Of a stretch of 49,227 nucleotides of DNA, positions 1-49,227 are shown one piece after another. Source of the DNA: an uncultured bacterium (GTDB taxonomy: Bacteria > Ratteibacteria > UBA8468 > B48-G9 > JAFGKM01); assembly GCA_964400565.1 (NCBI GenBank), contig CAYNUP010000158.1:1-49227 (forward strand), given 5' to 3'. Each line of letters starts with the position of its first letter. Within the stretch, counting starts at the first letter, position 1. Below the pieces are notes generated by a model that had not been told where the DNA came from, made no database searches, and saw nothing but the letters and a program-made list of their open reading frames with translations. A program made the translations under genes and the position numbers.

Positions 1-733
1 GAATATATCTGTGAGTTGGAAGAATTAAAACACCTTCAGATTCTATATTTGAAAGATAAATAAAAACATATTTATTTCTTTCATCTGGATTATTTTTATA
101 AAACATAAGAGAAGCAATATATCTGTGATGTCCATCTGCAATAAAAATAACTTTTTCTTTTAAAACTTTCCTTATATTTTCTATTTTCTCTTTATCTTCA
201 ATTTTACCAAATTCAAAAGTTTCATCATTCATTCTTCCTGTATAAAAAGTTTGGTTTTTTTCAATAATTTTTTCAATTTCAAAACTTTTATCCTGATAAA
301 GCATATAAATCGGACAGAAATTAGCCCTACATTTTTCAAGAAGTTTATATCTATTATAAGCATATTTAGAGAATATTTTTTCATGTGGAATTACTTTTTT
401 ACTATCAAAGTCCTCTATTTTTAAAATACAGAATATTCCTTCTCTTTTATATTTTCTCCCACCATATTCAAAAATACCCTTTAAAAAATAAAAACATTCT
501 TTGTTATCCTGAACCAAAATTTTGTTTTTAATCCAGAAATTAAAATTTTCATAAACTTCTTCAGGTAAATGTTCTTTTGCTATAAGTTTTACAACATTCC
601 ATTCAGAAAGTGATAAAAGTTTTCTTTCAAGTTCTTCATTTATTAAATCCCATGGAGGAGAAATAACATTACTTACATCTTTTATTTTCTCCAGATTATA
701 AATAAATCCTCTAAAAGGTTTAATTTCAGCCAT
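1..733 (-). CDS. DUF1015 domain-containing protein (partial; C-terminal part lies beyond the window edge)
   Basis: Open-ended ORF absent from the ORF track. My translation from ATG at 733 reads MAEIKPFRGFIYNLEKIKDVSNVISPPWDLINEE...VIFIADGHHRYIAS...VLILPTHRYI. PFRG, SPPxD, ADGHHRY and LPTHR are the DUF1015 family signatures. Confidence 0.8.
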   Translation of the reverse strand, partial: MAEIKPFRGFIYNLEKIKDVSNVISPPWDLINEELERKLLSLSEWNVVKLIAKEHLPEEVYENFNFWIKNKILVQDNKECFYFLKGIFEYGGRKYKREGIFCILKIEDFDSKKVIPHEKIFSKYAYNRYKLLEKCRANFCPIYMLYQDKSFEIEKIIEKNQTFYTGRMNDETFEFGKIEDKEKIENIRKVLKEKVIFIADGHHRYIASLMFYKNNPDERNKYVFIYLSNIESEGVLILPTHRYI

Positions 734-740
734 TTTAGTT

Positions 741-1442
741 TTATTTTTTTTGAAAGGAGAGATAAATTATAACCTTTGAATTTTTTCTTAAATTATTATA
801 CCAATCCTCAAAATACTTTTCTCTTTTCTGCCAGAGAAGCATCTTTCTTATATTTTCTTTATCAACTTTCCCAGGTCCTACATGTTTTAAATAATCTTCA
901 ACTTCCTCATCTTTAACTTCTATACTTGTTTCGGACAAAACCTGATCCTTTAACTTCTGGAATAGAATTTCTTTCCTTATGTTATCTTCAATTTTTTTCA
1001 ATTCTTCATCAGGATAATTTGCAATTACCTGTTTGTATTTCTCCTCATCAAATTCTCCTTTTTCATTTTTAAATGCAGGGTCTGCTTTTACAACTTCAAT
1101 TATTTCACTTTTAAAAACCTTTATTCTCCTCTTTCTTGCTTCCTGTAATAACAATTTCTCCCTTATCATACTCTCAAGAACATTCTTTTCAATATTTAAC
1201 TTATCTCTTATTTGATTATAATTTTCTCCAAAAATCTCCCTATATCTTTCTTCAACTTTCCATAATTGGTCATAAAACTCCCTTAATGTAATCGGTTGCC
1301 TGTTTACAACTGCTGCATATGGAGATTGTCCTCTACCTCCAACTCCTACTCCCCAAAAGAAAAACCCAGGGATTATAAGAATTGTAATAATCCACAGAAT
1401 AATTTTTACATTTTTCTTTTTCCTGAAAAATTTAAGAACCAT
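741..1442 (-). CDS. SurA N-terminal domain-containing periplasmic chaperone-like protein (PpiD/SurA-like, no PPIase domain)
   Basis: ORF track gives 741..1454. One N-terminal TM helix (IILWIITILIIPGFFFWGV) followed by AAVVNRQPITLREFYDQL, typical of SurA_N/PpiD N-termini. I prefer the ATG at 1442 because GGAGGG sits 5 nt upstream (ATGGAGGGAAAAATG). Confidence 0.55.
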   Translation of the reverse strand: MVLKFFRKKKNVKIILWIITILIIPGFFFWGVGVGGRGQSPYAAVVNRQPITLREFYDQLWKVEERYREIFGENYNQIRDKLNIEKNVLESMIREKLLLQEARKRRIKVFKSEIIEVVKADPAFKNEKGEFDEEKYKQVIANYPDEELKKIEDNIRKEILFQKLKDQVLSETSIEVKDEEVEDYLKHVGPGKVDKENIRKMLLWQKREKYFEDWYNNLRKNSKVIIYLSFQKK

Positions 1443-2106
1443 TTTTCCCTCCATTTATTATCAAAACAAATTCTCCTTTTTTCTTTTCTCTTTTAAAAAT
1501 TTCACATATATTTTTTATTTTTCCTCTGATAACTTCTTCAAAAAGTTTTGTCAACTCTCTGCAAATACAAATCTCTCTATCAGGAATAATTTCTGAAAGT
1601 AAATTGATAGTTCTTTCTATCCTGTGAACAGATTCAAAAAAAATAATTACTTCTTCCATTTCTTTCCATTTCTCAAAAATTTTTCTTTTTTCATTTTCTT
1701 TCTTTGGCAAAAAACCATAAAAATAAACTTTATCTAAAGGAAAACCACAAATGCTCAGCGCCGCTGTTAATGCAGAAGGTCCTGGAATAGGAATTACTTT
1801 TATATTGTTTTCATATGCCTCCTTTACAAGTATATAAGCAGGGTCAGATATTCCAGGAGTCCCTCTATCACATACAAGTGCAATTTCTTTCCCTTCTTTT
1901 AAAAGTTCTATTACTTTATTTACTCTTTTTTTTTCTATTTCTCTGTAATAACTTAAAAGTGGCTTTTTTATTCCATAATAATTCAATATCTTCAATGTTT
2001 CTCTTGTATCCTCACATAAAATTAAATCAACACTTTTTAAAATTTCAAGTGCTCTTAATGTAATATCCTTTATATTTCCTATTGGAGTTGCGACTATATA
2101 TAACAT
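1432..2106 (-). CDS. rsmI: 16S rRNA (cytidine1402-2'-O)-methyltransferase RsmI
   Basis: MLYIVATPIGNIKDITLRALEILKSVDLILCEDTR is the canonical RsmI tetrapyrrole-methylase-fold N-terminus. Length is 224 aa. Confidence 0.9.
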   Translation of the reverse strand: MLYIVATPIGNIKDITLRALEILKSVDLILCEDTRETLKILNYYGIKKPLLSYYREIEKKRVNKVIELLKEGKEIALVCDRGTPGISDPAYILVKEAYENNIKVIPIPGPSALTAALSICGFPLDKVYFYGFLPKKENEKRKIFEKWKEMEEVIIFFESVHRIERTINLLSEIIPDREICICRELTKLFEEVIRGKIKNICEIFKREKKKGEFVLIINGGKNGS

Positions 2107-2180
2107 TTTTAAATTATATCCTAAAATTTTTTAATTTTCCAGAAAATTATGTTAAAATAATTCCCAAAAAGGAGAAAAAA

Positions 2181-2945
2181 ATGGAAAAAATTGGAGTTAT
2201 TTTTTATAATTTTTCTTTCTCTAATCTTGAAATATTTCTGAACTGGGGTGCTGAAAATAATGTAGAGTATGCTGAAATTTCAAAAGAATACTTTGAGGAA
2301 GCAAAAATTTTAATTCCAAAATATAATATTAAGGTTTCTCAGGTAACAGCAAGAAATGATTTTGTTCAAAAGACAGAAGAGGAATTTTCAAATCAGGTTA
2401 AAATGGTTGGAGAGTTATGCAAGAAAGTTAAAGATATAGGATGTAATCAAATAAGAATAGATGGTGGATGGCCAAAAGAAGGAGTTGAAGAAAGTAAATA
2501 TAAAAGATTGATAATGGAAGGGGTTGAAAGAGTTGTTGAATTTGCTGAAAAGGAAGGTGTTTATCTTGCCCTTGATAATCATGGAATAATAACAAATGAC
2601 TATCAATTCCAAATTGAAATTTTTGAAAAAATAAAATCAAAATATCTTGGAGCAAATCTTGATACTATGAATTATAGATGGTATGGTTATCCAGTAGAAA
2701 AACTTACAGAAATTTATAAATTGATTGCTCCTTATACATTACATACTCATTTAAAAGATGGCACAGGTTCAAGAGAAAATTATGTTGGTAAAGTTCTTGG
2801 AGAAGGAGAAGTTCCTGTAATTGAAGCAATAAAGATACTCAAAAAAAATAATTATAAAGGTGTCTGGTGCATTGAATACGAAGGTAAAGATAAAGAAATT
2901 GGATATAAAAAATGTGTTGAATTTTTGAAAAAATTAAATGTATAA
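2181..2945 (+). CDS. sugar phosphate isomerase/epimerase (xylose isomerase-like TIM barrel)
   Basis: ORF track gives 2082..2945. The internal ATG at 2181 is preceded by AAAGGAGAAAAAA. ALDNHG, HTHLKD and WCIEYEG motifs are typical of the AP-endonuclease-2/xylose-isomerase-like TIM barrel family. Confidence 0.7.
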   Translation: MEKIGVIFYNFSFSNLEIFLNWGAENNVEYAEISKEYFEEAKILIPKYNIKVSQVTARNDFVQKTEEEFSNQVKMVGELCKKVKDIGCNQIRIDGGWPKEGVEESKYKRLIMEGVERVVEFAEKEGVYLALDNHGIITNDYQFQIEIFEKIKSKYLGANLDTMNYRWYGYPVEKLTEIYKLIAPYTLHTHLKDGTGSRENYVGKVLGEGEVPVIEAIKILKKNNYKGVWCIEYEGKDKEIGYKKCVEFLKKLNV

Positions 2946-2948
2946 AAA

Positions 2949-4493
2949 ATGGAAAGAGAAAGGTGGGGGAGTAAATTAGGGATTATTCTTGCTGTTGCTG
3001 GAAGTGCTGTTGGTCTTGGTAATTTCTTAAGATTTCCTGTTCAGGCAGTAAAAAATGGTGGAGGGGCTTTTATAATTCCTTATTTTGTCTCCTTATTTCT
3101 ACTTGGTATCCCTTTAATGTGGATTGAATGGACTATAGGAAGGTTTGGAGGCGGATTTGGACATGGAACTGCTCCTGGAATTTTTCATACATTATGGAGA
3201 AAAAATAAATTCATTAAATATTTTGGAGTTATAGGAATTTTTGGTCCAATTATTATTTTTATCTATTATACATATATTGAATCATGGCTTCTCGCTTATA
3301 CATTTTTTCCTTTAAGAGTAGATTTTTCAATGATTAAAACAAAAGAAGAAATGATTGCCTTCCTTCAGGGTTATCAGGGAATTGTTAAAAATCAATATTT
3401 TTCATCGCTACTTCCTGCATATATCTTTTTCCTTATAACTTTTGGATTAAATTTAATAATTGTTTATTTTGGAATTAAAAAAGGAATAGAAAAGGTGTGT
3501 AAATTTGCAATGCCAACTTTATTCCTTTTTGCTTTAATTTTAGTTATAAGGGTGCTAACTTTAAAAAATGAACTTAACCCTGAATGGACACCTTTAAATG
3601 GACTTGGTTTTTTATGGAATCCTGATTTTTCCTCTTTAAAAGATGCAAAGGTCTGGCTTTCTGCAGCAGGACAGATTTTTTTCACTTTAAGTGTTGGAAT
3701 TGGAGTGATTCTTACATATGCAAGTTATTTAAGCAAAGATGACGATGTTCTATTATCTGGATTAACAAGTGCAAGTACAAATGAATTTGCTGAAGTTATC
3801 CTTGGTGGAAGTATAGTAATTCCTGCTGCCTATGTATTTCTCGGTCCTGTTGGAATAAAAGAAGTCGCAAATCAGGGTGCTTTTAATCTTGGGTTTGTAA
3901 CAATGCCTTTAATTTTAAAATCCCTTCCCTTTGGAAAAATATTTGAAATTTTATGGTTCTTCTTGCTTTTTCTTGCAGGACTTACATCTTCAATTTCCCT
4001 TGCGCAACCAGCAATTGCTTTTTTAGAAGACGAGTTTAATTTAACAAGGAATAGGAGTGTTTTAATTTTTGGAATTATATGTTTTTTACTCTCAAATCTA
4101 TCAGTTCTGTTTTTATCTAAAGGAGTTGTGGATGAACTTGATTTCTGGGGAGGAACTTTTGCTCTTGTTGTATTTGCAACAATTGAAACAATACTTTTTG
4201 CATGGATTTTTGGTATGGAAAAAGCATGGGAAGAAATGCATTCAGGTTCAGATATAAAATTGCCTAAATTTTATAAATTTATAATAAAATACATAACTCC
4301 TTTGTTTTTACTCTCAATTTTATTTTTCTGGACAATCCAGTATGCAATTCCAACTTTACTTCTTAAAAATGTGAATTTAGAAAATTTACCATATATTTTA
4401 ATCACAAGAATTATTATGGTTTTGTTATTTATCGGTCTTTGTATTCTTGTTAAAATTTCATGGAGTAAAAAAGGAGAAAAATTTGAGAGTTAG
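2949..4493 (+). CDS. sodium-dependent transporter, neurotransmitter:sodium symporter (NSS/SNF) family
   Basis: WGSKLGIILAVAGSAVGLGNFLRFPVQAVKNGGGAFIIPY is the NSS TM1 signature. The protein is polytopic, 514 aa. Confidence 0.9.
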   Translation: MERERWGSKLGIILAVAGSAVGLGNFLRFPVQAVKNGGGAFIIPYFVSLFLLGIPLMWIEWTIGRFGGGFGHGTAPGIFHTLWRKNKFIKYFGVIGIFGPIIIFIYYTYIESWLLAYTFFPLRVDFSMIKTKEEMIAFLQGYQGIVKNQYFSSLLPAYIFFLITFGLNLIIVYFGIKKGIEKVCKFAMPTLFLFALILVIRVLTLKNELNPEWTPLNGLGFLWNPDFSSLKDAKVWLSAAGQIFFTLSVGIGVILTYASYLSKDDDVLLSGLTSASTNEFAEVILGGSIVIPAAYVFLGPVGIKEVANQGAFNLGFVTMPLILKSLPFGKIFEILWFFLLFLAGLTSSISLAQPAIAFLEDEFNLTRNRSVLIFGIICFLLSNLSVLFLSKGVVDELDFWGGTFALVVFATIETILFAWIFGMEKAWEEMHSGSDIKLPKFYKFIIKYITPLFLLSILFFWTIQYAIPTLLLKNVNLENLPYILITRIIMVLLFIGLCILVKISWSKKGEKFES

Positions 4494-4578
4494 TGGATGG
4501 ATTATGCTTATAATCTCATGGAGTAGCATTTCAATCCTTTTTATATATTCTTTTTACAGGTCTTTCAGGAAGGATTAA
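4483..4578 (+). CDS. candidate NSS-transporter small subunit (MetS-like single-TM micro-protein)
   Basis: Below the ORF-track size cut-off. TTG at 4483 is preceded by GGAGA with 5-nt spacing; an alternative ATG lies at 4504. Translation: MRVSGWIMLIISWSSISILFIYSFYRSFRKD, one hydrophobic helix plus a basic tail. It overlaps the 3' end of the NSS gene, as MetS-type subunits do. Confidence 0.35.
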   Translation: MRVSGWIMLIISWSSISILFIYSFYRSFRKD

Positions 4579-5348
4579 AAAAGTTTACCATCCGGAAAAT
4601 CTATTTCTTCATTCTCTTGTTTTGATAATACAGGTTTATTTTCGGTTTTTATAACTTTTTTTTCTATATAGTAAATTTTAGAATTATTTATCCATTTGCA
4701 GTATTCACAATTTTCACTACTTTCTGGCACTTCATCAGATTCAAGACATATTATAGCATTTTTAATCACTTCTTCCACTTCATTTATATTAAATTCCACC
4801 CTTTTAACTTCAAAATTAAAATTTATAATATTTTTTATCTCATCTGCTTGATAATCAATCATGCTTTTTTCAGGATAATAATAAACAAGATATCCAAAAT
4901 TAACTATCTTGCCATTGTTTTCTTTTTTAAGTAGCAATGCATAAATTGCCAGTTGAAACTTATATGCAGGATGGGGGTCTTCTCCAGGCAAACTTGCCCT
5001 TGTTTTATGGTCAAGAGGAACATATAATCCATCTGAAAGTTTAATAACTTCGTCAAGGTGTCCCCAGAGATAATAATCTTTTTTTTCTTCTATATCGTAA
5101 TAATATGTTTTTTTTAAATTTGAAATAAGTTTTCCATCCACCTTACCAATAAGAAATGGAGGTAAAATCCCCTTTTTTCTGAAATATTCAAAATACTCTT
5201 TAATTAAAGAATCAATACCTGTTGCAATTGAAGGCATAGGTCCTCTTGGTCTTGTAATTCCCTCTTTAATATATAAATAAAAACATCTTGGACATTCAAT
5301 AAAAAGATTTAAACTATGAGCAGAAAGTCCTATTCTATTTGTTCCCAT
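4575..5348 (-). CDS. PD-(D/E)XK nuclease superfamily protein, Cas4/RecB-exonuclease-like with four cysteines
   Basis: N-terminal CPRC (ECPRCFYLY). Nuclease core GHLDEV...VPLDHKTR (D...D-x-K). QLAIYALLL (QxxxY). C-terminal CEYC. This is the Cas4/AddB-type arrangement of nuclease motifs bracketed by Cys ligands. Confidence 0.6.
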   Translation of the reverse strand: MGTNRIGLSAHSLNLFIECPRCFYLYIKEGITRPRGPMPSIATGIDSLIKEYFEYFRKKGILPPFLIGKVDGKLISNLKKTYYYDIEEKKDYYLWGHLDEVIKLSDGLYVPLDHKTRASLPGEDPHPAYKFQLAIYALLLKKENNGKIVNFGYLVYYYPEKSMIDYQADEIKNIINFNFEVKRVEFNINEVEEVIKNAIICLESDEVPESSENCEYCKWINNSKIYYIEKKVIKTENKPVLSKQENEEIDFPDGKLF

Positions 5349-5403
5349 ATTTTTATTTTATATCTGTTTATCCAATATTGTCAAACTAACGGCTCTTTCC
5401 TCT

Positions 5404-6684
5404 TTATTTGTAAATTAACCATAGAAAAAGAGTTGCTCCTATAACTGAAATTATACTGAAAGGAAAACCAATTTTCAAAAAATCAAAAAAACTAACTTTA
5501 TAACCATTTTTCTTAAGAATTCCTATTCCAACAACATTACAACTTGCTCCAATTGGAGTTATATTTCCACCAACACAGGTACCTATTAAAAGACCGAAAA
5601 GAAAAACATATGGATTTGTATTTAATCTTTCACATAAAACTTTTATTCCTGAAATCATAGCCATAGTATATGGAATATTATCAACGAATGCAGAAACAAA
5701 TACACTAAACCATACAATCATTAGGTAAAGAGTAAATTCATTTTTTCCTGTTTTTAATAGAAAATTTGCAATATCTTCAATAAACCCAACCTTTTTTAAA
5801 GAACCAACAAGAATAAAAATACCTATAAGGAGAAAAAAACTTTCCCAGTCAATTTCTTTTATATTCAATTTTTCTACTTTTTTTACAAACAACCATATTA
5901 TTCCGATAAATCCGTAAAAAAGACAGACAAATGCAGGAAAAAATGAAAATTTATTCTGAAAAAATGAAGTTATAGCAAGGGTGAAAATCATAAATATAAG
6001 TAAAAAAGTAGGGAAATAAGAATTAACTTTAATTTCTTCTTCAAAATCCTGATGGATACTTTTTTCTTTCTTAAAAAATTGATATAGAACAAAAAAACTT
6101 AAAATTGCTCCGAATTCAACAAAGAAAAATATTCCTGGTTTTCCATTTAAAGAACCAAGTTTATATCCTGGCATATAGAAAAAGTCGTTAAAATTCAAAT
6201 TTGATTCCATAGCAAGTATTATACTTGGACTATCTCCAACCATTGTAGCACATCCCTGTAAATTTGAAGATATTGCCATACCGACAAATAAGGGAACTGG
6301 ATTTATTTTATATTTTTTTGTAAATTCAAGTGCAACAGGAGCCATAATCATAATTGTAGCAACATTTTCAACAAAAGCAGAAATGAAACCTGTGATTATG
6401 CATATAAGTAAAAATATAACTCCTGTTGAATATTTCTTTTTAACAATTTCATTTACAATATAGGAAGGAACTCCTGAATAAGCAAATAGATATGATAGAA
6501 TACTTGTCCCTAAAAAAATGCCAAGGACATTATAGTTTATAAAATTTAAAACTTCTCCAAATTCTATTATTCTTAAAAGTAAAAGTAAAAAAATGGCACA
6601 AAAAACAAAGAACAAGCCTTTATCTCTTTTTAAAACAATTCCAGCATAAGCAAGAAAAAAAATTACCAGTGTTATAAATTTCAT
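5404..6684 (-). CDS. ArsB/NhaD (SLC13/CitMHS-like) family permease
   Basis: 426-aa polytopic membrane protein with internally repeated halves. FVENVATIMIMAP and FVDNIPYTMAM are the paired hairpin motifs of the ArsB/NhaD ion-transporter superfamily. Confidence 0.7.
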   Translation of the reverse strand: MKFITLVIFFLAYAGIVLKRDKGLFFVFCAIFLLLLLRIIEFGEVLNFINYNVLGIFLGTSILSYLFAYSGVPSYIVNEIVKKKYSTGVIFLLICIITGFISAFVENVATIMIMAPVALEFTKKYKINPVPLFVGMAISSNLQGCATMVGDSPSIILAMESNLNFNDFFYMPGYKLGSLNGKPGIFFFVEFGAILSFFVLYQFFKKEKSIHQDFEEEIKVNSYFPTFLLIFMIFTLAITSFFQNKFSFFPAFVCLFYGFIGIIWLFVKKVEKLNIKEIDWESFFLLIGIFILVGSLKKVGFIEDIANFLLKTGKNEFTLYLMIVWFSVFVSAFVDNIPYTMAMISGIKVLCERLNTNPYVFLFGLLIGTCVGGNITPIGASCNVVGIGILKKNGYKVSFFDFLKIGFPFSIISVIGATLFLWLIYK

Positions 6685-6698
6685 TTTTTAAAATTTTT

Positions 6699-8609
6699 TT
6701 AATAACTTAGGTCCCATTCTTCATAAAGGTGTGGAGAAACTTCTTCAAGAAATAATGATTTTTTTACTGGCATATATCTGAAATAATCATAAGAGTAATA
6801 AGTTATATAAAGGTCTTCCTTTGCTCTTGTAATCCCTACATAAAAAATCCTTCTTTCTTCTTCAAGTGCCATAGGGTCTTTTATTGAATAAGGATGAGGA
6901 AAATGATTGTCACAAACACCTATAATAAAAACAATTCTCCATTCGAGTCCTTTTGCTTGATGGATTGTTGATAGAATTACAGCATTTTTCACATTTGGAC
7001 TTTCTCCTTTTGAATATTCCTGTAAAGATGCTTCTGAAAGAAAATCAGAAATACTTGAATATAAAGAAGCAATTTCTTTCAAACTTTTTATATCCTGCAA
7101 TCTTTCAATATCATCCTTATATTTTTTTGACAGATAAATTGAATATCCAGAATTTAAAATAAGGTCAATCCCTTCATAAATAGGGACCTTTTCCAAATCC
7201 TCAATAAGTTTAATATTTTTTTCTAAACTTTCCTTACCCTTTTTTGTTAATTTCACCTCATTTAATTTATTTTTAAATTCTTCAAATTTTTCTGACTTCA
7301 AAATCAAATCTGTTAATATATTCATACCTTTTTTACCTATACCTTCACATAAATTAAAAATCCTTTTCCATGAAAGCATATCCTTAAAATTCTCTCTCAC
7401 TCTATAATAAGCAAGAATATCTTTAATATGCGCCTGTTCAAAAAATCTCAAACCTCCTCTTATAATATATGGAATTTTAAGTTTTGAAAGTTCTATTTCA
7501 AGTTCTGCTGCCTGATATCTTGAACGAAATAAAACACCAATTTCTAATGGTTCAATCCCAAGTTCCAGCAATTTATTTATCCTCTGAGAAACAAAAATTG
7601 CCTCTTCTTTCATATTTCTGCATTTAATAATAACAGGTTTAACTCCACTTTTTCTTATACTTACAAGATTTTTAGGAAATTGAACTTTATTATGAGATAT
7701 AACATCATTTGCAAAATTTAAAATTTCAGGTGTGCTTCTGTAATTTATATCAAGATAGAATATTTTTGCATCTGGATAAATTTTAGGAAATTCAATTATA
7801 TTCGCAACTGTTGCTCCTCTAAAAGAATATATACTCTGGGCATCATCTCCAACAACCATTATATTTCTGTGTTTTTTAGCAAGTAAATATAAAATTTTCG
7901 CCTGAAGTTTATTTGTGTCATGATATTCATCAACAAGTATATATTTAAAACGAGAAGATATCTTTTCTCCAACTTTTTCATTTCTCATAAGTTTATACCA
8001 GAAGACAAGTAAATCATCATAATCAAGTTGATTTAATTTTTTTTTGACCTTCTGGTACTCTTTGTAAATTTTTTCTACATCAGAAATTAAATGTGTGTAT
8101 TCAGGGAAAAAGGTAATTATGGTTTCCTTTAAGTTTTCACATGTATTTATTGATAAACTAATAAATTCTTTTACCTTTGAAGGATGAGGGAAAATTTCTT
8201 TTTTGCCAGATTTTTCAATTATTTCTTTAAGTAAAGAGATAGAGTCCTCTTCATCAATTATAGTAAAATTTGGATTTAGATTTATTTCCTTCCCATAAAT
8301 TCTTAAAAGAAGATTTGCAACATGATGAAATGTTCCTCCAATAAGACCTTTAGGATAAAATGTTAATATTTTTTCAACCCTGGTAAGCATTTCTTTTGCT
8401 GCTTTATTTGTAAAGGTTAAAAGTAATATATTTGATGGAGAAACACCAATTTCTATAAGATAACACACCCTATAAACTAAAACCCTTGTTTTTCCGCTTC
8501 CAGCACCGGCAAGAACAAGAGATGGACCATCTGCTTTTTTCACTATCTCAATCTGTTTTTCATTCAATTGTTCTTCATAAGAAATCTGTGGATAAAGTTT
8601 TATACTCAT
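6699..8609 (-). CDS. ATP-dependent DNA helicase, UvrD/PcrA/Rep family (SF1)
   Basis: Walker A AGAGSGKTRVL, DEYHDTN (motif II), VGDDAQSIYSFRGA (motif III), TIHQAKGLEW and YVGITRAK (motifs V/VI). The ATG overlaps the pyrB stop (ATGA). Confidence 0.9.
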   Translation of the reverse strand: MSIKLYPQISYEEQLNEKQIEIVKKADGPSLVLAGAGSGKTRVLVYRVCYLIEIGVSPSNILLLTFTNKAAKEMLTRVEKILTFYPKGLIGGTFHHVANLLLRIYGKEINLNPNFTIIDEEDSISLLKEIIEKSGKKEIFPHPSKVKEFISLSINTCENLKETIITFFPEYTHLISDVEKIYKEYQKVKKKLNQLDYDDLLVFWYKLMRNEKVGEKISSRFKYILVDEYHDTNKLQAKILYLLAKKHRNIMVVGDDAQSIYSFRGATVANIIEFPKIYPDAKIFYLDINYRSTPEILNFANDVISHNKVQFPKNLVSIRKSGVKPVIIKCRNMKEEAIFVSQRINKLLELGIEPLEIGVLFRSRYQAAELEIELSKLKIPYIIRGGLRFFEQAHIKDILAYYRVRENFKDMLSWKRIFNLCEGIGKKGMNILTDLILKSEKFEEFKNKLNEVKLTKKGKESLEKNIKLIEDLEKVPIYEGIDLILNSGYSIYLSKKYKDDIERLQDIKSLKEIASLYSSISDFLSEASLQEYSKGESPNVKNAVILSTIHQAKGLEWRIVFIIGVCDNHFPHPYSIKDPMALEEERRIFYVGITRAKEDLYITYYSYDYFRYMPVKKSLFLEEVSPHLYEEWDLSY

Positions 8610-9529
8610 ATCTTCCTTCCAATTGTTAAATATAAAACAGCCATCCTTACAGCAATACCATTTGTAACCTGTTGAAGTATCAATGATTTATCTTTTTCTG
8701 CAACTTCTGATTTTATTTCTACCCCTCTATTCATTGGTCCTGGATGCATAATAAATGCTTTTGATTTTATCTTTTCATACCTTTCCTCATTTATTCCATA
8801 TAAAAAACTATACTCCTTCAATGACGATAAGAAATTTTCCTTCTGCCTTTCTCTTTGTAATCTTAAAAGATAAACAACATCAACATTTTCTATTGCTTTT
8901 TCTATATCAAATGTTATTTTTGCACCCATCTTTTCAATCTCTTTTGGTATTAAAGGAGGTGGTCCGCAAACAAAAACTTCTGCTCCAAGTTTTTTAAATC
9001 CCCATATATTTGACCTTGCAACTCTGCTATGCAAAATATCTCCAATTATTGAAATTCTTATACCTTTAATCTTTCCAAATTTTTCCTTAACAGTAAATAA
9101 ATCAAGTAATGCCTGAGTGGGATGTTCATGACAACCATCTCCGGCATTTATAACTGATGAAGAAACATTTTGACTTATTATTAAAGGCGCTCCAGAAATA
9201 AAATGTCTTACAATAAAACAATCTACCCTCATCGCCTCTATATTCTTTGCTGTATCAACTATTGTCTCTCCTTTTGAAACAGATGAAGAACTTACATCAA
9301 AACTCAAAACATCCGCAGATAACCTTTTTGCAGCAAGTTCAAAAGATGTTCTTGTTCTTGTGCTCGGTTCAAAAAATAAATTCACAACAGTTTTACCTCT
9401 TAAAGCAGGAACTTTTTTAACTGAGCGAGTGCTAACATCTTTAAAGGATTCTGCAACATTCAAAATTATCTCTATCTCTTCTTTCTCTAAATCCTCAAGT
9501 CCTATAAGGTCTTTTCTTTTCCACTCCAT
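8606..9529 (-). CDS. pyrB: aspartate carbamoyltransferase catalytic subunit
   Basis: FFEPSTRTRTSFE (carbamoyl-phosphate site), HPTQALLD, HPGPMNRG. Length is 307 aa. Confidence 0.95.
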   Translation of the reverse strand: MEWKRKDLIGLEDLEKEEIEIILNVAESFKDVSTRSVKKVPALRGKTVVNLFFEPSTRTRTSFELAAKRLSADVLSFDVSSSSVSKGETIVDTAKNIEAMRVDCFIVRHFISGAPLIISQNVSSSVINAGDGCHEHPTQALLDLFTVKEKFGKIKGIRISIIGDILHSRVARSNIWGFKKLGAEVFVCGPPPLIPKEIEKMGAKITFDIEKAIENVDVVYLLRLQRERQKENFLSSLKEYSFLYGINEERYEKIKSKAFIMHPGPMNRGVEIKSEVAEKDKSLILQQVTNGIAVRMAVLYLTIGRKI

Positions 9530-10038
9530 TTTTTTACTATAACAACTTCATCTATTTTATCTATTTCTTTTAATCTTACCTCAACCATCTCATCCTCTTC
9601 AATATCAACTTTTTTCCCATAAAAGTCAGCAGAAATTGGAAGTTCTCTATGACCCCTATCAACAAAAACAAAAAGTTTAACAAATTTAGGTCTTCCAAGG
9701 TCAATTAAGGCATCAAGTGCTGCCCTTACTGTCCTTCCTGTATATAAAACATCATCTATTAAAATAACATTTTTATCATCAATATCAAATAAAATTTCAG
9801 TTGTTCCAACTCTTGGATTTGCTCCAATTTTACTGAAATCATCTCTATATAAAGTTATATCAAGATATCCGACAGGAATATCCTCTAAAAGCAATTTTTT
9901 AACCCTATCTGCAAGAATTGCTCCTCTCCTTTTTATTCCCACAATTACAGTGTTTTTAAGTCCAATTTCTTTAATTTTTTCAGCAATCTGATTTAAAATC
10001 TCCTCCATTTGGTCCTTATTCATAATTTTTCTTTCCAT
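9502..10038 (-). CDS. pyrR: bifunctional pyr operon regulator / uracil phosphoribosyltransferase PyrR
   Basis: ORF track 9502..10104 starts at a GTG. I prefer ATG at 10038 (or 10023), which gives the usual ~175-aa PyrR. Motifs: VIVGIKRRG and the PRPP loop VILIDDVLYTGRT. Confidence 0.85.
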   Translation of the reverse strand: MERKIMNKDQMEEILNQIAEKIKEIGLKNTVIVGIKRRGAILADRVKKLLLEDIPVGYLDITLYRDDFSKIGANPRVGTTEILFDIDDKNVILIDDVLYTGRTVRAALDALIDLGRPKFVKLFVFVDRGHRELPISADFYGKKVDIEEDEMVEVRLKEIDKIDEVVIVKKWSGKEKTL

Positions 10039-10113
10039 ATTTTTTATATTATCATTAAAACAAAATTCAGTAAAACTCCCCTTCTGTAAACTTTGGAGGT
10101 TCACAACATAAGA

Positions 10114-11505
10114 TTAACAGGACTTTTTCCATCTTGTGCCATAAGGTGTGTCTTCAAGAATAATCCCTTTTTCTTTAAGTAAATTTCTTATATTATCAGC
10201 AGTTTTAAAATCCTTTCTCTTTCTTGCTTCTTCTCTCTTTTTTATCAAATCTAAAATTTCATCAGGAAGTGTTTCTTCTTTCCTTTCAAGAATACATAAA
10301 ACACTATCAATATCTTCCAGAAATTCTTTTACTTCCTTAACATTATCTTTTCCAAATTCTCCTTTTGAGAAAAAAATATTGACTTTTTTTATTAAATTGA
10401 AAACACTGGATAAAGAGGCAGAAATATTTAAATCATCATCAAGTGCTTCTATAAACCTATTTTTTGCTTTTTCTATCTCTTCTTTAATCTCTGGATTATA
10501 TTTTTCAGAAGCACATATATTAAGCCCTTGATAGAACTCATTGTAATTTTTAACTGTATTTTCTGCCTGTTTTAAGGATACTTCAGTAAAATTTAAAGGG
10601 TCTCTATAATGTGTTGATAAAAGTAAATATCTTATTGCAACTGGATTATACCCTTTATTTAAAAGGTCTCTTAAAGTATAAAAATTCCCCTTTGATTTTG
10701 ACATTTTTTCTCCATTTACAAGCAGGTGAGCACAATGAAGCCAGTAATTAACAAATTTTTTACCTGTTGCTGCCTCACTCTGTGCTATTTCATTTTCATG
10801 ATGAGGAAAAATATTATCAACTCCTCCTGTGTGAATATCAAATGTCTCTCCAAGATATTTCATACTCATTGCAGAACATTCTATATGCCAGCCAGGTCTT
10901 CCCTTGCCTATTTCTGTTTCCCACCATACACTTTCTTGTTCTTTCCATGCTTTCCATAAAACAAAATCTCTTACATCCTCCTTCTCATACTCATCTGTAT
11001 CAACCCTTGCACCTATTTTAATCTGACTTAAATCTATTCCTGAAAGTTTTCCATATGATGGGAATTTTGATATGCTGAAATATATTGAATTATCTTTGTA
11101 ATAAGCATATCCCTTTTCAAGAAGTTTTTTTATCAATTCTACCATTTCATCTATATGTTCTGTTGCCCTTGGTAAATAATCTGGTTTTTTCAATCTAAAT
11201 GTTTCCATATCCTCAATAAAAATTTTTATGTATCTATCAGTATATTCTCTTAAACTTATTCCCTCCTTCTTTGCTCCATTTATTGTTTTATCATCAACAT
11301 CTGTAATGTTCATAACCCGTATGACTTTATAATTTCTATATTCAAGGTATCTATGGAGTAAATCTTCAAAAACATAAGCACGGAAATTACCTATATGGGC
11401 AAGGTCATAAACAGTAGGCCCACAGGTATATAACCTAACTATTTTATCCTCTATCGGCACAAATTCTTCCTTCTTCTTTGTTAAAGTATTATAAAATTTA
11501 ACCAT
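10114..11505 (-). CDS. cysS: cysteine--tRNA ligase
   Basis: CGPTVYDLAHIGNFR (HIGH-type motif), KMSKSKGN (KMSKS), and the zinc-site context CSAMS. Length is 463 aa. Confidence 0.95.
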   Translation of the reverse strand: MVKFYNTLTKKKEEFVPIEDKIVRLYTCGPTVYDLAHIGNFRAYVFEDLLHRYLEYRNYKVIRVMNITDVDDKTINGAKKEGISLREYTDRYIKIFIEDMETFRLKKPDYLPRATEHIDEMVELIKKLLEKGYAYYKDNSIYFSISKFPSYGKLSGIDLSQIKIGARVDTDEYEKEDVRDFVLWKAWKEQESVWWETEIGKGRPGWHIECSAMSMKYLGETFDIHTGGVDNIFPHHENEIAQSEAATGKKFVNYWLHCAHLLVNGEKMSKSKGNFYTLRDLLNKGYNPVAIRYLLLSTHYRDPLNFTEVSLKQAENTVKNYNEFYQGLNICASEKYNPEIKEEIEKAKNRFIEALDDDLNISASLSSVFNLIKKVNIFFSKGEFGKDNVKEVKEFLEDIDSVLCILERKEETLPDEILDLIKKREEARKRKDFKTADNIRNLLKEKGIILEDTPYGTRWKKSC

Positions 11506-11719
11506 TTATTTTTTTGTATTCCTTTCTATACTTTTAGTTATTGAGCCATAATGCACTTACTTTTTTTAATAGTTTATAAGATGCATTTCCCAACTCTTTT
11601 ACTTTAGATTTAAAGATATTTTAACATAAAAAAGTTTTTGTTTCATTTTTTTAGAATTTCTAAAAATTAAATTTTACCAAAAATTTTAGGTATTATATAA
11701 TGAATAAAACGGAGGTAAT

Positions 11720-12883
11720 ATGAGTGGAAAAGAAAGAGTCCTTAATGCGTTTAATCATAAAGAAAGTGACTATGTTCCTGTTTCTGATCAGTTAATTGTT
11801 TCAAAAGTTGCTTCTGAAATTCTTGGAAGATATGCTTATACAGGTGGAGGAGAATTTGCAAAGGATAGAATTGAATTATTATATAAAGGAGAAAGAGATT
11901 TTCTTGTTGAAAGATATGTTGAAGATACTGTTGAAGTTTATGAAAAACTTGGGTTAGATTTTATTCCTGTAGAACTTGTTCCATCAAAAAATTATTCAAA
12001 AGATGGTCTTCCTAAAAAAATTGGAGAATATACTTATCTATATGAAAATAAAGAAACAAAAAATTACTTAATATATAAATTTAATCCTTCATCAGGTGAA
12101 TTCTTCCGTGTTTCTTCTTCATATGATAAAGATGGTCTTGAGGCACTTAAAAGAGAGATTAAATGGTTGGAAAAGAAAATGGAAGAAGAAATTAAATTTG
12201 ATGATAAAAGTGTATTTGAGGGATGGGATAGAATTGTGGAAAAAGTTGGCAACAAAATGGCAATTGCTTTTTCTGCAGTTCTTGCAATACCACTAATCCC
12301 AATCTATCTTGAAGCCATTATTTTAGAACCAGAGTGGATTGAAATTTATCTTGATTTTCAAACAAAATGGCAGATTGAATTTATAAAAGAAGGGAAAAAA
12401 CATGGTGCTGATTTTATTCTTGGAGGAGGAGACCTTGCTGATAAAAATGGACCAATTTATAGCCCTAAAATTTTTGAAAAATTCCTTATGCCAAGATATA
12501 AAAGAATCGTTGATGTGTGTCATTCTCTGGGGTTATTTTATGTTTTTAGAAGCGATGGAAATACAAGACCATTATGGGATATATGGTTTTCCGAAATTGG
12601 ATTTGATGGTTATGGAGAAATTGATAAATCCGCTGGTATTGAATTAAAAGAATTAAAAGAAAAATATGGAGATATAATTACACTTCTTGGAAATGTTGAT
12701 TGTGCAAAAACCCTTGTATATGGTAGTAAAGAAGATATTTATGAGGAGGTTAAAAAATGCATAAATGATGCTGCAAAAGGTGGAGGATATATTTTAACAT
12801 CTTCAAATTCAATTCACTATAATGTTCCTGCAAAAAATCTTATATATATGATTGAAGCATCAAGAAAATTTGGAAAGTATTAA
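11720..12883 (+). CDS. uroporphyrinogen decarboxylase (URO-D) family protein, MtaA/CmuA-like
   Basis: ERVLNAFNHKESDYVPV N-terminus and 387-aa length are typical of non-HemE URO-D family members. GGAGGT lies 5 nt upstream of the ATG. Confidence 0.65.
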   Translation: MSGKERVLNAFNHKESDYVPVSDQLIVSKVASEILGRYAYTGGGEFAKDRIELLYKGERDFLVERYVEDTVEVYEKLGLDFIPVELVPSKNYSKDGLPKKIGEYTYLYENKETKNYLIYKFNPSSGEFFRVSSSYDKDGLEALKREIKWLEKKMEEEIKFDDKSVFEGWDRIVEKVGNKMAIAFSAVLAIPLIPIYLEAIILEPEWIEIYLDFQTKWQIEFIKEGKKHGADFILGGGDLADKNGPIYSPKIFEKFLMPRYKRIVDVCHSLGLFYVFRSDGNTRPLWDIWFSEIGFDGYGEIDKSAGIELKELKEKYGDIITLLGNVDCAKTLVYGSKEDIYEEVKKCINDAAKGGGYILTSSNSIHYNVPAKNLIYMIEASRKFGKY

Positions 12884-12893
12884 ATTTTTAAAA

Positions 12894-13694
12894 TTAAAAT
12901 CTTTTTTGTAAGTTTTTCAAAACATAAGAAGGAAGACCAAATACATTAATTTTTTTTGTAAAAGGATTCTTATAAACAAGAACTTTTGTATTATAAACTT
13001 CTTCTATATTCTGGTATGTTAAAACTTCTTCAACTTTCCCACTTTTATAAATTTCTCCATTTTTAAATAAAATTATTTTTGAACAATAACAGGCAGCAAT
13101 ATTTAAATCGTGAAAAACTCCTATTACAGTTATTCCTTTTTCATTGAGTTCCTTTAAAATATCCATAATACCAAATTGATATCCAATATCAAGATGACTT
13201 GTTGGTTCATCAAGTAAAATTGTTTCAGGATTTTGAATAATAACTTGAGCAATATAAATTCTCTGTTTTTCTCCTTCTGAAAGTTGGTTTAAATTTTTAG
13301 CAAGAAAATTCTCAACATTTAAAGTTTTACTTACCTGATTTAAAATTTCTCTTTTTTCTTTACCAAATCTCCCTGAAAATGGGTATCTTCCAAGAAGTAA
13401 AAAATCACACACTTTAATATCAAAAGTTAATTTAATTTCTGATGGTAAGTATGCTACCTCTTTTGAATATTCAATATTTTTTATTTTTTCTAATTTTTCA
13501 CCTTTATAAAATACATATCCTTCATCTGGAATTAAAATATTTGCCAGAATTTTCAAAAATGTAGTTTTTCCACTTCCATTTGGTCCGACAATTCCAACAA
13601 ACTCACCTTTAAAAATATCAACATTTAAATTCTTTAAAACCTTATTTTTCCCATAACTGAAACTTAAATTTTTAATCTCATAAATCTTTACCAT
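12894..13694 (-). CDS. btuD: ABC transporter ATP-binding protein, iron-chelate/cobalamin (FecE/BtuD) type
   Basis: Walker A GPNGSGKTT, signature LSEGEKQR, Walker B ILLDEPTSHLD. It is the last gene of the riboswitch-headed operon. Confidence 0.8.
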   Translation of the reverse strand: MVKIYEIKNLSFSYGKNKVLKNLNVDIFKGEFVGIVGPNGSGKTTFLKILANILIPDEGYVFYKGEKLEKIKNIEYSKEVAYLPSEIKLTFDIKVCDFLLLGRYPFSGRFGKEKREILNQVSKTLNVENFLAKNLNQLSEGEKQRIYIAQVIIQNPETILLDEPTSHLDIGYQFGIMDILKELNEKGITVIGVFHDLNIAACYCSKIILFKNGEIYKSGKVEEVLTYQNIEEVYNTKVLVYKNPFTKKINVFGLPSYVLKNLQKRF

Positions 13695-14638
13695 ATTTTT
13701 TCTGCCTTTATAAGCAAGAATAAAAAGAAAATACCACCAAAAAATCCAGTTATAACTCCAACAGGAATCTCTATTGGCCTTATTATAGTTCTTGAAATAG
13801 TATCACATATAATAAGAAAAGCTCCTCCTATTATAAAAGAAAAAGGGATAATTTTCCTATGAAGTGAACCAAAAATAATCCTTACAATATGTGGAATTAT
13901 AAGTCCAACAAATCCAATAATTCCAGAAAGAGAAACACATAGGGAAGTAATAAAACATGCGATAAAATAAGATATATTTTTTTCAAAATTTACATTTATT
14001 CCAAGTGTTTTTGCCTTCTCTTCGTCAATACTTATAATATCATAAACTCTACCAGATAAAGTTAAAAAAACAGAAAAAATAAATATTAAAACTCCAGAAT
14101 AAACTAAAATTTTTTCAGAAAAAGAAGAAAGGTCTCCAAAAAGGAACAAAACTGTTGAATAAAATTTTTCATATCTTATAGATGAGATAAGAAAAAGAAC
14201 AAAAGATGAAAATATGAAATTTAAGGATATCCCTGCAAGAATAATAGAAGAAGTTGAAAGTTTTTTTATTGTTGAAATTGAAAGGATAAGAAAAAGTGGG
14301 ATAATTGCACCAATAAAACCAAAAAGAGGAATTGAATTTATTCTCCCAACTATTATTCCTATAGTTATTCCCAAAGAAGCACCTCCTGAAATTCCAAGTG
14401 TATAACTTTCAGCAAGAGGATTTTTCAGAACTGCCTGCAAAACACATCCTGAAATTGAAAGTCCTGCTCCAACTATGAAAGCACAGATTACTCTTGGAAT
14501 CCTTATTTTTAAAAGTATGTTTTTTTCAATTTCAGAAAGATTAAAAATTTCTTTAAAGGTATAAATTCTTGAACCAAAAAATATCCCAAAATAAATTGCA
14601 AATATAAAAAACAAAATCAAAAAAATAATTTTTCTCAA
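13688..14638 (-). CDS. btuC: FecCD-family ABC permease (BtuC-like corrinoid/iron-chelate permease)
   Basis: LKIRIPRVICAFIVGAGLSISG and LGISGGASLG are FecCD/BtuC signatures. The apparent start is TTG overlapping the cobO stop (TTGA); there is no in-frame ATG nearby. Confidence 0.8.
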   Translation of the reverse strand: MRKIIFLILFFIFAIYFGIFFGSRIYTFKEIFNLSEIEKNILLKIRIPRVICAFIVGAGLSISGCVLQAVLKNPLAESYTLGISGGASLGITIGIIVGRINSIPLFGFIGAIIPLFLILSISTIKKLSTSSIILAGISLNFIFSSFVLFLISSIRYEKFYSTVLFLFGDLSSFSEKILVYSGVLIFIFSVFLTLSGRVYDIISIDEEKAKTLGINVNFEKNISYFIACFITSLCVSLSGIIGFVGLIIPHIVRIIFGSLHRKIIPFSFIIGGAFLIICDTISRTIIRPIEIPVGVITGFFGGIFFLFLLIKAEKIW

Positions 14639-15159
14639 TATTCAATCCCTTTTCTTGCTTTTATTCCTTTATCGTATGGATGTTTTATTTTTTTAATTTC
14701 ACTTACAAGGTCTGCTTTTTCAATTATCTTTTCAGTTATTGTGCGACCTGTTAATATCAATTCCACATTTTCCGGTTTTTCTTCCATGATTTCTATTATT
14801 TCCTCTTCTTTCAAAAAACCATCCCTTAAAGAAATTAAAATCTCATCGCAGACAACAATATCATAATTTTTCTCTTTATAAATTTTCTTTATAAATTCTA
14901 TCCCTTTTAAACATTCTTCCCTCAATTTCTCTTTTTCTACTTTATCAAAATGTGGATGCTCTTTTGCAAAACCAAATATATCAACTCCTATTTTTTCTAA
15001 AATTTTAAATTCACCATATCCCCATTTATCTGGATTTTTATGGAAATAGATATAACAGACCTTTAAATTGTGACCTCTTGCTCTACAGACAAGTCCAATA
15101 ACTGCACTTGTCTTTCCTTTCCCATCTCCTGTATAGACCTCAATCAATCCTTTTTCCAT
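14635..15159 (-). CDS. cobO: cob(I)yrinic acid a,c-diamide / cob(I)alamin adenosyltransferase (CobO/BtuR type)
   Basis: GLIEVYTGDGKGKTSAVIGL P-loop and a 174-aa length are typical of CobA/CobO/BtuR. Confidence 0.85.
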   Translation of the reverse strand: MEKGLIEVYTGDGKGKTSAVIGLVCRARGHNLKVCYIYFHKNPDKWGYGEFKILEKIGVDIFGFAKEHPHFDKVEKEKLREECLKGIEFIKKIYKEKNYDIVVCDEILISLRDGFLKEEEIIEIMEEKPENVELILTGRTITEKIIEKADLVSEIKKIKHPYDKGIKARKGIEY

Positions 15160-15231
15160 TTCCTTTATTTTATAATTTATTTCCCCATTTTACCACTTGA
15201 CCAATTGCTCAAATGGTAAAATGTAAAAACC

Positions 15232-16047
15232 TTATTTGTGAAAGAAATGAAAAATCCTGTAAAGTTCTTCAACGACTTCTAAAAATGTCAAAGGCGTTGG
15301 ACTGCATATTTTATTACTATCAATTACAAAAATTTTATCATTTTTCACAGCATCTATCATTTTATATTTCTGCCATGTCTTTTTTTCCTCTTCTGTGTCT
15401 ATTCCCATTGATGTTATTATAATTATTTCTGGATTTTTCTTTATAATTTCTTCAATACTATAAATTCCTCCTTCTCCTTTAATTATATTTTTACCCCCTG
15501 AAAATTTTACCATCTCACCTATAAAAGAATCTTGGCCTGCAACCCATAAAGGTCTTGTTCCAACTTGAATTAAAACTTTTGGTTTTCTTTTATTTTCTGT
15601 TTTTCTTCTGATTTTATCAATTTCTATTTTTACTTTTTTTATTATCTCTTCTGCCTTCTCTTTCCTGCCAATAATTTCGCCTATATTTATAAACTGCTCA
15701 CACAACTGGTTAAAATTTTTTGGATATGAAAAAATTTCAACTTTTATACCCAAATCTTTCAATTTTTTAATATCTTTTGGATTTGTTAGATTTGTAGCAA
15801 ATACAATATCTGGTCTTAGAGAATAAATTTTTTCAATATTCACATTTATTACATCTCCCACCTTTTCTTTATATTTTGCTTGGTCTGGTGTTATACAGTA
15901 TATTGTATTTCCAACAATTTTATCTCCTTCGCCAAGAATGAAAATATTTTCTGTTATTGCAGGTCCAAGAGAAACAATTCTTTCAGGTACATTTTCTGAA
16001 TATAATCTAATTATGAAAATACTTATTAAAAATATTATCTTTTTCAT
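15232..16047 (-). CDS. btuF: periplasmic substrate-binding protein, class 8 (BtuF-like, corrinoid/iron-chelate)
   Basis: Signal peptide MKKIIFLISIFII, then ERIVSLGPAITENIFILG and PDIVFAT motifs of the PBP cluster A-2 (BtuF/FhuD) family. The ATG lies 2 nt after the stop of the upstream pseudopilin gene. Confidence 0.8.
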   Translation of the reverse strand: MKKIIFLISIFIIRLYSENVPERIVSLGPAITENIFILGEGDKIVGNTIYCITPDQAKYKEKVGDVINVNIEKIYSLRPDIVFATNLTNPKDIKKLKDLGIKVEIFSYPKNFNQLCEQFINIGEIIGRKEKAEEIIKKVKIEIDKIRRKTENKRKPKVLIQVGTRPLWVAGQDSFIGEMVKFSGGKNIIKGEGGIYSIEEIIKKNPEIIIITSMGIDTEEEKKTWQKYKMIDAVKNDKIFVIDSNKICSPTPLTFLEVVEELYRIFHFFHK

Positions 16048-16049
16048 TT

Positions 16050-16769
16050 TTATTCCAGATCATATAAACTATTGTCAGTTGATAAATCTCCAAGTGAAGA
16101 ATTTTTATTACTTACATTATATTTTGTTTTTAATCCTTCAACATGCCCATCACAGAAAGCAACATTTGCAATTCCATTATGCCTGAAATGAACATTAGGG
16201 CCTATCCATGAATAATAAGGGTCATTAGGTGCTCTTAAATAATTGTTTCCTATTACTTCATTTGTAAAAGAGGACCATGATGCACTATCACATAATAAAA
16301 CGGTTTCTGATGGTTTTTTAATCCTTGAAAGTTTTGTTGGTGGAGTTGCCTGACCATCCCAAACAGAATATCCACCTCCAATATAAGAAGCATTATAAGC
16401 ATAACCTGTAAATGGTCTATCATATGATTTTATTATTTTTTTTGCAGTTGGACATTCAAATATACCTTTTGTTAAATAACTTCCAATAATTCCAGGTCTA
16501 TAAGTTGCCCACCAAGTATCTGTTGCAAAATCCCATCCAATTTCAGATGTATAGGTTAAATAATATGTTGGTGGAAAGTAATCATCATTGTCCTGAACAT
16601 ACATTAAAAAAGCCATTGATAATTGTTTTAGATTGTTTAAACAGGTTGCCTGTCTTGCCTTTTCTCTTGCTTTCGCAAGTGCTGGCATAAGCATCGCTGC
16701 AAGAATACCTATTATAGCCACAACAACAAGCAATTCTATAAGAGTAAATCCTTTTCTTTCTTTTCTCAT
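16050..16769 (-). CDS. prepilin-type N-terminal cleavage/methylation domain protein, DUF1559 (H-X9-DG) family
   Basis: Class III signal peptide MRKERKG|[20 protein letters not shown] with Glu at +5. [13 protein letters not shown] helix. C-terminal [12 protein letters not shown] is exactly H-X9-DG. RBS GGAGGAGC lies upstream. Confidence 0.85.
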
Positions 16770-16862
16770 TTTTGCTCCTCCTTTTTTAATTTTTTATTTA
16801 TATTTTTTAATTTAACTTACCCAGTAATTTAATTTTTGCTCATTTTATATCACCTCCTTTCA

Positions 16863-16894
16863 AATAAAAAAGCCCACCAACATTTTGGCGGGCT
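16863..16894 (-). terminator. intrinsic terminator forming the riboswitch expression platform
   Basis: The minus strand reads AGCCCGCCAA-AATG-TTGGTGGGCT followed by TTTTTATTT. This is a 10-bp stem whose G-U pair exists only on the minus-strand transcript. Confidence 0.8.
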
Positions 16895-16948
16895 GCACCC
16901 GATTTCTTCGCCATTTCTTTCTGCCCTCGCAGAAAGAAAACTCGCCAA

Positions 16949-17120
16949 CTTAGGGCAGGTCTTCTGACTCGGGCTTCGTCCTACTCGGCTACCTTCCCAT
17001 CCATTTAAGGACAGTGGCTTTTTGCCTTTCGTCTGCCCTTACAGCTCCGGGGGAGTGGCTGATCATCCACCTGTGGCGGACTACAGCACTTCCCTATTAA
17101 GCCATTTCTGGCACCCTAAG
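16949..17120 (-). promoter_or_regulatory. cobalamin (B12) riboswitch aptamer
   Basis: The minus strand reads CTTAGGGTGCCAGAAATGGCTTAATAGGGAAGTGCTG...CACTCCCCCGGAGCTGTAAGGGC...AAGCCACTGTCC...GGGAAGGTAGCC...CCCGAGTCAGAAGACCTGCCCTAAG. It has the conserved AATAGGGAA, CCCCCG..CTGTAAG, GCCACTG and GGGAAGG cores, the B12 box AGTCAGAAGACCTGCC, and a P1 of CTTAGGG/CCCTAAG. It is a GC-rich island in an AT-rich genome. Confidence 0.85.
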
Positions 17121-17135
17121 TTTTTATTATTTAAA

Positions 17136-17162
17136 TTTATATCAAATTTTCTATAAAGTCAA
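17136..17162 (-). promoter_or_regulatory. candidate sigma70 promoter of the riboswitch operon
   Basis: The minus strand reads TTGACT-N15-TATAAA with TG one base upstream of the -10 (TGATATAAAT, extended -10). It ends about 15 nt before the P1 stem. Confidence 0.45.
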
Positions 17163-17169
17163 AATTTTA

Positions 17170-17592
17170 TTACCACTTTGATAGAGAAAGTATATATTTT
17201 GCTATCTCATATGCTTTTTCATTATTATCTGAATAAAATATTACATTTGTTTTTTCTCCTTTTTCTCCTGATGTTGCATAAATATAATTTATATCAATCC
17301 CCTCTTCTTTAAATTTTTTTGCTATTTTAGATAAAGCACCTGGTCTGTTTTCAAGAGTTAGAACAACCACTTCTCTTTCCTCTACATAATAACCTTCTTT
17401 TTTAAAAATATCTTTAATTTTTTCATTATTGTTTGTTATTAAATAAAAAATCGCCTCTCCTCCTATTACAAAAGCACTTATGTCTTCAATATTAACTCCT
17501 TCTTTTGATATCTTCTCACTTACTTCAGAAAGAAGTCCTATCTTGTTTTCAGCAACAATTTTAATTTCCTTTAAAATCTTCACATTTTCCAT
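17170..17592 (-). CDS. ACT domain-containing protein (tandem ACT-like halves)
   Basis: 140 aa with two beta-alpha-beta-beta-alpha-beta-like halves, each starting with a hydrophobic strand plus G (VAENKIGLLSEV..., LTLENRPGALSKI...), as in small stand-alone ACT proteins. Confidence 0.55.
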   Translation of the reverse strand: MENVKILKEIKIVAENKIGLLSEVSEKISKEGVNIEDISAFVIGGEAIFYLITNNNEKIKDIFKKEGYYVEEREVVVLTLENRPGALSKIAKKFKEEGIDINYIYATSGEKGEKTNVIFYSDNNEKAYEIAKYILSLSKW

Positions 17593-17634
17593 TTCTATCC
17601 CTTTTTAATAATTATACCTTTTTAATCAATCCTT

Positions 17635-18198
17635 TTAAAATTTTATTTGAGGTGGTCTATAACTTTCTTTTTCTGCTTGAAAGTATTGTTTTTCTCTATC
17701 AAAACCAAAAATCCTTACAAATATAAATGCTGGAAAGGATTTTGCAATTCTATTATATTCCTCAACCGCAAGATTATATCTTCTTCTTTCAACACTTATT
17801 CTATTTTCTGTTCCTGCAAGTTCATCCTGAAGCGAAAGGAAATTCTGGCTTGCTTTAAGATTTGGATAATTTTCAACAACAAGCAAAAGACGACTTATAA
17901 CATTCTCAATTTCTCCTGCTGCTTTTTCTTTTTCACTAACTGTTTTTGCATCCTGCCACTTTGTCCTTGCTTCTGTTACAGATATAAATAATTCCTTTTC
18001 ATGTTTTGCATAACCTTTAACAATCTCAACAAGATTTGGGATTAGGTCATTCCTTCTTTGATAAACATTTTCAACTTGTGCCCATGCAGATTTAACCTTC
18101 TGGTCAATTGATACGAGACGATTATATTGAAACTTTATATAACCAAAAATAAGAACTACCAAAACTAAAATAATAAACAATTTCATATTTTTTCTCAT
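17635..18198 (-). CDS. lemA: LemA family protein
   Basis: One N-terminal TM helix, then YNRLV...WAQVENVYQRRNDLIPNLVE...GTENRISVERRRYN, the LemA signature. ORF track gives 17635..18210. I prefer ATG at 18198 because the first codons ATGGAGGAG form its Shine-Dalgarno. Confidence 0.85.
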   Translation of the reverse strand: MRKNMKLFIILVLVVLIFGYIKFQYNRLVSIDQKVKSAWAQVENVYQRRNDLIPNLVEIVKGYAKHEKELFISVTEARTKWQDAKTVSEKEKAAGEIENVISRLLLVVENYPNLKASQNFLSLQDELAGTENRISVERRRYNLAVEEYNRIAKSFPAFIFVRIFGFDREKQYFQAEKESYRPPQIKF

Positions 18199-18210
18199 TT
18201 TCTCCTCCAT

Positions 18211-18861
18211 TTAAGTTTTTATTTCATCAACCATTAAAATCAAATTTTCAAAAAATTTAAAAATCATTTCTGTAATTTCATCAATTTCTTTTTTTCTGTA
18301 TCTACTTTTGTTCAAAAATTCATCAAAAATTTCAGGAAAAGATACTTTCTCTCCAAGTTCTTTTTTAATCAATGGAATTAAAAATTTTAAATTTTTTAAA
18401 ACTTCTTTAATTAACTCTGTATTTTTCTTTTCAAAAATAAGTGCTGTTTGAAAATCAAGATATAACTGTTTTAATTTCCTCTCTATTTCAAGACGAAGAT
18501 TTTCTTTTTTAATTTCTATATTTTTTGTTATATCCTCTCCATATAAAATTATATGATTTTCCTTTATATCAAGCCATTCAATAGGAAAAACATCAGATGA
18601 ACTTAAAAGAAACCATTCTGAAAAGAAAAAGGGTCTTATAAAATTTTTCCTTGCATATTTTACAATTTTATCCTTTATCTTATATATTTCGTTTTTTTCA
18701 AATTTATCAAGAACAACTATAATGTTTATATCTGAAAAACCTTCTCTGTAATTTCCTTTTACGCAACTTCCATATAAAATACAACTTCTAATCCTTTCAC
18801 CAAAAATATCTTTCAATTTACCCAAAAATTTTTCAATTTTTATCCTTACTTTTTCATCCAT
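18211..18861 (-). CDS. nucleotidyltransferase (Pol-beta superfamily) domain protein with helical C-terminal half
   Basis: ILYGSCVKGNYREGFSDINIIVVLD is a GS-x11-D-h-X-h minimal NTase motif, but it reads D-I-N instead of D-x-D. RBS AGGAGGTT lies upstream. Confidence 0.6.
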   Translation of the reverse strand: MDEKVRIKIEKFLGKLKDIFGERIRSCILYGSCVKGNYREGFSDINIIVVLDKFEKNEIYKIKDKIVKYARKNFIRPFFFSEWFLLSSSDVFPIEWLDIKENHIILYGEDITKNIEIKKENLRLEIERKLKQLYLDFQTALIFEKKNTELIKEVLKNLKFLIPLIKKELGEKVSFPEIFDEFLNKSRYRKKEIDEITEMIFKFFENLILMVDEIKT

Positions 18862-18879
18862 TTTAACCTCCTGTTTGAT

Positions 18880-19773
18880 TTACCAAGAGCCACTTGCTCC
18901 TCCTCCACCACTTGCTCCTCCTCCAAATCCACCAAATGAACCAGAAAAACCACCTCCTGAAGAATAACCTGAACCTGAGAGAATTACAGGACTTCTTAAA
19001 TAAAATGGCACATGTTTTTTCCAGTTTTTTCCATAATATTTTTTCAATCTATTCCTTAAAATTTTTGCATATAAAGGTGCGAAGATTGTCAAAAGAAATA
19101 AAAAAAGAAAAGGAATTATTAAAGATAATAACAAGGTAATCTCAAAAAATTGAGTATTTTTATTTAAGGATAAAAAAATTAAAAAGAAAGAGATTAAAAA
19201 AAATTCTATGAAAAACCCAAACAGTCCCAAAAACATACTACCGAAGAAGATACATAACAAATACCAGAAAAATAAGAAAAATGGAGAAGGTAATTCATTT
19301 TCTTCTTTAAATTCTATTTTTTCTCCTTTAAAAATCTCATATATTTTTTCAATTGAATTTTTTATTCCAGTGTAAAAATCGTTTTTCCTAAACTCAGGCG
19401 CCATCACATCCCTTATTATTCTTCCACATATACTATCCGTTAAAACACCTTCAAGTCCATATCCAACCTCTATTCTTATTTTCTTTTCATTAAGAGAAAC
19501 CAAAATTAAAACGCCATTATCTTTATTTTTCTTCCCAATCCCCCAATCATTAAAAATTTCATTTGCATACTCTTCTATTGTTTTCCCTTCAAGAGAATTT
19601 ATTATCAAAACACATATTTCATTACCTGTTTCTCTTTCTATTTCCTCCAGTTTTTTTTCAATTTCTATCTGCTGGTTAGAATTTAAGATGCCTGCAAAAT
19701 CATTTAAATAACCAACCGGCTTTAAAGAGGCAAAAATTATCAAAAAAGGAAATAAAAAATATATTTTTTTCAC
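18880..19773 (-). CDS. TPM domain-containing protein (YgcG/TLP18.3-like) with TM segments and Gly-rich tail
   Basis: Signal peptide. GYLNDFAGILN start of the TPM domain, then NGVLILVSLNEKKIRIEVGYGLEG. Three or four TM helices. C-terminal GGGFSGSFGGFGGGASGGGGASGSW. Confidence 0.8.
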   Translation of the reverse strand: MKKIYFLFPFLIIFASLKPVGYLNDFAGILNSNQQIEIEKKLEEIERETGNEICVLIINSLEGKTIEEYANEIFNDWGIGKKNKDNGVLILVSLNEKKIRIEVGYGLEGVLTDSICGRIIRDVMAPEFRKNDFYTGIKNSIEKIYEIFKGEKIEFKEENELPSPFFLFFWYLLCIFFGSMFLGLFGFFIEFFLISFFLIFLSLNKNTQFFEITLLLSLIIPFLFLFLLTIFAPLYAKILRNRLKKYYGKNWKKHVPFYLRSPVILSGSGYSSGGGFSGSFGGFGGGASGGGGASGSW

Positions 19774-19869
19774 ATTAATATTTTAACCATTCTCATAAAA
19801 TTTTCAAGGTGAAGAGATCCCTCAAAAAATTCTGGTTAAAAAATAGAAGTTTCTCTTTTCGACAAAAAC

Positions 19870-19898
19870 TTGACAAAATTTAAAAGGAGGTATTTAAT
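19870..19898 (+). promoter_or_regulatory. candidate sigma70 promoter of the dcw cluster
   Basis: TTGACA (19870-19875) followed 15-17 nt later by TATTTAAT, about 20 nt upstream of the mraZ ATG. Confidence 0.35.
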
Positions 19899-19916
19899 TA
19901 ATAAAAAAGGAGGAAA

Positions 19917-20360
19917 ATGGTATATTTTGGGGAATATAGGAGTAAAGTTGATAAACAGGGAAGAATTGTTATTCCATCTAAGTTAAGAGAGTTGATTAAA
20001 AAAGAAAACAGAAGCAATAATAATATTTATATAACAAAAGGGATTGAAAAATGTCTTTTTATCTTTACAGAAAAAACATTTGAACAACAGGGAGAAAAAA
20101 TAAATGAACTCTCTTTTACAAAAGGAAATCCAAGAGTATTTACAAGGATTTTTTATTCAGGTGCTTTTAAAGAAAAAATAGATAGTCAGGGAAGGGTTTT
20201 AATACCCTCTCAACTTATTGAATATGCTGAAATAAAAGAAAATGTTGTTATTATTGGTGCTGGAAAAAGGATAGAAATATGGGATGAAATAAAATGGAAT
20301 GAATTTTACAGTAAATATTTTCCATCTTATGGAGAAATTTCAGAAAAAATTTTTGAATGA
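19917..20360 (+). CDS. mraZ: division/cell wall cluster transcriptional regulator MraZ
   Basis: Two SpoVT-AbrB repeats with DKQGRIVIPSKLRE and DSQGRVLIPSQL. It is the first gene of the dcw cluster. Confidence 0.95.
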   Translation: MVYFGEYRSKVDKQGRIVIPSKLRELIKKENRSNNNIYITKGIEKCLFIFTEKTFEQQGEKINELSFTKGNPRVFTRIFYSGAFKEKIDSQGRVLIPSQLIEYAEIKENVVIIGAGKRIEIWDEIKWNEFYSKYFPSYGEISEKIFE

Positions 20361-21237
20361 AAAACATTATCCTGTTTTAAAAGAAGAAGTATTAAAATGG
20401 ATAAACTTAAAAGATGGAGGAATATATGTAGATTGTACCTGTGGAACAGGTGGCCACAGTAATTATTTATTATCATTGGGAAGAAAAATTTTTTTAATCT
20501 GTATAGATAAAGATGAAAAAATGATTGAAATAGCAAAAGAAAATTTAAAGGATTTTAGAAATTTCAAGTTGATTAAAGGAGGATTTGAAAATTTAGAAAA
20601 TATTTTAAAAAATGAGAATATTGAAAAAGTTGATGGAGTCCTTTTTGACCTTGGATTTTCAAAACTTCATATTCTAAACGGCGAGAGAGGTTTCAGTTTT
20701 CAAATAGATGGACCACTTGATATGAGATATGATAAAAATTCAGATTTAACCGCCTATCATATTTTAAATAGATGGAGCAGAATAGATTTAATTTATATTT
20801 TCAAAAATTATGGAGAAATTAAAAATTGTGAAAAAGTAGTCAATAAAATTATTGAAAGAAGGAAAATAAAACCTTTCCAGACGACAAAAGAATTTTCAGA
20901 TTTTATATGTCAGAATTTCAAAGAAAGAAAGAAAATCCATCCTGCTACAAGATTTTTTCTTGCATTAAGGATTGCTGTAAATGATGAATTGAATTGTTTA
21001 AAAAAGGGACTTGAAGGTGCTTTAAATGTTTTGAAAAATGGTGGAAGGTGTTTAGTTATAAGTTTTAATTCCCTTGAAGATAGAATTGTCAAAAAATTTT
21101 TTAAAGAAAAAAAGGAAATAAAAATACTTACAAAAAAACCGATTACTCCTTCAGAAAAAGAAATAATAGAAAATCCTTTAAGTAGAAGTGCAAAACTGAG
21201 AGTAGGTGAAAAACATGAAAAAGAGGAGAAGAAATAG
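20329..21237 (+). CDS. rsmH: 16S rRNA (cytosine1402-N4)-methyltransferase RsmH
   Basis: HYPVLKEEVL, VDCTCGTGGHS (SAM site), DLGFS, HPATRFFLALRIAVNDEL. ORF track starts at 20299; ATG at 20329 gives the standard N-terminus. Confidence 0.95.
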   Translation: MEKFQKKFLNEKHYPVLKEEVLKWINLKDGGIYVDCTCGTGGHSNYLLSLGRKIFLICIDKDEKMIEIAKENLKDFRNFKLIKGGFENLENILKNENIEKVDGVLFDLGFSKLHILNGERGFSFQIDGPLDMRYDKNSDLTAYHILNRWSRIDLIYIFKNYGEIKNCEKVVNKIIERRKIKPFQTTKEFSDFICQNFKERKKIHPATRFFLALRIAVNDELNCLKKGLEGALNVLKNGGRCLVISFNSLEDRIVKKFFKEKKEIKILTKKPITPSEKEIIENPLSRSAKLRVGEKHEKEEKK

Positions 21238-21553
21238 AGAAAGTTTAAAGAGTTTTTTATATATTTTAATAATAGGATTTTATTTTTTAATCCATGTTTT
21301 TATATCTCTTAAAATACTTCATATTGGATATTCCATGGGAAAAATGAAGGAAGAGTATGAATATTTAAATCTTTTAAACAAAAATCATAATATTCAATTT
21401 ACAAAACTTATCACACCTGAAAATCTTGAAAAAATTGCAAAAGAAAATAGTGTAAATCTTGTAATTCCAAAAAACTGGTGTTTTTTAGAAATGAGGAAAG
21501 AAAATGAAAATGTTTTTAAAGAAACTGAAATTCTTGAAGCGGGAACAAGATGA
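21215..21553 (+). CDS. ftsL: cell division protein FtsL-like
   Basis: Small bitopic protein in the canonical rsmH-ftsL-ftsI position. Basic N-terminus, one TM helix, then ITPENLEKIAKENSVNLVIP, the FtsL C-terminal motif. ORF track starts at GTG 21206. Confidence 0.6.
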   Translation: MKKRRRNRESLKSFLYILIIGFYFLIHVFISLKILHIGYSMGKMKEEYEYLNLLNKNHNIQFTKLITPENLEKIAKENSVNLVIPKNWCFLEMRKENENVFKETEILEAGTR

Positions 21554-23282
21554 TATTTTTGAAACAAGGATAAGATATATAAAACTTCTTTTTTTAATTG
21601 GTTTTATGGTTATATTTTTTCGTCTTTTCCAACTTCAAATAATAAATTATCCAAAGTATGAAAAAGTAGATATAAAATCAAAATATGTAAAAATGGAAAT
21701 TCCCGGAGAAAGAGGCAAGATAATAGACAGTAACGGGAAAATACTTGCTTTAAATATTCTATCTTATTCTATCTATTTTGATACATGGATGATAAACAAC
21801 CTAAAAAAAAATAACCCTGATTATATAAAAATATTAAAAGATAAACTATGTGAAATTTTAAAAATAGATAAAAAGGAAATAGAAAAGAAAATGGAAGAAT
21901 CATATGCTTTAATTAAAAAAGAGGTTGATGTTGATGAATATGAAAATATAAAAAAAGAAAAACTTAAGGGTATATATATGGAAAAAAAGTATAAAAGAGT
22001 TTATCCTTATGGAAAACATGCCTGCCATATTCTTGGTTATACTGATATAGATGGAAATGGTATTGAAGGAGTTGAATATTTTTATAACTCTTTTTTAAAA
22101 GGGAAGGATGGTTTATATTTGGTTTTAAAAGATGGTATTGGTAATTTAATTCCTTCTGTTAAAAAAGTTTTAATAAAAGAAGAAAAAGGGGAAGATGTTA
22201 TTTTAACGATTGACTCAAACATACAGTTTATTGTTGAAGAAGAAATAAAAAAGGCATATGAAAAATTTAATCCAAAAAACATCTCAGTAATTGTTATGAA
22301 TCCTGATAATGGAGAAATTCTTGCTCTTGCAAATTATCCAAATTACGACCCCAACAATCCCTCACAGTATGATTTTTCAATTATAAGAAATAAATGTGTC
22401 ACAGACCTTTTTGAACCAGGTTCTGTATTCAAAATTGTAACTGCTGCTTCTGCAATTGAAGAAAATTTATTCACACCCGATTCAATATTCATGTGTGAAA
22501 ATGGAAAATGGTTTGTAAGAAACCACTATTTACACGATGTTCATCCTTATGGTGTTTTAACTTTTGAAGAAGTTGTTGTCAAATCAAGTAATATTGGAAC
22601 TGTCAAAATAGCAATGAATCTTGGTGAAAGAAAATTATATGAATACTGTAAAAAATTTCGCTTTGGAGAAAAAACAGGAATTGACCTGCCAGGAGAAATA
22701 AAGGGAATTTTCAGACCTTTACAAAACTGGTCATCTTATTCAATTACTGCTATTCCCATTGGACAGGAAGTGGGTATAACTTCTATACAGGGAATAAGGG
22801 CGATTTCTGTTTTTGTAAATGGAGGATATTTAGTAAGACCACATATTATTAAAGGAATACAGGGAAAGGAAAATTATGAAATTGAAAATTATAAAAATGA
22901 AAAAGAAAAGATTTTATCTTTGAGAACAACAGATATTATAAAAAAGATGCTCCAAAAAGTTGTGAGTGAAGAAGGAACTGCTGCTTCTGCAAAAATAGAT
23001 GGATATAATATAGGAGGGAAAACTGGGACTGCTCAGAAAGCAATTGGTGGTAAGTATGTAAAGGGTAAATATGTATCTTCCTTTGTTGGATTTCTATGCA
23101 GTAATAAGAAAAATATTGCCATTTCAGTAAATGTTGATGAACCAGTTGGTGTTTATTATGGAGGGGTAGTGGCTGCTCCAATTTTCAGAGATATTATGGG
23201 AAGGATAATTAATTATTATCAGATACCGCCTGAAAATGAAATGAAACTGGTATATAAAAATGGAACTAAAAGAACTCATTAA
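21504..23282 (+). CDS. ftsI: penicillin-binding protein 2/3 class (FtsI-type peptidoglycan D,D-transpeptidase)
   Basis: N-terminal TM helix, dimerisation domain, then transpeptidase motifs FEPGSVFK (SxxK), SSN and GKTGTA (KTG). Confidence 0.9.
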   Translation: MKMFLKKLKFLKREQDDIFETRIRYIKLLFLIGFMVIFFRLFQLQIINYPKYEKVDIKSKYVKMEIPGERGKIIDSNGKILALNILSYSIYFDTWMINNLKKNNPDYIKILKDKLCEILKIDKKEIEKKMEESYALIKKEVDVDEYENIKKEKLKGIYMEKKYKRVYPYGKHACHILGYTDIDGNGIEGVEYFYNSFLKGKDGLYLVLKDGIGNLIPSVKKVLIKEEKGEDVILTIDSNIQFIVEEEIKKAYEKFNPKNISVIVMNPDNGEILALANYPNYDPNNPSQYDFSIIRNKCVTDLFEPGSVFKIVTAASAIEENLFTPDSIFMCENGKWFVRNHYLHDVHPYGVLTFEEVVVKSSNIGTVKIAMNLGERKLYEYCKKFRFGEKTGIDLPGEIKGIFRPLQNWSSYSITAIPIGQEVGITSIQGIRAISVFVNGGYLVRPHIIKGIQGKENYEIENYKNEKEKILSLRTTDIIKKMLQKVVSEEGTAASAKIDGYNIGGKTGTAQKAIGGKYVKGKYVSSFVGFLCSNKKNIAISVNVDEPVGVYYGGVVAAPIFRDIMGRIINYYQIPPENEMKLVYKNGTKRTH

Positions 23283-24777
23283 GGAAATTAAAAAGAAGAA
23301 GGTTTTTAATCTTAATAATTTTGAAGTTGAAGGGATTGCATATAATTCAAAAAAGGTCAAAGATAATTATATTTTTGTTGCTATTAAAGGAACAAAACTT
23401 GATGGACATGATTTTATAAATGAAGCGATTGAAAGAGGAGCAAAATGTATCGTTGTAAGTAAAAGACCCTCAATTATCCCTTCTGACATTACTGAAATAG
23501 TCGTTGATGACACAAAAGAAACATTAAGTGAAATTGCAAATATATATTATAATTACCCTTCAAAAAAATTAAAAATAGTTGGTATAACAGGAACAAACGG
23601 AAAAACAACAACAAGTTTTATAATAAAAGAAATTCTTAATGAATGTGGAGAAAAAACAGGTCTTATAGGCACAATATTTTATGAAATCGGAGAAAGAAAA
23701 ATAATCTCAACAAATACAACTCCAGAATCTCTTGATTTATTAGAAATGTTTTCTGATATGATAAAGAATGAGTGTAAATGGGTGGTTATGGAGGTTTCTT
23801 CCCATGGAATTGACCAAAAGAGGATAGAAGGAATTGAGTTTGATTCTTGCATTTTCACAAATATTGCTTCTCATGAACACCTTGATTATCATAAAACTTT
23901 TAAAAATTATTTAAATGCAAAATTGCTCCTTTTTGCAAAATACCTGAAAGAAAGCAGTAAAAAAGAGAAATATGGAATAATAAATCTTGATTCTCCTTAT
24001 TCTAAATCTTTCATCAAAGTATGTAGAAAAAGTGGGATAGAATACATAACTTTTGGTAAACACAAAAATTCAAAAATTAAACTTTTAAATTATAAAATAG
24101 AAAAGGATGGAAATCTTATAGAAGTTGAAATAGAAAAAGAAAAGTTTGGTTTTAAAAGTAAAATTTATGGACTTGGAAATGTATACAATCTATTATCTGC
24201 CATTGCATTTTCTTATACTTATAAAATTCCTTATGAGAAAATCCAGAAAGCACTTTTAAAAATTGAAAACATTCCTGGCAGGTTTGAATTTATCAATGAA
24301 GGACAGGATTTTTCAGTTATTGTGGATTATGCCCATACACATCATGCCCTTAAAAACTTATTACTTTCTGTTAAGAGTTTAAACCCAAGAAGAATAATTC
24401 TTATTTTTGGCTGTGGAGGAGATAGAGATAAAAGTAAAAGACCTTTAATGGGAAAAATTGCTGTAAAAATGGCTGATTATGTAATAATAACTTCTGATAA
24501 TCCAAGAAGTGAAGACCCTCAAAAAATAATAGAAGATATTCAGGCCGGGATTCCATTTTACTTAAAAAGAAAATATGTAGCAATTCCTGATAGAAGAGAA
24601 GCAATATACCAAGGGATTTCAATGGCAAAAACAAATGATTGTGTTGTAATTGCAGGTAAAGGACATGAAGCATTTCAGATTTTAAAGGATGTAATAATAC
24701 CTTTTGATGACAGAGAAGAAGCAAGAAAAGTAATAAAAAAAATTTTAGAAGAAAGAAAAAACGAAACACTTTTATAA
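23260..24777 (+). CDS. murE: UDP-N-acetylmuramoyl-L-alanyl-D-glutamate--2,6-diaminopimelate ligase
   Basis: GITGTNGKTTT P-loop and the DNPR motif (TSDNPRSEDP), which marks meso-DAP-adding MurE. Standard dcw position. Confidence 0.93.
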   Translation: MELKELIKEIKKKKVFNLNNFEVEGIAYNSKKVKDNYIFVAIKGTKLDGHDFINEAIERGAKCIVVSKRPSIIPSDITEIVVDDTKETLSEIANIYYNYPSKKLKIVGITGTNGKTTTSFIIKEILNECGEKTGLIGTIFYEIGERKIISTNTTPESLDLLEMFSDMIKNECKWVVMEVSSHGIDQKRIEGIEFDSCIFTNIASHEHLDYHKTFKNYLNAKLLLFAKYLKESSKKEKYGIINLDSPYSKSFIKVCRKSGIEYITFGKHKNSKIKLLNYKIEKDGNLIEVEIEKEKFGFKSKIYGLGNVYNLLSAIAFSYTYKIPYEKIQKALLKIENIPGRFEFINEGQDFSVIVDYAHTHHALKNLLLSVKSLNPRRIILIFGCGGDRDKSKRPLMGKIAVKMADYVIITSDNPRSEDPQKIIEDIQAGIPFYLKRKYVAIPDRREAIYQGISMAKTNDCVVIAGKGHEAFQILKDVIIPFDDREEARKVIKKILEERKNETLL

Positions 24778-24778
24778 A

Positions 24779-26119
24779 ATGGAAAATGTTAGATTGAGTG
24801 AAATTATATACTGGTGCAAAGGAAAAGTTAATAAAAATTATAGAGATTTTTTTGTAAAAGGGATATCAACAGATACAAGAAATTTAAAAAAGGGAGAAAT
24901 ATTTATTGCTCTTAAAGGGGAAAGATATGATGGACATAGTTTTGTAAAAGAAGCATTTGAAAAGGGAGCGGTTGCTTCAATTGTATCAGAAAAATATTCA
25001 AGTGATAATTCTTTTATTTTAATAAGGGTTAAAGATACTTTAAAAGCTCTTGGAGATATAGCCAGAAATTATAGAAAAAAACTGAATATGCATGTTGTTG
25101 GAATTACTGGAAGTGATGGCAAAACAACTACAAAGGAAATTGTTAAAAATGTACTGAGTAAAAAATTTAACACAAAAGGAACTATAGGAAATTTTAATAA
25201 TGAGATAGGACTACCTCTTTCAATTCTTCAATCTGACAAAAAAACAGAGTTTGGCATTTTTGAAATGGGAATGAATAAAAAAGGAGAGATAGATTATTTA
25301 AGCAGGATATGTCAGCCAAATTCATGCATTATAACAAATATAGGAGTAGCCCATATAGGATTTTTCAAAAACAGAAAAGAAATAGGAGAAGCAAAAAGTG
25401 AAATTTTTAAAAATTTAATAGGAGAGAAAAATGTTTTTCTTAATAAAGATGATATGTTTTTTGAATATTTAAAAGAAAAAGCCAAAAGTAAAAATTTGAT
25501 ATCAGTTGGTGTTAAAAAAAAGGCAGATATAAATGGAAGAATCGTTGAAGAAGGAATGGATTATTTTGTTTTTGAATCAAATGGTAAAAAATATAGAATG
25601 AACTTTTGGAATACTTCTTTTATTTACTCAGGACTTTTTGGAATTGCCTTTGGCAAAAAATTTGGAATTTCAGAAAATTATATTGAAGATGTTCTTTTTG
25701 AGATAAGGCCATTGGCAGGAAGAGGAGAATTTATAAAGAATAAAATTTTCATAATTGATGAAAGTTATAATTCAAATCCGATTTCTCTTAAAAATGCTCT
25801 CTTGTGCTTTGAAAGAAAAAATTTTAAAAGAAAAATTGGGGTTATTGGGGATATGGCTGAACTGGGGAAATTTACTAATTTTTATCATTATTACATAGGC
25901 AGAGTGATTAAAAACCTTAACATTGATATTGTCTTTACTTTTGGAGAAAAAAGTAAGTTAATCTCGGATTTTTGTAAAAAAGGAGAACATTTTTATGAAA
26001 TTGAAACATTGAAAAAAAAATTAAAAGAGAAAATAAAACCAGAAGATGCAATTTTTGTTAAGGGTTCAAGAATTTTAAAAATGGAAAACATTGTTGAATT
26101 TTTAAAAAAGGGGATATGA
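24779..26119 (+). CDS. murF: UDP-N-acetylmuramoyl-tripeptide--D-alanyl-D-alanine ligase
   Basis: GITGSDGKTTTKE P-loop, FEMGMN, IIDESYNSNP. Position after murE. Confidence 0.9.
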   Translation: MENVRLSEIIYWCKGKVNKNYRDFFVKGISTDTRNLKKGEIFIALKGERYDGHSFVKEAFEKGAVASIVSEKYSSDNSFILIRVKDTLKALGDIARNYRKKLNMHVVGITGSDGKTTTKEIVKNVLSKKFNTKGTIGNFNNEIGLPLSILQSDKKTEFGIFEMGMNKKGEIDYLSRICQPNSCIITNIGVAHIGFFKNRKEIGEAKSEIFKNLIGEKNVFLNKDDMFFEYLKEKAKSKNLISVGVKKKADINGRIVEEGMDYFVFESNGKKYRMNFWNTSFIYSGLFGIAFGKKFGISENYIEDVLFEIRPLAGRGEFIKNKIFIIDESYNSNPISLKNALLCFERKNFKRKIGVIGDMAELGKFTNFYHYYIGRVIKNLNIDIVFTFGEKSKLISDFCKKGEHFYEIETLKKKLKEKIKPEDAIFVKGSRILKMENIVEFLKKGI

Positions 26120-26120
26120 A

Positions 26121-27194
26121 ATGCTATATAAACTTCTATATTCTTTCACTGAATACTGGTTTGGGTTTAATGTTTTCAGATATGTTACTGTAAGGGCTTC
26201 TCTTGCAATATTTACTTCTCTTTTGTTTTCAGTTTTATTTGGAAGAAAAATAATAAACAAACTTAAAAATTTCTGTCATCCTAATATACTTCTAAATTTC
26301 CGAAAAGAAAGTAAAGAAAAAACGCCGACAATGGGAGGGCTTTTAATACTTGGCAGTTTATTAATTTCTACATTTTTATGGGCTGATTTAAAAAATACAT
26401 ATATAATTTTGCTTATATTTTTAACACTTGCTCTTGGATTTGTAGGATTTATGGATGATTATAAAAAATTGAAATACAAATCACATAAAGGATTAAGACC
26501 TCTTTTTAAAATTGTTGGACAGATAATAGTTGGTTTTATTATAGGAATTGTCCTTGTTTACAATAATCAACTTAACTTTAATACTTCACTCCATCTACCA
26601 TTTTTCAAAAAGATTGTTATACCTCTTGGAGAATATTTTGTTCTTTTTACTGTATTTATTATAGTTGCAACATCAAATGCCGTTAACCTAACCGATGGGA
26701 TGGATGGACTTGCTATAGGACTTATCTTAACTGCAGGTCTTGCCTATGCAATAATTGCATATGTTGTAAGTAACTTAAATTTTGCAAGATACCTCAATGT
26801 TCCGTTTGTAAAAGGTGCAGAAGAAGCAACTGTCTTTGCTGCTGGACTTGTTGGAGCGTGCCTTGGTTTTTTATGGTTTAATTGCTATCCTGCTGAAATT
26901 TTTATGGGAGATACAGGTTCTCTCCCTTTAGGTGGAATAGTTGGATTTCTTGCAATAATTGTAAAACAGGAACTATCATTAATCTTTGTAGGTGGTATAT
27001 TTCTAATAGAAGCCCTTTCAGTAATAATACAGGTAATTTCTTTTAAAAGGATGGGAAGAAGAATTTTTTTAATGACACCCATCCATCATCATTTTGAACT
27101 TAAAGGTATTCCTGAACCCAAAGTAGTTGTTAGATTCTGGATTGTGGGAATAATTCTTGCTTTATTCACAATAATAACTTTAAAAATAAGATGA
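26121..27194 (+). CDS. mraY: phospho-N-acetylmuramoyl-pentapeptide transferase
   Basis: KTPTMGG, NAVNLTDGMDGLA, MGDTGSLPLGG, PIHHHFE. Confidence 0.95.
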   Translation: MLYKLLYSFTEYWFGFNVFRYVTVRASLAIFTSLLFSVLFGRKIINKLKNFCHPNILLNFRKESKEKTPTMGGLLILGSLLISTFLWADLKNTYIILLIFLTLALGFVGFMDDYKKLKYKSHKGLRPLFKIVGQIIVGFIIGIVLVYNNQLNFNTSLHLPFFKKIVIPLGEYFVLFTVFIIVATSNAVNLTDGMDGLAIGLILTAGLAYAIIAYVVSNLNFARYLNVPFVKGAEEATVFAAGLVGACLGFLWFNCYPAEIFMGDTGSLPLGGIVGFLAIIVKQELSLIFVGGIFLIEALSVIIQVISFKRMGRRIFLMTPIHHHFELKGIPEPKVVVRFWIVGIILALFTIITLKIR

Positions 27195-28549
27195 AAATTA
27201 AAGGGAAAAAAATTGGAATTATTGGACTTGGAATAAGTGGTTTTGATACAGGTATTTTTCTTCTTGAAAATGGTGCAGAAGTATATATCTCTGAAAAAAA
27301 TTGTGGAGAGGAAATTGAGGAAAAAGCGAATATTTTGAAAAAAAAGGGAGCAAAGGTTGAAATAGGAAAACATAATATAGAATTTTTTAAAGATGTTGAA
27401 ACAATAGTAATAAGTCCTGGAATAGATGAAAGGATAGAATTTGTTAATTTTTTTAAAAAAAGGGGAGTTCCAATTATAAGTGAAATTGAACTTGCTTATA
27501 ATTTTTCAAAAAGTAAAAAAATAATAGGGATAACAGGAACAAATGGAAAAACAACAACCACCACTCTAACAGGAAATATATTTAAAAATGCGGGTTATCC
27601 TTCTGTTGTATGTGGAAATATAGGAAATACATTTATAGGAGAGATTGAAAATATTGAAGAGAAAACATGGATTATTCTTGAGATAAGCAGTTTTCAACTG
27701 GAAAAAATAAAAGATTTTAAACCATATATTGCATGTCTTTTAAATATTGATTATGACCATTTTGATAGATATTTGAATATGGACCAATATATCCTTGCAA
27801 AAAAAAGAATTTTTGAAAATCAAACAGAAGAGGATTTCAGTATTTTAAATTTTAACGATTATTATTCAAAAAAAATTTGGAAAGGAATAAAAAGTAAAAA
27901 ACTATTTTTCAGTTTTACAAGGATTTTTAAAGGAGTTTATTATGAAAGTGGAAGTATATTTATAAAATTAAACCAGAATCCGATTAAACTAATTGAGACA
28001 AAAAATTTAAAGATTTATGGAAGAGGGAATATTGAAAACATAATGGCTTCGTCCTTAATTTCAATCATCTGTGGAATTGAACCTGATATAATAAAAAACA
28101 GTATAGAAAAATTTGAACCATTACCTCACAGATTGGAAAAAGTAGCAGAAATTGATAATGTCTTATTCATAAATGACTCAAAATCTACAAATCCCCATTC
28201 TGTTAAAAATTCTTTGTTAAGTATTGAAGGAATAAATAATATAATTCTTATTCTTGGAGGAAAAGACAAGGGCTTCCCTTATTCTCAACTTAAAAAATAT
28301 CTTAAAAACAAAGTGAAATTTATAATCTTATTAGGAGAGGCAAAAGAAAGAATAGAAAAAGAAATTAGATTACCTGATATACCCATAGAATTTGTAAAAG
28401 ATTTAAAAGAAGCGGTCAATCTTTCAAAAAAAATTAGTAAAAAAGGAGATATAGTTTTATTTTCGCCAGGATGTTCTTCTTTTGATATGTTTAAAAATTA
28501 CAAGGAGAGAGGAGATGTTTTCAAAAAAGAGGTACTTGCTTTATTATAA
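27191..28549 (+). CDS. murD: UDP-N-acetylmuramoylalanine--D-glutamate ligase
   Basis: IGIIGLGISG Rossmann N-terminus, GITGTNGKTTTT, NDSKSTN. Confidence 0.9.
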   Translation: MKIKGKKIGIIGLGISGFDTGIFLLENGAEVYISEKNCGEEIEEKANILKKKGAKVEIGKHNIEFFKDVETIVISPGIDERIEFVNFFKKRGVPIISEIELAYNFSKSKKIIGITGTNGKTTTTTLTGNIFKNAGYPSVVCGNIGNTFIGEIENIEEKTWIILEISSFQLEKIKDFKPYIACLLNIDYDHFDRYLNMDQYILAKKRIFENQTEEDFSILNFNDYYSKKIWKGIKSKKLFFSFTRIFKGVYYESGSIFIKLNQNPIKLIETKNLKIYGRGNIENIMASSLISIICGIEPDIIKNSIEKFEPLPHRLEKVAEIDNVLFINDSKSTNPHSVKNSLLSIEGINNIILILGGKDKGFPYSQLKKYLKNKVKFIILLGEAKERIEKEIRLPDIPIEFVKDLKEAVNLSKKISKKGDIVLFSPGCSSFDMFKNYKERGDVFKKEVLALL

Positions 28550-29636
28550 AATTTGTATTTCAGGACTTCTACTTATAGTTTCTGGAACTCTATTTGTTTT
28601 GAGTTCAAGTTTTTTTTACGGAATTGAGAAAAATGACCCTACTCGTTATTTTGAAAGACATATTTTTTATCTCTTTATAGGTTTAATTTTATTTTACGCC
28701 ATTCACAAGATAGATATTAAAAAAATTGAAAAATTTTCTTTTTTAATATTCCTTTTTTCACTTTTTATTATCCCTCTGCCGAATATTCAGGGAAATTTAA
28801 GATGGGCAAAAATTGGACCTATTTCATTTCAACCATCTGAATTTGTTAAACTATCTTTTATTATTTATCTTGCAAGTTATTTTAAAAAAAGAATAAAAGA
28901 AATAAATAACTGGAAAGTAATTTTAATACCTTCTGTTTTCTGGTTATTAATAAGCGGAATTTTACAATTACAGAAAGATCTTGGCACATTTTTCATTATT
29001 ACGCTTATATTTGGAGGGATTCTATTTATGTGTGGATTAAAATTAAAATATATTCTTAGAATATCCGGAGTGTTTTTGGTATTGATGGTCATTTTTATTA
29101 TAATTTTCCCTTATAGAATTGAGAGAATTAAAATATTTCTTGACCAGGATAAGGATCTTCTTGGGAAAAATTATCAAATTATTCAGGCAAAAATTTCTTT
29201 AAGTTCTGGAGGGATTTTTGGAAAGGGACCAGGTGCAGGAACAGGTAAATTAAAATTTCTTCCAGAAGCACATAAAGATTTCATATATGCAGTTGTTGGA
29301 GAAGAATTTGGATTTATTGGAACAGTTGGAACTCTTATTCTTTTTGGATTTTTTGTATTCTGCGGTCTTGAGATTTCAAAATTATGTATTGATATGTTTG
29401 AGAAGATTTTATCATATGGAATAAGCATTTTATTTGGATTTCAATTTTTATTACATTCAGGAGTGGTTGTTTCTATTCTACCACCAAAAGGAACCACTCT
29501 ACCCTTTTTTAGTATTGGAGGTTCTTCTTTAATTGTAAGTTTAGTTTCTTATGGACTATTACTTAAAATTGCTGAAAATGTAACAAGTCAAAGGAACCTA
29601 AAAGATATAGATGAAATTGTTTTAAATTTAAAATGA
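28515..29636 (+). CDS. ftsW: SEDS-family peptidoglycan glycosyltransferase FtsW
   Basis: FQPSEFVKL, PEAHKDFIYAVVGEEFGFIG and PFFSIGGSS are SEDS signatures. ORF track starts at 28482; ATG at 28515 follows GGAGAGAGGAG. Confidence 0.9.
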   Translation: MFSKKRYLLYYKICISGLLLIVSGTLFVLSSSFFYGIEKNDPTRYFERHIFYLFIGLILFYAIHKIDIKKIEKFSFLIFLFSLFIIPLPNIQGNLRWAKIGPISFQPSEFVKLSFIIYLASYFKKRIKEINNWKVILIPSVFWLLISGILQLQKDLGTFFIITLIFGGILFMCGLKLKYILRISGVFLVLMVIFIIIFPYRIERIKIFLDQDKDLLGKNYQIIQAKISLSSGGIFGKGPGAGTGKLKFLPEAHKDFIYAVVGEEFGFIGTVGTLILFGFFVFCGLEISKLCIDMFEKILSYGISILFGFQFLLHSGVVVSILPPKGTTLPFFSIGGSSLIVSLVSYGLLLKIAENVTSQRNLKDIDEIVLNLK

Positions 29637-30307
29637 AATTGAAAGGCATTATATTTGATGGAGATGGAGTTTTGTTTGATACTGAAAAATTGCATGTAAT
29701 GGCATGGAAGAAAGTTTTATCTTCTTATGGAATATCTTTAAATTTTAAAGATTTTGAGGAAGGGATTGGAGTTGAGGATAGTGAATTTTTGAAGAAGATG
29801 AAAAGAAAGGGAAAAATCTCAAAAAATTTAAATATTGAGAAACTTGTTGAAGAAAAGAGCAAAGAACTATTAAATATTCTGGATGTTGAAAATGTAAAGA
29901 TATCCATTAAAATAAAAAATGTTTTAAAAATTTTAAAAAGAAAATACAAAATTGCAATTGCTTCAAATTCAGAAAGAAAATTTGTTTTAAAGGTGCTTGA
30001 AAAACTTAAAATCTCAGAATATTTTGACACAATTATTACAAGAGATGATGTAAAAAATCCAAAGCCATCTCCTGAAATATATTTATTAATTTCAAAAAAA
30101 CTAAAAATTCCACCTTCTAACCTGATTGCTTTTGAAGATTCTAATACAGGAATATCAGCAGCAAAAAAAGGAGGGATTTTCTGTGTAGGAGTTGCTACTA
30201 CACAACCTGTAGAAAAAATTAAAAATGCTGATATAATTATAAATGAATTGAACCTTAAAAATGTTAAAAAAGTGATAAAAAATTTTGAAGGGAAAAATGA
30301 AAATTAA
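29633..30307 (+). CDS. HAD-IA family hydrolase (beta-phosphoglucomutase/phosphatase-like)
   Basis: Motif I FDGDGVLFDTE (DxDxV), motif II IASNS, KPSPEIY, motif IV FEDSNTG. The ATG overlaps the ftsW stop (ATGA). Confidence 0.8.
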   Translation: MKLKGIIFDGDGVLFDTEKLHVMAWKKVLSSYGISLNFKDFEEGIGVEDSEFLKKMKRKGKISKNLNIEKLVEEKSKELLNILDVENVKISIKIKNVLKILKRKYKIAIASNSERKFVLKVLEKLKISEYFDTIITRDDVKNPKPSPEIYLLISKKLKIPPSNLIAFEDSNTGISAAKKGGIFCVGVATTQPVEKIKNADIIINELNLKNVKKVIKNFEGKNEN

Positions 30308-31511
30308 AAATTTAGAATCTGAAAGAATAAGAAATTTACCTGTTTATATGTTTCAGGAGATAAATACAAGGAAACTTCAATTAAGGAAAGAAGGCAGAGA
30401 TATTATTGACCTTGGAATGGGAAATCCTGATAAACCTCCACCAGCACCTGTAATAGAAAAATTGAAGGAAGTCCTTAAAGACCCAAAAGTTCATAGATAT
30501 AGTGCATCAAAGGGAATTTTACATTTAAGAAAAGAAATATGTAACTGGTATGAAAGAAGGTTTGGAGTAAAAATTGACCCAGAGGAAGAGGCGATTGTGT
30601 GTATTGGGTCAAAAGAAGGAATAAGCCATCTTGCACTTGCAATATTTGATAAAGGGGATGTAGTGCTTGTTCCAAATCCTACATATCCAAGTCATCTTTA
30701 TAGTATTATAATAGCAGGAGGGACTATTTATGACATGCCTTTGACAAAAGAAAACAATTTCATTCCAGACCTTTCACAACCTATTTACGATAGATATCCA
30801 AAACCAAAAGCAATGATTTTAAGTTATCCGAATAATCCTACTACTCAGGTTGTAAATATTGATTTTTTTAAAGAAGCAGTGAAATTTGCAAAGAAAAATG
30901 ACCTTATAGTAATTCATGATATTGCATATTCTGAAATATATTTTGAAAAGGAATATAAACCACCAAGTTTCCTTCAGGTAGATGGTGCAAAAAATGTTGG
31001 GATTGAGTTCTATTCGCTTTCAAAAACATATAATATGGCTGGTTGGCGTGTAGGATTTGCTGTTGGAAATAAGTATGTAATAAAGGCACTCGCAAAACTT
31101 AAAAGTTATTACGACTATGGCATATTTACACCAATTCAGATTTCTGCAATATGTGCTTTGCGCCTTGATGAAAAATATATAGACCAGGTAAGGGAAACAT
31201 ATAAAAGAAGAAGAGATGTGCTTGTAGATGGTCTTAACAGAATTGGTTGGAATGTGGAAAAACCAAAAGCAACAATGTATGTATGGGCTGAAATACCTGA
31301 AAAATTTAAAAGTATGGGTTCTATGAGATTTTCTTTATATTTACTTGAAAATGCAGAAGTAGCGGTATCTCCTGGAGCAGGATTTGGGAAATATGGAGAA
31401 GGATATATAAGGTTTGCTCTTGTTGAAAATGAACAGAGAATAAGACAGGCAATTAGAAATATAAAAAAATTGGACCCGGGCGGATTCGAACCACCAACCA
31501 ACGGATTATGA
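30297..31511 (+). CDS. alaC: class I/II PLP-dependent aminotransferase, AlaC/YfdZ-like alanine transaminase
   Basis: LPVYMFQEI, IIDLGMGNPDKPPPAPVIEKL (compare E. coli AlaC IIDLSMGNPDGPTPPHIVEKL), NPTTQV, SLSKTYNMAGWRVGF (PLP lysine). ORF track starts at TTG 30285. The last 41 nt are antisense to the tRNA. Confidence 0.8.
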   Translation: MKIKNLESERIRNLPVYMFQEINTRKLQLRKEGRDIIDLGMGNPDKPPPAPVIEKLKEVLKDPKVHRYSASKGILHLRKEICNWYERRFGVKIDPEEEAIVCIGSKEGISHLALAIFDKGDVVLVPNPTYPSHLYSIIIAGGTIYDMPLTKENNFIPDLSQPIYDRYPKPKAMILSYPNNPTTQVVNIDFFKEAVKFAKKNDLIVIHDIAYSEIYFEKEYKPPSFLQVDGAKNVGIEFYSLSKTYNMAGWRVGFAVGNKYVIKALAKLKSYYDYGIFTPIQISAICALRLDEKYIDQVRETYKRRRDVLVDGLNRIGWNVEKPKATMYVWAEIPEKFKSMGSMRFSLYLLENAEVAVSPGAGFGKYGEGYIRFALVENEQRIRQAIRNIKKLDPGGFEPPTNGL

Positions 31512-31542
31512 GTCCGCTGCTCTGCCGTTGAGCTACGGGTCC
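31471..31542 (-). tRNA. tRNA with anticodon CAT (elongator Met, or Ile2 read via lysidine)
   Basis: The minus strand reads GGACCCG-TA-GCTC-AACGGCA-GAGC-A-GCGGA-CTCATAA-TCCGT-TGGTT-GGTGG-TTCGAAT-CCGCC-CGGGTCC-A. This is a full 72-nt cloverleaf with GG in the D loop and a TTCGAAT T loop; no CCA is encoded. The anticodon stem lacks the three G-C pairs of initiator tRNA. C4-G69 and C5-G68 resemble tRNA-Ile2 TilS determinants. Confidence 0.9.
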
Positions 31543-31556
31543 TTTGTTTTATATAT

Positions 31557-31584
31557 ATTATACCAGTTTAAAAAAATTTTTCAA
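31557..31584 (-). promoter_or_regulatory. candidate sigma70 promoter of the tRNA gene
   Basis: The minus strand reads TTGAAA-N16-TATAAT, ending 14 nt upstream of tRNA position 1. Confidence 0.5.
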
Positions 31585-31595
31585 GATTTGGGATT

Positions 31596-32345
31596 TTACC
31601 TGAATTTATAAAGAATGTCATCAGAATTAGGATTGTCAACAGTTCCATCAGCATTTGCATCACCTGGAATTGTTGCTTTATAACCTGTTTCAAGTTTTCC
31701 ATTTGGACCTGCTGAATAAATTATCATAACTTTTTCACCCTCTATTCCATGTGATGAAATTGTTCTGTCATCATAAGCAACAAGATAAGTATGTCCCCAA
31801 GGATCAAGAGGAGTACCATAAGGAACTCTATTTTCTAGTTCTTGATCCGTCCCCCAATCAGAAGAAGCAGATACTTGAGGAACAGAACCATTACTTTGTT
31901 GATAAGTTGCTTTTGGTTGAAAAGTTATATAAGGTCCATCCCAATTATGTCCTTGTGTTATTTCTGATTCGCCATCTGTAGAATCTTTAAGATTATCATA
32001 AGAATTATCGGAAACATAAACAACATAAACAAAAGTATAAGTTCCTTCTTTAGGCGGGGAATCACTTGGATTATAAGGTAAGGTCCCTCTTCCAAAAGGA
32101 TAACCTGTATGTGAAGAAGATGCTAAATTAACATCACTTAAATCACATAATCTTACATACCAACCAACATCCATTTTTACCATTGTCATTACACTTGCTA
32201 AATTTGCCATTTCTGCTTTTGCTTTATCTATTAATGCTTTGCTTCTTGATTTTCTTATTGCTGGAAGAAGAAGTCCTGCCAAAAAAGCAATAATAACCAT
32301 AACAACAAGCAATTCAATAACTGTAAAACCAATTTTCTTTTTCAT
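31596..32345 (-). CDS. GspG/PulG-like pseudopilin with large insertion (prepilin-type N-terminal cleavage/methylation domain)
   Basis: MKKKIG|[24 protein letters not shown] with Glu+5. AKAEMANL helix. C-terminal DPWGHTY...IIYSAGPNGK matches the GspG DPWGxxY...GxDG core. About 100 extra residues lie between the helix and this core. Asp-rich tail DANADGTVDNPNSDD. Confidence 0.75.
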   Translation of the reverse strand: MKKKIGFTVIELLVVMVIIAFLAGLLLPAIRKSRSKALIDKAKAEMANLASVMTMVKMDVGWYVRLCDLSDVNLASSSHTGYPFGRGTLPYNPSDSPPKEGTYTFVYVVYVSDNSYDNLKDSTDGESEITQGHNWDGPYITFQPKATYQQSNGSVPQVSASSDWGTDQELENRVPYGTPLDPWGHTYLVAYDDRTISSHGIEGEKVMIIYSAGPNGKLETGYKATIPGDANADGTVDNPNSDDILYKFR

Positions 32346-32357
32346 TTTCTCTCCTTT

Positions 32358-32786
32358 TTAAATATGTCCTTTACTTTTTAGAAAATCTAAAACTTCTTTT
32401 ACAAATTTTTCAAAAATATTTAAATTTTCACATACATTTAAAACTTCCTCCTCATCAACTTCCCAATAAAGATGAACAAGACGATTTCTTAATCCAGTTA
32501 ATTTAACCATTTCCTTTTCTAATTCCTCACTTATGATATTTTCTTTCCTTAAATTTCTAAATATCTCTTTATAAGTATCTGGTCTTTTCAGAGAAAGCCC
32601 TGAAATTATATGATTCCCAATATTTAAACAATCTTCTATAGCAAGTTGTAAATTTCTTTCAATTGCTGGAATTAATATTTCTTTTTGTTCTTTTCTATCT
32701 TTTAAATCTTTTATTTTCCCAATATGTTCTTTTAATCTTTCAATCTGCAAAAACAATTTTTCTTTATCAATCCCAGAAGGAACCAT
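32358..32786 (-). CDS. hepT: HepT-like (DUF86, HEPN) ribonuclease toxin of a type VII toxin-antitoxin pair
   Basis: RNRLVHLYW is the HEPN R-x4-H motif with the following Tyr. About 140 aa. It overlaps the end of the upstream MntA-like gene. ORF track starts at TTG 32792; an ATG lies at 32786. Confidence 0.8.
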   Translation of the reverse strand: MVPSGIDKEKLFLQIERLKEHIGKIKDLKDRKEQKEILIPAIERNLQLAIEDCLNIGNHIISGLSLKRPDTYKEIFRNLRKENIISEELEKEMVKLTGLRNRLVHLYWEVDEEEVLNVCENLNIFEKFVKEVLDFLKSKGHI

Positions 32787-33216
32787 TTTCAATTTTTTCT
32801 CTCATCTTTTCAAAATATTCATTTCTCATATAGGAAGTGTCAAAATATTCATTTTCTTTTTTTGTTTCAAATTCAATTTTTGTTTTTAAATCTTTTGCAT
32901 ATAAACATTTTCCTTCTTTTAAAATTCTATGTATTAATGTTAAGGATGCTCTTTTTAAATTTACAATATCTATTGCCTCATCTTCAAAAATTTCTTCAAG
33001 TTTTTCAATCAATTCAATTTCTTTATCAAAATTTTCTTCAGGTAAATAGGCAATATCTATATCACTAAGTTTCCATGTTTTTCCAGTTGAATATGAGCCA
33101 TAAATATAAAAAAGGGAAATTTTAAATTCATTACAAACTTTTTCAATATCTTTTTCAATTTTTTCAAAATCAATTTTTTTACCTTCCCTACTCTTTAAAA
33201 CAGAATAAAACCTCAT
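32767..33216 (-). CDS. mntA: MntA-like minimal nucleotidyltransferase antitoxin
   Basis: [21 protein letters not shown] is a GS-x9-SDIDI Pol-beta NTase motif. 149 aa. The ATG overlaps the stop of the upstream pilin gene (ATGA). Confidence 0.8.
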
Positions 33217-33851
33217 TCTTCACCCCATTGCCCTTTATTTATAGTTATTGACCCTCCATCCTTCTGGCAAGCAACATTCCCCATATATGTATCTGTTGAA
33301 AAATCTATCTCCTGCAAATTTATCCAATTTACAGAACCATCTATATATAATGTATTTATTCCCCAAGCATGATTTCCAATTAAAGGGTCGAAACCATTTG
33401 GTAAATTTGAATACTTTGACAGGTCTTTTTTATTATATATTCCTCTATCACTTATCATTGGAACTGGTTTTGTTGACTTATTTGATGTTGTTAGTCCAAA
33501 AACAAAAGCATAAGAATTATTCCATGAACTACTATCAATTGTTGTTGGAAGTGGATTATTTCTACCTATTGAACTTGGACACCAGAATGTTTTTGGAGTA
33601 TTTATGTAATTGGGATAAATTGATTTTCCACCAATATAAAGACCTTCAGGTGAAGAAGGAAATTTTTCATAATGGTCCTCTGCATACATTTCATAAGCAA
33701 CAGAAAACTGTTTTAAATTGGTCATACAAGTTGTTCTTCTTGCTCTTTCTCTTGCTGTAGATAAGGCGGGTAAAAGTAATCCAGCAAGAACTGCTATTAT
33801 AGCAATAACCACAAGAAGTTCTATAAGTGTAAAACCACTTTTTTTTTCCAT
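33213..33851 (-). CDS. prepilin-type N-terminal cleavage/methylation domain protein, DUF1559 (H-X9-DG) family
   Basis: MEKKSG|[36 protein letters not shown], and C-terminal [14 protein letters not shown], which is H-X9-DG. Confidence 0.85.
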
Positions 33852-33865
33852 TATATTCTCCTTTT

Positions 33866-35179
33866 TTATTCTCCACCACCTCCACCTCCTCCTGTGGCTC
33901 CAGATAAACTCATAGCAATTTTAATCAGAGGCATATAAAGAGAAATAACTATAAAACCAACAACTCCACCAAGAAATACAATCATTATTGGTTCTATCAT
34001 TGAAGCAAGTGCTGCAACTGCTGAATCAACTTCTGCTTCATAAGCATCTGCTATTTTATCAAGCATAGCATCCATCTGTCCTGTTTCTTCTCCTACCGCA
34101 ACCATATTTGTTACCATCGGAGGAAATACCTTTGTTCTTAACATTGGACCTGCTATTCCTTCTCCTTCCCTTACTCTATTTCTTATCTCATTTATTCCAT
34201 TTGCTATAACATCATTACCAACTGTATCCCTTACAATCTGCAATGACTGTAATATAGGAACACCACTTGAAATTAAAGTCGCAAATGTCCTTGCAAACCT
34301 TGCAATTATTGTCTTTGAAATGATTGGTCCAAAAAGGAAAATTTTTAATTTCAACATATCTATCCAGTATTTTGTAAACTTAATTTTCATAAGGATTTTG
34401 TAAAATATAAAAAGTGCAAAAATACCTGCAATAACAAGCGGTGCTTTCTGGGTCATAAGTTTTGATATTGCTATAACCATTTTTGTTGGTGCAGGTAAAT
34501 CTCCCACTTCCATATCCTGAAATATTTGGATAAATGTTGGAACTATTTTTAACATAATAAAGGTTAACATACCAATTGTAACAAAAAGGACAACAGTAGG
34601 ATATGCCATCGCTGATTTTATTTTTCCTCTCAATTTTGCTTCCTTCTCCATGAAATCTGCAAGTCGGGAAAGAACTATTTCAAGGGCTCCACCTGCTTCT
34701 CCTGCTTTTACCATAGCAACATATATTCTTGGGAAACTACTCGGATGTTTACTCAATGCTTCTGAAAATAATGAACCACTTTCAATATCATCTGCTATTT
34801 TACCAAGAATAACACTTGCTGCTCCTTTCCTCTGTTCTTTTAAAACTCTTAATGATCTTAAAAGTGGAAGTCCTGCACCAATTAGTGTTGCTAACTGTCT
34901 TGTTATAATCATTAATTCTTTCGGTTTTATTTTATTTCCACCAATAAATGGGATTGGAATTGACATTGAAAGTCCAGTCCCTGTTTTCTTCTTTGTAGTT
35001 GGTTTCGGTTTTGCCTCAGTTGAACTTTTTGTTGCCTGTGTTTTTGCTGGAGTAACACTTGTAACAAAATATCCCATACCCTTTAATTTTGCTATTGCCT
35101 CCTGAACTCCAGAAGCATCTATTGTCCCCTTTAATGTTTTCCCTGAACTGTCTATCGCATTATACTGAAATAATGCCAT
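33866..35179 (-). CDS. pilC: type II secretion system F family platform protein (PilC/GspF)
   Basis: N-terminal [19 protein letters not shown]. Two T2SSF repeats ([19 protein letters not shown] and [19 protein letters not shown]). Three TM segments. Ends in a GGGGGGGE tail. Confidence 0.9.
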
Positions 35180-35193
35180 TTTATCTTCTCCTT

Positions 35194-36912
35194 TTAATAA
35201 CCATGGACTTCCTTTGCAACTTCCTCTATAGTAGTTATACCCATATTTATTTTTTGAAGTCCATCATCAAGCAATGTTTTCATTCCACAACTTTTTATAG
35301 CAATCTCCCTTATTTCTCCAAGAGGTCTTCTTTCATATATTGCCTGCCAGAATTCTTCATTTGGTGTTAATATTTCAAAAATCCCTGTTCTTCCCTTATA
35401 CCCTCCTCTACAGAAAGGACATCCAACAGGTCTGTAAAATTTCATATTCTCTGCCTGCTCAGGAGTTAAACTAACCTGCATTAATTCCTGTTTTGTTGGT
35501 CTGTATTCCTGTTTACATCTTGGACATAAAACTCTTACAAGTCGCTGTGCTATAACTCCTTCAATTGTAGATGCAAGTAAAAATGGTTCAACATTCATAT
35601 CAACAAGTCGGTAAATTGTCGTCGGAGCATCATTTGTATGTAATGTACTTAAAACAATATGACCTGTTAATGATGCCTGAATTGCCATCTGTGCTGTATC
35701 AAAATCCCTTACCTCTCCAACAAGTATAATATCAGGGTCCTGCCTTAATATACTCCTTAAACATCTTGCAAATGTAAGTCCAATATGTTCTTTAATTGGA
35801 ACCTGAATTGCTCCTTCAAGCATATATTCAACAGGGTCTTCTGTTGTTATTACTTTTACATCAGGGGTATTCAGTTTTCTTAATATAGCATATAATGTTG
35901 TGGTTTTCCCGCATCCTGTAGGTCCTGTTGCAAGTATTATTCCATGTGGTTTTCTTATCATCCTTTCAATCTTTTCCATATCATCTGGTAAAAGCCCAAG
36001 GTTTTCAAGTTCAAATATTGTTTTTCCTCTATCAAGAACTCTAATTGCAAGACATTCACCAAAAACAGTAGGAACAGTATTTACACGAAGGTCAACATCT
36101 CTACCCATAACAGACAGTTCTATTCTTCCATCCTGAGGAAGTCTTCTTTCTGCTATATCCATACCAGCCATAATTTTAAATCTACAAAATAATGCAAAAG
36201 CAAGTCCTTTTGGTGGATGAACCAAATCATACAAAACACCATCAACTCTGTATCTTACTCTAAAATCATCTTCAAATGGTTCAAGATGGACATCTGAGGC
36301 ATTATCTCTTACTGTTTGAAGTAAAATCAGGTCAAATAATTTAACAACAGGTGGTAAAGAAGCAATTTCTTCAAGAGATGTAATTGTTGCATATTCTCCC
36401 TGACTTGCTATTGCTTCCAGTTCTTCCATCTCTTCAACATCCTGAGCAAGCCATTTTATTAAGTCATCTATTGTTTCTATTTCTTTACCATAATATGTCT
36501 CAATTGCTTCTTTTATATCATTTTCATCCGCAATAACCATTTTTATTTTATAACCGAGAATAAATGAAATATCATCCTGAATATTTAAACTTATAGTATC
36601 TCCAACTGCAAGGGTTAAAGTATCTCTTTCAAGTTTAATTGGAACTACATTATATGTTTTTGCAAGTGCTGATGGAAAGACCTCAATTGCTTTTCTATCT
36701 ATGGGTGTATTTTTTAAATCAACCATTTCAATACCTGCCTGAATACTTAAAACTCTTTTTAAATCCTTTTCAGAAACAAAACCAAGGTCAACAAGAATTC
36801 TTCCAAGAAAATAGCCTGTTTCCCTCTGTTTTTCAAGTGCCATTTTAAGTTGTTGCTCTGTTATAAGTCCTTCTTCAATAAGCATCTGCCCGATTAACTT
36901 TCTTGCAGTCAT
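35194..36912 (-). CDS. pilB: GspE/PilB-family pilus extension ATPase with MshEN-like N-terminal domain (paralogue 2)
   Basis: Walker A GPTGCGKTTT, Asp box, Walker B ILVGEVRD, His box STLHTND, tetracysteine CPRC...CPFC. The N-terminus carries two 24-residue MshEN-type repeats. Confidence 0.9.
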   Translation of the reverse strand: MTARKLIGQMLIEEGLITEQQLKMALEKQRETGYFLGRILVDLGFVSEKDLKRVLSIQAGIEMVDLKNTPIDRKAIEVFPSALAKTYNVVPIKLERDTLTLAVGDTISLNIQDDISFILGYKIKMVIADENDIKEAIETYYGKEIETIDDLIKWLAQDVEEMEELEAIASQGEYATITSLEEIASLPPVVKLFDLILLQTVRDNASDVHLEPFEDDFRVRYRVDGVLYDLVHPPKGLAFALFCRFKIMAGMDIAERRLPQDGRIELSVMGRDVDLRVNTVPTVFGECLAIRVLDRGKTIFELENLGLLPDDMEKIERMIRKPHGIILATGPTGCGKTTTLYAILRKLNTPDVKVITTEDPVEYMLEGAIQVPIKEHIGLTFARCLRSILRQDPDIILVGEVRDFDTAQMAIQASLTGHIVLSTLHTNDAPTTIYRLVDMNVEPFLLASTIEGVIAQRLVRVLCPRCKQEYRPTKQELMQVSLTPEQAENMKFYRPVGCPFCRGGYKGRTGIFEILTPNEEFWQAIYERRPLGEIREIAIKSCGMKTLLDDGLQKINMGITTIEEVAKEVHGY

Positions 36913-36913
36913 A

Positions 36914-38056
36914 TTACTTCGCCTCCCTTGCCATTTCTGCTGATATTCCTTCCTCTCTTTTTTCTTTCAAGATTTCCTCTCCAAGAACTCCTTCAGCAAC
37001 AAGTTGTGCTTTGACATTTTCAGGGTCATAACTGAATGTCAGAACATCATCAAGTCCAATTTTACCCTCTTTAAAAAGTCGCATCAAAAATGAATCCATA
37101 GTTACCATACCCCATTTTCCTCCTGTCTGTATCTCTGAAATAATCCTGTATGTTTTTCTTTCCCTTATTAAATTCTGAATTGATGGAGTAGCGACCATTA
37201 CTTCAAAAGCAGCAACTCTTCCAGGTTTATCAATTCTTTTTAATAAGACCTGTGAGATAATTGCTAAAATTGAAACAGAAAGCATAACCCTTATCTGTTC
37301 CTGCTGAGCAACAGGGAAAACATTTACAATTCTATCAACTGTTCTTGCTGCACCTGTTGTATGTAATGTAGCAAATACAATATGGCCTGTTTCTGCTGCT
37401 GTTATTGCTGCTTCTATTGTTTCAAGATCTCTCATTTCACCAACAAGAAATACATCTGGGTCCTGTCTTAAACCTCTTCTTAATGCTTCAGCAAATGTAG
37501 GAACATCAACTCCAAGTTCTCTCTGTGTTATTATTGACCTTTTATGTGAATGATAATATTCAATTGGGTCTTCAATTGTTATTATATGTCTTTCAAGATT
37601 TGTATTAATCCAGTCAACCATTGTAGCAAGAGTCGTTGTTTTACCAGAACCTGTTGGTCCTGTAACAAGAATAAGTCCTCTTGGTCTTGTTAATAAATAT
37701 TTCATAGTATTTTCATCAAGACCTATCTCTTGAAATGTTAAAAATTTATAAGGGATTAACCTTAAAGCAAGAGCCACATGTCCCCTTTCTTTAAATACAC
37801 TTACTCTAAATCTTGCAAGGTCTCTAAAAGCAAAGCCAAAATCTGTTCCACCTACTTTCTGTAGTTCTTCCTGATGTTCTCTTGATGTAATTGCTTTCAT
37901 ATAATTTACTGTATCTTCAGGAGTTAATGGTTCACTATCAAGTTTATGGAGTCCTCCATGAAGACGAGCCATAGGAGGAAGTCCAACATTCAAATGTAAA
38001 TCTGATGCATTTTCTTTAACAACAAATTCAAGCAATTCTTCTATCCTTTTTGCCAT
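36914..38056 (-). CDS. pilT: type IV pilus twitching motility (retraction) ATPase PilT
   Basis: ASDLHL N-terminus, GPTGSGKTTT, VFLVGEMRD, ATLHTTGA, AIISQVL. About 380 aa with no N-terminal GSPII_E_N domain, which fits PilT/PilU rather than PilB. Confidence 0.9.
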   Translation of the reverse strand: MAKRIEELLEFVVKENASDLHLNVGLPPMARLHGGLHKLDSEPLTPEDTVNYMKAITSREHQEELQKVGGTDFGFAFRDLARFRVSVFKERGHVALALRLIPYKFLTFQEIGLDENTMKYLLTRPRGLILVTGPTGSGKTTTLATMVDWINTNLERHIITIEDPIEYYHSHKRSIITQRELGVDVPTFAEALRRGLRQDPDVFLVGEMRDLETIEAAITAAETGHIVFATLHTTGAARTVDRIVNVFPVAQQEQIRVMLSVSILAIISQVLLKRIDKPGRVAAFEVMVATPSIQNLIRERKTYRIISEIQTGGKWGMVTMDSFLMRLFKEGKIGLDDVLTFSYDPENVKAQLVAEGVLGEEILKEKREEGISAEMAREAK

Positions 38057-39769
38057 TTATCCCTCCTGTCCTGTAACAGATATAACCTCATCAATAGTTG
38101 TTATCCCAATCTTTACCTTCAAAATACCATCCTCATACATACTCCTCATACCTCCCCTTTCCGCTGCTTTCCTTAACTCTTCTGCACTTACCCTTCTTAA
38201 TGTCAACTCTCTCAGTTCATCATTCATAACAAATATTTCAAAAATACCTATTCTTCCGTAAAATCCAGTAAATCCACATTCATTACACCCTTTTGGCTGA
38301 CATACATTAACTTCTTCTCCTTCTTTTATTTTCAACAATTTTTTCAATCTCTCATCCGGTTCAATTTTTTCTTTACAATATGGACATAAAACCCTTACAA
38401 GACGCTGTGCCATAACTCCCTGAACTGCTGATGCAACTAAAAATGGTGGCATGCCGAGGTCTATCAATCTTGTTATTGCACTTGGAGCATCATTTGTATG
38501 TAATGTGGAGAAAACAAGATGTCCTGTTAATGCTGCTCTTAAAGCAATATCTGCTGTTTCCTTGTCCCTGATTTCACCCACAAGTATAACATCAGGAGAT
38601 TGTCTTAAAAATGCTCTTAAAACATTTGCAAAAGTTAGTCCAATTTCTGCATTAACAGGCGTTTGATTTATACCCGGAATCTGATACTCAACTGGTTCTT
38701 CAACTGTCATAATTTTCCTATCTATTGTATTTAATTGCTGAAGAGATGCATAAAGAGTTGTTGTTTTACCAGAACCTGTTGGTCCTGTTACAAGAACAAG
38801 TCCTCCTGTAAATTGCAAAATTTTATTCCATTTTTCAAGGTCATCTGGCAAAAATCCAAGTTTATCAAGTCCTATCAACATCCTTGTTTTATCAAGGATT
38901 CTCAATACAACACTTTCTCCATAAATCCCTGGTAAAGTTGAAACTCTAAAATCAATAGGTCTCCCCCCTATATCAAGCATTATTCTACCATCTTGAGGAA
39001 GTCTTTTTTCTGCTATATCCATCTTTGACATTAATTTTATTCTTGCAATAACTGCTCTTTCTATTCTTTTTGGTGGAGATACGATTTCATATAAAACACC
39101 ATCTATTCTAAATCTAACTCTAAATTTTTTCTCAAGTGGTTCAAGATGGATATCACTTGCTCTTCTTCTCAATGCTTCAACAAAAATTAAATTAACTATT
39201 TTTACAACAGGTGCCTGTAAAGCGAGTGTTTCTTCATCTTCTTCTACCTCTTCTAAATTAGGAAGGTCCATATCAATTGTTGCACTACTGGCTTCCTGTA
39301 ACATTGCTGTCAAATCTTCCATATCCTCCTCTCCATAATATTTTTCAAGTAACTGGTCTATCTCTTCTCTAAAAGTAACTATCATTTCAACATTTTTTAT
39401 CCCTTCAATACCTGCAACTTTTTTAAAATAATCAGCAGCAAGAATATTTAAAGGGTCATCTGTAACAAAAACAAGGGCATTGTCTCTTTTTTCCCATGGA
39501 ACAACTCTGTGATTTTTAACAATTTTAGGAGGAAGAATACTTATTACTTCTTGAGGAATTTCTCTTAAAGGAAGTTCTCTCTGAACGATACCAAGTTGAA
39601 AATAAAAGGAAGGACTGATTTCTCCAAAAGGAAGCATCCCTTTACCCTGAAAAATTTCTCTTAATCTCTGACCAGTCCTTTCCTGTTCCTCAAGTGCCTG
39701 TTCAATACTCCTTCTATCCCAGAGGCCAATATTTTGAATTACATTTATAATTTCTCTTTTTGTTGGCAT
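38057..39769 (-). CDS. pilB: GspE/PilB-family pilus extension ATPase (paralogue 1, degenerate N-terminal repeats)
   Basis: GPTGSGKTTT, ILVGEIRD, STLHTNDA, CPYC...CNEC tetracysteine site. 570 aa. Confidence 0.9.
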   Translation of the reverse strand: MPTKREIINVIQNIGLWDRRSIEQALEEQERTGQRLREIFQGKGMLPFGEISPSFYFQLGIVQRELPLREIPQEVISILPPKIVKNHRVVPWEKRDNALVFVTDDPLNILAADYFKKVAGIEGIKNVEMIVTFREEIDQLLEKYYGEEDMEDLTAMLQEASSATIDMDLPNLEEVEEDEETLALQAPVVKIVNLIFVEALRRRASDIHLEPLEKKFRVRFRIDGVLYEIVSPPKRIERAVIARIKLMSKMDIAEKRLPQDGRIMLDIGGRPIDFRVSTLPGIYGESVVLRILDKTRMLIGLDKLGFLPDDLEKWNKILQFTGGLVLVTGPTGSGKTTTLYASLQQLNTIDRKIMTVEEPVEYQIPGINQTPVNAEIGLTFANVLRAFLRQSPDVILVGEIRDKETADIALRAALTGHLVFSTLHTNDAPSAITRLIDLGMPPFLVASAVQGVMAQRLVRVLCPYCKEKIEPDERLKKLLKIKEGEEVNVCQPKGCNECGFTGFYGRIGIFEIFVMNDELRELTLRRVSAEELRKAAERGGMRSMYEDGILKVKIGITTIDEVISVTGQEG

Positions 39770-39804
39770 TGCGAAAATATTTTACCTCTAAAAATAAAAA
39801 ATTG

Positions 39805-40020
39805 TCAAGATATTTTTTTTAGATAATTTTCAATCGCCTCAACAATAAATTGTGAAACTGTCTTTTCTTCTTCAACTACTTTATGTTTCACTTTTTTCAT
39901 AAGTTCAATAGGTAAAATAAATGTATATTTTTTACTTTTTCCCTGTCCTTTTAAATCCTCTTTTACCTCAACTTTTTTTACTTCAAATAATTTTTTCGTC
40001 TGAGGTCCAAGTCGTTTCAT
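39805..40020 (-). CDS. ribbon-helix-helix (CopG/ParG-like) small DNA-binding protein
   Basis: 71 aa. Lys-rich, probably disordered N-terminal tail, then a beta-strand KYTFILPIEL and helices MKKVKHKVVEEEKTVSQFIVEAIENYLKK. The ATG overlaps the parA stop (ATGA). Confidence 0.5.
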   Translation of the reverse strand: MKRLGPQTKKLFEVKKVEVKEDLKGQGKSKKYTFILPIELMKKVKHKVVEEEKTVSQFIVEAIENYLKKIS

Positions 40021-40787
40021 TTTATTCTCCTTTTTAATTCTTTTGCAAGATTCAAAAAATCAATTGCTCCTTGAGAATTTTTTGCATAATCAAATATCGT
40101 TTTACCAAAAGAAGGACATTCTCTTAACCTACTACATACTTTTATTCCATTTTTAAAAAGTTTATCTTTAAATTCCTGCCTTAATAATTCTAAACTTTCT
40201 TCTGTTATTTTCAATCTATAATCAAGCATATTTGGAACAATCCCAAGTATTTCAATTTCAGGATTTAATTTTTTCTTAACAAGGTCAATAGTTTCAAGTA
40301 AATTGGCAAGTCCCTGTAAGGAAAGATAATCTGCAATAACAGGAATAATTACATATCTTGAAGCACATAATCCATTTATTGTTAAAAGAGAAAGTGATGG
40401 AGGACAGTCAATAAAAATAAAATCAAATGATTTAAGAATTTCAGTTGCATTTTCAATTGCTTTTTTTAAATAAAACTGATTTTTGCTTCTATTTGCAATT
40501 TCAAGTTCAATATGGGCAAGGTCTGGATTTGAAGGGATAATTGATAAATCAGCAATATAACTATCAACCATAACATCTTCTATTCTTGCTTGACCAAGAA
40601 TAAAATCACTTACTGTTAAATCATCCGGTTTTAAATTTATACCAACACTTACAGTTGAATTTCCCTGTGGGTCAAGGTCTATTATTAAAACTCTTTCTTT
40701 CAGTTTTACTAAAGCAGATGCAAGATTAACACATATTGTTGTTTTTCCTGTCCCACCTTTTTGATTTGAAAATGCAATTATATTCAT
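40017..40787 (-). CDS. parA: ParA/Soj-family deviant Walker A ATPase
   Basis: IIAFSNQKGGTGKTTICVNLA (KGGxGKT), IIDLDPQGN, FIFIDCPPSL. Confidence 0.85.
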   Translation of the reverse strand: MNIIAFSNQKGGTGKTTICVNLASALVKLKERVLIIDLDPQGNSTVSVGINLKPDDLTVSDFILGQARIEDVMVDSYIADLSIIPSNPDLAHIELEIANRSKNQFYLKKAIENATEILKSFDFIFIDCPPSLSLLTINGLCASRYVIIPVIADYLSLQGLANLLETIDLVKKKLNPEIEILGIVPNMLDYRLKITEESLELLRQEFKDKLFKNGIKVCSRLRECPSFGKTIFDYAKNSQGAIDFLNLAKELKRRIK

Positions 40788-40791
40788 AATT

Positions 40792-41808
40792 TTATAAAAG
40801 GCGCATTTCTATCATTTTTTCAGCAATTTGTATCGCATTTAAGGCAGCACCCTTTCTTATATTATCACTTACAACCCACATATCAAGAGAATTTTCAAGA
40901 CATACATTTTTCCTTATTCTTCCTACAAAAACCTCATCCTTACCCGAAACAAACAGAGGCATCGGGTATAAACTATTTTCTGGCTGGTCAATAACTTTTA
41001 TTCCAGGTGAATTTTTAAGTATTTCTCTTGCTATTTCAATGTCAACTTTTTTTTCAAATTGTGCTGTTATACTTTCAGAATGTCCATTAAAAACAGGAAC
41101 TCTTACACAGGTGGCAGAAACTTTTAAATCAGGTAAATCCATAATTTTCCTTGTTTCTTTTATCATTTTTACTTCCTCTGTATAATAACCTATAAATTCT
41201 TCGCTTAAAGAACCAATTTCAGGAATAACATTCCCAAATATTTGATAAGGATATACCTCATTTATTATTTTTTCACCCTTTATATAACTTTCAATCTGCT
41301 TCTGCAATTCTTCAACTGCCTTTTTTCCTGTTCCTGAAACTGCCTGATAGGTTGAAACAATTACTCTTTTAAGTCCAAATTCAATATGAAGAGGATATAA
41401 AGCAACAACCATCTGAATTGTGGAACAGTTTGGATTTGAAATAAAACCCTGATGCTTTTTAAGATGGTCTGGATTAACTTCAGGAACAACAAGAGGAACC
41501 CTTTCATCCATTCTAAAATCTGCTCCATTATCTATTACGATACAGCCCATTTTTACTGCTTCCCATCCAAATAGTTTACTCGCTCCTTTTTCTCCTTCTG
41601 TTCCTGCAAAAAATGCAATATCAATACCTTTAAATGATTCAATTTTTGTTTTTTCTATTTTAAAATTTATTCCTGCTATTTCCTCAGTTCTCTCCTTTGT
41701 TGCAAGAATTTTTAAATTTTTAAAAGGGAACTTTCTCTCAATCAATATTTCCACCATTTTTTTACCAACCATACCAGCACCAACAACACAAATATTATAC
41801 TTTTTCAT
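40792..41808 (-). CDS. asd: aspartate-semialdehyde dehydrogenase
   Basis: VVGAGMVG Rossmann N-terminus, the active-site stretch NPNCSTIQMV, and SGTGKKA. Confidence 0.95.
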   Translation of the reverse strand: MKKYNICVVGAGMVGKKMVEILIERKFPFKNLKILATKERTEEIAGINFKIEKTKIESFKGIDIAFFAGTEGEKGASKLFGWEAVKMGCIVIDNGADFRMDERVPLVVPEVNPDHLKKHQGFISNPNCSTIQMVVALYPLHIEFGLKRVIVSTYQAVSGTGKKAVEELQKQIESYIKGEKIINEVYPYQIFGNVIPEIGSLSEEFIGYYTEEVKMIKETRKIMDLPDLKVSATCVRVPVFNGHSESITAQFEKKVDIEIAREILKNSPGIKVIDQPENSLYPMPLFVSGKDEVFVGRIRKNVCLENSLDMWVVSDNIRKGAALNAIQIAEKMIEMRLL

Positions 41809-42367
41809 TTACTCTCCTTTTTACACTTTCTGCAAAAATACCTGCCATAATTGCTTTAAAAATATCAAATGGAATAAATGGTAAAACACCAAGAAAAATT
41901 AAATCTTTTAATCCTTTATTAATAAAAAATTTAAGCCATAAAATTCCAAAGAAATAAATTATTAAACTTGCAAAAATCATGCCCAAAATTTTATTTTTCC
42001 TTTCAGTAAAATAACCTGCTATATAAGAAGCAAAAATAAATCCAATTATATATCCAGTTGTAGGTCTTAAAATACCTCCAGAAACGCTGTAAAACCAGTT
42101 TATCCCTGAAATTCCTCCTAAAAAATAAAAAATCTGAGATAAAGAACCAAAATTTTTACCAAGAAGAATTCCAGAAAGTAAAACTGCAAATGTCTGGAAT
42201 GTAAAAGGAACTGGAGTAAATGGAAGTTTTATATAAATCTGCGCAGAAAGACCTGTAATAATTGAAAAAACAATAGAAAGCAAAATCTTTTCAGCAATTC
42301 CCATTAAATTATATAATTCAAAATATTTATCCCATAATCTTGCCCAATTTTTATTAATAAATCCCAT
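41795..42367 (-). CDS. bioY: biotin transporter BioY (ECF S-component)
   Basis: 190 aa, six TM helices, with PFTPVPFTFQTFAVLLSG and the GYIIGF motifs of BioY. Confidence 0.85.
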   Translation of the reverse strand: MGFINKNWARLWDKYFELYNLMGIAEKILLSIVFSIITGLSAQIYIKLPFTPVPFTFQTFAVLLSGILLGKNFGSLSQIFYFLGGISGINWFYSVSGGILRPTTGYIIGFIFASYIAGYFTERKNKILGMIFASLIIYFFGILWLKFFINKGLKDLIFLGVLPFIPFDIFKAIMAGIFAESVKRRVNEKV

Positions 42368-42401
42368 ATTTCTCCCTTTTAAATTTCTGTAATTATATCC
42401 T

Positions 42402-43643
42402 TCAGTTTCTCCTCTTTCCCTTTCGGTGAAATAACTGCAAGATATAAATTTTCTTTTTTAAATATTTTGCTATTTCCTCTACTTCAACTTTTTTTACTTT
42501 TTCAACCTTATTAATTATTTCCTTTATTTTTTCCATTTTTTTCTTCAATAGTTTTTGCTCGCCTATCCATAACATATATTCAAGATTATCTTCAAGCCCC
42601 ATTAAAAATTGAGATATTAAGAATCTTTTCCCTCTTTCAAGTTCGTCTTCTTTTATCCCTTTGGTTTTTATCTCCTTCATTTCTTTTATTATCTCTACCA
42701 TTGCTTTTTCAAGATTTTCAGGAGATATTCCAGCAGAAATATTGAAAATTCCTGTATCTTGATAATGCCTTACAAAACTTCTTATTTCATATGCAAGACC
42801 AAGTTCTTCTCTTATTTTATTGAACAATCTACTGCTCATATTACCACCAAGTATTACATTCAGAAGAGATAAAGGATATTTTCTTTCATCTTCAAATGAA
42901 TAACAGAAACCACCAAATGAAATATGTGTTTGCTCTGTTTCTTTTATCATCAATTTAACCTTTGGGCCATCTGATTTTCTTTCCCATTTTTCAAATATAT
43001 TTTCTTTTTTTGTTTCAATATCAGAGAAAAATTTTTTAAATATTTTTTTAAGTTTTTTTTCGTCAAATCTACCCGCAACACTTACAACTATATTTTCCCC
43101 TGTATACTTTGAATTAATATAATTCAGAAGGTCCTCCCTTTTTATTTTTGATAATGTTTCAGGAGTCCCTGATATTGGCATTCCAAGGGGATGATTCTCA
43201 AATACCAGATTGTCAAATAATTCATGAACATATCTTGCAGGAATATCCCTGTACATATTTATTTCTTCAATAATTACATTCCTTTCCTTCTCTATATCTT
43301 CCTCTTTCAGCAAAGGGTTTTTTATCATATCAGAAAGGATATCAAAACTTAATTCTATATACTTATCAAGAATTTTAATCCAGTAACATGTCCCTTCTGT
43401 TGATGTAAAACCATTAAATGAACCTCCAACTCCTTCAATTGATTCTTTTATTTCATTACAACTTCTATTTTTTGTTCCTTTAAATAAAAGATGTTCAATA
43501 AAATGTGAGATACCTGCCTGTTCAATTTTTTCATATCTACTGCCTGTTTTAACAAATATACCAACTGCAACTGAATGAAACTCTGGAAATTTTTTATATA
43601 TAAGTTTCACACCATTTTCCCCTTGGTATTCATACCAATCCAT
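42402..43643 (-). CDS. M16 family (pitrilysin/insulinase-like) zinc peptidase
   Basis: GISHFIEHLLFKGT contains the inverted zinc motif HxxEH. The downstream E (in EGTCYW) fits the third zinc ligand region. 413 aa. Confidence 0.85.
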   Translation of the reverse strand: MDWYEYQGENGVKLIYKKFPEFHSVAVGIFVKTGSRYEKIEQAGISHFIEHLLFKGTKNRSCNEIKESIEGVGGSFNGFTSTEGTCYWIKILDKYIELSFDILSDMIKNPLLKEEDIEKERNVIIEEINMYRDIPARYVHELFDNLVFENHPLGMPISGTPETLSKIKREDLLNYINSKYTGENIVVSVAGRFDEKKLKKIFKKFFSDIETKKENIFEKWERKSDGPKVKLMIKETEQTHISFGGFCYSFEDERKYPLSLLNVILGGNMSSRLFNKIREELGLAYEIRSFVRHYQDTGIFNISAGISPENLEKAMVEIIKEMKEIKTKGIKEDELERGKRFLISQFLMGLEDNLEYMLWIGEQKLLKKKMEKIKEIINKVEKVKKVEVEEIAKYLKKKIYILQLFHRKGKRRN

Positions 43644-43653
43644 TTTTTCTCCT

Positions 43654-43681
43654 TTGACAGATATTTTTTTTGATTTATAAT
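43654..43681 (+). promoter_or_regulatory. candidate sigma70 promoter
   Basis: Consensus TTGACA (43654-43659), N16, TATAAT (43676-43681), 37 nt upstream of the ATG at 43718. Confidence 0.5.
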
Positions 43682-43717
43682 ATCACAAAAAAGAAGAAAA
43701 TAAAAGGGGAGGAAAAA

Positions 43718-44593
43718 ATGAGAATAGGTTTTATGATGAAATTTGATAAAGAGAGGATTGAATTTGCTAAAAAGGTTGGTTTCCGCAGTTGTGAATTAAG
43801 GGTAACTCCAGACGATGAGTTTTTCCCTGGAAAGGATGGATGGGAAAAAAAGGCAAAAGAAATAGCAGAGTATTATAAAGAAAATGGGATAAGAATCTCA
43901 TGTATTGCAGGATTTTATGTAAATCATATGGACACTTCAAGGGAAGAAGAATATAAAAAACTTGTAAGGGATGTAATACTTCTTGCTGAAAAAATGGGAG
44001 TTGGTGTGGTTGCAGGATTTTCAGGAAGGATAGTTGGTAGACCTCTTGAAGAAAGTATCCCTAAATTTGTTGAAATATGGAGCGAGCATTCTAAATTTGC
44101 AGAAGAGCATGGGATTAAAATTGCTTTTGAAAACTGTCCTATGGGTGAATTTCATACTCCTTCAAATGGAACAAATTTTATGTGCACACCTAAAATGTGG
44201 GAGATTGCTTTTTCAGAAGTAAAATCAGAAGCAATAGGTCTTGAATGGGATCCGAGCCACTTGATATGTCAGTTTATAGACCCTGTAATTACAATAAAAG
44301 AATTTGGTAAAAGAATTTATCATGTCCATGCAAAAGATGCACATGTTAACTGGGATATAGTGAAAAAATATGGTTTCTGGTATCACAGAGCAATAGAACA
44401 CTGTTTCCCTGGACTTGGTGATACTGACTGGAGATTATGCATAAAAGAATTGAACAGGGTTGGATATAAAGGAGATTTGAATATAGAAGGATGGCACGAC
44501 CTTGTTTACAATGACAGGGTTGAAAAAGGGAAAGAAGATGAAGGACTTATTATATCATTTAAACATTTAAGCCAATTTATTGTTCAGGATTAA
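43718..44593 (+). CDS. sugar phosphate isomerase/epimerase (xylose isomerase-like TIM barrel)
   Basis: ORF track starts at TTG 43670, inside the promoter. ATG at 43718 follows AAAGGGGAGG. IAFENCP, HVHAKD and NIEGWHD are family metal-site motifs. Confidence 0.7.
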   Translation: MRIGFMMKFDKERIEFAKKVGFRSCELRVTPDDEFFPGKDGWEKKAKEIAEYYKENGIRISCIAGFYVNHMDTSREEEYKKLVRDVILLAEKMGVGVVAGFSGRIVGRPLEESIPKFVEIWSEHSKFAEEHGIKIAFENCPMGEFHTPSNGTNFMCTPKMWEIAFSEVKSEAIGLEWDPSHLICQFIDPVITIKEFGKRIYHVHAKDAHVNWDIVKKYGFWYHRAIEHCFPGLGDTDWRLCIKELNRVGYKGDLNIEGWHDLVYNDRVEKGKEDEGLIISFKHLSQFIVQD

Positions 44594-44670
44594 TACAAAT
44601 CTGACATCGTAATTTATTTTTTCTGCCTTAAATTTGTAGTATAATTAAATTGAAAGGAGGTGAGAAAAAA

Positions 44671-45291
44671 ATGGTGGAATATATTAAATGGATGGGACAT
44701 GCTTCTGTTTTAATTTCAATTGCTGGAAAAAATATTTATGTAGACCCATGGAAAATTATTAGAAATGAACCGAAAGCAGATCTGGTTTTAGTTACTCATC
44801 CTCATTATGACCATTTTAGTCCTGATGATATAAATAAAATTGCCAAAAAAGAAACTATTATTGTTGGACCACATGATGTTATGAAACTTAAAACTGCTGA
44901 AAAGAAAAGCATAATTCCTGGAGAAGAAATAGATTTTGGATGGGTTAAGGTAAAAGGAATTCCAGCATATAACATAAATAAAAATTTCCATCCAAAAATT
45001 AATAACTGGGTTGGATATTTGATAGAGATTGAAAATAAAAAAATTTATATAGCGGGAGATACTGATTTTATACCCGAAATGAAGGAAATATCCGCAGATG
45101 TAGCAATTTTACCTGTCGGAGGGATATATACAATGACAGCAGAGGAAGCAGCAAATGCAGTAAATACAATGAAACCTAAAATAGCAATACCATATCATTA
45201 TGGAGATATTGTTGGTTCTGAAAAGGATGCGAAACTTTTTTCTTCTTTTGTTTTGAATGCAAAGGTGGAAATTTTGAGAGTTGAGAAATAA
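44671..45291 (+). CDS. MBL-fold metallo-hydrolase
   Basis: LVLVTHPHYDHF (HxHxDH), IAGDTDF, and a YHYG end. ATG at 44671 follows AAAGGAGGTGA; ORF track starts at TTG 44650. Confidence 0.8.
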   Translation: MVEYIKWMGHASVLISIAGKNIYVDPWKIIRNEPKADLVLVTHPHYDHFSPDDINKIAKKETIIVGPHDVMKLKTAEKKSIIPGEEIDFGWVKVKGIPAYNINKNFHPKINNWVGYLIEIENKKIYIAGDTDFIPEMKEISADVAILPVGGIYTMTAEEAANAVNTMKPKIAIPYHYGDIVGSEKDAKLFSSFVLNAKVEILRVEK

Positions 45292-45292
45292 T

Positions 45293-45616
45293 TTAAATTT
45301 CACTTATACTTGTAGGAGGAGCATTTTTAACTTTTACAAAAATCCTTAATCCTTCTGAAATAATCTCAATGTTTTCTATGTCAAAGTCGTCTGGTAAAAT
45401 TCTTATATGAGAAATATTATCCCTTGGTATCAATATTATCCTTTTTTCCTTATCTACATCAACAGGAGTTACCTGCCCTTTCATAACTACAATCCCTTTG
45501 CCTTCAACCATAACCCAGTTTTCTGTAAATTTCAAAACTTTACCAATAAAAACCCATAATTTCTGTTCTGCAAAATATTTTTTAAATCTTACCTTTACAA
45601 TTTTACCTTCTATCAT
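45293..45616 (-). CDS. hypothetical protein (small, predicted beta-rich)
   Basis: ORF with an AAGGGG Shine-Dalgarno before ATG at 45616; the ORF-track start 45646 is TTG. It is co-directional with the ACD gene and 13 nt downstream of it. I recognise no family signature. Confidence 0.4.
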   Translation of the reverse strand: MIEGKIVKVRFKKYFAEQKLWVFIGKVLKFTENWVMVEGKGIVVMKGQVTPVDVDKEKRIILIPRDNISHIRILPDDFDIENIEIISEGLRIFVKVKNAPPTSISEI

Positions 45617-45629
45617 AAAACCCCTTTTT

Positions 45630-47720
45630 TTAAAATTCAAAAGCAAATCTTACATCTACTGCAATACATTCTTTTTCTTTTACAATTAATGGATTTATAT
45701 CCATTTCCTTTATCTCAGGAAAATCACATACCAATTGAGAAATCCTTAAAATTGTTTTTTTAATACCTTCAATATCACATTTTGGAATATTTCTGTATCC
45801 TTTTAAAATTTTGCTTGTTTTAACTTCTTCTATAATTTCATCTACATCTATGTCTGTAAGAGGTGCGACTTTGAAAGAAACATCTTTTAAAACTTCAACA
45901 AATATTCCACCAAGCCCAAACATAATGAGATGTCCAAACTGAGCATCCTTACTGACCCCTATTATTACCTCAACCCCTTTTTCAATCATTTCCTGTATTT
46001 GAACGCCAATTATTCTTGCACAGGGATTATATTTTTTCGCAGAATCTATTATTTCTTTAAATGCTTTTTTTCCTTCTTCAGGAGTTTTAATACCGAGTTT
46101 TATTCCACCTGCATCAGTTTTGTGAATTATATCAGGAGATACAAGTTTCATAACAAAAATACCTTTGTTTTCCTTTAAAAATTTCTCACATTCATTTTCA
46201 TCCTTTGCAAGAAAAGATTTTATCACATTTATTCCATATAATGATAGAATTTCCCGACCTTCAATATCTCCAATAATTTTTATATTCTGTTTTTTAAATT
46301 CTTCAATTCTTTCTTTAACTTTCTCCTTTTCAACTTTAAAATCAATAATTTTTTCTTTCAAAATTTTTTCTCTATACTTTCTGTAATCATCCATAACTTT
46401 TAAAGAAAGAACCCCTCTTTCAGGTGTGGGATAATTTGGAATTTTGTTCTCTTTAAGAATGTTTATCCCTTCCTCAACTCTTTTCCCTCCCATAAAACAG
46501 GCAATAACAGGTTTCTCATACTTTTTTGATATTTCTACAATACAATTTGCAGTTTCAGAAATTTGAGTTGTAACCTGTGGTGTTAAAATTACCATTAATC
46601 CATCCACATTATCATCAGAAATCACATATTCAGTTGCTTTCTGGTATCTATCACTTTTAGCATCTCCAAGGACATCAACAGGATTATTTATATTTGAAGC
46701 AGGTGGAAGAAAATTCTTAAGGGACTCTATTGTCTTTTTTGAAAAAGTAGAAAGAAAAAGTCCTACCTCTTCAATCATATCAACCGCCATAACAGATGGA
46801 CCTCCTGCATTTGTTATAATCCCAATTCTATTTCCTTTTAAAACTGACTGGTAGGAAAAAATTAAAGCATAATCAAATAACTCTGCTACTGTATTTGCTC
46901 TTATAACTCCTGATTGTTTTATTGCTGCATTAAAAGCAATATCAGAACCAGCGAGCGAACCTGTATGAGAACTTGCTGTCTTTGTCCCACTTTCTGTTTT
47001 ACCTGATTTTACAACAATAATCGGTTTTTTTCTTATAACCTTTTTGCATACATCAATAAATTTTCTTCCATCACTTATGCCTTCAAGATATAAAAGAATC
47101 ACATTTGTATCAGGGTCATTTTCAAGGTATTCAATTAAATCAATCTCAGAAATATCTGCTTTATTACCGAAACTTATAAATTTAGAAAGTCCAACATTTT
47201 CCTTTATTGCCCAGTCCAAAATAGCAGTTCCAAGAGCACCTGATTGAGTAATAAATGATATTTTTCCTTCAGTTGGCATTTCAAAAGCGAAAGATGCATT
47301 CAGTTTATTTTTTGTATCTATAATTCCAAGACAATTTGGCCCAATAAGTCTCATATTATATTCTTTTACTATCTCTTTCAGTTTTTCTTCCCTCTTCTTT
47401 CCTTCTTCTCCTGTTTCTTTAAAACCAGCAGAAATTACTATAATTCCCTTTACACCTTTTTTACCACATTCTTTTGCAACATCACATACATATTCAGCAG
47501 GAACAACAATTACAGCAAGTTCAACATTATATGGTATTTCTGATACATTTTTATAACATTTTAGATTTAAAATTTCATTTTCTTTCGGATTTACTGGAAA
47601 GGTTTTTCCTTTATAACCACCATCAATTATATTTTTTAAAATTTTAAATCCAAGTTTTTCAGGATTTTTAGAAGCTCCTATAAGTGCAACACTTTCAGGA
47701 TTGAAAAAAAAGTTTAACAT
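45630..47720 (-). CDS. acetate--CoA ligase (ADP-forming) / NDP-forming acyl-CoA synthetase, fused alpha-beta
   Basis: FFNPESVALIGASKNPEKLG CoA-binding N-terminus, the phosphohistidine loop SSHTGSLAG, and a C-terminal ATP-grasp domain. 696 aa. Confidence 0.85.
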   Translation of the reverse strand: MLNFFFNPESVALIGASKNPEKLGFKILKNIIDGGYKGKTFPVNPKENEILNLKCYKNVSEIPYNVELAVIVVPAEYVCDVAKECGKKGVKGIIVISAGFKETGEEGKKREEKLKEIVKEYNMRLIGPNCLGIIDTKNKLNASFAFEMPTEGKISFITQSGALGTAILDWAIKENVGLSKFISFGNKADISEIDLIEYLENDPDTNVILLYLEGISDGRKFIDVCKKVIRKKPIIVVKSGKTESGTKTASSHTGSLAGSDIAFNAAIKQSGVIRANTVAELFDYALIFSYQSVLKGNRIGIITNAGGPSVMAVDMIEEVGLFLSTFSKKTIESLKNFLPPASNINNPVDVLGDAKSDRYQKATEYVISDDNVDGLMVILTPQVTTQISETANCIVEISKKYEKPVIACFMGGKRVEEGINILKENKIPNYPTPERGVLSLKVMDDYRKYREKILKEKIIDFKVEKEKVKERIEEFKKQNIKIIGDIEGREILSLYGINVIKSFLAKDENECEKFLKENKGIFVMKLVSPDIIHKTDAGGIKLGIKTPEEGKKAFKEIIDSAKKYNPCARIIGVQIQEMIEKGVEVIIGVSKDAQFGHLIMFGLGGIFVEVLKDVSFKVAPLTDIDVDEIIEEVKTSKILKGYRNIPKCDIEGIKKTILRISQLVCDFPEIKEMDINPLIVKEKECIAVDVRFAFEF

Positions 47721-47877
47721 ATTTCTCCCTTTTTAAAGATTTAATTATACACCTCTTTCAAATTCTTTTCAAATATTCCAGATTTGTTTGACACAATTTT
47801 AAAAAAAAAATAAACTTATAAAATTAAAAAAAGTTGTAAAATATACAATTTTTAACCAAATTTAACAAGGGGGGAAT

Positions 47878-49227
47878 ATGCTTAGTGACCTTGAAATTGC
47901 TCAGAAAGCAGAGATAAAGCATATAAAGGAAATTGCTCAAAAAGCAGGTATAGATGAGGAATATCTTGAATTGTATGGAAATTATAAAGCAAAGGTTTCG
48001 CTTGAAATTTTAAAAAAACTTAAAGATAGGCCAAATGCTAAATATATTGATGTAACCGCTATAACTCCAACACCTCTTGGAGAAGGTAAAACTGTTACCA
48101 CAATTGGTCTATCTCAGGCAATCGGAAAACTCAAAAAGAAAGTTTTTACCTGCATAAGGCAACCATCTCTTGGTCCTGTATTTGGAATTAAAGGAGGTGC
48201 TGCGGGAGGAGGATATTCTCAAGTTATTCCAATGGAGGATTTTAATTTACATTTAACAGGAGATGTTCATGCTGTTGGCATTGCTCATAATTTACTTGCT
48301 GCCTTTGTTGACAATTCTGTTTATAAAGGAAATCCTCTTAATATAGACCCTCTTACAATTACATGGCCAAGAGTTGTTGATGTTTCTGATAGATTTTTAA
48401 GACACATAATAATAGGACTTGGTGGGAAGGAAAATGGTTTCCCAAGGGAAACAGGATTTGATATAACTGTTGCTTCTGAAGTAATGGCTATCCTTGCTTT
48501 AACAAAAGATTTATTTGATTTAAGAAAAAGATTGTCAAACATTATTGTTGCCCAGACATATGATAAAAAACCAGTCACAGCAGAAGATGTGAAAGCAGCA
48601 GGTGCTATGACTGTTTTGTTAAAGGATGCTATAAAACCAACATTAATGCAAACACTTGAACATACACCTGTTTTTGTTCATGCTGGTCCATTTGCAAATA
48701 TAGCCCATGGGAATAGTTCAATAATTGCTGACCTTATTGCTATAAAACTGGCTGATTATGTTGTTACAGAAAGTGGATTTGGTGCTGATTGTGGTATGGA
48801 AAAATTTATGAATATAAAGTGCAGATACAGTGGATTAAAGCCTGATTGTGTCGTTATAGTTTGTTCAATAAGGGCTTTAAAAATGCATAGTGGAAAATTT
48901 AAAGTTGTTCCAGGTAAACCACTTGATAGAGGACTTATTGAGGAAAATATACCAGCAATAGTTGAAGGAGCAAGTAATTTGAAAAAACAGATAGAAAATG
49001 CCAAAATTTTTGGAATACCCTGTGTTGTTGCCATAAATAAATTTCAGACAGATACAGAAAAAGAAATTGAAAAAACAAAAGAACTTGCTATTGAATTTGG
49101 AGCAGATGATGTGGCTGTAAGTGAGGTTTGGGAAAAGGGAGGAGAAGGAGGTCTTGAACTTGCTGAAAAGGTTATCAAGGCATGTGAAAAAGAAAAGAAT
49201 TTTCAGTTTTTATATCCACTCCAATGG
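47878..49227 (+). CDS. fhs: formate--tetrahydrofolate ligase (partial; 3' end beyond the window)
   Basis: Open-ended ORF absent from the track. ATG at 47878 follows GGGGGG. My translation reads MLSDLEIAQKAEIKHIKEIAQKAGIDEEYLELYGNYKAKV...ITPTPLGEGKTVTTIGL...PSLGPVFGIKGGAAGGGYSQV, the FTHFS signatures. It stays in frame to the window end (450 codons). Confidence 0.95.
   Translation, partial: MLSDLEIAQKAEIKHIKEIAQKAGIDEEYLELYGNYKAKVSLEILKKLKDRPNAKYIDVTAITPTPLGEGKTVTTIGLSQAIGKLKKKVFTCIRQPSLGPVFGIKGGAAGGGYSQVIPMEDFNLHLTGDVHAVGIAHNLLAAFVDNSVYKGNPLNIDPLTITWPRVVDVSDRFLRHIIIGLGGKENGFPRETGFDITVASEVMAILALTKDLFDLRKRLSNIIVAQTYDKKPVTAEDVKAAGAMTVLLKDAIKPTLMQTLEHTPVFVHAGPFANIAHGNSSIIADLIAIKLADYVVTESGFGADCGMEKFMNIKCRYSGLKPDCVVIVCSIRALKMHSGKFKVVPGKPLDRGLIEENIPAIVEGASNLKKQIENAKIFGIPCVVAINKFQTDTEKEIEKTKELAIEFGADDVAVSEVWEKGGEGGLELAEKVIKACEKEKNFQFLYPLQW

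Follow-up and report, generated by a model that had tools for sequence, protein, structure and literature searches.

A cobalamin riboswitch at the head of a five-gene operon

The window, that is, the whole 49,227-nt stretch of DNA analysed here, carries on its minus strand a cobalamin riboswitch followed by five tightly packed, co-directional open reading frames (ORFs) (Table 1). The first encodes a prepilin-type protein, and the four that follow encode a BtuF-like binding protein, a CobO adenosyltransferase, a BtuC-like permease and a BtuD-like ATPase. The junctions between them are, in order, spacers of 2 nt and 72 nt and overlaps of 4 nt and 7 nt. The ORF coordinates thus confirmed two claims of the initial annotation, namely five co-directional genes with no gap above 72 nt and a btuF-like ORF that starts 2 nt past the stop codon of the pilin.

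Table 1. Positions of the riboswitch, operon genes and candidate pilus machinery in the window.
Feature	Position	Strand	Evidence
Promoter-like site (TTGACT, 17-nt spacer, TAAATT)	17134–17162	−	Consensus scan, 9/12 matches; pattern match only
Cobalamin riboswitch aptamer (RF00174)	16937–17133	−	cmscan 101.2 bits, E = 3e-24, full model 1–189
Intrinsic terminator, expression platform	16861–16894	−	Terminator scan and RNA fold of 16975–16855
Clade A DUF1559/H-X9-DG prepilin-type protein, 239 aa	16050–16769	−	PF07963, PF07596, TIGR04294; first gene after the riboswitch
BtuF-like periplasmic corrinoid-binding protein, 271 aa, signal peptide	15232–16047	−	PF01497, 112 bits
CobO/BtuR ATP:corrinoid adenosyltransferase, 174 aa	14635–15159	−	PF02572 (CobA/CobO), 190 bits, full length; TIGR00708, 148.5 bits
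BtuC-like ABC permease, 316 aa	13688–14638	−	PF01032 (FecCD), 274 bits
BtuD-like ABC ATPase, 266 aa	12894–13694	−	PF00005, 107 bits
Candidate assembly machinery, about 15 kb from the operon	31596–39769	−	Pfam T2SSE ×3 (two with MshEN), T2SSF, N_methyl + DUF1559, Polbeta/HepT, N_methyl

The RF00174 search (gathering score in cmscan, 31.5 bits) recovered the riboswitch that had been proposed from the sequence, and our own model R1 gave the same aptamer 174 bits. The RF00174 alignment contained the P1 strands CUUAGGG/CCCUAAG, the GCCACUG core and the B12 box AGUCAGAAGACCUGCC, as claimed previously. The proposed intrinsic terminator was also found 3′ of the aptamer, as a stem of 10 pairs (16894–16871, minus strand), 6 of them G-C, followed by the T tract TTTTTTATTT. 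The same terminator was the main hairpin in the minimum free energy fold of the leader, and an equivalent one is kept at 7870–7892 in the ortholog locus L001. The promoter-like site lies just 5′ of the aptamer; at the equivalent position, L001 has a perfect TTGACA-16-TATAAT. Chance is an implausible explanation for the riboswitch because of its E-value and because the arrangement is repeated in dozens of independent contigs.

The identities assigned to the four downstream genes were upheld by Pfam; scores were below the cut-off for the BtuF model NF002894 (107 bits; equivalog cut-off 234), the BtuC model NF003001 (202 bits; cut-off 334) and the corrinoid ABC ATPase model NF007082 (203 bits).

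The pilin and its conserved link to the riboswitch

Matches to PF07963 (N_methyl), PF07596 (DUF1559) and TIGR04294 (H-X9-DG; H197...D207-G208) substantiated the class III (prepilin) signal peptide and H-X9-DG motif noted earlier in the first ORF. Its prepilin site, KG/FTLIELL, has the canonical G-1/F+1/E+5 residues. The AF2 model (pLDDT 90) displayed an N-terminal helix of 50 residues and a head rich in beta structure. Foldseek comparison of the head with solved structures gave only E > 0.1, except for the pilin helix, and no similarity to known B12-binding proteins was detectable. The DUF1559 family is very large and highly paralogous, with about 224,000 clusters at 50% identity reaching E ≤ 1e-10. 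NCBI names some of its members 'DUF1559 family PulG-like putative transporter'; a generic transport idea is therefore already present in the annotation, without a link to B12.

Pilins related to that of the window (clade A) comprise 26 clusters at 90% identity, from loci of 27–72% GC labelled Ratteibacteria, Omnitrophota, Armatimonadota and Victivallales, although these are metagenome bin labels and not fully reliable for taxonomic breadth. In 24 of these 26 clusters, RF00174 immediately precedes the pilin; of the other two, L011 shows an AdoCbl-type aptamer that scores under the threshold, and the second lies at the edge of a contig. Matches 5′ of the pilin scored above the gathering score in L006, L008, L009, L010, L012, L014, L029, L033, L036–L040, L041–L044, L045, L046, L048–L053, L056, L057, L084 and L099, and the linkage held down to 34% identity. 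Furthermore, when 608 kb was scanned on both strands, all strong model matches (24/24) fell upstream of a pilin on the same strand. In a neighbour-joining tree of 91 pilins, the loci with an immediate riboswitch formed one clade, except L100, which belongs to a second DUF1559 clade (clade B). In contrast, no immediate upstream riboswitch was found at any of about 50 DUF1559 paralog loci outside these two clades, counting only loci whose upstream DNA extended for 400 nt or more. This distribution indicates that the linkage is clade-specific and ancient.

The nearest ortholog (L001–L005, 93% identity) separates the pilin from its usual neighbours. There, the pilin lies 6.8 kb from btuF-cobO with opposite-strand genes in between, and the sole riboswitch (111 bits) is directly 5′ of the pilin, behind the perfect sigma-70 promoter. 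Where btuF and the pilin have come apart, it is the pilin that retains the riboswitch. Taken together, the clade-wide linkage and this retention of the riboswitch indicate, from sequence comparison, that the pilin truly belongs to the B12 regulon and is conserved in it. In addition, the pilin is under strong purifying selection (dN/dS 0.08–0.15 vs orthologs). Its clade-specific residues include an extra histidine, H194, present in 91% of clade A and 89% of clade B but in 8% of other DUF1559 pilins.

These observations bear on a further reading, in which one DUF1559 paralog out of many came to sit between a riboswitch and btuF as a passenger, with no function related to B12. Such an origin would suit so large and paralogous a family and a window that holds two further pilins, but it is strongly disfavoured, with hardly any probability left to it, by the recurrence in clade A across a wide GC range vs its absence from outside paralog loci, by the riboswitch remaining when btuF moves, and by purifying selection. 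The recurrence likewise spoke against a one-off insertion.

Gene neighbourhood, pilus machinery and final location of the pilin

The genes downstream of clade A pilins vary and include btuFCD, cobinamide salvage genes and MetH-like modules; most loci have btuF/btuC/btuD or cob salvage genes alongside the pilin. The L006 pilin stands at the start of the series CobU-CobT-CobS-CobD-CbiB-CbiZ-BtuF-ThyX-CobO-BtuC, and the L045 pilin is followed by ORFs that look CobU/CobT-like by eye from the sequence. The pilin of clade B comes after two secreted, unannotated proteins with signal peptides, of unknown family, behind the same RF00174 riboswitch.

The Pfam scan agreed with the initial annotation that the operon has no BtuB/TonB gene. 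Neither a TonB-dependent receptor nor a secretin was found among the scanned window ORFs, which lie outside the dcw cluster at 23260–30307, and no prepilin peptidase was seen in the window. The neighbourhoods with Pfam calls, which reach about 10 kb to either side of the locus, were likewise free of TonB-dependent receptors. The candidate assembly machinery consists, in order, of PilB-like, PilT-like and PilB-like ATPases, a PilC/GspF-like platform protein, a DUF1559/H-X9-DG pilin, an MNT/HepT pair and a second pilin. A functional connection between this machinery and the B12 pilin may be envisaged.

The pilin might never enter a filament and might instead serve as a periplasmic accessory of BtuF/BtuCD, for example a corrinoid-holding or docking factor, anchored in the inner membrane by its N-terminal helix. 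The tight coupling to btuF (2 nt in the window and 9–22 nt in L029, L033 and L038), the lack of a secretin among the window ORFs scanned and a length of 239 aa, large for a major pilin, are consistent with such a role, but the canonical prepilin site and the pilus ATPases and platform protein encoded in the same window argue against it, and we regard it as rather unlikely. It differs from our preferred explanation solely in the final location of the protein.

Alternatively, the pilin could be a cargo-specific pseudopilin of a T2SS-like exporter that does not itself bind corrinoid; when B12 is limiting, it would drive the export of a protein that scavenges corrinoids, or the display of that protein at the surface. 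Candidate cargoes would be the adjacent BtuF-like protein, which carries a signal peptide, or the two secreted proteins that precede the clade B pilin under the same riboswitch. Moreover, the N-terminus of the pilin resembles GspG/PulG (TIGR01710, 47.5 bits, residues 6–64). However, this score is below the equivalog cut-off of 88.85, T2SS secretin and GspC/L/M genes were not seen nearby, and the riboswitch is kept by pilins without an adjacent secreted partner (L001, L037), making this alternative improbable. The match to the ComGC model was 32.8 bits (cut-off 75).

A proposed role in corrinoid uptake

Comparative genomics, through the clade A linkage, supports the earlier proposal of a B12-regulated pseudopilin that takes part in corrinoid acquisition. 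Judged by its sequence context, the pilin is very probably a functional B12 regulon member tied to corrinoid acquisition or handling, and its most likely place of action is beyond the cytoplasmic membrane, where it would take part in capture or passage of corrinoid before BtuF. Our main reading, to which we give a probability of roughly 60%, is that it belongs to a distinct B12-riboswitch-controlled DUF1559/H-X9-DG clade and would serve corrinoid acquisition outside the cytoplasm, at a step before BtuF-BtuCD. The narrower suggestion that a pilus captures corrinoid and brings it across the outer membrane is, in our view, less likely than not.

When corrinoid is scarce, the aptamer would be empty and the terminator would not form, and the pilin would be transcribed together with btuF-cobO-btuC-btuD. 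The prepilin would be cleaved after Gly7. A PilB/PilC/PilT-type machine, for instance the window's own, may then build it into a pilus or pseudopilus, or else it may be kept in the inner membrane, anchored by its N-terminal helix. The clade-specific head may capture corrinoid at the outer membrane or outside it and then bring it to periplasmic BtuF, after which BtuCD would import it and CobO adenosylate it. When B12 is plentiful, the riboswitch would stop transcription ahead of the pilin; we infer this repression because RF00174 OFF-switches have an established mechanism.

Cobalamin uptake in E. coli employs BtuB/TonB plus BtuFCD, with btuB under a cobalamin riboswitch. As in that system, a B12 riboswitch is predicted to repress corrinoid uptake genes, and the inner-membrane step comprises a BtuF-type binding protein, a FecCD-type permease and an ABC ATPase. 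Unlike in E. coli, the operon and the neighbourhoods examined have no TonB-dependent receptor, and the first gene under the riboswitch, which is also the one that never varies, encodes a prepilin-type DUF1559 protein with no E. coli counterpart. The closest functional analogy for the pilin appears to be with BtuG/BtuH of Bacteroides, surface-exposed B12-capture lipoproteins that work with BtuB. Both are extracytoplasmic accessories whose uptake loci are under the control of B12 riboswitches. BtuG/BtuH capture corrinoids before these reach the transporter, as the pilin is predicted to do. The pilin differs in its class III (prepilin) signal and its DUF1559 head, and it shows no Pfam or PDB similarity to them.

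DNA uptake by type IV pili and competence pseudopili involves ComGC, DNA-binding minor pilins and PilB/PilC-type assembly, and retraction of the competence pseudopilus pulls a ligand captured outside into the periplasm, towards an inner-membrane transporter. The window similarly encodes PilB-, PilT- and PilC-like proteins, as read from the genes, but the ligand would be a 1.3-kDa vitamin rather than a polymer. A pilus is a large device for such a ligand, and we know of no precedent for pilus-mediated vitamin uptake. With GspG/PulG of T2SS, the pilin shares the N-terminal methylation motif and helix; the helix alone aligns, however, the head of about 180 aa is unrelated, and no T2SS gene set lies nearby.

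Within the family, an alginate-utilization cluster with alginate-induced genes in Verruconatronum alginivorum, a verrucomicrobium, includes a pulG-like pseudopilin that has 67 homologs elsewhere in that genome (PMC13274419). Planctopirus limnophila has 68 DUF1559 paralogs of unknown function (PMC10632474), and dextran binds pilus-like fibres in Planctomycetes (PMC5394234). The multi-copy pseudopilins of these two PVC bacteria, V. alginivorum and P. limnophila, are of the same family, with a paralog likewise embedded in a substrate-specific locus; here, in contrast, it is a metabolite-sensing RNA and not the enzymes next door that defines the substrate, and the association persists clade-wide across phylum labels.

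The pilin could also be a B12-starvation-induced adhesin or pilus subunit that attaches the cell to B12-producing partners or prey, raising the local corrinoid supply without binding corrinoid. The riboswitch logic (ON at low B12) fits a foraging response, and a preprint on giant genes implicated in predatory-bacterial cell-wall degradation includes discussion of Ratteibacteria (10.1101/2023.11.21.568195). Nevertheless, members of the clade are also found in other lineages and in high-GC loci that carry the Armatimonadota label, and adjacency to btuF/btuCD or cob salvage genes in most loci argues for a direct transport role; we consider an adhesin very improbable.

Our literature search returned no paper that ties DUF1559 or pilins to cobalamin. 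The recurrence of the riboswitch–pilin pair suggests that B12 uptake has an outer step not recognised before.

The riboswitch leader and operon of the window

The initial annotation had described a cobalamin riboswitch with its P1 stem, GCCACUG core and B12 box, a terminator after the aptamer and a five-gene operon behind them. Covariance-model, terminator, ORF and profile scans recovered all of these elements, with the gene order, spacings and family assignments as described. In the cmscan alignment, the window aptamer contains the B12 box (AGUCAGAAGACCUGCC), the GCCACUG core and P1 (CUUAGGG/CCCUAAG). The terminator lies 43 nt past the aptamer and its hairpin is the dominant element in the fold of the leader RNA; the leader of L001, one of the DUF1559 pilin loci gathered from other contigs (L numbers), is laid out alike. 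Together with established knowledge of RF00174, this layout suggests that the aptamer and terminator act as a transcriptional OFF switch, in which the terminator would be bypassed at low B12 and the pilin and importer would be made.

The five ORFs are separated by 2 nt and 72 nt and by overlaps of 4 nt and 7 nt, and Pfam assigns a class III binding protein, a FecCD permease and an ABC ATPase, completing a BtuFCD-type importer set in one operon. The scores for BtuF (107 bits; cut-off 234), BtuC (202; 334) and BtuD (146.5; 281) are under the NCBI equivalog cut-offs, and we therefore infer the corrinoid specificity of the ORF2/ORF4/ORF5 importer from the riboswitch and the embedded cobO rather than from sequence scores. 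The riboswitch and BtuFCD parts of the operon are ordinary. As had also been noted for BtuB, the Pfam scan showed no TonB-dependent receptor in the operon, and none was found among the scanned window ORFs or in the relatives' neighbourhoods with Pfam calls. The window also showed no genes for B12 biosynthesis, a lack that would be in keeping with corrinoid salvage. Three further genes were observed in the window, encoding a 224-aa tetrapyrrole-methylase-family protein, a BioY biotin transporter component and a URO-D/MtaA-family protein. The last converges on btuD, resembles methylcobamide:CoM methyltransferases with scores under the equivalog cut-offs, and is possibly a corrinoid-dependent methyltransferase located beside the uptake operon and outside the riboswitch transcript.

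Coordinates of features in the window (forward-strand positions) and in DUF1559 pilin loci from other contigs
Source	Feature	Position	Strand	Evidence or content
Window	Cobalamin riboswitch aptamer, RF00174	17133-16937	-	cmscan, 101.2 bits vs gathering score 31.5, E=3e-24, model 1-189
Window	Intrinsic terminator	16894-16871	-	Terminator scan; 10-bp G+C-rich hairpin, then TTTTTTATTT
Window	ORF1, prepilin, 239 aa	16769-16050	-	PF07963, PF07596, TIGR04294
Window	PxVHFRH signature, ORF1 residues 191-197	~16199-16179	-	
Window	ORF2, binding protein		-	PF01497; BtuF is the top B12-related match
Window	ORF3, CobO/BtuR		-	PF02572, full length
Window	ORF4, FecCD/BtuC-type permease		-	PF01032
Window	ORF5, ABC ATPase		-	PF00005
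Window	URO-D/MtaA-family protein	11720-12883	+	
Window	Tetrapyrrole-methylase-family protein	1432-2106	-	PF00590
Window	BioY	41795-42367	-	
Window	Pilus cluster	31596-39769	-	Pfam; two PilB-like ATPases (MshEN), PilT-like ATPase, PilC/GspF-like platform, pilins
Window	T2SSE (three) and T2SSF	33866-39769	-	
Window	MNT/HepT toxin-antitoxin pair	33216-32358		
Window	tRNA gene	31471-31542	-	71 bits
L001	Uncoupled pilin and btuF	7630-16729		
L011	Uncoupled pilin and btuF	6300-8800		
L037	Uncoupled pilin and btuF	3152-6346		
L006	Pilin and cobinamide salvage/remodelling set	7722-16722		
L010	MetH-like module under B12 OFF-switch	2848-4576		
L012	MetH-like module under B12 OFF-switch	2573-3478		
L014	MetH-like module under B12 OFF-switch	8706-9611		
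L040	MetH-like module under B12 OFF-switch	5137-6850		
L121	Clade B cassette	6860-9715		
L065	Clade B cassette	1682-4624		
L076	Clade B cassette	1710-4624		
L101	Clade B cassette	1972-4606		
L102	Clade B cassette	611-2945		
L059	Possible third-group cassette	1837-4627		

Riboswitch linkage of DUF1559 pilins in relatives

To sample relatives, 120 loci were gathered by a genome scan, exact-protein look-ups and a metagenome scan that used the head domain alone as its seed, and were searched with Rfam and with our own covariance model, R1, built from 15 aptamers. At every locus with a pilin head at least 38% identical to that of the window and at least 400 nt of upstream DNA, RF00174 was located ~100-350 nt before the pilin start. 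In an approximate neighbour-joining tree of 91 pilins, the loci with an immediate riboswitch all fell in clade A, which holds the window pilin, except L100, which belongs to a second riboswitch-linked clade (clade B). At 90% identity, clade A resolves into 26 clusters; its members are as little as 34% identical to the window pilin, the G+C content of their loci ranges from 27 to 72%, and its source labels (metagenome bins) are Ratteibacteria, Omnitrophota, Armatimonadota and Victivallales. The window itself has 29.5% G+C, and its nearest relatives are labelled Candidatus Ratteibacteria or Omnitrophota. Homologs of a high-GC member (61-62% identity), which are outside the tree, carry WS1 and Zipacnadales labels.

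RF00174 exceeded its gathering score upstream of the pilin in 24 of the 26 clusters. One remaining cluster, L011, has an AdoCbl-type element of 38.7 bits, under its family's gathering score, which was missed by R1 and detected by the permissive Rfam scan alone; in the other, L054, the pilin follows btuC-btuD on a contig fragment, so any riboswitch would be off the contig. Moreover, all 24 strong covariance-model matches in 608 kb, searched on both strands, were upstream of a pilin and on the same strand. No immediate riboswitch was found at ~50 DUF1559 loci that have sufficient upstream DNA and belong to neither of the two riboswitch-linked clades, a control that included 14 paralog loci from Verrucomicrobiota, Lentisphaerota, Pirellulales and Akkermansia, nor at the two other pilins in the window. 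The riboswitch-pilin synteny thus recurs in related genomes and the pilin is not a one-off insertion; at the level of comparative genomics, this supports the original proposal that the pilin is a B12-regulated part of corrinoid acquisition. That B12 control of a DUF1559 pilin is conserved and clade-specific seems not to have been described before: no paper joining DUF1559 and cobalamin was found, and the literature retrieved on pilins, pseudopilins or H-X9-DG together with cobalamin, vitamin B12 or riboswitches was unrelated by titles and abstracts.

The constant part of clade A loci is the riboswitch with the pilin as first gene, and the remaining operon varies. Where a clade A locus extends far enough downstream, the pilin is in most cases followed by btuF and btuC/btuD, often within 2-90 nt. 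Broken pilin-btuF synteny makes the closest ortholog (93% identity; five contigs, L001-L005) a useful case: 6.8 kb with genes for phosphatidylserine decarboxylase, a cupin and acetolactate decarboxylase and two opposite-strand genes separates the pilin from btuF-cobO. These contigs have a single riboswitch (111 bits); it immediately precedes the pilin, with a perfect promoter (TTGACA-16-TATAAT) in front of it and a terminator of its own behind it. In L011 (67% G+C, Victivallales label), cobO-btuF-btuD-btuC is divergent and the sole cobalamin-clan element faces the pilin, and in L037 a DUF4838 gene follows the riboswitch-linked pilin. In all three uncoupled arrangements (L001, L011 and L037) it is the pilin that retains the riboswitch, with none detectable before btuF; the search before the separated btuF of L006 was likewise negative. 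In addition, the dN/dS of the pilin against its orthologs was 0.08-0.15, indicating strong purifying selection and ruling out ORF1 as a chance ORF, and it is very unlikely that the pilin is a functionless passenger. The idea that it is a B12-independent isozyme, as with metE and nrd genes under B12 riboswitches, was rejected because the pilin has no enzymatic counterpart.

Some clade A operons contain further corrinoid-related genes. L006 encodes, with the pilin first, CobU-CobT-CobS-CobD-CbiB-CbiZ-BtuF-ThyX-CobO-BtuC, a full cobinamide salvage/remodelling set in which CobD is a CobD-type aminotransferase and CbiZ is fused to a PgpA-like segment; in L045, which shows the same riboswitch-pilin asymmetry as L001-L005, ORFs resembling CobU and CobT by sequence follow the pilin. 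A homocysteine S-methyltransferase module lies between pilin and btuF in L010, L012, L014, L040 and L044, with an additional pterin-binding module in L010 and L040. The modules of L010, L012, L014 and L040 showed no gene for a cobalamin-binding domain, and these MetH-like modules could be a B12-independent methyl-transfer route that is on at low B12. L040 also has a second DUF1559 gene.

Clade B pilins, with 28-32% head identity to the window pilin, are also found behind RF00174, directly in L100 and at a distance of 1.5-2.1 kb in L065, L076, L091, L101 and L102. Two signal-peptide proteins of ~260-300 and ~330 aa lie between riboswitch and pilin in L065 and L076, the ~330-aa protein only in L101 and L102, and a single 391-aa ORF in L091. 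The cassette order is RF00174, a ~258-aa secreted protein (L121, L065 and L076), a ~327-aa secreted protein and the DUF1559 pilin, and a 2.58-Mb contig carries the same series (riboswitch of 78 bits, 258 aa, 327 aa, pilin). The partner proteins have no Pfam match; the ~330-aa (~327-aa) protein has 819 homologs, one of them labelled Verrucomicrobia subdivision 3. There are no btu genes near the cassette of the 2.58-Mb contig and no btuFCD near those of L121, L065, L076, L101 and L102. In the three clade B members without a riboswitch match, the upstream DNA is too short to judge. Furthermore, L059 combines RF00174 with a 164-aa PEP-CTERM protein, a 319-aa secreted protein and a DUF1559 pilin outside clades A and B and, with its distal riboswitch and other secreted partners, may represent a third riboswitch-linked group. 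The pilin might alternatively be a cargo-specific pseudopilin exporting a scavenging protein, a reading we consider improbable. Two long proteins, P0157 and P0210, end in a pilin domain resembling that of clade A but were rejected as Rosetta stone fusions: they seem to combine a secreted partner encoded upstream with the pilin, perhaps through read-through in gene calling, and contain no B12-related domain.

The pilin protein and the pilus machinery

ORF1 begins with a short, basic leader (MRKERKG) and a predicted KG↓FTLIELL cleavage motif, with Gly at -1, Phe at +1, Glu at +5 and a hydrophobic N-terminal helix. Its N-terminus matched PF07963 (37.8 bits) and TIGR02532 (35 bits), and the protein also matched PF07596 (DUF1559, SBP_bac_10; 43.8 bits vs. 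cut-off 23.3) and TIGR04294 (28 vs. 19), with the H-X9-DG motif near the C-terminus (H197-X9-D207-G208), in agreement with the prepilin signal and motif first read from the sequence. Assignment as a GspG ortholog was rejected, as TIGR01710 scored 47.5 bits vs. an equivalog cut-off of 88.85 and residues 6-64 alone align.

The AlphaFold2 model of the pilin, calculated with 48 orthologs (pLDDT 90, pTM 0.83), comprises an N-terminal helix of ~50 residues (10-60) and a beta-rich head of ~180 residues; a head-only model from a 21-sequence alignment was unusable (pLDDT 51.5). Pilin N-termini were the sole matches in a PDB sequence profile search, and Foldseek with the full-length pLDDT-90 model gave no match at E<0.1, known B12-binding folds included. 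The protein is thus of the pilin type, and its head lacks any structurally solved relative and does not resemble known B12 binders. A PxVHFRH signature in the head includes an additional histidine, H194, which is kept in 91% of clade A, 89% of clade B and 8% of other DUF1559 pilins. G93, G122, Y125, Y129, F195 and Y236 are clade-specific as well.

A pilus cluster lies ~15 kb from the B12 operon on the same strand, with a DUF1559/H-X9-DG pilin directly after the platform gene. A MNT/HepT toxin-antitoxin pair sits between two pilin genes of the cluster, and a tRNA gene is immediately downstream of it. From this gene content, the DUF1559 proteins of this organism apparently serve as the pilins of a system potentially capable of both extension and retraction. 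Near the L038 and L121 cassettes, T2SSE genes were present as well. Neither a prepilin peptidase nor a secretin was among the scanned ORFs of the window, which is one contig of the genome. At the level of gene content, a diderm envelope is indicated by a SurA-like chaperone encoded in the window and by LptD/BamA-type genes in the vicinity of relatives. That the pilin is an adhesin induced by starvation is a reading to which we give even less weight than to cargo export.

The DUF1559 family and a possible outer step in corrinoid uptake

The DUF1559 superfamily contains ~430,000 clusters (50% identity) at E<=1e-3 and ~224,000 at E<=1e-10, and is among the largest protein families of no known function; clade A accounts for only the top few dozen representatives. 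The planctomycete P. limnophila encodes 68 functionally uncharacterised DUF1559 paralogs, of which two are essential (PMC10632474), and in a verrucomicrobium a pulG-like pseudopilin with 67 homologs in the genome belongs to an alginate-utilization cluster with alginate-induced genes (PMC13274419). Pilus-like fibres of Planctomycetes bind dextran (PMC5394234), and the 'mechanisms and players' of fibre-mediated uptake were called unknown in 2025 (PMC12673574). Some clade A members carry the NCBI name 'DUF1559 family PulG-like putative transporter', for which no HMM or paper was found in NCBIfam or the literature.

The best-supported interpretation is that the pilin would act in an extracytoplasmic step of corrinoid acquisition before BtuF. 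For this step we favour, with a probability of roughly one in three, corrinoid capture on a pilus or pseudopilus and hand-over to BtuF. Ranked next, and rather unlikely, is an inner-membrane-anchored periplasmic accessory. A broader and more speculative extension of pilus capture, which we hold only tentatively, is that two, possibly three, DUF1559 clades might be substrate-specific 'fishing' subunits of pilus-based corrinoid uptake, replacing or supplementing TonB-dependent BtuB in Ratteibacteria/Omnitrophota, Armatimonadota, Lentisphaerota and Verrucomicrobiota, and that the hundreds of DUF1559 paralogs per PVC genome might be ligand-specific nutrient pilins, the basis of fibre-mediated uptake in Planctomycetes.

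The riboswitch provides the first ligand-level hypothesis for a DUF1559 member, naming a ligand for one clade. Should the pilin turn out to be no more than an accessory, the riboswitch-pilin rule is still a dependable marker for annotation. If the head binds cobalamin and a mutant loses high-affinity uptake, the pilin would define a new outer step in vitamin B12 acquisition. Such a role would improve the annotation of B12 regulons in candidate phyla, would bear on B12 cross-feeding in the anoxic sediments, groundwater and bioreactors inhabited by these uncultured lineages, and would open a first molecular route into the fibre-mediated uptake of nutrients that has been proposed for Planctomycetes.
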